In this document: positions 1-64,000 of the stretch, piece by piece | Layout: each line of letters starts with the position of its first letter | Position numbering within the stretch: position 1 is the first letter of the stretch | From: Bacilli bacterium | GTDB taxonomy: Bacteria > Bacillota_I > Bacilli_A > ML615J-28 > CAG-698 | NCBI GenBank assembly: GCA_918272565.1 | Contig: CAKJYW010000012.1 | Span: 12,162-76,161 of the forward strand | Direction: 5' to 3' | DNA length: 64,000 nucleotides | Notes under the pieces: generated by a model | The model's input: only the letters and a program-made list of their open reading frames with translations | Database searches by the model: none | Told to the model about the DNA's origin: nothing | Program-made: the position numbers and the translations under genes

Positions 1-8
1 AAATAGAC

Positions 9-458
9 ATGGAAAAGAAAATCATCGCAAGAAATAAGAAAGCTCAGCATGAATATTTTATACTTGATACACTAGAATGTGGAATCGTTCTAACAGGTAC
101 TGAGATAAAATCAATTAGAATGGGAAAAGTTTCCATCCAAGAAGCTTATTGTCAAGTTAAGGATGATAAGATGTATATTTATAATATGGATATTAGTAAA
201 TATACTTTAGGGACTTTATATAATCACAAAGAAAAACGTGATAGAATTCTCCTTTTACACAAAAAAGAAATTAGAAAATACGCACAAAAAGTTAAGCTAG
301 AAGGACTAACTATAGTTCCTTTAAGCCTTTATTTTAAAGAAGGATTAGTTAAAGTAGAGATTGCTTTAGCTAAGGGTAAGAAAAATTATGATAAGCGCGA
401 AGATTTAAAGCAAGAAGCGCTTAATAATGACAAAAAGAAAGCATTAAAAAACTATTAA
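9..458 (+). CDS. smpB: SsrA-binding protein SmpB
   Basis: 149-aa ORF with the typical SmpB length and Lys-rich C-terminal tail; lies immediately upstream of a tmRNA gene (conserved smpB-ssrA linkage). Confidence 0.9.
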   Translation: MEKKIIARNKKAQHEYFILDTLECGIVLTGTEIKSIRMGKVSIQEAYCQVKDDKMYIYNMDISKYTLGTLYNHKEKRDRILLLHKKEIRKYAQKVKLEGLTIVPLSLYFKEGLVKVEIALAKGKKNYDKREDLKQEALNNDKKKALKNY

Positions 459-480
459 GATTTATCTTAATAGTTAATAT

Positions 481-832
481 GGGCTAGTTTATGGATTCGA
501 TTGGCTATTTGATCTTTTATAAGCATGCCGTTGTTGCGAACGTTAAAACGCCGAGGTTTTTTAAATAACCGGAAACACAAATTTTGCATTTGCTTGCTAG
601 TTTTTGCGAGCGCTCTTGTTAGTGTTATCTCTTAGGGCACTAATAAAGGGCTTTAAGTCACTAGGGGTTGCATACTTTGAGTGCCTTGGCAAGGTGTGTG
701 AAATCTAAAGGATAGGCACTAGTAGATTGCTTGTTTCATGCTAGTGTACGAACTAAAGATAATAGGATAAGCATGTAGAAGTTAGAAGTGATTGTAGTTA
801 AGACCCGGGTTCAAATCCCGGCTAGTCCACCA
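481..832 (+). ncRNA. ssrA: tmRNA (ssrA), transfer-messenger RNA
   Basis: 5' GGGCUAG pairs with 3' CUAGUCC-A-CCA (positions 820-832), a tRNA-Ala-like acceptor stem with a G3:U70 wobble. T-arm GGGTTCAAATCCC lies just before the 3' strand. An internal short ORF ends in ...AAT TTT GCA TTT GCT TGC TAG (NFAFAC-stop, Mollicutes-like FAFA tag ending). Position directly after smpB. Confidence 0.8.
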
Positions 833-881
833 TATTGAAATGTTTAAAGGGCCTTTGAAAAATATTGGGGTCCTATTGAAA

Positions 882-917
882 AGTCGTGTTGACAAACGTC
901 AGCACGACTCTTTTTTT
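882..917 (+). terminator. rho-independent terminator after tmRNA
   Basis: Stem AGTCGTG / CACGACT with an 8-nt loop followed by a T7 run. Confidence 0.7.
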
Positions 918-1127
918 GCTACGTCTTTTTTGTTATTTTCGATCTAATATCCCTATTGTTGAAATATTATTGTATAATTGAGTCATTTTTTTCTGTGAAT
1001 CAAGAAAATGAGGTCGACCCCAATATTTTACATAGGTATACTCCGACCCCAATATATTTCATATATTCTGTTTAAAATGATACAAGGAATTGTGTCATTT
1101 TTTTTATAATACAGTGATACAAATATG

Positions 1128-1142
1128 TTGCATAAATTGCAA
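1128..1142. promoter_or_regulatory. palindromic operator-like site TTGCA-N5-TGCAA upstream of XRE regulator gene
   Basis: Perfect inverted repeat TTGCATAAATTGCAA located about 30 bp upstream of the start of the 1175 HTH gene. Confidence 0.35.
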
Positions 1143-1174
1143 TGTAATGATATAATTATTAAAAGAGGTGCGTT

Positions 1175-1486
1175 ATGAAAAAATTAGATAAGATTGTAGA
1201 TGTATATAATAAAACAGAATTAAAACTACTTGATATTAAAGGACAAGAATTTTGGTTAAGATCAAAGATTGTTATGCAATTTATTTATTTAAGAGAAAAG
1301 AAAGGCTACACTCAACAAGAAATAGCTTCTAAGATGGGAGTAATGCGTCAACAAATCACTAGATTTGAAAATATGAGTAATTCTCCAACTATTTTCTTTT
1401 TAGTTAAATATGCAAATGCACTTGATACTGAACTTGATGTTATATTAAAAGGGGTTAATCTTGTTGAACTTTCAAACAATAAATAA
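1175..1486 (+). CDS. XRE-family helix-turn-helix transcriptional regulator
   Basis: HTH signature YTQQEIASKMGVMRQQITRFEN; 103 aa; RBS AAAGAGG upstream. Confidence 0.7.
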   Translation: MKKLDKIVDVYNKTELKLLDIKGQEFWLRSKIVMQFIYLREKKGYTQQEIASKMGVMRQQITRFENMSNSPTIFFLVKYANALDTELDVILKGVNLVELSNNK

Positions 1487-1515
1487 TTTATATAAAGATA
1501 ATAGAGGAAACATTA

Positions 1516-2475
1516 ATGGCAAATAATGGATATAATATAATGAAATTAAATGACGAAACTATTAAATCAATGATTTATGTTGTACGTGGTCAAAAGGTTA
1601 TGCTAGATTTTGAGTTGGCTAAAATATATGGATATGAAACTAGATATTTTAATAGGCAAGTTAATAATAATAATGACAGGTTTCCAAGTGAATTTAGGTT
1701 TCAACTTACAAAGAAAGAGGTAGAGGAATTGGTGAGGTGCAAAAATTTCACCTCACGAAGTTGGGAACATTCCAATGAAGGTGGAAGAAGATATCTTCCA
1801 TATGCATTTACTGAGCAAGGAATTTATATGCTGATGACTGTATTAAAGGGAGACTTAGCCGTGAGGCAAAGTATAGCTTTAATTAAGGCTTTCAAGCAAA
1901 TGAAGGATTACTTAATTGAAAACAAAGGTTTGTTAACTACTGATGAGACAATAAAATTAGCTAATCTTGTTAATGAACACTCAAATAGACTTGATAAAAT
2001 TGAAGAGAAACTTGAAGTTGTAATGGATAGTTTTGATGATCCATCTAAGTATAAACATTATTTAATTAGAAATGGCGAGAAGTTAGAAGCAGATGTTGCT
2101 TATCAAGAAATCTATAAGTTAGCAAAAAAATCTATCTATATTATTGATGATTATATAAATGTTAAAACATTACAATTATTAAAAGTTTGTAATTCAAATA
2201 TTAATATCATTATAATTAGTGATAATAAAGCTAGAAATAATATTAATAATAATTATTTAGATGATTTTAAACATGATATGGGATTTGATATAAAAATAAA
2301 ACAAAACAATAATAAATTTCATGATCGATATATTATTATAGATTATAATACTGATGATTACAAAATATTTCATTGTGGTGCATCGAGTAAAGATTCAGGT
2401 AAAAGTATTAATACAATAATTGAAATAAAAGAAAAAGAATTGTATATCCCACTAGTTGAAAAAGTATTAAGATGA
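1516..2475 (+). CDS. ORF6N (KilA-N-like) domain protein with Asn-rich C-terminal extension
   Basis: N-terminal VRGQKVMLDFELAKIYGYETRYFNRQVNNNNDRFPSEFRFQLTKKE matches the ORF6N domain signature (IRGQKVMLDxDLAxLYGVETKxLNxxVKRNxERFPxDFMFQLT). C-terminal 120 aa are N/I-rich and contain HDRYIIID...GASS. Confidence 0.6.
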   Translation: MANNGYNIMKLNDETIKSMIYVVRGQKVMLDFELAKIYGYETRYFNRQVNNNNDRFPSEFRFQLTKKEVEELVRCKNFTSRSWEHSNEGGRRYLPYAFTEQGIYMLMTVLKGDLAVRQSIALIKAFKQMKDYLIENKGLLTTDETIKLANLVNEHSNRLDKIEEKLEVVMDSFDDPSKYKHYLIRNGEKLEADVAYQEIYKLAKKSIYIIDDYINVKTLQLLKVCNSNINIIIISDNKARNNINNNYLDDFKHDMGFDIKIKQNNNKFHDRYIIIDYNTDDYKIFHCGASSKDSGKSINTIIEIKEKELYIPLVEKVLR

Positions 2476-2610
2476 TTTTCTTTACTGTTTTGTATTGAAA
2501 AAGGCGCAATGTTAGTGATTCTCAGTTTGGTTTAGCAAGAGTCATCAAATGCGTTATGGATTAATATTAGATAATAGTTCATAATATTGGTGTAAAGGAG
2601 AGTTATTTGT

Positions 2611-3630
2611 ATGAATATTGGGTTAATAATTAGAAAACTAAGAGTTAGTAAAAAAATGTCACAAGAAGAATTAGCGGTTCAGTTAGGAGTTTCACCTCAA
2701 GCAGTTTCTAGATGGGAGAATGGAGTTACTTATCCAGATATTTCATTGTTATCTAGTATTGCCCTATTGTTTAATGTCACTATTGATTATTTATTATGTG
2801 GTGATGAGAATCTAATTAATAAGCAAATTGATGAAGCTATAGAAGAAGCAGATAAAGTACTTAAAGATAGTAATCATACTGATTATCTAAAACCACTAGA
2901 GATTGTAAGGGAGTTATTGGCGAAATATCCTAATAATGAAAGATTGATTATTGAAACTTTGCATAGAATAACTCAATATGCTAACGAAATAGAAGGCTAT
3001 GATTATTCAGCAGCAATTAAGTTATGTGAAAGAATTCTTAACATTTCTAAAGATGATGTTTATAGAGAAGAAGCAAAGATAATCATGCTTGATTGCTATG
3101 TAAAAGTAGGATTGATAGAAAAAGCTATAGAGGTAATGGATTCTATTCCAGCTACACTAAATCGCTACCAATTAAAAATGAGAATATTTGGTGAAAAGAC
3201 ACCAGAGTTTAAGGAAGCAAACAAAAAGAATACAGGACATTTATTACTACAGCTTATAGACTCGCTTTTGTCTGAAATTCAATATAATATTGATAATTCA
3301 TCAGAAGAGGAATTAATGAGTAAGTTAATTAATCTTTTAAAAATATATGAAGGTGTATATGGTGATGAGTGGATTGATTCTAAGTATTCTATCGATGCAA
3401 GTCATATTTATATAAAGATAATACAAAAGTGTATTAGAGTCGGTAATTTAGAGAAGGCGTTTGAATATTTTGAAAAGTTAGTTAATTATATTATTTCTTA
3501 TGATAAAAAAAATCCAGAACTTTATAGAAAAAAATATATAAAGAATTTATTTAAATCGAACAAGTTTTATTTAAAGTTGGAAGAATTTAATAGTGATAAG
3601 TATAATGAACTAATGAAAATGTTAGAGTAG
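2611..3630 (+). CDS. XRE-HTH transcriptional regulator with C-terminal TPR-like (RNPP/Rgg-type) domain
   Basis: N-terminal IRKLRVSKKMSQEELAVQLGVSPQAVSRWENG HTH; about 270 aa helical-repeat C-terminus typical of peptide-sensing RNPP regulators. Confidence 0.65.
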   Translation: MNIGLIIRKLRVSKKMSQEELAVQLGVSPQAVSRWENGVTYPDISLLSSIALLFNVTIDYLLCGDENLINKQIDEAIEEADKVLKDSNHTDYLKPLEIVRELLAKYPNNERLIIETLHRITQYANEIEGYDYSAAIKLCERILNISKDDVYREEAKIIMLDCYVKVGLIEKAIEVMDSIPATLNRYQLKMRIFGEKTPEFKEANKKNTGHLLLQLIDSLLSEIQYNIDNSSEEELMSKLINLLKIYEGVYGDEWIDSKYSIDASHIYIKIIQKCIRVGNLEKAFEYFEKLVNYIISYDKKNPELYRKKYIKNLFKSNKFYLKLEEFNSDKYNELMKMLE

Positions 3631-3702
3631 AAAGTGTACTTACATAGTTAGGTGTACACATTTGTATCCTTATTGGACACACAACACATATTGAAACAAT
3701 AG

Positions 3703-3731
3703 GACTGATACAAAAAGTATTGGTCCTTTTT
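3703..3731 (+). terminator. rho-independent terminator
   Basis: AGGAC-(17 nt)-GTCCT hairpin followed by TTTTT. Confidence 0.55.
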
Positions 3732-3923
3732 GCTTTAATTGGAAATTATTATTCATGAAGCATCATAAATGCTATAATAGTGCTGCTTTTTTTAAATTAT
3801 CGTTAGATCCTATTGGACACTTTGGTTATAAAAATAAAAAGTGTCCAGTATGGCTAGACAAAATTATTGATTTTTTGAAAACTGTATAGTATAATATAAG
3901 CAGATGAACATGGAGGTGACTTT

Positions 3924-5105
3924 ATGATTATTAGAGAAAAATACTTAAAAGTTATTAGAGAATTTTATGATAGCGATTTGATTAAGGTAATAACAGGCAT
4001 CAGAAGAAGTGGAAAATCTGTTATTTTAGAAACAATAATAAATGAGATAAAAGAAAAAACTGATAATATTATTTTTCTTAATTTTGAGAAAACAACTGAT
4101 TTTGCAAAAGCAAGTAGTGCTAAAGAGTTAGTTGATTATGTAAAGAAAAATAGAAAAGATGGGAAATGTTATTGTTTCTTTGATGAGATTCAAGATATTG
4201 ATGATTGGCAAGTCGCAGTAAAAGATTTAAGACTAGATAATTGCTCAGTCTTTATCACTGGGTCAAACTCTAAATTGTTATCGAGTGAGTTTTTAGTCTT
4301 GCTTAGCGGACGTTTCGTTTCATTTAGGATTAGACCTTTTATCTTTAAAGAAATTAAAAAATATGCAAGCGAATTAGGAATAGATATAAATGTTACTGAT
4401 TATTTAATATGGGGTGGATTTCCAGGAAGATTTAATAATGTAACTTTAGAAGGAACTAAAGCATACTTATCTGATTTAGAAAGTACAATTGTTGTTAATG
4501 ACTTAATTAAAAGGTACAAGATTAGAAAGGAAGTAGCATTTAAGAAAATAGTAAATTATATTTTGTGCAGTAATTCTAGAATTTTCTCTATTAGATCAAT
4601 TCATAAATATATGAAAAATGATTTTCCTGAATTATCAATAATGACAGTCACAAAATTTATAGAATACTTGAAGGAAGCATATATTATTGATGAAATCCCT
4701 CAGTATTCAACTAAAACAAAAAGAGAACTTCAATATTATGGAAAAATATATAATTCAGATGTATGTTTCAATTCATTAAGAGCAAACAACAATAGATATG
4801 ACTTAGATCATAATTTAGAAAACGTTGTTTATAATGAACTTCTATATATGGGGTATGAATTAAAAGTATTTAATAATAAAGGGAAAGAGATTGATTTTTT
4901 AGCAAATAAAAACGGAAAAACTTATTTAATCCAAGTCGCATATAGTGTTGTTGATGAAAAAGCTTATGACAGAGAATTTGGTGCATTTGCCGATTTAGAT
5001 AATAGTAATCAAAAAATATTAATAACAAATGATGTTGTAGATTACTCATCATCGACTGTAAGGCATATAAAATTAGAAGATTTCCTAATGCTAGAGGAAC
5101 TATAA
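3924..5105 (+). CDS. AAA-family ATPase with C-terminal DUF4143 domain
   Basis: Walker A GIRRSGKS, Walker B CFFDEIQ; C-terminal region with the DUF4143-type pattern (IDFL...IQVAYS...DREF). Confidence 0.8.
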   Translation: MIIREKYLKVIREFYDSDLIKVITGIRRSGKSVILETIINEIKEKTDNIIFLNFEKTTDFAKASSAKELVDYVKKNRKDGKCYCFFDEIQDIDDWQVAVKDLRLDNCSVFITGSNSKLLSSEFLVLLSGRFVSFRIRPFIFKEIKKYASELGIDINVTDYLIWGGFPGRFNNVTLEGTKAYLSDLESTIVVNDLIKRYKIRKEVAFKKIVNYILCSNSRIFSIRSIHKYMKNDFPELSIMTVTKFIEYLKEAYIIDEIPQYSTKTKRELQYYGKIYNSDVCFNSLRANNNRYDLDHNLENVVYNELLYMGYELKVFNNKGKEIDFLANKNGKTYLIQVAYSVVDEKAYDREFGAFADLDNSNQKILITNDVVDYSSSTVRHIKLEDFLMLEEL

Positions 5106-5185
5106 AAGAAAGTAAAATCGATTAGATTTGCAAATAAGGAAGGTTTATAAGGTAATTATATTTACATTATTTTAGGAGAAATAAT

Positions 5186-5974
5186 ATGAACTATATTGAA
5201 GAATTTTACAATAATATAGATGAAGAAAATAGACTAATGTCTTTACATGGACAGGTTGAGTATCTAACAACAATGAAATACATTCATGAATGTATTTCAT
5301 GTCTTAAAGATCCTAAGATACTAGAAGTAGGTGCAGGTACTGGTAGATACTGCATTAATCTTTCAAAGGATGGATATTCAGTTACAGCTGTTGAGTTAGT
5401 AAAGCATAATTTAGATATTTTAAGATCAAAGCTTGATGGTAGTGAACCAATTAAAGCTTTACAAGGTAATGCTTTAGATTTAAATATGTTACCAGATAAA
5501 TCATTTGATATCACAATGCTTTTAGGTCCGATGTATCATCTTTATACAATAGAAGATAAAATACAAGCTTTATCAGAAGCAGTACGTGTTACTAAGCCTG
5601 GTGGTTATATTTTAGTTGCTTATTGTATGAATGAACCAACAATCATTCAGCATGTATTTTTAGGTAATCATCTTAAAGATATTATGGAAACTAATAATTT
5701 ACTAACTGATGATTGGCATTGTAAGAGTGAACCAAAAGAAGTATTTGATCTTGTAAGAATAGAAGATATAGAACAACTTAATTCTAAGTTTCCTATAGAG
5801 AGAATAAAACTTATCGCTACCGATGGTGCAAGTCATTATATAAGAGATGCTATAGATAAAATGGATGAATATACTTTTAGTAAGTGGATGGAGTATCACT
5901 TTGCAACATGTGAGCGTCAAGATTTGATTGGAGCATCCAATCATACTTTAGATATTTTAAAAGTTAAAAAATAA
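5186..5974 (+). CDS. class I SAM-dependent methyltransferase
   Basis: Motif I ILEVGAGTGRY, acidic motif II TAVEL, motif post-I/III DITMLL...GGYILVAY. Confidence 0.75.
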   Translation: MNYIEEFYNNIDEENRLMSLHGQVEYLTTMKYIHECISCLKDPKILEVGAGTGRYCINLSKDGYSVTAVELVKHNLDILRSKLDGSEPIKALQGNALDLNMLPDKSFDITMLLGPMYHLYTIEDKIQALSEAVRVTKPGGYILVAYCMNEPTIIQHVFLGNHLKDIMETNNLLTDDWHCKSEPKEVFDLVRIEDIEQLNSKFPIERIKLIATDGASHYIRDAIDKMDEYTFSKWMEYHFATCERQDLIGASNHTLDILKVKK

Positions 5975-6307
5975 AATCCTACATATTGATGGTTGTATTA
6001 TAATAGTATAAGCGACACATATAAAAATAATTGCATTGATACTATAGCAAATGTTATTTGCTTTTGTATCAGTGCATTTTTTAATGATTTAGGGCATTTT
6101 TACCCTATTTTTTTGTTATTTAGAGATTATGTTAAAAGTCAAATTATAAGAAAATGTGTCCTAAATGTGAAAACCAAATACTTTTTTTCTTAAGGGCTAT
6201 TTAAAAGCTTTCTCAATAGGTTTCTTTATATAGACAAAATTATAGACATTTATCTGGACAAAAATGTTTTATTGTGATATAATATAAATAGATTGGAGGT
6301 CTATAAA

Positions 6308-7633
6308 ATGAAAATTGGAGAGGAAAATGAAATTCTTGAATTTAAAAAAACAACTGGGGAATTGAAAGATGCAATGGATGATATCAGTGCATTATTAAAC
6401 AAGCATTGTAAAGGAACTGTATATTTTGGAGTTACTGATGAAGGAATAGTTAAAGGACAACAAATTACTGATTCTACAAAAAAAGATGTATCTAGAAAGA
6501 TTAACGAAGCTATAGAACCAAGAATCACGCCAACAATAGAAAAAATAGTGCTAGATAACAAAGATGTTATAAAAGTAACTTTTTATGGACACAATAGACC
6601 TTATTCGTCTTATGGAAAGTATTGGATCAGAGAAGGCAGCGTAAGTAGAAAAATGTCGCCAGATGAATTGAAAAGATTAATTAAAAACGAAGATTATTCA
6701 TCTAAGTGGGAACAAGAATTAACTGATAAGACTATAAATGATATTGATAATGAGACATTACTTGATTTCTATAATTCTTCAAAAGCGTGTGGAAGATTAG
6801 AGATGAAAGAATATGATAAAGAAAAATTACTTGCTATGTTGGGTGTTATTAAAGAAGGGAAAATAAATAATGCTGGATATACTTTATTTGGTAGTGATGC
6901 AAAGATAGGATTAAAACTCGCTACATACGCCACTGACAATAAGGTCACTTTCTTAGATTTGAAATTAATTAATGGCAATGTATATAATCTTGTCGGTGTA
7001 GCACTAGACTACATATTAAGCAAGATTAATTGGAGAGTAGAAATTGGATCTAGAAAAAGAGATGAAATTCCTGAAATACCAGAAAAAGCTATAAGAGAAA
7101 TAATAGTGAATGCATTTGCTCATGCAGATTATGATGTAGTTCCAGAAATAGAAATAGGCATTCATCCTAACAAAATAGAGATTTATAATCCTGGAACTTT
7201 CCCAGATGATTTAACACCATACGACTTTATTTCAAAAAATCTTTCTTCATATAAGCGTAATAGACTCATTCTAGATATTTTATTTAGAAGTAAAGATGTT
7301 GAAAAATCAGGAACTGGATTTCAGAGAGTAAACGAATTGTGCCTTAAACAAAATGTATCATGGACATTCAGAAAAGAAGCATATGGTTTTTTCTTTGAAT
7401 TTATCAGGACAAATGTCCACTTAAATGTCCAAATAAACGTCCATTTAACTGAACAGGAACAAAGAATATTTAATTTAATAGATAGTAATGATAGAATTAC
7501 TAAAGAAGAATTGGCTGTAAGAATTAATAAATCAGAAAAAACTGTTCAAAGAATTATCTCAAAACTTATTTCATATAATTTTATCGAACGAGTTGGATCT
7601 AATAAGGATGGTTATTGGAAGGTAAAAGAATAA
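6308..7633 (+). CDS. AlbA_2 (Schlafen-like divergent AAA) domain protein with C-terminal winged-HTH (RecG-C-like) domain
   Basis: N-terminal ENEILEFKK...GTVYFGVTDEGIVKG is typical of the AlbA_2 / putative DNA-binding domain; C-terminal TKEELAVRINKSEKTVQRIISKL HTH. ATG at 6308 with GGAGG 8 nt upstream is preferred over the TTG at 6293. Confidence 0.7.
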   Translation: MKIGEENEILEFKKTTGELKDAMDDISALLNKHCKGTVYFGVTDEGIVKGQQITDSTKKDVSRKINEAIEPRITPTIEKIVLDNKDVIKVTFYGHNRPYSSYGKYWIREGSVSRKMSPDELKRLIKNEDYSSKWEQELTDKTINDIDNETLLDFYNSSKACGRLEMKEYDKEKLLAMLGVIKEGKINNAGYTLFGSDAKIGLKLATYATDNKVTFLDLKLINGNVYNLVGVALDYILSKINWRVEIGSRKRDEIPEIPEKAIREIIVNAFAHADYDVVPEIEIGIHPNKIEIYNPGTFPDDLTPYDFISKNLSSYKRNRLILDILFRSKDVEKSGTGFQRVNELCLKQNVSWTFRKEAYGFFFEFIRTNVHLNVQINVHLTEQEQRIFNLIDSNDRITKEELAVRINKSEKTVQRIISKLISYNFIERVGSNKDGYWKVKE

Positions 7634-7769
7634 AGATGTCTTTATTATTATTTATTGATGTAACTACGTTGATGTAGTTTTAATAATTTGTATTATAGAT
7701 AATATCTCAAAGGGATAAAAACTTTTATATTAAGTAATTGTTTATAAAGAATTATGGTGAGGTGAAAAA

Positions 7770-8246
7770 ATGTCAAAAAAAGATGTAATAATTGATTACT
7801 GCAGATATATAAAAGATTCATTTCTTCTATTCACTATTGAAAACTATTTTTCTTCATTTGTAGATAAAAATAGTAATCCTAAATACTATTTTAGAGATAA
7901 TGGAGTTTTAAATTTATTTATTGATGGTAAAAAGACCTCATTATTAGAAAATATTGTTGCAATACATTTATATAGACGTAATTATGAAATGTATTATTTG
8001 AAAGGGAATAAAGTAGATATTGATTTCTATATTCCAGATGATAATACATTAATTCAAGTGGCTTATTCATTAGACGATCAAGATACATATGATAGAGAAG
8101 TATCAAATATGATTAATTATGCCAATGATTCGAAAAAGGAAATGAAACTAATCACAGTTACTTATGATGAAAAGAATACAATCGAAATTGATGGAAAACT
8201 AATTAATGTTATTACGTTAAAGGATTTCTTATTTAATAATTATTAA
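7770..8246 (+). CDS. DUF4143 domain protein (N-terminally truncated paralog of the AAA/DUF4143 ATPase; possible gene remnant)
   Basis: Residues KYYFRDNGVLN...VDIDFYIPDDNTLIQVAYSLDDQDTYDREV align with the C-terminal KIYNSDVCFN...EIDFLANKNGKTYLIQVAYSVVDEKAYDREF of the 3924-5105 product. No P-loop domain is present. Confidence 0.5.
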   Translation: MSKKDVIIDYCRYIKDSFLLFTIENYFSSFVDKNSNPKYYFRDNGVLNLFIDGKKTSLLENIVAIHLYRRNYEMYYLKGNKVDIDFYIPDDNTLIQVAYSLDDQDTYDREVSNMINYANDSKKEMKLITVTYDEKNTIEIDGKLINVITLKDFLFNNY

Positions 8247-8267
8247 TATAAAATAGTGAGGAGCATT

Positions 8268-8762
8268 ATGAAACATATTTTTGAATCTTCTAACATAATT
8301 TTTGTTAATGTTTCAGTAGAATTAGTTGATGATTACTTAATAATGGTTAATGACATCGAACATGTTGATAGGTTTATTGGCGGTGATCATAGAGAATTTA
8401 CCAAAGAAGATGAAATTAAATGGGTAAATAAAAAGATTGAAGCTTCTAGCCTAGTTTATTCAATGATAGAAAAGGCAAGTGGTGCTTTTATTGGTAATAT
8501 CGAATTAATGGATGCAAGTTGCTTAACTGAAAAAGAATTAGGAATAGCCATAACTTATAAAATGCAAGATAAAGGCTATGGAACTGAAGCGATAAAAGCA
8601 ATACTTGATTACGGCTTTAATACCCTAAATCTAGATAAAATCATCCTAAGAACGCGCACTTTTAACAAGAGGGCAATTCATGTCTATAAGAAATGTGGTT
8701 TTAAGGAATATAATAGAGATGATACGCACATTTATATGGAGATTACTAAAGAAAAGAGATAA
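8268..8762 (+). CDS. GNAT family N-acetyltransferase (RimJ/RimL-like)
   Basis: Acetyl-CoA binding motif QDKGYGTEAIKAILDYGF and the downstream ...HVYKKCGFKEY; RBS GTGAGGAG before ATG 8268. Confidence 0.75.
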   Translation: MKHIFESSNIIFVNVSVELVDDYLIMVNDIEHVDRFIGGDHREFTKEDEIKWVNKKIEASSLVYSMIEKASGAFIGNIELMDASCLTEKELGIAITYKMQDKGYGTEAIKAILDYGFNTLNLDKIILRTRTFNKRAIHVYKKCGFKEYNRDDTHIYMEITKEKR

Positions 8763-8764
8763 TT

Positions 8765-9052
8765 ATGGCAAGTTCAAAAGATTATTTAGATTATGTTTTG
8801 GATCTATTAACTAATGTTAACGACATAACTTTCAAAAAGATGATGGGTGAATATCTCCTTTATAAAGATGATATTTTGTTTGGTGGGGTCTATGATAATA
8901 GGTTCTTAGTCAAAAAGACTCCTAGTTTATCTAGTTATGACTTATTAGAAGAAACACCTTATAAGGGCGCAAAGCCAATGTATTTAATAGATAGTGAGAA
9001 TAGAGAATTAATAAAAGAGATTGTTGAAAGAGTAGTTAAGGATTTATCATGA
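8765..9052 (+). CDS. TfoX N-terminal domain protein
   Basis: 95 aa; the FKKMMGEYLLYKDDILFGGVYDNRFLVK pattern resembles the TfoX/Sxy N-terminal domain. Confidence 0.55.
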   Translation: MASSKDYLDYVLDLLTNVNDITFKKMMGEYLLYKDDILFGGVYDNRFLVKKTPSLSSYDLLEETPYKGAKPMYLIDSENRELIKEIVERVVKDLS

Positions 9053-9544
9053 ATAAAGTCATCATATTGGGTGCTAGTGGCGTAGGAAAGAGCTATTTTT
9101 CTAAAAGGTTAGCTAGTTTAACAAATCTTCCTTTGTTTCACTTAGATAATATTTGGTGGAAGGAAGATAAAACTCATATTGAAAGAAGCGAGTTTGACGA
9201 AAAACTAGATGAGATTTTAAATAAAGATAAATGGATAATTGATGGTGATTATTCTAGAACTTATGTAGTTAGAATGGAAAAAGCTGATACTATTATTTTT
9301 CTTGATTTTCCTTTAGAAGAAGCACTTAAAGGTGCAAAGAGAGAGAATAGGAAAACAAAGAAGTGATATACCATGGCAAGAAAGTGAATTTGATCCTGAA
9401 TTTGGAGAGTGGATTGTTAATTGGTATAAAGAAAAAAAGCCTATTCTATTAGAGCAATTAGATAAATATAAGAAAACAAAAGATGTAATTGTTTTTAAAA
9501 CAAGAAAAGAAATAGATGAATATTTTAAAAACTTAAATCTCTAA
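9049..9544 (+). pseudogene. topology-modulation-like P-loop kinase (FlaR/adenylate-kinase-like), split by a +1 frameshift near 9330
   Basis: ORF1 (P-loop GASGVGKS ... LDFPLEEALKG) stops at 9366. ORF2 in the +1 frame (RIGKQRSDIPWQESEFDPEFGEW...) continues the same family to 9544. The two ORFs overlap by 35 nt. Confidence 0.55.
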
Positions 9545-9561
9545 TTATTTAGAGATTTTTT
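9535..9561 (+). terminator. rho-independent terminator
   Basis: Perfect hairpin AAATCTCTAA-TTAT-TTAGAGATTT followed by a T run. Confidence 0.7.
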
Positions 9562-9624
9562 GTTTACTTTGAATTAAATTGGTGCTATAATAAGAAATGT
9601 AAGAAAAGTAAGAAAGGATGAAAT

Positions 9625-9843
9625 ATGAAAAAAGAAACGGAAAACAGGTTTATTGTTAGTGTTAAAGTGGGTCCTAAGGGACAGATTACTATTCCTAGTC
9701 AAGCTAGAAAAATGTTTGATATTAAAGAAGGCGATACTTTAATGGTTATGGGAGATAAGGAAAGAGGCCTTGCACTATTAAAAGATGATGCTTTTTATGA
9801 ACTGATGGGAGGTTTATATAATGATAGCAATAAGAACAAATAA
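9625..9843 (+). CDS. AbrB/MazE/SpoVT-family DNA-binding protein
   Basis: 72 aa; VGPKGQITIPSQARKMFDIKEGDTLMV swapped-hairpin beta-barrel signature; overlaps the downstream ABC ATPase gene. Confidence 0.7.
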   Translation: MKKETENRFIVSVKVGPKGQITIPSQARKMFDIKEGDTLMVMGDKERGLALLKDDAFYELMGGLYNDSNKNK

Positions 9844-10555
9844 TTTAAGAAAAGAATATAAAGATGTTGTGGCAGTGAAGGGACTTAATCTAGAGATCAT
9901 GGAAGGTGAACTTTTCTCTTTACTTGGAGTTAACGGAGCAGGTAAAACCACAACAATCAAAATGTTAGCTACTCTCTCTAAACCTACAAGTGGAGAAGCT
10001 TATATTTATGATTATAATGTTGAAGATGATCAAGATAAAATAAAAGAACTAATTGATATTTCCATGCAAGAAACAGCGATTGCTCGTAAACTTACAGTTG
10101 AAGAAAACATCGAATTTTATGCAAAATTATCAGGTCAAAGTGATGAAGAGATAAAAGAAACTAAAAATTATGTCTATAATGCTTTTGAACTTGATAAAGT
10201 AGCTAAGAAGCAAGCATCAAAGTTATCTGGTGGATGGCAAAGGAAGTTATCTATTGCTCTAGCTTTAGTTACTAAACCTAAGATTTTGTTTTTAGATGAG
10301 CCTACTTTAGGGCTTGATGTAATTGCTAGACGTGAGCTTTGGAAAACAATTAGGGATCTTAAGGACAAGATGACAATAATACTAACAACTCACTATATGG
10401 AAGAAGCAGAAGCTCTTTCTGATAGAATTGGTATTATGAAAGACGGAGAGCTTTTGTTTGTTGGAACAAAGGAAGAATTATATGCTAAAACAAACAAGCA
10501 AAATGTGGAAGAAGCATTTATTAATATTGTTTCTGGAGGTGATTTAGATGAATAA
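9821..10555 (+). CDS. ABC transporter ATP-binding protein
   Basis: Walker A GVNGAGKTT, signature LSGGWQRKL, Walker B ILFLDEPT. Confidence 0.85.
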   Translation: MIAIRTNNLRKEYKDVVAVKGLNLEIMEGELFSLLGVNGAGKTTTIKMLATLSKPTSGEAYIYDYNVEDDQDKIKELIDISMQETAIARKLTVEENIEFYAKLSGQSDEEIKETKNYVYNAFELDKVAKKQASKLSGGWQRKLSIALALVTKPKILFLDEPTLGLDVIARRELWKTIRDLKDKMTIILTTHYMEEAEALSDRIGIMKDGELLFVGTKEELYAKTNKQNVEEAFINIVSGGDLDE

Positions 10556-11300
10556 GTCAATTTCTAGAATATTTACATTAACTAAAAGAAATCTAAAAGA
10601 GATTATTAGAGATCCTCTTTCTTTGATTTTTACTATTCTACTTCCTTTATTTATGGAAATATTATTCTATTTAATATTCCATGAAATGACAGCGCAATTT
10701 GAGATGAAGTACCTTGCTCCTGGAATTGTCGTCTTCTCTCAAAGTTTCTTAACATTGTTTACTGGTTTAATTATATCAGTTGATAGAAACACATCATTTC
10801 TAACTAGATTATACGTATCTAAAACAAAATCATATGAATTTATCTTTGGATATATTCTATCTGTAATTCCAATTGCTTTAGTTCAATCAGTTTTATTCTT
10901 CCTAGTTGGTGGAATATTTGATGCATCTATTTTTGGACTAGGAATGGTATTAGCAATTTTGCTTAGTTTAGTATCATCTTTGTTTTTTATTGGGGTAGGA
11001 ATCTTGTTTGGTTCTATATGCAATGAAAAATCAATTGGTGGCGTTTCTTCAATTATTATCACTGGTCAATCAGTGTTAAGTGGAATGTGGTTTCCAACTG
11101 AAGGATTAAATCAAGGGATGATTACTTTGATGAAGGTTTTGCCATTTAAGAATGCAACCGACTTAATGCAAAACATGATTGTAGGTATTGATGATGTATT
11201 CAAAGATTTCCTTTTACCATTAATAATAGTACTTGCTTATAGTGTTGTTATAATAATTATTGCAATACTTGCTTTTAGAAGTAAGATGAAAGAAAAATAG
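10548..11300 (+). CDS. ABC-2 family transporter permease
   Basis: 250 aa; six predicted TM segments; 8-nt overlap with the ATPase gene. Confidence 0.8.
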   Translation: MNKSISRIFTLTKRNLKEIIRDPLSLIFTILLPLFMEILFYLIFHEMTAQFEMKYLAPGIVVFSQSFLTLFTGLIISVDRNTSFLTRLYVSKTKSYEFIFGYILSVIPIALVQSVLFFLVGGIFDASIFGLGMVLAILLSLVSSLFFIGVGILFGSICNEKSIGGVSSIIITGQSVLSGMWFPTEGLNQGMITLMKVLPFKNATDLMQNMIVGIDDVFKDFLLPLIIVLAYSVVIIIIAILAFRSKMKEK

Positions 11301-11393
11301 AATTAATAGGGTGAGAAAGCTCTCGAGCTTATAAACACCCTATTTTTTATAATTCCTTTATGATATAATTATTAAAAATAAGGAGAGAAAGAT

Positions 11394-12386
11394 ATGAGAA
11401 AGGTAATAAATATAGTTTCTTTTGTATCTAACTTAATAGTATTACTTATTGAGATATTTGCCTTAGTTTCAATAAGCGTTAGTTTTTCAAAAGCTAACAT
11501 TGTTGAAACAAGCGACTGGTATCAAATTAGTATACATGGCTTTGTTGGGGCTATTTCATTAATGTTTATTATCATTTTGATTGGTTTTGTTGTATTTACT
11601 ATTATTTCTTTAATTAAGCATAATCGTAAATCATCAAAGGGATTAAATATAATAAGCGGAGCACTATTTTTCAATATTTCATTACCTTTTGTTTTTGCAG
11701 GAGGAGACTTGCCTTTCTATTTTGCTTTAGTCTTTGCTTATTCTTTGTGTAATCTTGTACTCCAAATTGTAAGATGTATTGTTTTAAAAAATGATAATGT
11801 CGTTAAATTATATTTATATGATGTAACTAATATGGATGATGATATAAGTGAAGTTCCCCTTGTAACAAGTAGCGATATGAGTGAAGCAAGAAAATACAAA
11901 CAAATAAACGATCAAAAGCTACATATTGCTTCATCCTACCTAAAAAGAAAATACATTAAGGAATATTCAATAAGCGATAGCGGAAAACCTATATCAAAAA
12001 ACTGCTTCTTTAATGTTTCTCATAGTGGATCTTTAGTTATTATGGGAGTGAGTAAGTTAAATGATATAGGAGTAGATACTGAAGTAATCGAAAAGAAGGA
12101 CCTAAATGATTTAATCGACTATGTTTGTTCTAAAGAGGAAAAAGATAGTATCAAAACTACAGAAGACTTTTACAAAGTGTGGGTTTCTAAAGAAAGCCTT
12201 GTGAAGTGTGTTGGTCTTGGAATAAAAAAAGACATGAAAGATGTTTTAGCTTTACCACTTGATGGGGCAAAAGAATATGAAGGTATTAATTATTATAGTC
12301 ATTTAATTGAATATAATGATTATTTCATATCTATTACACTAAAGGGCAAGGAAGATTTTAAGATAGAAATAGAGAAAGAGAGATAA
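11394..12386 (+). CDS. Sfp-type 4'-phosphopantetheinyl transferase fused to an N-terminal ~130-aa four-helix membrane domain
   Basis: C-terminal half carries the PPTase motifs GKPISKNCFFNVSHSG, GVDTE and WVSKESLVKCVG. The N-terminus is strongly hydrophobic (4 TM). Confidence 0.7.
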   Translation: MRKVINIVSFVSNLIVLLIEIFALVSISVSFSKANIVETSDWYQISIHGFVGAISLMFIIILIGFVVFTIISLIKHNRKSSKGLNIISGALFFNISLPFVFAGGDLPFYFALVFAYSLCNLVLQIVRCIVLKNDNVVKLYLYDVTNMDDDISEVPLVTSSDMSEARKYKQINDQKLHIASSYLKRKYIKEYSISDSGKPISKNCFFNVSHSGSLVIMGVSKLNDIGVDTEVIEKKDLNDLIDYVCSKEEKDSIKTTEDFYKVWVSKESLVKCVGLGIKKDMKDVLALPLDGAKEYEGINYYSHLIEYNDYFISITLKGKEDFKIEIEKER

Positions 12387-12388
12387 TT

Positions 12389-13102
12389 ATGGATAAAATA
12401 AGTAAAGATGTAATTGAGTTTTGGAATAATGCTATTAAGCTAGAAGAAGACGATAAAAAAGAAATAGAAAATAGTGGTGATAAAGATTACACCAAACTTG
12501 CTCCATCATTAAAACTATATGAAGCAGTTAAAGAACTTGGAAAGTGCGAGAAAGTTTTAGATTATGGATGTGGCAGTGGATGGAGTAGCATTATTGCTCT
12601 AAAAGAAGGAGCAAAAGAAGTTGATGCAGTTGATATGGGTGATAATATCATCGACGCTATTAATTTCTATGCTAAATATTATGGAGTAGCAAGCAGCCTA
12701 AATGCTAAGAAAATAGATAGTGATTATCTAAAAAGTGTTAAAGATGCAACATATGATGGAATTATTATTAATAATGTTTTAGATGTTATTCCTCTTGATA
12801 TTACTTTAGACATTTTAAATGAAGTTAGTAGAGTAGCAAAAAAAGGAGCAAGAATAATAATTGGCCTAAATTTCTATATGCCGCAAGAGGTCGCAAAAAC
12901 AAGAGGCTTAGAGTTAGTCGATGGTAGGATGCTATTTGTTGATGGAGTTTTAAGGCTATATAGTATGAGTGATAGTGAATGGACGGAATTATTAACAAAA
13001 TATTTTGAAATTGAAAGATTGGACCATTTTGCATGGGAAGGCGAAAGTAGAGAAACTAGAAGGTTATTCGTTTTAAAGAAAACAGTTTCAAGTACTAAAT
13101 AA
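12389..13102 (+). CDS. class I SAM-dependent methyltransferase (PrmA-like)
   Basis: VLDYGCGSGWSSIIALKEGAKEVDAVD motif I / post-I, as in ribosomal protein L11 methyltransferases; start is 3 nt after the PPTase stop. Confidence 0.7.
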   Translation: MDKISKDVIEFWNNAIKLEEDDKKEIENSGDKDYTKLAPSLKLYEAVKELGKCEKVLDYGCGSGWSSIIALKEGAKEVDAVDMGDNIIDAINFYAKYYGVASSLNAKKIDSDYLKSVKDATYDGIIINNVLDVIPLDITLDILNEVSRVAKKGARIIIGLNFYMPQEVAKTRGLELVDGRMLFVDGVLRLYSMSDSEWTELLTKYFEIERLDHFAWEGESRETRRLFVLKKTVSSTK

Positions 13103-13142
13103 AAAATAAAGTGGTATAATAGCCTTCAGACGAGGTGAATTT

Positions 13143-13949
13143 ATGAAAAAATTAATAATTTTTATAGTAGGTGTTTTTATGTTATTTACATTCAGTGGAT
13201 GTACTTCATATATTTCAGTTGGTAAATATAGTGATAGTGATAAATATTTAGTTGGTAATCAAGAATATAGTGGAGATTTAGTTGAACTAGATATCGACTG
13301 GGTTAGTGGAACTGTTAGGCTTATTGAAGATAGTAGTGCTAATGCAATTACATTAGCTGAAGAGACTGATTATGAAGCAGAAGAACTAAAGGTTCGTTCT
13401 TTATTTGAAGATGGTAAGTTACTAATTAAGTTTGGTGAATCTGGTTATCGAGGAAAAGTTGGATTTGGGCAAAGAAAAGAACTAGAAATTAGATATAAGG
13501 ATGTATCCAAAATCAAAGTACACCTAACAAGTGGAAGTTTGAAAGCAGAAAGTGTAACATGTGATGTTATAGATTTAGATATGACTAGTGGGGAAGTAGT
13601 TATTAGTAAATTATCATGCGATAGTGCAGAAATCGATTTAACAAGCGGAAGTGTAAAAATTGATGAACTTGTTTGTAATAACCTAGACTGTGATATGACT
13701 TCAGGAAAATGTGTTATAAGTGTTAAGACCTTAAAAGAAGGTTCATTTGATATGACTAGTGGAAGAGTAACACTTACAATTCCTTCTACCTTCGCTACAT
13801 TAGTTAAGTTCGCTAAGACTACAGGACGCTTAAAAACTGATAAGACTTTCACTAGAGTAGGAAACGAATACACATTTGGTGAACTTGGTAGTGAAGTAGA
13901 AAGTAACATAAAAGTTAATATTACTTCAGGAACATTTGAAATTAAATAA
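13143..13949 (+). CDS. DUF4097-family (LiaF-C-like beta-strand repeat) lipoprotein
   Basis: Signal peptide with lipobox FTFSGC; repeated TSG(S/E)V...I beta-strand units. Confidence 0.7.
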   Translation: MKKLIIFIVGVFMLFTFSGCTSYISVGKYSDSDKYLVGNQEYSGDLVELDIDWVSGTVRLIEDSSANAITLAEETDYEAEELKVRSLFEDGKLLIKFGESGYRGKVGFGQRKELEIRYKDVSKIKVHLTSGSLKAESVTCDVIDLDMTSGEVVISKLSCDSAEIDLTSGSVKIDELVCNNLDCDMTSGKCVISVKTLKEGSFDMTSGRVTLTIPSTFATLVKFAKTTGRLKTDKTFTRVGNEYTFGELGSEVESNIKVNITSGTFEIK

Positions 13950-13950
13950 A

Positions 13951-13980
13951 AATATGCCTCATATAGAGGCATTTTTTTAT
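13951..13980 (+). terminator. rho-independent terminator
   Basis: ATGCCTC-ATAT-AGAGGCAT followed by TTTTTTT. Confidence 0.75.
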
Positions 13981-14027
13981 TGTTAATTAAGGCTATTTAT
14001 TATAAAATAAATAATGTGGAGAGAATT

Positions 14028-15836
14028 ATGGATAAAAAGAAAAAAGTTAGTTTAATTATTTATTGTGTTATATTTACAATCATTAGTTTGTTATTAATGT
14101 TTTATTTGGACTTAGCTAATGGACCAATGTATTTGGTGTTTTTGGAAGTTGTTTTGCTTGGAGCAGCTTTATTCTATAGAATAATGATGAGAAAAGAAAG
14201 ATTCGGTGTTAGGATTTTAAGTATGGTGTTAATCATACTTATCAATATTCCTATTATTTATTTAGCTCATCCAAAGGTAGAGACTTTTATGCCAGAAGCA
14301 AAAATTGAAAAAACTGAAGCCTTGCATTTAGCAAATGGGGATATTGTTGGTACATATAATGAGGATAAGACTGTTAGAGTTTATGCTGGTATCCCTTACG
14401 CTCAGGCGCCTATTGGTAATCTAAGATTCAAAGAACCAGTTGATGTTAATAACTGGAGTGGAGTGCTTGATTGCACTAAATTTGCTCCTCGTGCTATGCA
14501 AAATGATACTTCTTCAGTAATAAATAGTGCAATTGATTTATATGCTATGGGTGGATGGCATCCAAACTACAAAATGGTTCCTTTACAAGATATGAGTGAA
14601 GACTGTTTGTATTTAAATATTTGGCGTCCTAACACAAGTGAAGAGAATCTGCCAATACTTGTTTACATCCATGGTGGATCTTTAACAACAGGGTCAAGTG
14701 CTTTTACTGATTATAGTGGTGAGACATATGCTAAAAATGGTGTAATAATGATTACTATATCTTATCGTCTTGGTGTGTTTGGTTATTTTGCTCATCCAAG
14801 TTTGATAGAAGAGTCTCCTAATAACACTACCGGTAATTATGGTCTACTTGACCAAATTAAAGCGTTAGAATGGATTAATAAAAACGCTAGTTATTTTGGT
14901 GGTGATAAGAATAATATTACGATTGCGGGGGAATCAGCTGGAAGTAGTTCAGTTTCAGCTATTTGCTCTTCACCTTTAGCAAAAGGTTTATTCCAAAAAG
15001 CAATCGGTGAATCATCCTCACTTGTAGTATCTACGCCACCTCATACTTATCGCACACTTGATAGTGCAATTAGAACTGGTGAAGCCATTATGCAAGAATT
15101 TGGCTGTTCAACAATCGATGAGTTAAGGCAAGTTAAAGCGAGTGATTTAGTTAAAACTGCGTATTCTAATTCATCTATGACTTTAGATGGATATGCTTTA
15201 GCTAAAAATCCATATGATGTATATAAAGACAAAGAAAATAACGAAATAGCTCTACTCAACGGATATAACGTTCTAGAAGCAGATGCTTTCGTTGTTCCAA
15301 CATTCCTTCTTTCTCCAACAAACTCATCCAACATTAAAGAGCGCCTAACTGCTTATTTTGATAGTGAAACAGCGGATAAGATTTATGATTTATATAAAGA
15401 TAGAATAGAAGAAGATGCATTTACTGCTTTTAATGAAATAATATCTGTATATTGGTTTATTGAGCCTCATCACTCTTGGAGTAATATGGCATATAATACT
15501 GGAGAAGATGTTTATAGATATCAATTTACTAAAGATAATGGATATTATGGAACATATCATAGTGGGGAATTAATCTACGCTTATGGTAATTTAGATAAGT
15601 CACTTCATAAGAGTGCTTATAACGAAAGCGATTATAAATTGCAAGACATTATGGTTAAATATTTCACTAACTTCATTAAAACAGGAGATCCTAATGGAGA
15701 AGGTCTTCCAAGATGGGAAAAATACACTCCAGGTGGAAGCGTTATGGAATTAGGAGATAATGTAGGTATGATTAAAGATAAATATTTAGACCTTTATCCT
15801 ATTATTGAAGAGTTTATTGAAAAGAACAAAAATTAA
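14028..15836 (+). CDS. carboxylesterase type B family protein with N-terminal membrane anchor
   Basis: GESAGS nucleophile elbow, oxyanion hole HGGS, EDCLYLNIW motif; three N-terminal TM helices. ATG 14028 with a GTGGAG RBS is preferred over the ORF-track start. Confidence 0.85.
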   Translation: MDKKKKVSLIIYCVIFTIISLLLMFYLDLANGPMYLVFLEVVLLGAALFYRIMMRKERFGVRILSMVLIILINIPIIYLAHPKVETFMPEAKIEKTEALHLANGDIVGTYNEDKTVRVYAGIPYAQAPIGNLRFKEPVDVNNWSGVLDCTKFAPRAMQNDTSSVINSAIDLYAMGGWHPNYKMVPLQDMSEDCLYLNIWRPNTSEENLPILVYIHGGSLTTGSSAFTDYSGETYAKNGVIMITISYRLGVFGYFAHPSLIEESPNNTTGNYGLLDQIKALEWINKNASYFGGDKNNITIAGESAGSSSVSAICSSPLAKGLFQKAIGESSSLVVSTPPHTYRTLDSAIRTGEAIMQEFGCSTIDELRQVKASDLVKTAYSNSSMTLDGYALAKNPYDVYKDKENNEIALLNGYNVLEADAFVVPTFLLSPTNSSNIKERLTAYFDSETADKIYDLYKDRIEEDAFTAFNEIISVYWFIEPHHSWSNMAYNTGEDVYRYQFTKDNGYYGTYHSGELIYAYGNLDKSLHKSAYNESDYKLQDIMVKYFTNFIKTGDPNGEGLPRWEKYTPGGSVMELGDNVGMIKDKYLDLYPIIEEFIEKNKN

Positions 15837-15961
15837 AAGATAAGCATGGCTAAAATGAAATTAGAAGTATTTCACTATAGTCATGCTCTTTTTTAAATTT
15901 ATCTATCATTTTTAATTGAATAATAGTATTATATATATGATTATAGAAAGGAAGTCTTAAG

Positions 15962-16546
15962 ATGAAAAAGAAAGTGGTTTTAGAAATAGCAATAATCGGT
16001 ATTATGGCAGCCCTTGCTATTGTTTTAGAGAAGTTTAGTTTCCCTAAAGGCAATAGCTATTTGAAATTCACTTTTTATGGACTTCCACTACTTGTTGTTG
16101 GGTGCATGTATGGAGCTAGAGTTGGCCTAATTACAGGAATTGTGTCAAGCTTTATAATGCAACTAACAAGTGAATATGGTTTAACTATTACAACTCCTTT
16201 ATGGATGATTGCTCCTATTTGTTGGGGAGGAGTATCTGGACTAGTATTCTATTTATTAAAAAGGAAAAATAATATTCCAAATATGATTATAGTATCTTTC
16301 GTAACATCCATCTTGGCTACCATTTTTAATACTGTCGCAATGATTTTAGAAGGTTTAATCTTCGGTGGTAGTTATTACGCTTTATCTAATATTTTAGCTA
16401 ATCTTCCTCCAAGATTAATATCAATGGTAATACTTGCTATATGTTATACCTTTATCCTTTGGATTTTGATTAAACGTTTATCGTTCTTAACGCCTGATGC
16501 TTCTATTAATGAAGAAACTGACGAAAGCGATGAAGAAGCATTATAG
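15962..16546 (+). CDS. ECF transporter S component (substrate unknown)
   Basis: 194 aa, 6 TM, small integral membrane protein with an acidic tail; resembles ECF S components. Confidence 0.5.
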   Translation: MKKKVVLEIAIIGIMAALAIVLEKFSFPKGNSYLKFTFYGLPLLVVGCMYGARVGLITGIVSSFIMQLTSEYGLTITTPLWMIAPICWGGVSGLVFYLLKRKNNIPNMIIVSFVTSILATIFNTVAMILEGLIFGGSYYALSNILANLPPRLISMVILAICYTFILWILIKRLSFLTPDASINEETDESDEEAL

Positions 16547-16601
16547 TTGAAAAAAGAGGCTAAAAAGAGTATAATACTAAAGGAAAAAAGAGGTAAAGAG
16601 T

Positions 16602-18116
16602 ATGAAAAAAGATTTTGTTTTATTATGTATTATGGATGGATATGGAATTAGTTCCAACGTTCCAGGAAATGCAATCCTTGCAGCAAAGAAACCAAATTTA
16701 GATAAACTATTTGCTGAATATCCTAACACAATCTTAGGGGCAAGTGGTGAAGATGTTGGTTTACCTGAAGGTCAAATGGGTAATAGTGAAGTTGGTCATG
16801 CTAATATTGGAGCAGGTCGTATCGTTTATCAATCATTAACTAGAGTTAATATTGCGGTTAGAAATGATACACTAATGGAAATGAATGCTATTAAAAAAGC
16901 TGTTGACCATGCTTTGAAAAACAATTCTAAACTTCATATTATGGGTCTACTTAGTGATGGTGGAGTTCACTCTCACATCAATCACATCCTTTATATGTTA
17001 GAAAAAGGTGTTAAAGCTGGTATTAAAGAAGTTGTTGTTCATGCATTCTTAGATGGACGTGATGTACCTCCTAAATCTGCTCTAACTTATTTAGATGCTT
17101 TACAAGCAAAAATCGATGAAGTTGGACACTCTAAGATGGGTGTAGTTAGTGGTAGATACTACGCTATGGATAGAGATAAAAACTGGAATCGTACACAACT
17201 TGCTTATGATGCTTTAGTTTATAACAAGGCTCCACTTAAGAATTATCGTGATGGAATCAATGAGTCTTATAAAAATGAAGTAACAGATGAATTTGTTGTT
17301 CCATTTATTGCAAACACTGATACAAATATCAATGATGGAGATAGCGTAATCTTTGCTAATTTCCGTCCTGATAGAGCAATCCAAATGTCTAAAGCTCTAA
17401 CTAATTTACCAACAACAGGCATCACAAATGGTCATGAATTTAAAGATTTAGATTACGTATGTATGATGCTTTATAGTGAAGATGTAAAAGGCGATATCGT
17501 ATTTGGTTTACAAGAATTAAATAATACATTTGGTGACTATATGGCGTCACTTGGTAAAAAGCAACTAAGGATTGCTGAAACTGAAAAATATGCTCACGTT
17601 ACATTCTTCTTCGATGGTGGTGTTGATAAAGAAGTTGAGGGAGAAGATAGAATCTTAGTTAATTCTCCTAAAGTAGCTACATACGATCTTAAGCCTGAAA
17701 TGAGCGCTTATGAAGTATGTGATAAGGTTGTAGCTGCCGTAAAAAGCGAAAAATATGACACAGTTATTTTGAATTTTGCTAACTGTGATATGGTTGGTCA
17801 CACAACTGTATTTGATGCAACTGTTAAAGCAGTTGAAGTTGTTGATGAATGCGTTGGAAAAGTATACGAAGCAGTAAGTTCAATTGGTGGCGTTATGGTA
17901 ATAATTGCTGACCACGGAAATGCTGATAAGTTACTTGATGAAGAAGGTAGACCATTCTCTGCTCATTCAACAAACCCTGTTCCTTGTATCGTTACTAAGA
18001 AGGGCTTGAAGTTAAGAAGTGGTGGTAATCTAGGTGATGTTGTACCTACAATGTTAGAACTTATGCACTTAGATCAACCTAAAGAGATGACAGGAAAAAC
18101 TTTAATTATTAAATAA
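16602..18116 (+). CDS. gpmI: 2,3-bisphosphoglycerate-independent phosphoglycerate mutase
   Basis: 504 aa; Ser nucleophile motif GNSEVGH; ANCDMVGHT and ADHGN metal-binding motifs. Confidence 0.9.
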   Translation: MKKDFVLLCIMDGYGISSNVPGNAILAAKKPNLDKLFAEYPNTILGASGEDVGLPEGQMGNSEVGHANIGAGRIVYQSLTRVNIAVRNDTLMEMNAIKKAVDHALKNNSKLHIMGLLSDGGVHSHINHILYMLEKGVKAGIKEVVVHAFLDGRDVPPKSALTYLDALQAKIDEVGHSKMGVVSGRYYAMDRDKNWNRTQLAYDALVYNKAPLKNYRDGINESYKNEVTDEFVVPFIANTDTNINDGDSVIFANFRPDRAIQMSKALTNLPTTGITNGHEFKDLDYVCMMLYSEDVKGDIVFGLQELNNTFGDYMASLGKKQLRIAETEKYAHVTFFFDGGVDKEVEGEDRILVNSPKVATYDLKPEMSAYEVCDKVVAAVKSEKYDTVILNFANCDMVGHTTVFDATVKAVEVVDECVGKVYEAVSSIGGVMVIIADHGNADKLLDEEGRPFSAHSTNPVPCIVTKKGLKLRSGGNLGDVVPTMLELMHLDQPKEMTGKTLIIK

Positions 18117-19421
<1,305 letters not shown>

Positions 19422-19430
19422 AATGGTTTA

Positions 19431-19513
19431 GGGGCTATGGCGGAATTGGTAGACGCGTTACTTTCAGACGGTAATGTTTTAACGTGTGAGTTCGAATCTC
19501 ATTAGCCCCACCA
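19431..19513 (+). tRNA. tRNA-Leu (anticodon CAG)
   Basis: Acceptor GGGGCTA/TAGCCCC, anticodon stem TTACT/GGTAA with loop TTCAGAC, extra arm, T-loop TTCGAAT, discriminator A plus encoded CCA. Confidence 0.8.
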
Positions 19514-19604
19514 TATATTTAAAACGATGGTGATATGTTTTTCTTATCACTTTTTTGTTACAATATTTATAAACTATAGATATTGATTATTGAAAGGAGC
19601 ATAT

Positions 19605-20345
19605 ATGAAGATTGCTTTGGCAGCTTTAGGTTTCATTAATAAGGACATTAATTATAATAAAAATGTAATAATAGATACATTAAAGGATTTAAAAAATGAA
19701 GCTGATATAGTTTTATTTGGTGAGTCTTTTCTTCAGGGCTTTGATTCCTTGAAGTTTTGTTATGAAAAAGATAAAGATATTCCTGTAACCATTAATTCAG
19801 ATGTCATAATTGAAATTATTCAAGCAGCTAGAAAGAATCATATTGGTGTAAGCTTTGGTTTCTTTGAGAAAAAAGATGATAAAATATATGATTCTCAATT
19901 AACTGTGGATTCTAATGGAAATATAATAAATTTATATAGAAGAGTCTCCAAAGGTTGGAAAGAGCCATACGCAGAAGATGTATACTGTGAGGGCAGTTCC
20001 TTTTCTACTTTCTCATATATGGATAAAAGAATAGTTGTTGGGTTATGTGGCGACCTTTGGTATGAGGAAAACGTAAAAGAAATTAAAGACTTAAATGTAG
20101 ATATAGTTTTTTGGCCTGTTTATACTGATTTTAATTATGAAAAGTGGAATAATGAAATTAAATATGAATATTTAGATCAAGCATCAAAAATATCTTCTAA
20201 TGTACTATATGTCAATTCTTATTGTAAGGATAAAGAAGAAATTGATGAAATTGCTAAAGGCGGAGCTATCTATTTTTCTAAAGGTAAAATTGTTTGTGAA
20301 AAGTTAGCAGGAAAAGAAGATGTTTTGGTTGTTGAAATTGATTAA
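19605..20345 (+). CDS. carbon-nitrogen hydrolase family protein
   Basis: Catalytic E (FGESF), K, and C (VGLCGD) arrangement of the nitrilase superfamily; ATG 19605 with GAAAGGAG RBS. Confidence 0.7.
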   Translation: MKIALAALGFINKDINYNKNVIIDTLKDLKNEADIVLFGESFLQGFDSLKFCYEKDKDIPVTINSDVIIEIIQAARKNHIGVSFGFFEKKDDKIYDSQLTVDSNGNIINLYRRVSKGWKEPYAEDVYCEGSSFSTFSYMDKRIVVGLCGDLWYEENVKEIKDLNVDIVFWPVYTDFNYEKWNNEIKYEYLDQASKISSNVLYVNSYCKDKEEIDEIAKGGAIYFSKGKIVCEKLAGKEDVLVVEID

Positions 20346-20463
20346 TAATATATTAGTTGATTGTGGTACGTAATTCGTACCATTTTTTTATTACTTTTTT
20401 ATGATTTCTGTTGACAAAATATATACTTCGTGATATGATGTATAGCGTAAAGAGAGGTATTGT

Positions 20464-20769
20464 ATGGATGCTCAACTAAGAAGAGGCGTTTTAGATGTTT
20501 GTGTTCTTGCCACAATCAAATCTGAGGACTCGTATGGTTATAAAATCATCAAAGACTTAAGACCGATATTAGAACTATCTGAATCAACTCTATATACGAT
20601 ATTAAAAAGACTAGAAGAAGGTAAAATGCTCGTTGTTCGCTCTACTGAGTTTGAAGGTAGGCTTAGGAAATATTATCATATTACTGAGTTAGGTCTAAAG
20701 CGAATAGAGGATTTTAAGAACGAATGGAAGGAATTAATGGGAATTTACTCATTTATTGAGGAGGTTTAA
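20464..20769 (+). CDS. PadR family transcriptional regulator
   Basis: LDVCVLATIKSEDSYGYKI winged-helix signature; 101 aa. Confidence 0.8.
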   Translation: MDAQLRRGVLDVCVLATIKSEDSYGYKIIKDLRPILELSESTLYTILKRLEEGKMLVVRSTEFEGRLRKYYHITELGLKRIEDFKNEWKELMGIYSFIEEV

Positions 20770-20771
20770 TC

Positions 20772-21368
20772 ATGACAAAGGTTGAATTTTTAAATGAATT
20801 AAGAAATAAATTACAAGTTTTGCCTAAAGAAGATCTTGAAAGTAGAATCAGTTTCTATAGTGAAATGATTGATGATAGAATGGATGAAGGTAAGACGGAA
20901 GAAGAAGCAATTAATGAGATTGGAACTGTCGATGAAATAGTTTATGAAATTGCTAAAGATACACCTTTAGTAAAATTAGTTAAAGAAAAGGTTAAACCAA
21001 AGAGAGCTCTAAGAGTTTGGGAGATTATCTTACTTATTTTAGGTTTTCCTGTATGGTTTCCTCTATTTACTGTAGCAATCGTTTTAGCTATCGTTTTCTA
21101 TTTATTAATATGGGTATTTGTAATAGTAGCCTACGCAGTTGAAGCTGCACTTGTTACATGGTCAGTTGGTGGAGTAATAGTCTTTTTCTTATCGCTAATA
21201 AATGGTAACAGCGATTTAATAAGCTTAGGAACAGCTGTAATGGCATGTGGAGGAGCAATCCTACTTTATTTTGGATGCAAAGAATTAACTAAATTAACAA
21301 TAAAATTATCAAAGAAAATAATTGTTGGGATAAAGATGGCAATTATTGGAAAAGGAGAGAATAAATGA
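20772..21368 (+). CDS. DUF1700 domain membrane protein
   Basis: N-terminal FLNELRNKLQVLPKEDLESRISFYSEMIDD (DUF1700) followed by TM helices; conserved partner of PadR. Confidence 0.7.
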   Translation: MTKVEFLNELRNKLQVLPKEDLESRISFYSEMIDDRMDEGKTEEEAINEIGTVDEIVYEIAKDTPLVKLVKEKVKPKRALRVWEIILLILGFPVWFPLFTVAIVLAIVFYLLIWVFVIVAYAVEAALVTWSVGGVIVFFLSLINGNSDLISLGTAVMACGGAILLYFGCKELTKLTIKLSKKIIVGIKMAIIGKGENK

Positions 21369-22297
21369 AAAGAGTATTATTTGTAATTATAGGCCTTGCT
21401 ATTATAATAGCTGGTGGAATATTATTAGGAGTTGGAATAAAGAAGATGGCAAAAACTGAAGTAACAGAAAAAGTGTATGATATCACTGAAGAATTTAATA
21501 ATATTACAGTTGATGTTGATACAACTGACCTTTATTTTAAAAAATCAACTGATGGAAATACTAAGGTTGTTTGTACTGACCTTGATAAATTACACCATGA
21601 GGTAAGTGTTAGTGATGGAACTTTAGTAGTAAAAAGCGTAGATGAAAGACATTGGTATGAGATGATCTTTAATTATAGATCACTAAAGATTACAGTTTAT
21701 TTATCAAATGAAGCGTTTAGTAATTTGAACATTAAATCATCTACAGGAGATATTGAATTTAGTGATGAATTTACTTTTGATAGTGTTAAGATTAAACTTT
21801 CTACTGGAGATGTTGATGCTAAAATAAAGGTAAATAATGAATTTGAGGTTGAAGTTTCTACTGGTAATATTAAATTACATGAGGCAAGTGCTAAAAGCCT
21901 TAAACTAAAGTCTTCAACTGGAAGAATCAATCTAGAAAATGTAGATGTTACTAATGATGTGGATATTACATCATCTACAGGGAAGATTATTCTAACTAAC
22001 TTAAGAAGTGAAAACTTAAGAGCAAGTGCATCTACTGGACACGTTACTTTAAAAGACACTATCATTAATGGAAATATCATTATTAAGACTTCAACAGGTG
22101 ATGTTAAGTTTGATGGTAGTGATGGCATAGAAATCCATGTTTCAACAACAACCGGAGATGTTACAGGAACAATTCTTTCTAGTAAGATTTTCTTTGCAAA
22201 TAGTGATACTGGTAAAATTAATGTTCCACACTTAACTGAAGGTGGAATATGTGAAGTTGAAACTGATACAGGTGACATTATTCTTAATGTAAAATAA
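21365..22297 (+). CDS. DUF4097 family beta-strand repeat protein (putative adhesin / LiaF-like)
   Basis: N-terminal TM helix; repeated STG(D/N/K)I units; paralog of the 13143 product. Confidence 0.75.
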   Translation: MKRVLFVIIGLAIIIAGGILLGVGIKKMAKTEVTEKVYDITEEFNNITVDVDTTDLYFKKSTDGNTKVVCTDLDKLHHEVSVSDGTLVVKSVDERHWYEMIFNYRSLKITVYLSNEAFSNLNIKSSTGDIEFSDEFTFDSVKIKLSTGDVDAKIKVNNEFEVEVSTGNIKLHEASAKSLKLKSSTGRINLENVDVTNDVDITSSTGKIILTNLRSENLRASASTGHVTLKDTIINGNIIIKTSTGDVKFDGSDGIEIHVSTTTGDVTGTILSSKIFFANSDTGKINVPHLTEGGICEVETDTGDIILNVK

Positions 22298-22429
22298 GAA
22301 AAAATATCTGATACTATAATGAATTAAACTTTATTTTAAGGTTTAAGCATTAAGGTGTCAGATTTTTATTTTGCTTTTTAGTTAAAAAAGTGATAAAATA
22401 ATATAGATTTTAAAAAAAGAGTGAACGAA

Positions 22430-23557
22430 ATGGAATTTTTGAATTATTTATTTAACAATATCCCACTATTTTCAATATCGTTTGTGGTGATATTTCTTGC
22501 TATTAGGAACCTACCTATTAGAAAAAGAGAAAGTATTTATTTTATCGTTTTTACTGCTTTAGTAATATATTTAAGTATAGCAATTTATTTAGAAAGATAT
22601 GAAGCGAGTTTAGGGAAAGCTCAACTAGCCACCCTTTTCACAACAAGTGGCTACATCGTTCGTCCTATTCTGCTTTATATTTTCTGCTTGCTTACTAACA
22701 TGGAAAAGAAGAGAAGCAAATATTTCTATATTTTCTGGGCATTGCCTTTAGTTATCAATTTGTTTATTTATTTACTTCCTTTAATGTTTGCATCTAGTGC
22801 TTTATCAAAAGTAGTATTCTATTATGAACTTCAAGCTGATGGAACTGCTCTATTCACTAGAGGTGGCGCACTTAATTTTACTGCACACGTAATAAGCGCT
22901 GCTTATCTATCATTACTAGTTTATGTTTCTACACTTAGATTACACGGAAAACACAGAAGAGATGCTTTCGTTATCTCTCTATGCATTTTCTTTATTGTAG
23001 CTACAGTAGTTGTTGAAGTGATTACTGGTAGAAATGATTTATTAAACATCATTTGTGAAATCTGTGCCTTAGCTAATTACATCTTTATTAATTCTATTAA
23101 CTCAAGTAAAGATATCTTAACAGGTTTATATGATAGAAGAACATTCTATGAAGATGTTAGAAGATACAAAAAGCAAATCAATGGTATTATTCAAATAGAT
23201 ATGAATGGTCTTAAATACTTAAACGACAACTATGGCCATGAAGAAGGAGATAAAGCCTTAAATAGTGTTGCTTATATATTTAGAAGTAGTATTCATAAAG
23301 AGACAATGTTTGCGTATCGTTTAAGTGGCGATGAGTTTGTCATTCTAATGATTCAAGGGGAAAAAGAACATTTTGATAGTTCAATTGAATTAATAAAGAA
23401 GAAAATAAAAGAATCCGATTATTCAATCGCTCTCGGTGACTATTTCATCGAAAAAAATAGTGATATCAGTTTTGAAGAAGCTATGAGAAAATCAGAGCAT
23501 TTGATGTACTTAGATAAACAAAAGTTCTATTTGAGTAAATTAGATCCTCATAGATAA
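22430..23557 (+). CDS. membrane-anchored GGDEF-domain diguanylate cyclase (SGDEF variant)
   Basis: Seven TM segments then a GGDEF domain with A-site RLSGDEF and no RxxD I-site. Confidence 0.75.
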   Translation: MEFLNYLFNNIPLFSISFVVIFLAIRNLPIRKRESIYFIVFTALVIYLSIAIYLERYEASLGKAQLATLFTTSGYIVRPILLYIFCLLTNMEKKRSKYFYIFWALPLVINLFIYLLPLMFASSALSKVVFYYELQADGTALFTRGGALNFTAHVISAAYLSLLVYVSTLRLHGKHRRDAFVISLCIFFIVATVVVEVITGRNDLLNIICEICALANYIFINSINSSKDILTGLYDRRTFYEDVRRYKKQINGIIQIDMNGLKYLNDNYGHEEGDKALNSVAYIFRSSIHKETMFAYRLSGDEFVILMIQGEKEHFDSSIELIKKKIKESDYSIALGDYFIEKNSDISFEEAMRKSEHLMYLDKQKFYLSKLDPHR

Positions 23558-23652
23558 AGACATTTTGTTTTGCAAAATGTCTTTTTTTTATAGTCTTAAT
23601 GTGTTGCCTAATATCTTTTATAATAGTATAATTAAACAAGAGGTGGCGTTTT

Positions 23653-24207
23653 ATGGTATTATTTATCAATGCTTGTGTTAGAAAAGAATCTAGAACTTTA
23701 TCTTTAGCTAAAGCTTTACTTAAAAAGATGAATGAAGAATATCTTGAAGTAAAGTTAGAAGATGAGGACTTTTTAAAGACAAGCGAAGAGTTCTTAGAAA
23801 AAAGAGATAAACTAATAGCTAATAAAGATTTTAATGATCCACTTTTTAAAAACGCTAGGCTCTTTGCTAGTGCTAGTAAGATTGTAATTGCGGCTCCTTA
23901 TTGGGATTTATCTTTTCCTGCTAGCCTAAAGCAATATATCGAACAAATTAATGTTTTAGGTATAACATTTGCTTATACGAGTGATGGGAAGCCAGTTGGT
24001 TTATGTAAGGCAAAGAAACTATATTACGTTTCAACAGCTGGTGGTCCAATTGCCCCAACTGAATATGGATATGGATATATTAAAGCTCTAGCTAATAATT
24101 TTTACGGAATCAAAGATACTAGCCTAATAATGGCTAAGGGTTTAGATGTTTATGGAAATGACCCTGATAAAATTATTAAAGACGCGATAGAGAAAATCGA
24201 ATTATAA
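23653..24207 (+). CDS. flavodoxin-like fold NAD(P)H-dependent oxidoreductase
   Basis: MVLFINAC..., IVIAAPYWDLSFPASLKQYIE pattern of FMN-dependent NAD(P)H:quinone oxidoreductase/azoreductase-like proteins. Confidence 0.65.
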   Translation: MVLFINACVRKESRTLSLAKALLKKMNEEYLEVKLEDEDFLKTSEEFLEKRDKLIANKDFNDPLFKNARLFASASKIVIAAPYWDLSFPASLKQYIEQINVLGITFAYTSDGKPVGLCKAKKLYYVSTAGGPIAPTEYGYGYIKALANNFYGIKDTSLIMAKGLDVYGNDPDKIIKDAIEKIEL

Positions 24208-24292
24208 AAAGGGAAAAAGAACTTATAATAGTTCTTTTTTTATTTTTATGGACTTAAATAATAATATTTGATAAAATTAGAATGAGAAAGAG

Positions 24293-25474
24293 TTGTTTGG
24301 AGATGATATTATCAATTTCAGTGTATTAGACATTTATTTCGTTTTTAATATTTTTATATTTATATTAGGACTTTTTATCTTTTTTAAGACAACACCTGAT
24401 TTACTTAAGAAGACAGATTACATCATTTTTAAAGTTTTCATTATCGCCTTCTGTTTCTATGTTATTATTACTTCAGTTTGGTCGATGCAAGAATATGACG
24501 TAATTAAACTCCCTCGCATACCTTTTTTAATTGTATGCCTACTTTCTTATTCAAGTGTTTTATTTAATGGATATTGTTTCTACGCATTCACTGTTAATTA
24601 TTTTGATTTTAATAAGAAAAAACTTCGTTATGTTGATGCTATAGGTACCGTTCCATTTTTGGTAGGGGTTGTTCTATTGATTGTATCAATATTTAATGGA
24701 ATGATTTTCTCACTATCTGATAGTAATCACACTGTTATGGGACCTTTATACATCCTACTACCACTTAGTGCTTTCATTTATTTTATCATTATAATTATTG
24801 TTTCGATTATTAATGCGATAAAAGCAAAATCATCTGTTACAAGAAGATATGCACTAACTCTAATTGCATCAATCATTTTCTTGATTATTTGGGTTTTGCT
24901 TGATGATAACTTTGATAGGATAACAATCATTCCAATCGCTATTTTCTCAGTTATCTTCTTCATGTTTGTTTCTTTGCAACAAAACTCTATCTATACAGAT
25001 GCTCTAACTCAAATGAACAATAGACGTAGAGCAATGGAGTTTTTCACTAGTCAAAAAGATAGCATTAGCCAAAACAATTCTTTGTATGTTTTCTTGTTTG
25101 ATATTAACTATTTCAAAGAAATCAACGATACATATGGGCATGTTGAAGGGGATGAAGCCTTAATCATTCTAGCAAGTGCTATTAAGAAATCATTTGTTAG
25201 TCACAATGGTTTCTCATCAAGGTATGGCGGTGATGAATTCATGTGTGCTTGGCGTAAGCAAAATGATAGTTCTACTGATCCTAATGAGATAGTTTACGAA
25301 ATAAGAGAAGCATCAAGAAAAAGATGTAAAGAATTAGAAAAACCATACGATTTATCAATCTCTGTAGGGATTGTTGAATTTAGTGATTTTAATATGACAT
25401 TCGACGAATGTGTAAAAAAAGTTGATGAGGCTTTATACGAAGATAAGAAGAGATACCATAAGGAGTATAGGTAA
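24293..25474 (+). CDS. membrane-anchored GGDEF-domain diguanylate cyclase
   Basis: Multi-TM N-terminus; GGDEF motif RYGGDEF. The TTG start at 24293 is uncertain. Confidence 0.75.
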   Translation: MFGDDIINFSVLDIYFVFNIFIFILGLFIFFKTTPDLLKKTDYIIFKVFIIAFCFYVIITSVWSMQEYDVIKLPRIPFLIVCLLSYSSVLFNGYCFYAFTVNYFDFNKKKLRYVDAIGTVPFLVGVVLLIVSIFNGMIFSLSDSNHTVMGPLYILLPLSAFIYFIIIIIVSIINAIKAKSSVTRRYALTLIASIIFLIIWVLLDDNFDRITIIPIAIFSVIFFMFVSLQQNSIYTDALTQMNNRRRAMEFFTSQKDSISQNNSLYVFLFDINYFKEINDTYGHVEGDEALIILASAIKKSFVSHNGFSSRYGGDEFMCAWRKQNDSSTDPNEIVYEIREASRKRCKELEKPYDLSISVGIVEFSDFNMTFDECVKKVDEALYEDKKRYHKEYR

Positions 25475-25475
25475 T

Positions 25476-25943
25476 ATGATTATTAACCCTTTTGAAAAAT
25501 TTGATAAAGAGTGGGCACTAGTTACTGCTGGTAATATTAATGATTTTAATACTATGACTATCTCTTGGGGTTCAATGGGAACTGTTTGGAGCAAGAGCAT
25601 GATCACTGTTTATGTTAGACCAGACCGCTACACATTTAATTATCTTAAGAATAATGATTATTTCACAGTATCGTTCTTTGATGATAAATATCATAAAGAT
25701 TTAGCCACTTTAGGAACTTTGTCTGGAAGAAACACTAAAAAAGTAGAGCTCACAAAGATTACTCCAAAAAAAATTGATTCTACAGTGGGATTTAGCGAAG
25801 CATCATTAACATTTGTTTGTAAGAAGGTATATTTCTCTCAAATGAAGTACGAAGATGTACCAGACTATGCTAAAACTATTTATCAAAATGGTATTGAACC
25901 TCATTACATTATTATGGGAGAAGTTGTTAATACAATACAATAA
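25476..25943 (+). CDS. flavin reductase-like domain protein
   Basis: About 155 aa split-barrel flavin reductase pattern (LVTAGNINDFNTMTISWGS); ATG 25476 with AAGGAG RBS. Confidence 0.65.
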   Translation: MIINPFEKFDKEWALVTAGNINDFNTMTISWGSMGTVWSKSMITVYVRPDRYTFNYLKNNDYFTVSFFDDKYHKDLATLGTLSGRNTKKVELTKITPKKIDSTVGFSEASLTFVCKKVYFSQMKYEDVPDYAKTIYQNGIEPHYIIMGEVVNTIQ

Positions 25944-26053
25944 AAATATGTAACACTCATTTCTAATTTGGTAATGAGTGTTATTTGATTTTAGGGGCTT
26001 GTTTTGTTATAATTCAAATGTAATATATATTATATATAGAAAGAAGGCTATTT

Positions 26054-26563
26054 ATGAGTAAAAAGCAAAAATTGATTGTGGCACTAGCTACAATATTATT
26101 AGGTGTATTATTTATTATTCTTAAAAAAGATGTTATTGGAATTGCTATGACTATTATTGGAGCAATACTAGTTATTGAAGGTGTTATTGCAATAATCAAG
26201 AAGGCGATATTTTACGGAATAATCTTTATAATAATAGGAGCTTTAATAATCACATTTGGTTGGATTTATGCTAAGATTGTGATTTATATTGCGGCTGCGT
26301 TATTACTAATATATGGTGTATATGAATTACTTATGCTACTTAAGCTTAAAGCTAAACCAATTTGGCTTGCTAATCCAGTAATAAAGATTGTTGCGGCAGT
26401 GTTCTTACTATTCAACCAAGAAGGAACATTAGATTGGATCTTCATTGTTTGTGGTGTATTATTATGTATTGAAGGTGCGTTTAGTGCAATATATGCTTTA
26501 GTTGATAAAAAAGAAGAGAAAAAGCCAGAAGAAGAGAACAAAGAAGAAGTTATTGATTTGTAA
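26054..26563 (+). CDS. small multi-TM membrane protein (DUF308/HdeD-like) with acidic C-terminus
   Basis: Five hydrophobic helices, EEKKPEEENKEE tail. Confidence 0.45.
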   Translation: MSKKQKLIVALATILLGVLFIILKKDVIGIAMTIIGAILVIEGVIAIIKKAIFYGIIFIIIGALIITFGWIYAKIVIYIAAALLLIYGVYELLMLLKLKAKPIWLANPVIKIVAAVFLLFNQEGTLDWIFIVCGVLLCIEGAFSAIYALVDKKEEKKPEEENKEEVIDL

Positions 26564-26565
26564 TT

Positions 26566-27390
26566 ATGATTAAGATTATTGTTTTAATACTATCATTAGG
26601 TTTAAGCCTACTTACTACATTAACTAATAATAACTTAAATACTGTTCAAATTGTGTTTTTAACAATTGGGTTATTTTTGGCTTATATAGTAGGATTTATT
26701 GTTTTGTTCTTTTTCTTTGCGTTTATGTTTTCGTTTTATGTCAACGAAAAGAAGAAGCCAACAAAGTATTGTCGTGCTCAACGAAGCATCTACAATGTCT
26801 TTGTTAGAATTTGCTTATCACTATTTGGTGTTAAGCTAACAAAAAAGGGATTAGACAAAGTTCCAAAAGGAGCTGTTGTTATTATGAGCAATCATGTATC
26901 AAATGTCGATCCTTTAGTTATGAATATTGTTCATAGAGATAAAGATTTAATCTTTGCTTCTAAGAAATCATTATTTAAAGTTCCTTGCTTTGGTAAAATG
27001 ATTCATAAGATTGGATATTTAAAGTTTGACCGTATTGATTCTATGAAAGATATGGGAGAAATGAAGCGTGGAGTCAAATGGGTTAAAGATGGAATATCTT
27101 TATGTTTGTATCCTGAGGGAACAAGAAACAAATCAGATGATTATCTTCTTGAATTTAAGGCTCCAGCAATGAAATTTGCGACTCTAACTAATTCTCCATT
27201 AGTTGTTTCTGCAATCTATGGAACAAAAGAAGTAAACGATAAACTATTACTAAAGCGCCATAAAGTAGATTATGAAGTGCTTGATGTCATTTATCCAGAA
27301 GATTATAAAAACATGGATAACGATGAATTAACAAAAGTTGTTTATGAAAAAATCGAAAAATGGATAAAAGAAAAAAGTGAAAACGTTTAA
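26566..27390 (+). CDS. plsC: 1-acyl-sn-glycerol-3-phosphate acyltransferase
   Basis: N-terminal TM helices; HxxxxD motif NHVSNVD and YPEGTR motif. Confidence 0.8.
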   Translation: MIKIIVLILSLGLSLLTTLTNNNLNTVQIVFLTIGLFLAYIVGFIVLFFFFAFMFSFYVNEKKKPTKYCRAQRSIYNVFVRICLSLFGVKLTKKGLDKVPKGAVVIMSNHVSNVDPLVMNIVHRDKDLIFASKKSLFKVPCFGKMIHKIGYLKFDRIDSMKDMGEMKRGVKWVKDGISLCLYPEGTRNKSDDYLLEFKAPAMKFATLTNSPLVVSAIYGTKEVNDKLLLKRHKVDYEVLDVIYPEDYKNMDNDELTKVVYEKIEKWIKEKSENV

Positions 27391-27436
27391 TTTTAAAAAG
27401 CCCTTTATTTATTTAAAAAAATAAGTTATAATATTA

Positions 27437-27508
27437 AAAATCGTATAAGTTCGATGATTGGTTCGAAAGTCTCTACCTTGCTACCGTAAATAGCAAGACT
27501 ACGATTAT
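27437..27508 (+). promoter_or_regulatory. purine riboswitch aptamer, guanine class (C74)
   Basis: P1 AATCGTA/TACGATT, J1-2 TAA, P2 TTCGA/TCGAA with loop TGATTGG, J2-3 AGTCTCTACC, P3 TTGCT/AGCAA with loop ACCGTAAAT, J3-1 GAC then TACG. The C before the P1 3' strand indicates guanine/xanthine specificity. Confidence 0.85.
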
Positions 27509-27515
27509 GATTAGT

Positions 27516-27542
27516 AAGACCAACCTTGTTGGTCTTTTTTTT
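27516..27542 (+). terminator. riboswitch expression-platform terminator
   Basis: AAGACCAAC-CTT-GTTGGTCTT hairpin followed by T8. Confidence 0.8.
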
Positions 27543-27551
27543 GGAGGAAAA

Positions 27552-27719
27552 ATGAAAGGTTTTGCTTTGAAACAAGTGAATAACAAAACCAATGTCTTGG
27601 CAATAACTGTCTTTAGTATTATAGCCATCTTTTCTCCTTTTTTTACTAATACATTTGTCTTTGCTTTTATTAGCGTTATAGCTATTGCTATTTTTGCTAT
27701 TAAAGGCAATCTATCATAA
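27552..27719 (+). CDS. hypothetical small two-TM membrane protein (55 aa)
   Basis: ATG 5 nt after a GGAGGA RBS that immediately follows the attenuator T-run. Product MKGFALKQVNNKTNVLAITVFSIIAIFSPFFTNTFVFAFISVIAIAIFAIKGNLS has two hydrophobic helices. Confidence 0.35.
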   Translation: MKGFALKQVNNKTNVLAITVFSIIAIFSPFFTNTFVFAFISVIAIAIFAIKGNLS

Positions 27720-27804
27720 TTTAGATTGCAAACATCAAGATTTACTCTTGGTGTTTTTATTAAAATTAGATAAATTAATCATAAATAATAGAGGAGGTAA
27801 ATTT

Positions 27805-29196
27805 ATGAATTTAGTTTACAATGTTAAAGACAAACCGTCTTTTGGGAAGATTTTAGTCTTCGCTTTGCAACAATTACTTGCAATTTTAGCTGCTACAATT
27901 GTTGTTCCTGTAATCATTAATGGAAATACTGGTGCAGTTGGTTACACTCAATCAGCTTTAAGCCCTGCTGCTGCATTGTTTGGTGCTGGTGCTGGTACAT
28001 TAGTTTATTTGTTATTCACAAGATTCAAATCACCTGTATTCTTAGGAAGTAGCTTTGCATTCCTTGGATCAATGACATCTGCATTTGCTGGTGCCGTTTC
28101 AATGCAACTTGGTTACTTTGGATTAATCGTTGGTTGTATTTTTGCTGGTTTAGTATATGTTGCTATCGCATTAGTAGTTAAACTAGTTGGAACTAATTGG
28201 ATTGACAAAGTAATGCCTGCTGTTGTTATTGGACCAACAGTTGCTATCATTGGATTAAGCTTAGCTGGAAATGCTATTGGTGATCTTAAGGGATCTGGTT
28301 GGCTTGGAATCCTTTGTGGAATTGTAACTTTATTTGTAACAATTATCTGCTCTGTTTTTGGTAAAAAGATTGTTAGAATGATTCCATTCATCATTGGTAT
28401 TGGTGCAGGATATTTACTAGCTACAATCTTTACAGTAACTGGTGCTGCTGAACTTGTTCCATTTGACAAATTCAATAATATTGAATGGGTTCCTCAAATG
28501 ACATTCCTTCAAGCAATTAAATTCAACCAATTCACTTATGGTGAATTTGGAAATATGGGTGCATACCTTGCATCAATCGCTATTGCATATATTCCAGTTG
28601 CCTTCGTTGTATTTGCTGAACATTTAGCTGACCATAAGAACTTAAGTTCAATCATTGGTTCAGATTTAACTAAAGACCCTGGCCTAAGCAACACATTACT
28701 TGGTGATGGTGTTGGTTCTATGGTTGGTGCATTCTTCGGTGGTGCTGCTAATACTACTTATGGTGAATCAATTGCTACAGTAGCTATTTCAAGAAATGCT
28801 TCAACAATCACAATTCTAGTAACTGCACTTCTAGCAATCGTTGCTTCATTCATTGGACCATTTGCTACATTACTAGCTACAATCCCATCATGTGTAATGG
28901 GTGGTGTATGTATCGCATTATACGGATTCATTGCAGTATCTGGATTAAAGATGATCCAAAAAGTTGACTTAGGTGACAACCGTAACTTATTCGTTGTTTC
29001 AACAATCCTAATTGCTGGTGTTGGTGGATTCGTTCTTAACATCGGTAAAGTTACTTTAACTGCAGTTGCTGTTGCATTAATCTTAGGTATCATCGTAAAT
29101 GTTATCTGCTCAATCGGTAAAGAAAAGAAAGAAGCTGAACAAGTTGAAAATGAAACTCCTGAAGCAAAAGAAGCTGAAGAGCCTAAAGAAGAATAA
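27805..29196 (+). CDS. NCS2-family nucleobase:cation symporter (xanthine/uracil/guanine permease)
   Basis: 463 aa, 12-14 TM, with the NCS2 hallmark motifs; AGAGGAGG RBS before ATG 27805. The upstream part of the ORF-track ORF is non-coding. Confidence 0.85.
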   Translation: MNLVYNVKDKPSFGKILVFALQQLLAILAATIVVPVIINGNTGAVGYTQSALSPAAALFGAGAGTLVYLLFTRFKSPVFLGSSFAFLGSMTSAFAGAVSMQLGYFGLIVGCIFAGLVYVAIALVVKLVGTNWIDKVMPAVVIGPTVAIIGLSLAGNAIGDLKGSGWLGILCGIVTLFVTIICSVFGKKIVRMIPFIIGIGAGYLLATIFTVTGAAELVPFDKFNNIEWVPQMTFLQAIKFNQFTYGEFGNMGAYLASIAIAYIPVAFVVFAEHLADHKNLSSIIGSDLTKDPGLSNTLLGDGVGSMVGAFFGGAANTTYGESIATVAISRNASTITILVTALLAIVASFIGPFATLLATIPSCVMGGVCIALYGFIAVSGLKMIQKVDLGDNRNLFVVSTILIAGVGGFVLNIGKVTLTAVAVALILGIIVNVICSIGKEKKEAEQVENETPEAKEAEEPKEE

Positions 29197-29334
29197 TTTA
29201 TAATAATACTATTATATATAGAAAGAGTGATGATATAATTGAATCATCACTTTTTTATTTTTTTTAATAATCTTTAATTAAATTTAAGGTAAGCAAATTA
29301 TAATTAAAGTGTAAATAAGGAGGAAAAGAAAATT

Positions 29335-31521
29335 ATGAAGAAATTTATTAAGTTTTTTATCTTGGTTTTATCTATCATTTGTTTAGTAACAATGATTGGT
29401 TGTGGCAATAATAGTGGATTTAATGGACCTGGTGGAGAGACTAATCCACCTAGTGGTGAGGTTAATCCACCTGGAGGAGATGGACCAGAAGTTGATCCTT
29501 CTCAAGGTGAAAAAGAAGAAAGCTTCGTTGTTGGGGAAGATACTGAGGGAACTGCTTTACAAGAAGATCCAACAGAAGAAGAATTAGAAAATCCATTTGG
29601 TGAAGAAGAAGTTGAAGTTCCTGAAGAGGGTAGTACTGAAGAATTAGTTATTAGCTGCTCTAGTGGAACAAAAGATGCTTACACTATCAAAGATGGTGTT
29701 ATTACATTTAGTGGAATAGAAGAAAAATCAGTTTATTCTATTAGCGGTGTATTTAATGGATGTATTGTAATTGATGTAGGTGAAGATTATAAGTTTGAAC
29801 TTGAGTTAACTGGTCTTACATTAGTAAGTGACATTTCTGCTCCACTTCAAATCTTAAGTGGTGATAAAGTGACAATTTCTGCAAAAAAAGGAACTGTCAA
29901 CTATATCTATGATAACAGAGAAGAAGTTACTAGCGATGATGACATCAGCGGTGCAATTTACGCTCTATGTGATTTAGATATTCAAGGAAAAGGGACTTTA
30001 AATGTTATTTCAAAGAATAACAATGGAATCCATACAAAAGATGATTTAAGTGTTAAAAACCTAACATTAAATGTCGATTGTAAAGATAATGCCTTAAAGG
30101 GAAATGATAGCGTAACTATTTCTAGTGGTGAGATTACTCTAATTGCAAGAAGCGGTGATGGAATTAAGACAAAGAATTCAGATGTTTCTAGTAAAGGCAA
30201 TCAAAGAGGAACAATTACAATTAGTGGAGGCAATATCACTATCTTTTCAGCAAGTGATGCTATCGATGCTAGTTACAATGTTATAATTAATGAAGAGAAT
30301 GCTAGCGTTAATCTAAATATTTATACTGATAAATATTCAAGCTATTCAGAAGAAGTTACTGCTGTTAGTACTAGTAAGTATTACATCAAAGCAACTAACA
30401 ATAATTACAATTACTCAGTTAAGTATTACAATACCGATGGTGAATATGTTTGGGCTAATGCCACTTTCTATAAAGCTATCCAATCTGGTAGATCTACTTA
30501 CTATTATTACACTGTAGAAAAGGTTGATGGATATAGCTATCTATATGTTTACATGTATGAAGATGGCCAAGAACAAGGTCAAGAAGATAGTTTCTATGCA
30601 AAATCAACTAACAAGAATGTTACTAATTATTATGACACAATTCAACTAAATTATAGAAACAGTCAACTAACTATTAGCTTTACTAATTTCACAACAGCTC
30701 AAGCAGGACCTGGTGGAATGATGGAAGGTAACAAAGACAAGAAGGACTTTTCAACAAAAGGTATTAAAGCTGATAATGAAATAGTAATTAGTGCAGGTAC
30801 TATAACTATTGAATCATATGATGATAGTATTCATGCTAATAACGATAATGAGTTAGAAAATGGAGAAACTCCAACTGGTAATATTACTATTACAGGAGGC
30901 ACAATTAACCTAAGAAGTAATGATGATGGAATCCATGCTGATGGTGTATTACTAATTGATGATGGTGTAATTAATATTACTAAATCATATGAAGGATTAG
31001 AAGGCGAATATGTTTATATCAATGGTGGAGAGATTAGTGTCGTTAGTAGTGATGATGGTGTTAATGGTAAATCAACATTAAAAGAAGCTGTCGTCATTAG
31101 CGGTGGAGAAATTTATATCTTTGCTAGTGGTGATGGAATTGATTCAAATAGCCAAGTAAGCTATGATGGAATCTTATTTAGTGGAGGTAGAGTTGTAGTT
31201 ATTTCAACAGGAAATGCTGACTCATCAATCGACAGTGAGCGTGGTTACAAGTACACTGGAGGATACGTTTTAGCAATCTGCAAGAGCGGTGGTATGGGTA
31301 ATGAATCAACTAAAGCTTCTAACTTTAGTAGCATTGGAAAGAGTCAAACAATGAGTTTAACTAGTGGAAGTTATCTAAATGCTTCTAACTATGTCACTCT
31401 AAAAATGCCTACTTCACTCAATGCTTTAGTTATATTCTTAGGTGATAAGAGCGTGTCACTATCAACATCTAGCTCAACAAGTGCTACTTTAAATAGCGTT
31501 GGAGTAGAGTGGTTCGAGTAA
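29335..31521 (+). CDS. secreted lipoprotein with Pro/Gly/Glu-rich linker and parallel beta-helix (Cthe_2159-like carbohydrate-binding) repeats
   Basis: Signal peptide with lipobox MIGCGNN; low-complexity NPPSGEVNPPGGDGPE; repeated DGI(H/D)...(I/V)(T/S)I(S/T)GG... units. Confidence 0.6.
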   Translation: MKKFIKFFILVLSIICLVTMIGCGNNSGFNGPGGETNPPSGEVNPPGGDGPEVDPSQGEKEESFVVGEDTEGTALQEDPTEEELENPFGEEEVEVPEEGSTEELVISCSSGTKDAYTIKDGVITFSGIEEKSVYSISGVFNGCIVIDVGEDYKFELELTGLTLVSDISAPLQILSGDKVTISAKKGTVNYIYDNREEVTSDDDISGAIYALCDLDIQGKGTLNVISKNNNGIHTKDDLSVKNLTLNVDCKDNALKGNDSVTISSGEITLIARSGDGIKTKNSDVSSKGNQRGTITISGGNITIFSASDAIDASYNVIINEENASVNLNIYTDKYSSYSEEVTAVSTSKYYIKATNNNYNYSVKYYNTDGEYVWANATFYKAIQSGRSTYYYYTVEKVDGYSYLYVYMYEDGQEQGQEDSFYAKSTNKNVTNYYDTIQLNYRNSQLTISFTNFTTAQAGPGGMMEGNKDKKDFSTKGIKADNEIVISAGTITIESYDDSIHANNDNELENGETPTGNITITGGTINLRSNDDGIHADGVLLIDDGVINITKSYEGLEGEYVYINGGEISVVSSDDGVNGKSTLKEAVVISGGEIYIFASGDGIDSNSQVSYDGILFSGGRVVVISTGNADSSIDSERGYKYTGGYVLAICKSGGMGNESTKASNFSSIGKSQTMSLTSGSYLNASNYVTLKMPTSLNALVIFLGDKSVSLSTSSSTSATLNSVGVEWFE

Positions 31522-31631
31522 TAAATATAGGAAAAATTCATTTAATAAGAGTGTTTTTTAGCACTCTTATTTTTGTTGACTTACAGGCTTTTCTTTGGTA
31601 TAATATCTAGAGTTTGTAAGGAGAAAAAAAT

Positions 31632-32627
31632 ATGGTATGGGCAATTTTACTATTTTTATTAGGATTTGTTTTACTTATTAAAGGTGGAGACTGGTTTGTT
31701 GACGGATCTGTTAATATCGCTAATAGGTTCCACTTACCAGAATTACTAATTGGTGCAACAGTTGTTTCTATTGGAACAACCCTACCTGAGGTAATGGTTT
31801 CCTCAACTGCCGCATTCCAAGGTCAAGCACAAACTGCATATGGAAATGCGATTGGTTCTGTTATTTGTAATACTGCACTAATAAGTGCCCTTACTATCGC
31901 TATTAGACCAACTAAAACTGAAAGAAAGACTCTTTTACTTCCAGTTGTTTCATTCTTTATTGCAGCAATATTCTATTGCTTAATAGCTTATTTAATTGGT
32001 GAATTCTCTCGTTGGACAGGTATTACACTACTAGTAATGTTTGTTATCTATATGTTTGTTTCAGTTAGATCAACTCTAAAGAATAAAAATAAAGTAGAAG
32101 AAGCTGAAGCAGCAGAAGAAAGTGAAGAAGGCGAAAAGAAAAAAGAAACTAAGCTATGGCTTGATATCGTATTATTGATTGTTGGGGCTGCGTTAATTGC
32201 AGTAGGAGCTAAATTACTTGTTGATAACGGAACAAAGATAGCTGCATGGCTAGGTGTTCCTGAATCTGTAATCGCTTTAACATTTATTGCTTTAGGAACT
32301 TCACTTCCTGAGCTTGTTACCGCAATCACATCACTAGTAAAAGGACACAGTAGCTTATCACTAGGAAATGTAATTGGTGCAAATTTATTTAATATAGTTT
32401 TAGTTTGTGGCACCGCAATCACAATTAGACCATTCAGTGTTCCTGTTGAAAAGACTTTCCTAGATACAGGCATCAGTTCATCATTTGTTATCGATATTCC
32501 TGTAATGATTGCTTCAATGCTAATACTAGCTGTTCCTTCAATTATTAAAGGAAAAATGTATCGTTGGCAAGGAATCGTATTATTAATATTATACGTTGCT
32601 TATTGTGTATATCAATTTGTATTATAA
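31632..32627 (+). CDS. calcium/sodium antiporter (CaCA family, YrbG-like)
   Basis: Two alpha-repeat motifs GTTLPEV... and GTSLPELVTA; acidic central loop. Confidence 0.85.
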   Translation: MVWAILLFLLGFVLLIKGGDWFVDGSVNIANRFHLPELLIGATVVSIGTTLPEVMVSSTAAFQGQAQTAYGNAIGSVICNTALISALTIAIRPTKTERKTLLLPVVSFFIAAIFYCLIAYLIGEFSRWTGITLLVMFVIYMFVSVRSTLKNKNKVEEAEAAEESEEGEKKKETKLWLDIVLLIVGAALIAVGAKLLVDNGTKIAAWLGVPESVIALTFIALGTSLPELVTAITSLVKGHSSLSLGNVIGANLFNIVLVCGTAITIRPFSVPVEKTFLDTGISSSFVIDIPVMIASMLILAVPSIIKGKMYRWQGIVLLILYVAYCVYQFVL

Positions 32628-32694
32628 AGCAGAATTTTTTCTGCTTTTTTACTTGGATAAAAAAGAAGAACTTAGTTAAAAGGAAGTGATTTCG

Positions 32695-34059
32695 TTGGAA
32701 AAAGAAAATAAAGTACACGGTTTATCATTAAGATTTTTAAATAGATTAATGATAATTGGTAGTACATTCATTTCCATAGCAATTATTATCATATTATTAT
32801 TACTGTCTAGTAATTATAAAAAGCTTAACGCATCAATCACTGATTATATGGAATTAGTAGATAGTGCAACCGAAGTAAAGAGTTCATCTGACTACATGAC
32901 TGAGCAGGTTAGAAACTATGTTATTAGTGGTAATATTTACAATTTGAATAATTACATTGCTGAATCTAATAGCGATGTTGAAGATAAAGCATTAGAAAAG
33001 ATTGGAAATTATTATGATTTTCATAATAGTGTTTATTACAATCTTTCTCAAGCTGTTAGCGAATCTAAAGCTTTAATGAATAAAGAATATTATGCGCTAA
33101 GACTAGCTTGTGATGTTTATGGAGTTGATTATACTTTATATACAAGATTAAAAGATGTTGAATTAATCGAAGAAGACAAATTATTAACACAAGAAGAAAA
33201 GAAAGAAAAAGCAATTAATCTTGTTTTTGATGCCGAATATGTTTTCTTTAAAGATGACATTAATCATGGTGTTAATGGAGCAATCAGTCAAATTAAATTA
33301 GATATCAATAGAAAGATTACAGCATCAAGCAAATCTTTAAATACTATTATCATCTTACAAAGGTTGCTTGTTGCTATATTAGTAGTGTTCTTATTCACTT
33401 TGTTTGTAGCTATTTATTTCTCAATTGTTAAACCTCTAAATAAAGGTGCTAATTTAATTAATGATGGAAAAGAATTAAAGATTGAGGGAATTAAGGAATA
33501 TAAGTTCTTATCAAACGCTTATAACAAGATGAGAAAAAGAGATAATGATAATAAAGAACTATTAACATATGAATTAGAGCATGATAAATTAACTACTCTA
33601 TACAATAGAACTGGTTATGATCTTGTTTATCACAATCTTAATTTAGAGGCAACTGCTTTTATCTTGATGGATATCGATGACTTTAAAGGCATTAATGATA
33701 AATATGGTCATGCCTTTGGTGATAAGGTTTTAAGAAAAGTTGGAGAGACTCTAAAAGAGAACTTTAGAGCTGACGATTACATTTGTAGAATCGGCGGAGA
33801 TGAGTTTGCGATACTACTTCCTAATTATGGAGTAGATAACACTCAAGTATTAATCGACAAATGTAAAAACGTAAATAAGACTTTAAGAACTGAAACTGAT
33901 GATATTCCTTCATTCACCTTAAGCATTGGAATTGCTTTTGGTGATGAATATGATGATACTGATACATTATTTAAAAAAGCTGATAGTGCTTTGTATGTTG
34001 TAAAGAATAACGGAAGAAATGGTATATCTCTATTTGGAGATAATACTATAGAGCGTTAA
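32695..34059 (+). CDS. GGDEF-domain diguanylate cyclase with N-terminal TM-flanked sensor domain
   Basis: RIGGDEF active site with RADD (RxxD) I-site; TTG 32695 is preferred (RBS AAAGGAAG 9 nt upstream), GTG 32686 is possible. Confidence 0.75.
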   Translation: MEKENKVHGLSLRFLNRLMIIGSTFISIAIIIILLLLSSNYKKLNASITDYMELVDSATEVKSSSDYMTEQVRNYVISGNIYNLNNYIAESNSDVEDKALEKIGNYYDFHNSVYYNLSQAVSESKALMNKEYYALRLACDVYGVDYTLYTRLKDVELIEEDKLLTQEEKKEKAINLVFDAEYVFFKDDINHGVNGAISQIKLDINRKITASSKSLNTIIILQRLLVAILVVFLFTLFVAIYFSIVKPLNKGANLINDGKELKIEGIKEYKFLSNAYNKMRKRDNDNKELLTYELEHDKLTTLYNRTGYDLVYHNLNLEATAFILMDIDDFKGINDKYGHAFGDKVLRKVGETLKENFRADDYICRIGGDEFAILLPNYGVDNTQVLIDKCKNVNKTLRTETDDIPSFTLSIGIAFGDEYDDTDTLFKKADSALYVVKNNGRNGISLFGDNTIER

Positions 34060-34063
34060 ACGC

Positions 34064-34092
34064 TTGATTATTTAAACAAAAAGTGGTATAAT
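34064..34092 (+). promoter_or_regulatory. sigma-A-type promoter of the S-box/metK transcript
   Basis: TTGATT, 17-nt spacer, TGgTATAAT extended -10. Confidence 0.55.
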
Positions 34093-34104
34093 ATAAATAC
34101 TTAA

Positions 34105-34215
34105 AAACTACTAGAAGATAACCATAGAGAGTGCGTTAGGGACAGCCCCTTTGACCGCACAGCAACCTATTCAAAAGAACAAGGTGCTAAAGGCTGAATG
34201 CGATGGGAAACATAA
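34105..34215 (+). promoter_or_regulatory. SAM-I (S-box) riboswitch
   Basis: Conserved blocks AGAGAGTGCGTTAGGGAC-AGCCCC, TTGACC (kink-turn GA), GCACAGCAACC and AAGGTGCTAAAGGCTGAATGC-ATGG match the S-box consensus (AGAGnGG.GGAGGGAcUGGCCC...GCAACC...GGUGCUAA). It precedes metK. Confidence 0.8.
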
Positions 34216-34218
34216 ATG

Positions 34219-34246
34219 AAACCATCCTTCGGGTGGTTTTTATTTA
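34219..34246 (+). terminator. S-box attenuator terminator
   Basis: AACCATCC-TTC-GGGTGGTT hairpin followed by TTTTTATTT. Confidence 0.75.
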
Positions 34247-34261
34247 TGAAAGGATAGGATT

Positions 34262-35356
34262 ATGGAAAAAATTTTAAGATTAATTACAAGTGAAAGTGTT
34301 AATATCGGTCATCCTGATAAGACTTGCGATACAATTAGTGATCGTTTCTTGGATGCCGCATTAAAAGAAGACCCTAACAGTCAAATGGCTGTTGAGTGTG
34401 CGATTAAAGATAACAAGCTATTTATTTATGGTGAAGCATCAACTCATGCTAATGTTGACTATGAAAAAATAGGTCGTGATACTTTAAAGTGGATAGGTTA
34501 TAAGAATGAATTCATCGTTTCTAAAGAAATAAGCATTCAAAGTCCTGACATTAATCAAGCTGTTGTGAAAGATGAACTATGTGCTAATGACCAAGGAATG
34601 GTTTATGGCTATGCGGTAAATGAAACAAAAGAATACATGCCTCTACCTATTACTTGTGCTCATAAACTAATGATGGCTTATGATAAATTTAGAAGGAAAG
34701 GTGACATTTATTATGCCGATGCTAAAAGTCAAGTGACTGTAGCATACCTTGATAAGACTCCTAGTTATATCGATACTGTATTAGTTAGTGTAAGTCACTC
34801 TAGAGAACTAGAACATGAAGAGATTTATGAGACAATCAAAAAAGAAGTAATTGACAAAGTGTTAGCCGAATATAAAGATTTAGTTAATGAAAAGACAAAA
34901 TACATTATCAACCCTAGTGGTAAGTTCACTATTTGGGGATCATTTAGTGATAGCGGATGTGTTGGTCGTAAGATTGTTGTTGACACATATGGTGGAGTAG
35001 GAAGAGTTGGTGGTGGATGCTTCTCAAGCAAGAATGCCACAAAAGTTGACCGTAGCGGCGCCTATTATGCAAGATACGTAGCTAAAAACATCGTAGCTCA
35101 TAATTATGCAGATGAAGTTGAAATTCAAGTTGCTTACGCTATTGGAAGAAGTGAACCTGTTAGTATTAACATCGAATGCTTTGGAACAAATAAAGTTACA
35201 TATAAAGAAATCTATGAATATGTTAATAAGAACTTCTCATTTACTCCAAATAACATGATTAATGAATTAGGATTACTTAGACCAATATTCTCTGAAACTG
35301 CATGCTTTGGACATTTTGGTAGAGACATCTTCCCATGGGAGAAAATTAAAGACTAA
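34262..35356 (+). CDS. metK: S-adenosylmethionine synthetase (methionine adenosyltransferase)
   Basis: SESVNIGHPDK, GGGCFSSKNATKVDRSGAYYARYVAKNIVA and other MetK signatures. Confidence 0.9.
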   Translation: MEKILRLITSESVNIGHPDKTCDTISDRFLDAALKEDPNSQMAVECAIKDNKLFIYGEASTHANVDYEKIGRDTLKWIGYKNEFIVSKEISIQSPDINQAVVKDELCANDQGMVYGYAVNETKEYMPLPITCAHKLMMAYDKFRRKGDIYYADAKSQVTVAYLDKTPSYIDTVLVSVSHSRELEHEEIYETIKKEVIDKVLAEYKDLVNEKTKYIINPSGKFTIWGSFSDSGCVGRKIVVDTYGGVGRVGGGCFSSKNATKVDRSGAYYARYVAKNIVAHNYADEVEIQVAYAIGRSEPVSINIECFGTNKVTYKEIYEYVNKNFSFTPNNMINELGLLRPIFSETACFGHFGRDIFPWEKIKD

Positions 35357-35414
35357 AAATTGACTTAATAAATACTAAGTGATAGAATATACTACTAGAT
35401 GGTGGTATATTTTT

Positions 35415-35491
35415 GGCCTGTTGGTGAAGCGGTTTAACACATAAGCCTCTCAAGCTTACATTCGCCAGTTCGAACCTGGTACAGGTCACCA
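35415..35491 (+). tRNA. tRNA-Glu (anticodon CUC)
   Basis: Acceptor GGCCTGT/ACAGGTC (one G-U), anticodon stem TAAGC/GCTTA with loop CTCTCAA, T-arm GCCAG-TTCGAAC-CTGGT, discriminator A plus encoded CCA. Confidence 0.7.
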
Positions 35492-35601
35492 TATAAAAAA
35501 ACAAGACCCTGGTGTTGTGATCATACAGCTACATTTTACTTACAATGTACAAAAACTATGATCACAACAAGGTCGCACAATTTAATATTCTATAAAGAAA
35601 A

Positions 35602-35627
35602 GCTCTGCGCTTATGCAGGGCCTTTTT
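35602..35627. terminator. conserved hairpin terminator, copy 1 (GCTCTGC-N6-GCAGGGC + T run)
   Basis: Stem GCTCTGC/GCAGGGC with flanking A-run and T-run. Confidence 0.6.
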
Positions 35628-35671
35628 CTAATTATATGGTATAATAAAAGCGACAAAGAAGGAGGTTTGTT

Positions 35672-36172
35672 ATGATAGATATTTCTAAATTGAGTCAACA
35701 ATATTCAGTTAGAGTTTTAAGTCCTAATGATGTTGATGAAATACTTGCCATTTGTAAAAGTAATAATTTATTCTACAAATACACTAATGCTAACCCCACC
35801 AAAGAAAATATTACAGAAGATATGAATATAACTCCTCCTAATGTTAATATTTGTGATAAATATTATGTTGGATTTTATCAAGAAGATCATCTAGTTGCAA
35901 TTCTTGATTTAATAGATGGATGGCCAGATGAAAAAATAGCGTACATAGGTTTCTTTATGATGAATCTTGATTTTCAAGGAAAAAACATCGGATCAACAAT
36001 TATTAAAGATATCATTAGTTATTTAAAACAAATTGGAAAAACAAAAGTTAGATTGGCAATAGATAAGGGTAATCCTCAATCATATCATTTTTGGAGAAAA
36101 AACGGTTTTAAAGTAATATATGAAAAAGATTTAGATGGTTGGACTAAAATGGTTGCTGAACTAGCACTTTAA
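35672..36172 (+). CDS. GNAT family N-acetyltransferase
   Basis: FQGKNIGSTIIKDIISYLK acetyl-CoA binding motif; strong RBS AAGGAGG. Confidence 0.75.
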   Translation: MIDISKLSQQYSVRVLSPNDVDEILAICKSNNLFYKYTNANPTKENITEDMNITPPNVNICDKYYVGFYQEDHLVAILDLIDGWPDEKIAYIGFFMMNLDFQGKNIGSTIIKDIISYLKQIGKTKVRLAIDKGNPQSYHFWRKNGFKVIYEKDLDGWTKMVAELAL

Positions 36173-36182
36173 AAAGATATAA

Positions 36183-36212
36183 GACTCTGCAAGCTATGCA
36201 GGGCTTTTTTTT
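36183..36212. terminator. conserved hairpin terminator, copy 2
   Basis: CTCTGCA-AGCTA-TGCAGGG then T8. Confidence 0.6.
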
Positions 36213-36248
36213 AAACAACAAAGTGTGCGTAAATACGTACGCTTTTTG

Positions 36249-36277
36249 TTGACAATAGAAAAATACAATGTTATAAT
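36249..36277 (+). promoter_or_regulatory. consensus sigma-A promoter for yefM-yoeB
   Basis: TTGACA, 17 nt, TATAAT. Confidence 0.6.
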
Positions 36278-36306
36278 AGAATTAATAAAGAGGAGGATTT
36301 ACTTTT

Positions 36307-36549
36307 ATGATGAATACTAATATTACAAATGCTCGTGCAGAATTGTATAAACTTGCTTCTAGCTGTATAAAGTATAACAACATTATTAATATTAATACAA
36401 AAGAAGGTAATGTTATTATGATGAGCGAAGAGGATTATAATAATTTAATTGAATCTTTATATTTGGCTGGTATTCCAGGAGTATACGAAAGTATAGAAGA
36501 AGGAGTAAAGACTCCAATTGAGGAATGTGTGAAAGTAGAATGGAAATAG
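36307..36549 (+). CDS. yefM: type II antitoxin, Phd/YefM family
   Basis: 80 aa; ARAELYKL...GNVIMMSEEDYNNLIESLYL signature. Confidence 0.8.
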   Translation: MMNTNITNARAELYKLASSCIKYNNIININTKEGNVIMMSEEDYNNLIESLYLAGIPGVYESIEEGVKTPIEECVKVEWK

Positions 36550-36803
36550 TATTCACTCACCAAGCAGCAAAAGATTTTGAAAAGATCAAACAAAATCCTA
36601 TTCTATTAAAGAAAGTTGTGGCACTACTTAGTTTGATCGAAGATAATCCTTTTGCTAAACCGCCAACATATGAGAAACTAATTGGTTTTGAATCAGTGTA
36701 TTCTAGAAGAATTAATCTTCAACATCGACTTGTTTATCAAGTGTATGAAGATAAAAAAGTAGTTAAGATTATTAGAATGTGGACACACTATGAGAACTTA
36801 TAG
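36540..36803 (+). CDS. yoeB: type II toxin, YoeB/Txe family mRNA interferase
   Basis: GFESVYSRRINLQHRLVYQVYEDKKVVKIIRMWTHY matches the YoeB C-terminus; ATG 36540 overlaps the yefM stop by 10 nt (alternative ATG at 36525). Confidence 0.8.
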   Translation: MEIVFTHQAAKDFEKIKQNPILLKKVVALLSLIEDNPFAKPPTYEKLIGFESVYSRRINLQHRLVYQVYEDKKVVKIIRMWTHYENL

Positions 36804-36813
36804 GAATAGTAAT

Positions 36814-37311
36814 ATGGATAAATATAAAATTATAAAATTTGATGAACATTTTTTTAATCAAACTGCTGAATTAATATCACTATTTCGTAATCAATTAAGA
36901 CAGTTTAAAGGTATTGATATTAAACCAGATATTGATTCAGCATCAAAAGAATTGATTAGTATTTCAAAAGATGAAAACTATCCTATTTATTTGTGCTTAG
37001 AAAATCAAATTGTTGTTGGATATATGATTCTTAAAATTGATGGAGTTATCTGGGTTGAACAAATATATGTGAAAGAATCATATCGAAGAAAGGGAGTTGC
37101 CTCTCTCTTATATAAAGAAGCTGAAACAATGTCTAGTAAAATTGGAGAAGAAACCTTATTCAATTGTGTTCATCCCAATAATGAAGCTATTATAAGCTTT
37201 TTAAAATCTAAGGGCTATACTGTATTGAATTTAATAGAAATAAGAAAACCATATAAAAATGAAAAATTAAATACAATTATAAAAGTTGGAAACAATGACT
37301 TTGATTATTAA
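36814..37311 (+). CDS. GNAT family N-acetyltransferase
   Basis: RRKGVASLLYKEAE acetyl-CoA motif. The start is uncertain (ATG 36814, or upstream in-frame codons from 36790). Confidence 0.7.
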   Translation: MDKYKIIKFDEHFFNQTAELISLFRNQLRQFKGIDIKPDIDSASKELISISKDENYPIYLCLENQIVVGYMILKIDGVIWVEQIYVKESYRRKGVASLLYKEAETMSSKIGEETLFNCVHPNNEAIISFLKSKGYTVLNLIEIRKPYKNEKLNTIIKVGNNDFDY

Positions 37312-37331
37312 ATCATTAAATAATAGAAAAA

Positions 37332-37360
37332 AGCTCTGCAAATACTGCAGGGCCTTTTTT
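37332..37360. terminator. conserved hairpin terminator, copy 3 (bidirectional; shared with convergent LysR gene)
   Basis: GCTCTGCA-AATAC-TGCAGGGC flanked by A6 and T7. Confidence 0.65.
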
Positions 37361-38235
37361 TACATATATGTTTTAACATGATCAATGAATGCTTCATCTA
37401 TTAATGATAGTGGTTTTCCTTTTAACCACACAAATAAGTATTCAATATTACGCTCTGGATTAACAACTTCTTTAACAATGATGTCTTTATTAGAGATGTA
37501 TGATGTTTTTGGGAACAAGCTAACACCGATATTATGGCCAGATAATGCAGCTACATCCAAATAGTTATCCATCTTACAAATGATGTTTGGCTTTGCTCCT
37601 ATTTCTTTAAACCATTTATTAATCATTACATTGATTGATTCTCTACTTGGTACTATTAGTGGTTGGTCTTTTAGTAAGCCTAAATCAATTGTACTACCTT
37701 CTAGATTAGCTAGAGGGTTATTGATGCTCATAAAAGCTGTCATACGTTCACTGCCGACACTAAAGCTATTTAGTAAAGTGTTATCACATGGTGCTGTAAT
37801 AACTGCTAGGTTAATAAGTCCACTACGAAGCTTTTGAATTAATTCATCGCTATTACCATCGATGATAGAGAAGTGGACGTTTTTGTTTTTAGAATAGAAT
37901 GTTTCAATCCACTTTGCGGCAATATTAGGTGCAGACCCTTCTACAAGCCCAATGTAGATTGTTCCAGTCATTCCTTCGTTCATCGCTTTGACTTCATTTT
38001 TAGCTTTGTTTGCTAAAAGTAAAATCTCTTTAGCGTGACGATATAATAATTTACCAGACTCAGTTAATTGTAAAGAACGCTTACCTCTAATAAATAGGGT
38101 TGTTTCTAATTCTTTTTCTAAAGAATGAATTTGCGCACTAAGCGGTGGTTGGCTAATATTTAGTTTTAAAGCGGCTTTAGTTATATTTAATTCTTCTGCA
38201 ACCGTAACAAAGTAAGAAAGTGTACGAATATCCAT
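37360..38235 (-). CDS. LysR family transcriptional regulator
   Basis: N-terminal HTH MDIRTLSYFVTVAEELNITKAALKLNISQPPLS; 291 aa; divergent from the GS III gene. Confidence 0.85.
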   Translation of the reverse strand: MDIRTLSYFVTVAEELNITKAALKLNISQPPLSAQIHSLEKELETTLFIRGKRSLQLTESGKLLYRHAKEILLLANKAKNEVKAMNEGMTGTIYIGLVEGSAPNIAAKWIETFYSKNKNVHFSIIDGNSDELIQKLRSGLINLAVITAPCDNTLLNSFSVGSERMTAFMSINNPLANLEGSTIDLGLLKDQPLIVPSRESINVMINKWFKEIGAKPNIICKMDNYLDVAALSGHNIGVSLFPKTSYISNKDIIVKEVVNPERNIEYLFVWLKGKPLSLIDEAFIDHVKTYM

Positions 38236-38256
38236 AAAAATCTCCTTAAAATTACC

Positions 38257-38271
38257 ATACGAAAAAAGTAT
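38257..38271. promoter_or_regulatory. LysR-type box ATAC-N7-GTAT in divergent intergenic region
   Basis: Palindrome ATACGAAAAAAGTAT 20 bp upstream of the LysR start codon. Confidence 0.4.
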
Positions 38272-38356
38272 GATTACTATAATATTATATGTATTTTATT
38301 TTATAATTTCAAGGGAATATAATTATAGTATGTTTATTTTATAAGGAGGAAGAAAA

Positions 38357-51733: not shown

Positions 51734-52249
51734 ATGGATTTTAGTGAACTTAATAAAAGTAGGTATTCTTGTAGAAGCTTTAGTGATAGAAAAATAGATG
51801 ATGAATTACTTAATAGTGTTTTAAAAGAAGGGTTAATTGCTCCAACAGCCAAAAACAACCAGCCTTTTAGAATTTATATTTTAGATAGCGATGAAGCTTT
51901 AAAAAAAGTAGATGAAGTAACATCTTGTAGGTATAAAGCAAAAACCGTATTGCTCTTTACTTATAAGAAAGACGAAGAGTGGGTTAGTCCCCTAGATGAA
52001 GGTATAACTAGCGGCATCCAAGATGCTTCAATTGTTGCCACAACAATCATGCTAAAAGCAAAAGAAGCAGGACTTGATACTTGTTGGGTTTGTTATTTTG
52101 AAAATAGAAAGCTTAAAAAATTACTAAATCTTGAAGAAAGCGAAGAGTGCGTTTTACTTATGCCAATTGGTTATGCAAGCGCTAGCGCCTCTCCTTCACC
52201 AAGACACTACGAAAAAAGAGATTATAATGAATTAGTAAAGAAGCTATAA
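51734..52249 (+). CDS. nitroreductase family protein
   Basis: RYSCRSFSD, APTAKNNQP motifs. Confidence 0.75.
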   Translation: MDFSELNKSRYSCRSFSDRKIDDELLNSVLKEGLIAPTAKNNQPFRIYILDSDEALKKVDEVTSCRYKAKTVLLFTYKKDEEWVSPLDEGITSGIQDASIVATTIMLKAKEAGLDTCWVCYFENRKLKKLLNLEESEECVLLMPIGYASASASPSPRHYEKRDYNELVKKL

Positions 52250-52305
52250 ATAATCTTTGATTAAAATAGCAATAATTGTTATAATTAAATAAGTAGAGGT
52301 ACATT

Positions 52306-52791
52306 ATGGAATGTTATTTTGCAGGGGGATGCTTTTGGTGTATCACTCCAGTGTTTTATGAAATTAATGGTGTAGAGAAGGTTGAAAGTGGATTCAGTGG
52401 GGGAGATGAGGTGAACCCCAAATATATTGACGTTAAAAACCAACTAACTAATCACCGTGAAGCAATAAGAATTATATATGATGCAGCAAAAACTTCATTT
52501 AAAGAACTACTCGATGCTTTCTTTAATAACGTCGATTTATTTGATGATGGTGGGCAATTTATCGATAGAGGTCATTCATACACTTTAGCTGTGTTTTATT
52601 TAAATGAAAAAGAAAAAGAAATAACCCTTAAAAAAATAAAAGAAGTGGAAGATGAACAAAATAGAAAAGTGATGATTGAAGTAGCTCCTTTTAAAAACTT
52701 CTATCTTGCTGAAGAATATCATCAAGATTATTTTAGGAAGAACGAAAAAGAATTTGAAGAAGAAATGATTAAATCAGGGAGAAGAAAATAG
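52306..52791 (+). CDS. msrA: peptide-methionine (S)-S-oxide reductase
   Basis: Active-site GGCFWC. Confidence 0.85.
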   Translation: MECYFAGGCFWCITPVFYEINGVEKVESGFSGGDEVNPKYIDVKNQLTNHREAIRIIYDAAKTSFKELLDAFFNNVDLFDDGGQFIDRGHSYTLAVFYLNEKEKEITLKKIKEVEDEQNRKVMIEVAPFKNFYLAEEYHQDYFRKNEKEFEEEMIKSGRRK

Positions 52792-53666
52792 TGGAAAAAT
52801 CAAAAGTCCTTTTCACAAAAGAAATAAGGGCAGCTAGTTTACTTAAATTATATAAGCTACTAGGTAAAAAACTAAAAGGGAATGTAGCTATCAAGGTACA
52901 TTCAGGAGAAGCAGGAAATCAAAATTTCCTACGACCAGAGTTGTTTAAAGATATCGTAGATTATGTAGGTGGTACAATTGTAGAATGTAATACTGCCTAT
53001 GAAGGTGAAAGAAACACCTCAGAAAAGCACCTTAAGACAATTAAAAACCATGGTTGGAATGAATTCTTTAAATTTGATTTAATGGATGAAACTGGGCCTG
53101 ATTTAGTTTTAGATATTCCAAATGGGAAAATATTAAAGAAAAATTATGTTGGGAAGAACTTAGCAAAATATGATTCAATGCTAGTCTTATCTCACTTTAA
53201 AGGTCATCCTATGGGTGGATTTGGTGGAGCGTTAAAGCAACTATCAATTGGAGTTGCTTCATCTTACGGTAAGATGCACATTCATACAGCTGGTTCAGAC
53301 AAAGAAGAAGAGATCTGGACAGCGCCTCACGATAAGTTCTTAGAAGCGATGGCTGATAGTGCTTCATCTGTAGTTAACTATTTTAAAGGTGAAATGGTAT
53401 TTATTAACGTTATGAAAAATATGAGCGTTGACTGCGATTGTTGTGCTATTGCAGAAGACCCATGTTTAAAAGATATCGGTGTTTTAATATCTTTAGACCC
53501 AATTGCCATTGATCAAGCTTGTATCGATTTAGTTTTAAAATCTAATGATGTAGGTAAAGAGCATTTTATGGAGCGAGTAAATTCGAGAAATGGACTTCAC
53601 ACAATCGAAGCAGCTAGCACTCTTGGCTTTGGAACAATGAGCTATGAATTAATTAATATTGATTAG
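52791..53666 (+). CDS. DUF362 domain protein
   Basis: 291 aa with a CxxC...CDCC Cys cluster; GTG start overlapping the msrA stop (TAGTG). Confidence 0.6.
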   Translation: MEKSKVLFTKEIRAASLLKLYKLLGKKLKGNVAIKVHSGEAGNQNFLRPELFKDIVDYVGGTIVECNTAYEGERNTSEKHLKTIKNHGWNEFFKFDLMDETGPDLVLDIPNGKILKKNYVGKNLAKYDSMLVLSHFKGHPMGGFGGALKQLSIGVASSYGKMHIHTAGSDKEEEIWTAPHDKFLEAMADSASSVVNYFKGEMVFINVMKNMSVDCDCCAIAEDPCLKDIGVLISLDPIAIDQACIDLVLKSNDVGKEHFMERVNSRNGLHTIEAASTLGFGTMSYELINID

Positions 53667-53677
53667 GAGGAAAAGTT

Positions 53678-54277
53678 ATGAAAATCATTACTATTGGACG
53701 TGAATTTGGTAGTGGAGGAAGAGAACTAGGAAAGCGAATTGCTGATAAGTTAGGCATTGCCTATTATGATAGAGAGATTTTAACTGAGATTAGCAAGAAG
53801 ACTTCACTTGCTGAAGAATACATTACCCAAATAATTGAACGTAAACCTTCAGTTCAATATCCAATTACTATTGCTAACTCATTTGGTGTTTATGATAGCG
53901 ACTTAAATAAAACCCAAAATAAGATTTTTGCAGAACAAAATAACGTTATTAAAGAACTAGCAAGCAAGAGCGATTGCGTAATCGTTGGTAGATGCGCTGA
54001 CTATATCTTAAGAGATCAAAAGCCATTTAGAATCTTTGTTTATTCTGATATGGCATCTAAAATAAAAAGGTGTAGAGAAAAAGGAGAAGTTGGTGCTGAT
54101 TTAACTGATAAACAAATAAAGCGTCATATCAAAGCAATCGATAAACATCGTAAAAACTATTACAATTTCTATACTGGCCTAGACTGGGGTAATAAAGAAA
54201 ACTACGATATTATGATTAACACATCAGATAAATTAATTAAAGATGTTGTTGATGAAATAGTAAAGATTTTTAAGTAA
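53678..54277 (+). CDS. cytidylate kinase-like family P-loop protein
   Basis: IITIGREFGSGGRELGKRIADKLGIAYYDREIL is typical of the Cytidylate_kin2 family. Confidence 0.7.
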   Translation: MKIITIGREFGSGGRELGKRIADKLGIAYYDREILTEISKKTSLAEEYITQIIERKPSVQYPITIANSFGVYDSDLNKTQNKIFAEQNNVIKELASKSDCVIVGRCADYILRDQKPFRIFVYSDMASKIKRCREKGEVGADLTDKQIKRHIKAIDKHRKNYYNFYTGLDWGNKENYDIMINTSDKLIKDVVDEIVKIFK

Positions 54278-54394
54278 ATAATAGAATAAACATAAGCGGA
54301 AGAGGTGTGTCTTTCGCTTTTCTTTCTTTATTGAAACAAGGCCCTTCTTATGGTATAATAAAATAGTGAAAACGCTTTATTAATTGGAGGCAAA

Positions 54395-56047
54395 ATGCAT
54401 ACAAATTGGTATAAGAATGCGATAGTTTATCAAATCTATCCTAGAAGTTTCAAAGACTCAAATGGTGATGGATTCGGTGATATTAAAGGAATAACATCAA
54501 AACTAGATTATCTAGCTAGTCTCGGAATCAACTGTGTGTGGTTATCACCAGTTTACGACTCTCCTCAAGAAGATAACGGCTATGATATTAGTGATTATTA
54601 TAATATCTATCCTCCTTTTGGTTCTTTAGATGATTTTAAAGAAATGCTTAGTGAGATGCATAAAAGAGGGATTAAGCTAATCATGGATTTAGTTGTTAAT
54701 CACACATCGAGCGAACATAAGTTCTTTAAAGAAGCGCTTTGTGACAAACAAAGTAAATATCGTGACTTTTACATCATAAAAAAAGGTAAAAAGAATGGAA
54801 AAAAACCACCAACAAACTGGACTGGTTTTTTTGGTGGCTCAACATGGGAGAGAATTGGAGAAAGCGATGATTATTATTTGCACCTATTTGCTAAAGGTCA
54901 ACCTGACTTAAACTGGGAAAATGAAGAGGTTAGAAAAGAAGTAGTTAATATCTTAAGATATTGGCTTGATATGGGAGTTGACGGCTTTAGGTGCGATGTT
55001 ATAAATCTAATAAGCAAGAAGCAAGACTTTAAGTCACGTTTTCCAACAGTTGCTCTTTGTGGGAAAGATGCCTTTATTAATGGTCCAAGGCTTCATGAGT
55101 ATTTACATTACTTATACACTGAAGCTTATTCTAAATACGATACAATGACAGTTGGAGAAACTGCCTTATCTAAAGAAAAAGATGTTAAACTAATGATTGA
55201 TCCAAGAAGAGAAGAACTAGATATGGTCTTTAATTTTGATCATACTGATAGTGATAACTTCTTTGGGGTTAAATATCTTTATAGGAAATTCAAATTAAAT
55301 AGATTTAAAAAGAGATTAAGTAAATGGCAATATGCTTTAGAAGGCTCTGGGTGGAACTCACTGTTTATTGAAAACCATGACCAAAGAAGGTCGAGTGGAC
55401 GCTTTGGAACAGTGACAGGTGATTTAAAGTACCTTTCTTCAAAATCTCTAGCTACTGCTTATTTTCTTCTTAAAGGAACACCTTTTATCTATCAAGGTCA
55501 AGAAATTGGTATGGAAAATGCTAATTATACAAGTAGAGAAGATTATAAAGATGTGGAATTTAAGAACATGAGTAAGATGGCTGATAGTAGCTTATTTTAT
55601 AAGATGCTAATTGGTAAGCACTTAGAAGAAGTAGCGCGTGATAATGCTAGAACTCCTATGCAATGGGATGATTCTACCTATGCTGGTTTTAGTGAAGCAG
55701 AGCCTTGGATTAAAGTTAACACTAATAAAGACAAAATAAACGTTAAAAATGCATTAGCTGATAAGGATTCTTTGTTTTATTATTATCAAAAATTAATAAG
55801 TTTAAGAAAAGAATACGATGTTTTAATTGATGGCAAATTCAATTTACTTCTTAAACATAATAAGAACATATTTAGTTATACTAGAGAATTAGATGGAAAG
55901 ATGATGCTAATTATAACTTCGTTTTCTTGTAAAACATTAAAGAATCCACTTGATGTTAGTTCATATAAACTCCTTTTATCAAATTATAGTGATAATAGTG
56001 ATAAAGAACTTAAACCATATGAAGCAAGGGTTTATATAAAGGAATAA
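54395..56047 (+). CDS. GH13 alpha-glucosidase (oligo-1,6-glucosidase / trehalose-6-P hydrolase subfamily)
   Basis: YQIYPRSFKDSNGDGFGD, GFRCDVINLI (nucleophile Asp), VGE acid/base, NHD motif. Confidence 0.85.
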   Translation: MHTNWYKNAIVYQIYPRSFKDSNGDGFGDIKGITSKLDYLASLGINCVWLSPVYDSPQEDNGYDISDYYNIYPPFGSLDDFKEMLSEMHKRGIKLIMDLVVNHTSSEHKFFKEALCDKQSKYRDFYIIKKGKKNGKKPPTNWTGFFGGSTWERIGESDDYYLHLFAKGQPDLNWENEEVRKEVVNILRYWLDMGVDGFRCDVINLISKKQDFKSRFPTVALCGKDAFINGPRLHEYLHYLYTEAYSKYDTMTVGETALSKEKDVKLMIDPRREELDMVFNFDHTDSDNFFGVKYLYRKFKLNRFKKRLSKWQYALEGSGWNSLFIENHDQRRSSGRFGTVTGDLKYLSSKSLATAYFLLKGTPFIYQGQEIGMENANYTSREDYKDVEFKNMSKMADSSLFYKMLIGKHLEEVARDNARTPMQWDDSTYAGFSEAEPWIKVNTNKDKINVKNALADKDSLFYYYQKLISLRKEYDVLIDGKFNLLLKHNKNIFSYTRELDGKMMLIITSFSCKTLKNPLDVSSYKLLLSNYSDNSDKELKPYEARVYIKE

Positions 56048-56050
56048 ATT

Positions 56051-57313
56051 ATGGAAAAAATAAAATTTAGAAATGATTTATTATTCGGAGTTGCTACTGC
56101 TTCAACTCAAATTGAAGGTGGCGACACTAATCATACTTGGTATGATTGGACTAAAGATGGAAACAAAACCAAAGATGGCTCTACATCATTAAGAGCAAAT
56201 AGTCACTGGAATAATTACAAAGCTCATATTGATCTAATGAAAGAACTTAATTTAGAAATCTATCGTATGTCAATAGAGTGGAGTAGAATTGAACCTACTG
56301 AAGGATGCTTTAGTGATGAAGCAATGGAGCATTACATCGATGAAATTAATTACTTAAAAGATAAAGGAATAAAAGTTTTAGTTACTTTGCATCACTTTTC
56401 TAACCCTATTTGGTTTGAAAAGAAGGGTGGATTTAAATTAAAAGATTCACCACTTTATTTTGCAAGATACGTTGATTTTGTTGTTAGGCATTTAAATGGA
56501 TTAGTTAGCGAATTTTGTACAATCAATGAACCTAATATCTATGCAATAAACTGCTTTTTATATGGTGAGTGGTTAAATGAAGAAAAGAGCTTTTCTTCTT
56601 GTATGAGAGTTTTAAGGAATATGACTAGGAGCCATATTGAAGCATATAAGGTTATTCATAATGTTATTAGCGACAGTAAAGTAGGAATTGCTTTAAATAT
56701 GAATAATTTCATTCCGAAAAATAAAAAGAACTTGTTTGATAAAATCGAGACATGGTTCTTTGATAGGTGCTTTAATAAGCTGATGTCTTATTCTATGGGG
56801 TATGGTAAATATATCTTGCCTCTTGGAATAAAATGCAAAAAAGGAGTATTCTTTGATTATTTTGGAATAAATTATTACACTTCAAATCTAGTTCATAAAG
56901 GAAAACTTGAAGTTGATCCATCTTGGGATACTAATAACTTGGGTTGGGGTATAACTCCATTTGGATTTGATAAGATTATAAACAAAGTTCATAAGATGTT
57001 TCCTGATAAAGAGATATACATTACAGAAAACGGAACATGTGACAAAGATGATAGCTTTAGGGCGAAGTATTTATATGATCATTTAGAGGTTTTATCTAAA
57101 TATGATTTCATTAAAAGGTACTACCACTGGACATTCATGGATAACTTTGAATGGAAAGAGGGAGAAAGTGCGTGCTTTGGTTTAGTGAAATATAATTATG
57201 AAGATGGAACGTATGAGCTAAGGAATAGTGCTCTATTCTATAAGGAATTAATAAAGAAGCGCTATATGGATTTAGATATGTTAAAGAAATATATGGGTGA
57301 AAAAGATGATTAG
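56051..57313 (+). CDS. GH1 family beta-glucosidase/beta-galactosidase
   Basis: ATASTQIEGG N-terminal signature, TINEPN acid/base and ITENG nucleophile motifs. Confidence 0.8.
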   Translation: MEKIKFRNDLLFGVATASTQIEGGDTNHTWYDWTKDGNKTKDGSTSLRANSHWNNYKAHIDLMKELNLEIYRMSIEWSRIEPTEGCFSDEAMEHYIDEINYLKDKGIKVLVTLHHFSNPIWFEKKGGFKLKDSPLYFARYVDFVVRHLNGLVSEFCTINEPNIYAINCFLYGEWLNEEKSFSSCMRVLRNMTRSHIEAYKVIHNVISDSKVGIALNMNNFIPKNKKNLFDKIETWFFDRCFNKLMSYSMGYGKYILPLGIKCKKGVFFDYFGINYYTSNLVHKGKLEVDPSWDTNNLGWGITPFGFDKIINKVHKMFPDKEIYITENGTCDKDDSFRAKYLYDHLEVLSKYDFIKRYYHWTFMDNFEWKEGESACFGLVKYNYEDGTYELRNSALFYKELIKKRYMDLDMLKKYMGEKDD

Positions 57314-59654
57314 AGTAGAAGACAATTATTTTATTATTGAAACAAAGTCACTATCTTATATCTTCCATGTTAATAAAGCCAAATATTTAGTACATGATTA
57401 TTTTGGTGCATTTATTGATGTGGGTAGCGATAAGAGCTTTTTAGGGCTAAAGGAAGCTTATGCAAAAGGAACTTCAACTGTCCTAGATAGTGATGCTGAC
57501 CCTAATTTCAGTGCTGACAATGCTTTAAGTGAATATTCTTTTTTCTCTAAAGGAGATTACAGGGAACCTGCAATCATCTTAAAGAATGAAGAAAGAGGCT
57601 ACACTTTTGATTTTAGGTATTATGATTACGAAATAAAAAACGATAATTTCACTGATTTAGGTGATTTACCTAGCTTACATAATATGAATAGTGAATTAAC
57701 TATTAGGTTAAAAGAAGAAGCGCTAGATTTATTTATCGAACTTCATTATCTAATTAGTGATAGTCACGATGTTATTGCAAGATTTACTAAAATAGAAAAT
57801 AACACAAGTAGTGAACTTCATATTTTAAAAGTTGCTTCCCTTCAACTTGACCTAATTAATCAAAATTATCACCTTTTGAACCTTAATGGTGCATGGGTTG
57901 GAGAGGCTAAGAAGTGCATTCAAAAGATTAACCCTGGTATTTATAAAAATGATTCTAAGACAGGATCATCAAGTAATAAGCACAATCCTTTCTTTATGAT
58001 TTTCAGTGATGGTGCTAATGATTTTTATGGAGAAGGTTATTCATTCAATTTGATGTATTCATCAAATCATGAAGAGATCATTGAAGTAAACGCTTATGAT
58101 CACCTTCATATAACTAGCGGCATCAACTCATTTTTGTTTGATTATAAACTAAAAGAAAAGGAGAGTTTCTTATCTCCTATTGGCTTAGTTAGTTATTCTA
58201 ATAAAGGATTAAATCATTTAAGTCAGAATATGCATGACTTTATAAATGATTGTGTGGTGAATGTAAATTTTCGGTATAGTCCCAGACCAGTATTGATTAA
58301 TAATTGGGAGGGGACTTACTTCAAGTTTACAGAACGAAAATTAATCAATATTGCAAAAAGCGCTTCTAAATTTGGCATCGAACTCTTCGTTTTAGATGAT
58401 GGATGGTTTTCTGATAGAAACGATGATTTCCATGGGCTAGGAGATTACGATGTAAATAAGAAGAAGCTCCCTCATGGATTAAGTGGCCTTGCTAAAAAGA
58501 TAAATAAGCTCGGGTTAAAGTTTGGTCTATGGTTTGAACCAGAAGGCGTTAATCCTTTAAGTAAGATTTATAAGCTTCATCCTGATTGGGCAATTTCAGT
58601 AAATGGGGTAAAGCCATCAACTGGAAGAAACGAATATCTATTCGATTTAACTAAAGATGAGGTATGTGAATATATCATTGATAATATAAGCAATATCTTA
58701 GATAATGCTAATATCGAATACATTAAATGGGATATGAACCGTAATATGAGTGATATAGCAGGTGGCAAGAATGCTGGTGAGTTCTATCATCGCTATATTA
58801 TGGGGTTATATCATATTATTAATACCTTAACTAAAAAATATCCGAATGTCTTGTTTGAAAACTGCGCAAGTGGCGGAAATAGGTTTGATTTAGGAATGCT
58901 TAGTTATTTCCCTCAAACATGGGCAAGTGATAATAGCGATCCATATGAAAGGCTAACTATTCAAGAAGGTTATTCATATGGTTACCCTATTAGTACTTAT
59001 TCAGCTCACGTTTCTCACAAACACAATCATCAAATGCTTCGTGAAACTTCTTACTCTAGCAAATTTGCGGTAGCTTGTTTTGGGTTATTAGGCTATGAGC
59101 TAATGCTTAATGAATTATCTAAATTTGAAAAGGAAGATATCAAAGCGCAAGTTGCTTTTTATAAAGAGCATAGAGAATTATTACAGTTTGGTGATTTCTA
59201 TAGGCTAAAGAGAAAAGAATTTGATGGTGATAGCGCTATTTGGATGGTTATATCAAAAGATAAGAGTGAAGCAATGATTGGATATTTTAACGGTTTACAA
59301 AGCACAACACCTCATGAAACGCTTCTTAAAGGAATAGGTTTTATAGATGATGCTAAGTATAGCGTAAAAGTATTTCGTCAAGATCATGAATTAAAAATGT
59401 TTGGTAATTTAATTAATATGGTTTTACCAGTTCATGTCAATTGTGAAGGCCCACTCGTTAGACTGGTAAGTAAGTTTAAACGAATGGAAATGGAAAATGA
59501 AGAGTATGTTGTCTATGGAAATGTACTAAATAATGGTATAATATTAAAGAGCGAATGGGCTGCTAATGGCTTTAATAGCGATGTAAGAGTTCTTGGGGAC
59601 TTTGGCAGTAGATTATATTACATTAAAAGAATAGAAAAAGGAGAAGAAAAATGA
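57297..59654 (+). CDS. GH36 alpha-galactosidase
   Basis: LFVLDDGWF, KWDMNR and CASGGNRFD motifs of the AgaA/MelA-type alpha-galactosidases. Confidence 0.85.
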   Translation: MKKMIRVEDNYFIIETKSLSYIFHVNKAKYLVHDYFGAFIDVGSDKSFLGLKEAYAKGTSTVLDSDADPNFSADNALSEYSFFSKGDYREPAIILKNEERGYTFDFRYYDYEIKNDNFTDLGDLPSLHNMNSELTIRLKEEALDLFIELHYLISDSHDVIARFTKIENNTSSELHILKVASLQLDLINQNYHLLNLNGAWVGEAKKCIQKINPGIYKNDSKTGSSSNKHNPFFMIFSDGANDFYGEGYSFNLMYSSNHEEIIEVNAYDHLHITSGINSFLFDYKLKEKESFLSPIGLVSYSNKGLNHLSQNMHDFINDCVVNVNFRYSPRPVLINNWEGTYFKFTERKLINIAKSASKFGIELFVLDDGWFSDRNDDFHGLGDYDVNKKKLPHGLSGLAKKINKLGLKFGLWFEPEGVNPLSKIYKLHPDWAISVNGVKPSTGRNEYLFDLTKDEVCEYIIDNISNILDNANIEYIKWDMNRNMSDIAGGKNAGEFYHRYIMGLYHIINTLTKKYPNVLFENCASGGNRFDLGMLSYFPQTWASDNSDPYERLTIQEGYSYGYPISTYSAHVSHKHNHQMLRETSYSSKFAVACFGLLGYELMLNELSKFEKEDIKAQVAFYKEHRELLQFGDFYRLKRKEFDGDSAIWMVISKDKSEAMIGYFNGLQSTTPHETLLKGIGFIDDAKYSVKVFRQDHELKMFGNLINMVLPVHVNCEGPLVRLVSKFKRMEMENEEYVVYGNVLNNGIILKSEWAANGFNSDVRVLGDFGSRLYYIKRIEKGEEK

Positions 59655-61216
59655 GTTTTTGGAATTTAAAGAAAACTTACACAGGAGATGTTCCACCAAA
59701 AACAACGACTGGTGTTTATTGCGTGTCTGGAACATTTAGAGATGCGTGCTATCAATTAGTATCAGCATTCTTAATTACTTACATCACATTTGCGGGATTA
59801 CTTGACACATCTGATCAAAAGAATTATCTTGCGCAAATTGGTGTAATTAATATCATCATGATTATTTGTAGAATCTGGGATGGACTTAACGACCCAATCA
59901 TGGGATGGATTATTGAAAAATTCCATTTCAAATGGGGTAAGTATAAACCATGGATTTTAATTGGTGCGATTTTTAATACAATTGTCGTATTAGTATTGTT
60001 CCTAGCACATCCTCATGGATGGGGATTTGTTGTTCTATTTGGTATTTTCTACTTCTTGTGGGATATAGCTTGGACAATAAATGATATTGCTTATTGGAGT
60101 ATGTTACCTTCACTAACTAAAGATGAGAAGAGGAGGAACAATATCACTTCAATCATGCAGATATTCATTTCTGTCGGAGTATTCGCTGTATATGGTGCTG
60201 TTCCAATGCTAGTTGGTGCGTTTGAAGGTGTCAGCGCTCAAATAGTTTATGGTGGAATCGCTATAGTTGTATGTAGCTTATATATGCTAAGTCAATTACT
60301 TATTTGCTTTGCTTGTAAAGAACATGCTAGAGACATTGAAGATGAAAAGAAAGAACAAGAAGATGTTCGATTTAGAGATATGTTCTCACTATTTAAGAAA
60401 AACGATCAATTTAGAATTAACATCATCGCTATTTTAATCAACTACTTAGGTGGTGGCGTTGTTGTTGGATTCGGTCTATATTACTTCTATTTGATGTATG
60501 GATATGGTTCTGATTTAGGTGGAGCTATCCAATTCATGTTTACTATAATGTATGCAGTTGGTACTTTAGTTGCACAATTCATTTATCCACTTTTAGCAAA
60601 GAAACTAACAAGAAAACAAATATTTGCTATTTCTAGTATCACTATTATCATTGGTTACTTATTAATATTCTTTGTTGGTTTCCCTGTATTTGGACCTAGA
60701 CCAATCGCTGATGACATGGTATGGCTATTATATTTAGGCGGAGCTATCATGTTTGGTGGACAAGGACTTTCAGCTGTAGCTATCATTATTCAAATGCAAT
60801 CTACTATTGAATACAATGAATGGAAGACTGGTGAAAGAAAAGAAGCCATCGTTTCAAGTTTGCGTGCTCTAGTTGCTAAGTGGGCAAGTGCTCTTCAACA
60901 AGGCCTAATCTTCTTAACACTTTTATCAAGTGGACTTTACGCAATAAGTCAAGTAATCAGTGGAGCTGAAGCTGAACTTAATGCGGGATTTAAGACTGCA
61001 GCTGATATGTATAATGAAATTGAAGCCGCAAGAGCTACAATCACTACTGGCCAATTCATGGTACTTGCTGTTGGTATGCTATTAATCCCATTAATCTTAT
61101 TATTAACTGCTAATTTTATGAGTATGTTTATATTTAAGATTGATGAAAAGAAATATGCTGAAATCTGCCATGATTTAGATGAAAGACATTTACAAACAGC
61201 ACAAGTAGCTGAATAA
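59651..61216 (+). CDS. GPH-family glycoside-pentoside-hexuronide:cation symporter (MelB-like)
   Basis: 521 aa, 12 TM, GxxNDPIMGWIIE motif. Confidence 0.75.
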   Translation: MSFWNLKKTYTGDVPPKTTTGVYCVSGTFRDACYQLVSAFLITYITFAGLLDTSDQKNYLAQIGVINIIMIICRIWDGLNDPIMGWIIEKFHFKWGKYKPWILIGAIFNTIVVLVLFLAHPHGWGFVVLFGIFYFLWDIAWTINDIAYWSMLPSLTKDEKRRNNITSIMQIFISVGVFAVYGAVPMLVGAFEGVSAQIVYGGIAIVVCSLYMLSQLLICFACKEHARDIEDEKKEQEDVRFRDMFSLFKKNDQFRINIIAILINYLGGGVVVGFGLYYFYLMYGYGSDLGGAIQFMFTIMYAVGTLVAQFIYPLLAKKLTRKQIFAISSITIIIGYLLIFFVGFPVFGPRPIADDMVWLLYLGGAIMFGGQGLSAVAIIIQMQSTIEYNEWKTGERKEAIVSSLRALVAKWASALQQGLIFLTLLSSGLYAISQVISGAEAELNAGFKTAADMYNEIEAARATITTGQFMVLAVGMLLIPLILLLTANFMSMFIFKIDEKKYAEICHDLDERHLQTAQVAE

Positions 61217-61224
61217 GGATAAAA

Positions 61225-62565
61225 ATGAAATCAAAAAAGAATTCTAAGTTTTGGTTGACTTTAGTCATCTTTAGCCTTGTTGGACAAATTGCATGGGTTG
61301 TTGAAAACATGTATTTCAACGTATTCATTTACAAAATGTTTAATGCAAGTGCTAAAGATATCTCCATGATGGTTGCCCTAAGCGCTATAAGCGCAACACT
61401 CACAACAATCTTTATTGGAGCTTTGTCAGATAAACTTGGAAAAAGAAAAATATTTATGTCATTAGGTTATATCCTTTGGGGTATATCTATCTTAAGCTTC
61501 GCATTAATAAGAAAAGATATCATTAGTAACGTCTTTGGAGCAGCTGTAAATAGTGCTACAGTTGGCGTAAACTTAGTAATCATAATGGACTGCGTAATGA
61601 CATTCTTTGGATCAACTGCTAATGATGCTTGTTATAATGCTTGGCTGACTGATTCAACTGATTCAACAAACCGAGGAAAAGCTGAAGGAATCAATTCGAT
61701 GATGCCACTTATTGCCATTCTTGCGGTATTTGGTGGATTCATGGGATTTGATTTAGATAAGTCTTCTAGTTGGACTTGGATTTATATCATAATCGGTGCT
61801 GTTGTATTATTAATTGGTGTTGTAGGGTTCTTCATAATCGATGAAGCAAATGTTAAAACTGAAGATGATTTGTCATATTTTAAGACAATCTTATATGGCT
61901 TTAGACCAAGTGTAATTAAAAAAGAAAAGAAATTATATTTTACATTGATTGCCTTTGTAATCTTTAATATTTCAATTCAAGTATTTATGCCTTATCTAAT
62001 AATCTATTATGAAAAAACTTTAGGGATGGCTAATTATGTTTTAATCATGGCCCCTGCAATCATCCTAGCAGCTGTCTTTACTGCACTATTTTCTAAGCAG
62101 TACGATAAAAGAGGATTTGATGTAGTATTTATTCCATTAGCTTTAATAACATTAGGTTATATTATGTTATTCTTATTCCCATTTGTTATTAAAACTGAAG
62201 GTGTATTTAATACAATCTTAGTATTTGTTGGATCTTGCTTAATGCTAAGCGGATTCTTGTCTGGTATGGCAATTTTTGGAGCTAAAGTTAGGGATGAAAC
62301 TCCACTTAATATGGCTGGTAGATTCCAAGGTCTTAGAATTGTTGGGCAAGTACTAATCCCTGGTGTTGTTGGTCCATTTATTGGAGCACAAGTATTAAAA
62401 AATGCAGAGATGATAGTTAATAGCGATGGAACTGAAAGTTTCTTGCCTAATAACAATATCTTCTTAGTTGCCCTAATCGTTATGCTAGTGCTTGTTTGTT
62501 TAATTGTTGTTTATAAAAAAGTATTTAAAAAAGAAAGTAAAGAAAATAAAACGGAGGAACTATGA
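61225..62565 (+). CDS. MFS/GPH-type sugar transporter
   Basis: 446 aa, 12 TM. Confidence 0.7.
   Translation: MKSKKNSKFWLTLVIFSLVGQIAWVVENMYFNVFIYKMFNASAKDISMMVALSAISATLTTIFIGALSDKLGKRKIFMSLGYILWGISILSFALIRKDIISNVFGAAVNSATVGVNLVIIMDCVMTFFGSTANDACYNAWLTDSTDSTNRGKAEGINSMMPLIAILAVFGGFMGFDLDKSSSWTWIYIIIGAVVLLIGVVGFFIIDEANVKTEDDLSYFKTILYGFRPSVIKKEKKLYFTLIAFVIFNISIQVFMPYLIIYYEKTLGMANYVLIMAPAIILAAVFTALFSKQYDKRGFDVVFIPLALITLGYIMLFLFPFVIKTEGVFNTILVFVGSCLMLSGFLSGMAIFGAKVRDETPLNMAGRFQGLRIVGQVLIPGVVGPFIGAQVLKNAEMIVNSDGTESFLPNNNIFLVALIVMLVLVCLIVVYKKVFKKESKENKTEEL

Positions 62566-64000: not shown

Follow-up and report, generated by a model that had tools for sequence, protein, structure and literature searches.

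Phosphopantetheinyl transferases (PPTases) are regarded as soluble enzymes, and the existence of a reading frame that joins such an enzyme to four predicted transmembrane (TM) helices evokes the question of whether the two parts form a genuine fusion protein and, if so, whether that protein and its neighbors belong to a pathway dedicated to the cell envelope. The gene is located within a 64-kb stretch of DNA (64,000 nucleotides, the whole of which was analyzed and is referred to here as the window). The initial annotation, which was made from the sequence alone, described a hydrophobic four-helix N-terminus in frame with a complete Sfp-type PPTase, a PrmA-type methyltransferase directly downstream, and an AbrB-like regulator overlapping an ABC-2 exporter pair upstream, and it suggested that these genes work together in an envelope-associated pathway of modification or export. 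This interpretation is partly supported: the fusion and the order of the genes were confirmed, while the proposed pathway was not. The features discussed below are listed in Table 1.

Table 1. Features of the PPTase locus and its surroundings, with positions in the window
Feature	Position	Strand	Basis or remark
AbrB-like ORF	9625-9843		Overlaps the ABC ATPase gene (9821-10555) by 23 nt; ABC-2 permease gene follows
Species-specific block (tmPPTase-MTase-DUF4097-esterase), about 4.65 kb	11301-15950	+	Comparison with sister-species loci
Intrinsic terminator hairpin of the upstream AbrB-ABC-ABC2 operon	11305-11344	+	RNA fold; U-run 11345-11350
Predicted own promoter and Shine-Dalgarno sequence of the PPTase gene	11361-11387	+	Sequence reading
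Full fusion ORF (4-TM anchor and Sfp-type PPTase), 330 aa	11394-12386	+	Continuous 330-codon frame
Orphan membrane module (residues 1-132), four predicted TM helices	11394-11789	+	Hydropathy, loop charges, AF2
Sfp-type (group II) PPTase domain (residues 133-330)	11790-12386	+	Alignments, Pfam ACPS, AF2, Foldseek, phmmer
Codon K138 (AAA; TAA in strain assembly L007)	11805-11807	+	Assembly comparison
Catalytic and CoA-binding motifs	12009-12206	+	FNVSHSG 12009-12029, GVDTE 12069-12083, WVSKESLVK 12180-12206
Class I SAM-dependent methyltransferase (MTase), 237 aa	12389-13102	+	Starts 2 nt after the PPTase stop codon
DUF4097/LiaG-like lipoprotein, signal peptide with lipobox FSGC	13143-13949	+	Pfam DUF4097, E 1e-15
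Terminator-like site downstream of the DUF4097 gene	13954-13972
Type-B carboxylesterase, last gene of the species-specific block	13980-15836	+	Pfam COesterase, residues 113-595, E 5e-101
Terminator hairpin 3' of the carboxylesterase gene	15843-15887		dG -18.3 kcal/mol, z -4.4
PlsC-type acyltransferase	26566-27390		Sequence motif NHVSNVDP

A continuous frame restricted to one species

The membrane module and the catalytic part are encoded by a single frame in which all of the PPTase motifs are present. A stop-free frame of 132 codons, the length of the N-terminal part, was obtained in 6 of 200,000 shuffled sequences and in none of 20,794 off-frame windows within the genes of the 64-kb window, indicating that the open frame is not due to chance; in addition, frame 0 of this part, unlike the two other frames, has a gene-like codon usage. 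The same fusion is present in five independent assemblies of one species (NCBI, ENA, Logan), which come from different projects and differ by many SNPs, with the frame kept in all of them; of the corresponding proteins, P0001 is identical to that of the window, and P0024, P0025, P0027, and P0028 display 94-96% identity. Contig CAUJZM010000013.1 of assembly GCA_963426235.1 is one that contains this locus. An assembly error is thus not the cause of the fusion, and the suggestion that an upstream sequencing error had created it artificially is contradicted.

The fusion is therefore real, and it is restricted to one species, an uncultured, low-GC, ruminant-gut, Bacilli-like organism. With regard to whether homologs are always fused, none are: all 22 non-self homolog clusters contain stand-alone proteins of 186-213 aa, and all 23 close GTDB loci carry stop-to-stop frames of 199-220 aa, so that no extension is possible there. 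Long PPTase ORFs in three distant GTDB loci (L040, L043, and L044; 371-595 aa) resembled fusions and were rejected as high-GC open-frame artefacts, their extensions being Arg-rich or antisense-like. The homologs begin with MDxVxLYIxD, and their M1-D2 is aligned to N133-D134 of the fusion. The nearest PPTase is only 54% identical to the PPTase part, and no intermediate relatives are available for dating the event. The loci that carry it (L001/L002) were considered as a potential sister genome and rejected, since MetK there is only 44% identical to that of the window. The rarity implied by the initial annotation is also borne out by the literature searched, in which the phrases "membrane-bound," "membrane-anchored," and "membrane-associated" PPTase were not found.

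The PPTase domain

The ACPS score, the two-lobe fold, and the catalytic residues all identify the C-terminal part as a member of the Sfp-type (group II) enzymes. Pfam ACPS (PF01648) matches residues 225-290 at 39.2 bits (cut-off 25, E 8e-10), with a further weak match of AASDHPPT_N to residues 158-217 that is sub-threshold (17.8 vs 27). The motifs GKP (197-199), FNVSHSG (206-212), GVDTE (226-230), and WVSKESLVK (263-271) correspond to invariant columns of the family alignment, which include F206, N207, S209, H210, G226, D228, E230, K266, E267, S268, and K271, and the last three motifs align with Sfp residues 86-92, 105-109, and 147-155 (phmmer to 1qr0). Using Sfp residues K75-P76, S89-H90, D107, E109, E151, and K155 as the reference, the Mg2+/CoA-binding and catalytic set is present in the fusion as K198-P199, S209-H210, D228, E230, E267, and K271, and is invariant across 27 family members.

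The AF2 model of residues 136-329 displays a pLDDT of about 90 or higher and a two-lobe catalytic part of about 198 aa, in which the first beta-strand (136-143) is modeled with good confidence and conserved in most homologs. The best Foldseek matches are Sfp (4mrt/1qr0, E 2e-13), AASDHPPT, and PptT, covering 214-246 columns with E from 2e-13 to 1e-5; matches to AcpS involve one lobe only (about 115 columns, E 6e-3 or worse). The size of the catalytic part and its two lobes led to the rejection of an AcpS-type (group I) assignment, a class whose single-lobe subunits of ~120 aa form trimers, and B. subtilis AcpS used as a phmmer query against the 64-kb window returned nothing significant. The NCBIfam equivalogs AusB (53 vs 225 bits), HetI (34 vs 370), and AcpT (31 vs 174) were also rejected. 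Judged from sequence and model, the PPTase part is complete and predicted to be catalytically intact.

The membrane anchor

Topology prediction yields four TM helices for residues 1-132. Hydropathy places hydrophobic segments at about 5-28, 46-74, 84-102, and 107-131, and the AF2 model contains helices at 2-35, 41-76, 82-99, and 107-132, with pLDDT values of 43-64. The N-terminus (+2), loop 2 (+4), and the region following TM4 are positively charged (inside), and a net negative charge is found in loops 1 and 3 (outside); by the positive-inside rule, the anchor would adopt an N-in/C-in topology.

No relative of the anchor outside the species was detected by an exhaustive phmmer search of residues 1-137 against 1.84 billion representative proteins. 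This library contains a single representative for each 50%-identity cluster. Since the search did not retrieve the 330-aa fusion, the cluster to which it belongs evidently has an anchor-less sequence as its representative, and distantly related fusions could be concealed in other clusters in the same manner. Searches of Pfam (E up to 5) gave no family, those of JGI metagenomes and of plasmids gave no relative (the plasmid matches start at residue 131 or later), and no paralog was found with tblastn and blastn in the window or in any of the retrieved loci. Four candidates were considered and rejected: DUF4064 (E 0.048; 14.3 bits vs a cut-off of 32.1, sub-threshold); Cytochrom_B561 (15.7 vs 23 bits); an origin from CmpB, a 4-TM gene that overlaps the PPTase start in loci L019/L020 (BLASTP against the L020 neighbor, E 0.73); and P0150 (E 7e-4), an SH3/NlpC-P60 protein whose match to the anchor is thus due to chance. 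The DNA that encodes the anchor is 44% T and 27% GC, and specifies mostly I, L, F, and V.

Variation within the species

Comparison of the strains reveals different regimes of change in the two parts of the protein. The segregating sites of the anchor, 17 nonsynonymous and 5 synonymous, correspond to the neutral expectation (p = 1.0), whereas those of the PPTase part, 20 nonsynonymous and 26 synonymous, show a strong depletion of nonsynonymous change (binomial p 1e-8); the two ratios differ (Fisher p = 0.010). The PPTase part is under purifying selection, and change in the anchor is neutral-like, although with only 22 variable sites omega is near 1 with a wide error, and moderate constraint is possible. 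Most radical replacements in the anchor are located at helix ends or in loops, with the hydrophobic cores preserved; these cores, the frame kept in five strains, and the gene-like codon usage are also compatible with a selected anchor. The anchor is a young, species-restricted orphan that evolves as if neutral, which argues against an old, dedicated function. It may have arisen de novo, or its source may be a fast-diverged small membrane-protein gene, as the sub-threshold DUF4064 match would allow.

In one strain assembly (L007), codon K138 is replaced by TAA, which leaves a membrane ORF of 137 aa and, with M147 (11832-11834) as the called start, a PPTase of 184 aa. This stop is located within the PPTase-homologous region, 5 codons past the ancestral start position, and is thus derived and not ancestral; it is known from a single metagenomic assembly, that of sample XIEF21 (ERZ28653851), and may represent an error or a minority allele.

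Genomic context

The AbrB-like regulator and the exporter genes are arranged as initially described. In this region, comparison with three other strains shows that a neighboring gene of the window is split by a 1-nt indel at about 9340. The interval that separates the PPTase gene from the ABC-2 permease gene contains both a terminator and separate expression signals. The terminator hairpin (dG -15.9 kcal/mol, z -4.0, with 0 of 200 shuffles as stable) is 100% identical in six strain assemblies, and is followed by an extended -10 element of the form TG-n-TATAAT (TG at 11361-11362, TATAAT at 11364-11369) and a strong Shine-Dalgarno sequence, AAGGAGAG, at 11380-11387, located 8 nt upstream of the start codon (ATG, 11394). 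The -10 element and the Shine-Dalgarno sequence are invariant in all six strain assemblies, and are likely to act as promoter and ribosome-binding signals.

The PPTase gene is also part of a block that is found in all strains of the host species and missing at the orthologous site of sister species. In one of these (L074; identity of 90% for enolase, 80% for ABC, 69% for ABC-2, and 72% for ECF-S), the AbrB-ABC-ABC2 genes directly abut ECF-S-gpmI-eno, without the PPTase-MTase-DUF4097-esterase block; in L071/L072, LysR is followed by ECF-S-gpmI-eno, again without the block, and no block genes are present elsewhere in the L071, L072, and L074 loci. Homologs of the PPTase are equally unlinked to such genes: within 6 kb, none of 25 loci carries a carrier, methyltransferase, or ABC gene, the contexts being unrelated, and seed queries with the anchor, DUF4097, methyltransferase, and carrier sequences against these 25 homolog loci gave no matches. 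The terminator, the gene's own promoter, the unlinked homologs, and the sister locus without the block all speak against a joint envelope modification or export pathway; a single operon or pathway of the PPTase gene with AbrB and the ABC-2 exporter is not supported.

The methyltransferase does lie directly downstream, with a gap of 2 nt, but its initial description as PrmA-type does not hold. The protein carries a class I SAM motif and a partial Pfam PrmA match restricted to the Rossmann part (profile positions 151-258 of 296), scores 36.5 bits against TIGR00406 (cut-off 183), and has generic class I methyltransferases as its best PDB relatives (PH0226, E 4e-5). A role as PrmA, the ribosomal protein L11 methyltransferase, was rejected, as there is no full-length architecture and no match to the N-terminal L11-recognition domain. 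More than 390 homologs of this generic enzyme exist, and in the three other species checked their neighbors are unrelated, with a PPTase adjacent in none. The DUF4097 gene, whose product scores 76 bits against NCBIfam LiaG (cut-off 285), is probably the last gene of the PPTase-MTase transcription unit. The carboxylesterase that follows bears an N-terminus of about 100 residues with three hydrophobic segments.

The absence of a carrier protein from the window, as initially claimed, was borne out by phmmer searches in which six seeds (AcpP, AcpA, two DltC, CitD, and AcpS) were compared with every six-frame segment of at least 40 aa; together with a motif scan, these detected no ACP, DltC, CitD, or AcpS-like ORF in the 64 kb. 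A DltC match at 26017-26211 on the minus strand (E 2e-4) was rejected as a chance hit, antisense to a membrane-protein ORF.

Origin and role of the fusion

The preferred reading, to which a probability of roughly 0.6 is assigned, is that of a housekeeping Sfp-type PPTase that carries a recent, weakly constrained N-terminal membrane extension and does not serve a dedicated envelope pathway. The four TM helices would hold the catalytic domain at the cytoplasmic face of the membrane, where, by its predicted activity, it would turn apo-carrier proteins into their holo form with the aid of CoA and Mg2+; the most likely substrate would be the acyl carrier protein normally used by the cell, whose gene would lie elsewhere in the genome. 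The fusion probably arose when the ancestral start codon, which aligns to N133, was lost, and the frame joined an upstream open frame with its own promoter and Shine-Dalgarno sequence, an event probably linked to the arrival of the 4.65-kb block at the locus. The anchor may be tolerated or weakly useful, and the gene's position next to the AbrB/ABC operon and the methyltransferase would be incidental.

Essentially the view of the initial annotation, and an unlikely one, is that the anchor is functional and selected, concentrating phosphopantetheinylation at the membrane for an envelope-associated carrier, such as DltC for teichoic-acid D-alanylation or an ACP feeding PlsX/PlsC, perhaps with the co-transcribed methyltransferase and DUF4097 lipoprotein. 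The preservation of frame, Shine-Dalgarno sequence, and hydrophobic cores in five strains points in this direction, as do a topology that would put the catalytic domain in the cytoplasm, the tight coupling to the methyltransferase with probable co-transcription of the lipoprotein gene, and the PlsC-type acyltransferase within the window. However, the anchor is an orphan limited to one species with a neutral-like ratio of changes, a stop-codon variant of it is known, the linkage of methyltransferase and PPTase is missing in all other loci examined, and the sister species lack the block; moreover, carrier genes are absent both from the 64 kb and from the 6-kb surroundings of the 25 homologs.

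The suggestion that the locus yields two products, a soluble PPTase through internal initiation or re-initiation at M147 and an independent small membrane protein, their continuity being incidental, is decidedly unlikely. It would account for the organization of L007, in which precisely these two ORFs are separated by a stop, and the closest homolog (P0004, 54% identical), a natural 186-aa protein, begins only 5 residues before M147 in the alignment. Nevertheless, no purine-rich Shine-Dalgarno sequence was found upstream of M147, the first beta-strand of the enzyme would be lost, and five of six assemblies have no separating stop, so that translation initiated at 11394 must yield the fusion. 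Finally, an artefact in which the PPTase was connected to a separate membrane ORF through a missing stop or a frameshift, as might be imagined from the indel near 9340 and from the two ORFs of L007, has a negligible chance of being correct, given the continuous frame shared by five SNP-differing assemblies and the derived position of the L007 stop.

Relation to known systems

Among solved structures, the best sequence match of the catalytic domain is B. subtilis Sfp (1QR0, 4MRT; E 7e-5, residues 188-281 vs Sfp 65-165), the archetypal group II PPTase and also the best fold match. The two share the GKP, FN(I/V)SHSG, G(I/V)DxE, and WxxKES(F/L)(I/V)K motifs and a two-lobe size of about 200 aa, at an identity of only about 20%; Sfp, however, is soluble, consists of 224 aa, and has its gene next to the surfactin NRPS, whereas the fusion has 132 additional N-terminal residues with four TM helices and no NRPS, PKS, or carrier gene nearby. 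The true family of the catalytic domain consists of stand-alone PPTases of ~200 aa (P0004, P0002, L010-L032), with 35-54% identity over the whole PPTase part, from uncultured rumen/gut Bacilli, Acholeplasmatales, and Erysipelotrichaceae-labelled MAGs. These are likewise solitary genes without neighboring carrier genes and possess the same invariant residues, but none has an N-terminal extension.

The same superfamily and fold include S. aureus AusB, cyanobacterial HetI, E. coli AcpT, B. cereus CesP, human AASDHPPT, and M. tuberculosis PptT, all of which, to our knowledge, are soluble. A precedent for a PPTase within a larger polypeptide is the C-terminal PPT domain of the fungal type I FAS alpha-subunit (2WAT, 8PS2), which matches the fold in one lobe only (E about 1e-2). 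Those domains are AcpS-like, single-lobe, and fused to their own substrate megasynthase, while the present enzyme is Sfp-type and linked to an anchor, with no substrate attached. The appearance of young or de novo N-terminal membrane segments from T-rich sequence is a concept of the yeast de novo gene literature, and the anchor resembles such segments in being T-rich, without homologs, and near-neutral in its evolution.

Implications

The main practical result of this analysis is the correction of an over-reading: the presence of the AbrB/ABC genes and the "PrmA-like" methyltransferase nearby does not amount to a new envelope pathway. A more far-reaching proposal, and quite an unlikely one, is that a newly born or orphan anchor captured at the loss of the start codon has generated the first naturally membrane-tethered Sfp-type PPTase, with a tether that is adaptive because holo-carriers are formed at the membrane, for example for the acylation of phospholipids or cell-surface polymers. 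If this were true, the locus would represent a datable, strain-polymorphic case of an ongoing domain gain in which fused alleles exist alongside stop-split ones. A naturally membrane-tethered PPTase would demonstrate that localization at the membrane is compatible with the reaction or advantageous to it, and the occurrence in one species of both fused and re-split alleles, along with an unfused sister locus, would provide a small, tractable case in which to follow how orphan TM extensions are added to essential enzymes.

Domain architecture and predicted structure

The window's DNA is chromosomal and low-GC (about 30%), and almost every gene lies on the + strand; features are collected in the table. 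Further sequence of the species comes from GCA_963426235.1 at NCBI and from ENA and Logan metagenome assemblies, and named relatives of its enolase (76-78% identity) come from 'Coprobacillus sp. CAG:698', Acholeplasmataceae and Bacilli MAGs. In the fused phosphopantetheinyl transferase (tmPPTase), Pfam places an ACPS domain over residues 225-290 (E 8e-10, over cut-off) and a weak AASDHPPT_N match over residues 158-217; NCBIfam similarity to AusB, HetI and AcpT is sub-threshold only. The family alignment indicates that every invariant residue is kept, including GKP, FNVSHS, GxDxE and KESxxK. An AlphaFold2 model built from a 27-sequence alignment predicts, with high confidence, a two-lobe domain (residues 136-329) whose structure matches Sfp (4mrt, 1qr0; E 2e-13), human AASDHPPT and mycobacterial PptT, whereas AcpS enzymes match just one lobe; Sfp is also the first match in a sequence search of the PDB. 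The complete Sfp-type enzyme described in the initial annotation is thus borne out. Hydropathy analysis detects the four hydrophobic segments inside residues 5-131, modelled as helices 2-35, 41-76, 82-99 and 107-132 with low-to-moderate confidence (pLDDT 43-64), and the charges of their loops agree with an N-in/C-in topology that would place the enzyme domain in the cytoplasm.

Features in and around the tmPPTase region and elsewhere in the window
Feature	Coordinates	Strand	Remarks
smpB	9-458
tmRNA gene	481-832		directly after smpB
AbrB/SpoVT-type gene	9625-9843	+	overlaps DrrA-like ABC ATPase gene, then ABC-2 permease gene
Hairpin	11305-11344	+	after permease stop codon; U-run follows; dG -15.9 kcal/mol, z -4.0
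Extended -10, TG-n-TATAAT	11361-11369	+	ahead of tmPPTase ORF; read from sequence
Strong Shine-Dalgarno AAGGAGAG	11380-11387	+	8 nt 5' of tmPPTase ATG
tmPPTase ORF	11394-12386	+	330 aa
Methyltransferase (MTase) gene	12389-13102	+	start 2 nt past tmPPTase stop codon
DUF4097/LiaG-like lipoprotein gene	13143-13949	+	40 nt past MTase gene
Terminator-like site	13954-13972		after DUF4097/LiaG-like gene
Type-B carboxylesterase gene	13980-15836	+	own terminator 15843-15887, dG -18.3 kcal/mol
PadR-HAAS-DUF4097 module	20464-22297		Pfam on same-species locus L069
Purine riboswitch	27421-27521		ahead of nucleobase permease-like gene 27685-29196
SAM (S-box) riboswitch	34119-34209		ahead of metK 34262-35356

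Unfused homologues and an orphan anchor

The question of whether homologues are always fused was answered in the negative, both in the 22 other homologue clusters (0/22; all 186-213 aa, 29-54% identity) and in the close GTDB loci. The clusters match the query over its C-terminal 46-59% alone, and their N-termini (consensus MDxVxLYIxD) align to N133-D134. A GTDB-wide scan, among whose matches the GTDB representative of the species is absent, yielded 54 PPTase loci; the 23 close ones are rumen/gut MAGs labelled Bacilli, Acholeplasmatales, Erysipelotrichaceae or Clostridia, with stop-to-stop frames of 199-220 aa that make an N-terminal extension impossible. Three frames exceeding this length, in distant genomes of high GC, were discarded as open-frame artefacts.

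An exhaustive phmmer search with residues 1-137 as query, run on 1.84 billion representative proteins (one per 50%-identity cluster), returned only the same-species split ORF as a relative of the anchor; an SH3/NlpC-P60 protein was rejected as a chance hit. The fusion is missing from the results, so a sequence lacking the anchor evidently represents its cluster, and the same effect could hide remote fused relatives. Pfam offers no family above threshold (DUF4064, 14 bits vs 32), and no relatives of the anchor were found in JGI metagenomes, in plasmids, in the rest of the window or among the loci fetched.

Segregating changes among the six strain sequences, a small sample, number 17 nonsynonymous and 5 synonymous in the anchor, just as neutrality predicts (309:87 sites; binomial p = 1.0), and 20:26 in the PPTase part, where nonsynonymous changes are strongly depleted (p = 1e-8; Fisher p = 0.010 for the contrast). 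Radical anchor replacements (I27R, V37D, GG103-104PR, A111D) fall mostly at helix ends or in loops. The anchor is apparently under little constraint, and weak constraint is compatible with a sample of this size; that membrane localisation was selected, with the enzyme serving an envelope carrier, seems unlikely.

Integrity of the fused reading frame

The 90%-identity cluster of tmPPTase has six members, five of them of 330 aa from independent NCBI, ENA and Logan assemblies. The strain DNAs differ by many SNPs with the frame kept, and the 94 nt upstream of the gene are identical in all six. The sixth member, metagenomic strain assembly L007, carries a single substitution at K138, AAA to TAA (L007 2394-2396, window 11805-11807), that leaves two ORFs in place of one: a membrane ORF of 137 aa and, called from M147, a PPTase of 184 aa. 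This TAA is either a genuine allele or an error. The stop-split allele and a natural 186-aa homologue starting near M147 suggest that the PPTase can function untethered; the production of two products through internal initiation at M147 is rated as rather improbable, a little below selected localisation.

An origin by chance of the 132 stop-free codons 5' of the PPTase-homologous part is very unlikely: only 6 of 200,000 shuffles were stop-free, as were none of 20,794 off-frame windows in the window's genes. In frame 0 the anchor's codon usage resembles that of genes (0.37 bits per codon, about the value for the ABC-2 permease gene); in the other frames it is negative. The L007 stop, lying within the PPTase-homologous first strand, is derived and not ancestral; because five independent, SNP-differing assemblies also keep the frame, an assembly artefact or an artificial fusion created by sequencing error is all but excluded, and the in-frame fusion reported initially is confirmed.

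Genomic neighbourhood

The AbrB-like regulator overlapping an ABC exporter pair is present upstream, as had been described. The envelope modification or export pathway proposed from this arrangement is not supported: the hairpin after the permease gene is an intrinsic terminator, the predicted tmPPTase promoter and Shine-Dalgarno come after it, and related species lack the block that holds tmPPTase. With enolase as marker, the sister-species locus L074 was found to keep the order AbrB-ABC-ABC2-ECF-S-gpmI-eno (identities: enolase 90%, ABC 80%, ABC-2 69%, ECF-S 72%) without the four genes of 11301-15950, the permease-to-ECF-S gap being just 85 nt (L074 2699-2783); the block is likewise absent from the further sister-species loci L071/L072 (enolase 84%). 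The 4.65-kb block (tmPPTase, MTase, DUF4097 lipoprotein, carboxylesterase) occurs in every strain of the species, with no repeats or mobility genes seen at its borders. Gene order thus assigns tmPPTase to a species-specific block and makes its place beside the ABC operon an accident of insertion or rearrangement.

The MTase, initially called PrmA-like, is not PrmA: the match spans only the Rossmann core (prmA equivalog score 36.5 vs 183), and its PDB relatives are generic class I methyltransferases. Its family has >390 matches of about 233-237 aa, with 46-62% identity among the 114 other-species relatives in the top 120 listed. In three other species the homologue directly follows unrelated genes (DUF6935, SASA esterase, small lipoprotein), adjoining a PPTase in none.

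In the carboxylesterase, three hydrophobic segments lie within the roughly 100 N-terminal residues that precede the COesterase domain (Pfam 113-595); after tmPPTase it is the block's second case of a normally soluble enzyme bearing a multi-helix N-terminal anchor. DUF4097 'toastrack' proteins number two in the window, one in the PadR-HAAS-DUF4097 module and one being the block's lipoprotein. At 9049-9544, a 1-nt insertion near 9340 splits a 164-aa gene (faint AAA_18 kinase-like match; intact in same-species loci L008, L069 and L070) into overlapping 105-aa and 70-aa ORFs; this short GA-rich tract is the exact place where strains differ. Gene content between smpB/tmRNA and a GNAT gene is strain-variable (1175-8246 vs L008/L070 2640-6856), involving extra HTH-type genes, a 446-aa ATPase-like ORF and DUF4143 ATPases. 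ARAGORN predicts a tmRNA tag peptide, GNTNFAFAC, with an unusual C-terminus, and translations of 22421-23557 and 24293-25474 suggest multi-TM proteins with C-terminal GGDEF-like motifs (RLSGDEF, RYGGDEF).

Carrier proteins and a possible origin of the fusion

No ACP, DltC, CitD or AcpS-like ORF lies in the 64 kb, in agreement with the initial annotation. PPTase homologues occur in unrelated contexts, such as desulfoferrodoxin/MgtC or DUF1846/Big_2, and within about 6-10 kb none of 25 PPTase loci holds an ACP, DltC, AcpS, MTase homologue, anchor or DUF4097; the carrierless window is therefore no pointer to an unusual substrate. The gene upstream varies from locus to locus and frequently runs past the PPTase start. 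In loci of related MAGs with a stand-alone PPTase, the end of a 4-TM CmpB (PF06541) gene overlaps the PPTase gene by 4 nt (L019 3969-4604, L020 5370-6005), as does that of a 12-TM permease gene by 14 nt (L022 4677-6041); such a fusion could thus easily follow from losing a stop or start codon, these arrangements being one mutation away. Neither neighbour is related to the anchor of tmPPTase.

The extension most likely arose when the ancestral ATG (now AAT, N133) was lost and translation read through from an upstream frame with its own Shine-Dalgarno, which may have been a former small membrane-protein gene or T-rich non-coding DNA (segment 44% T). The enzyme's substrates would most probably be the ACP of the cell and such other carriers as the rest of the genome encodes. 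The membrane-PPTase fusion is unusual and appears confined to one species, in which a housekeeping Sfp-type PPTase would be tethered at the cytoplasmic membrane face by a young orphan 4-TM extension.
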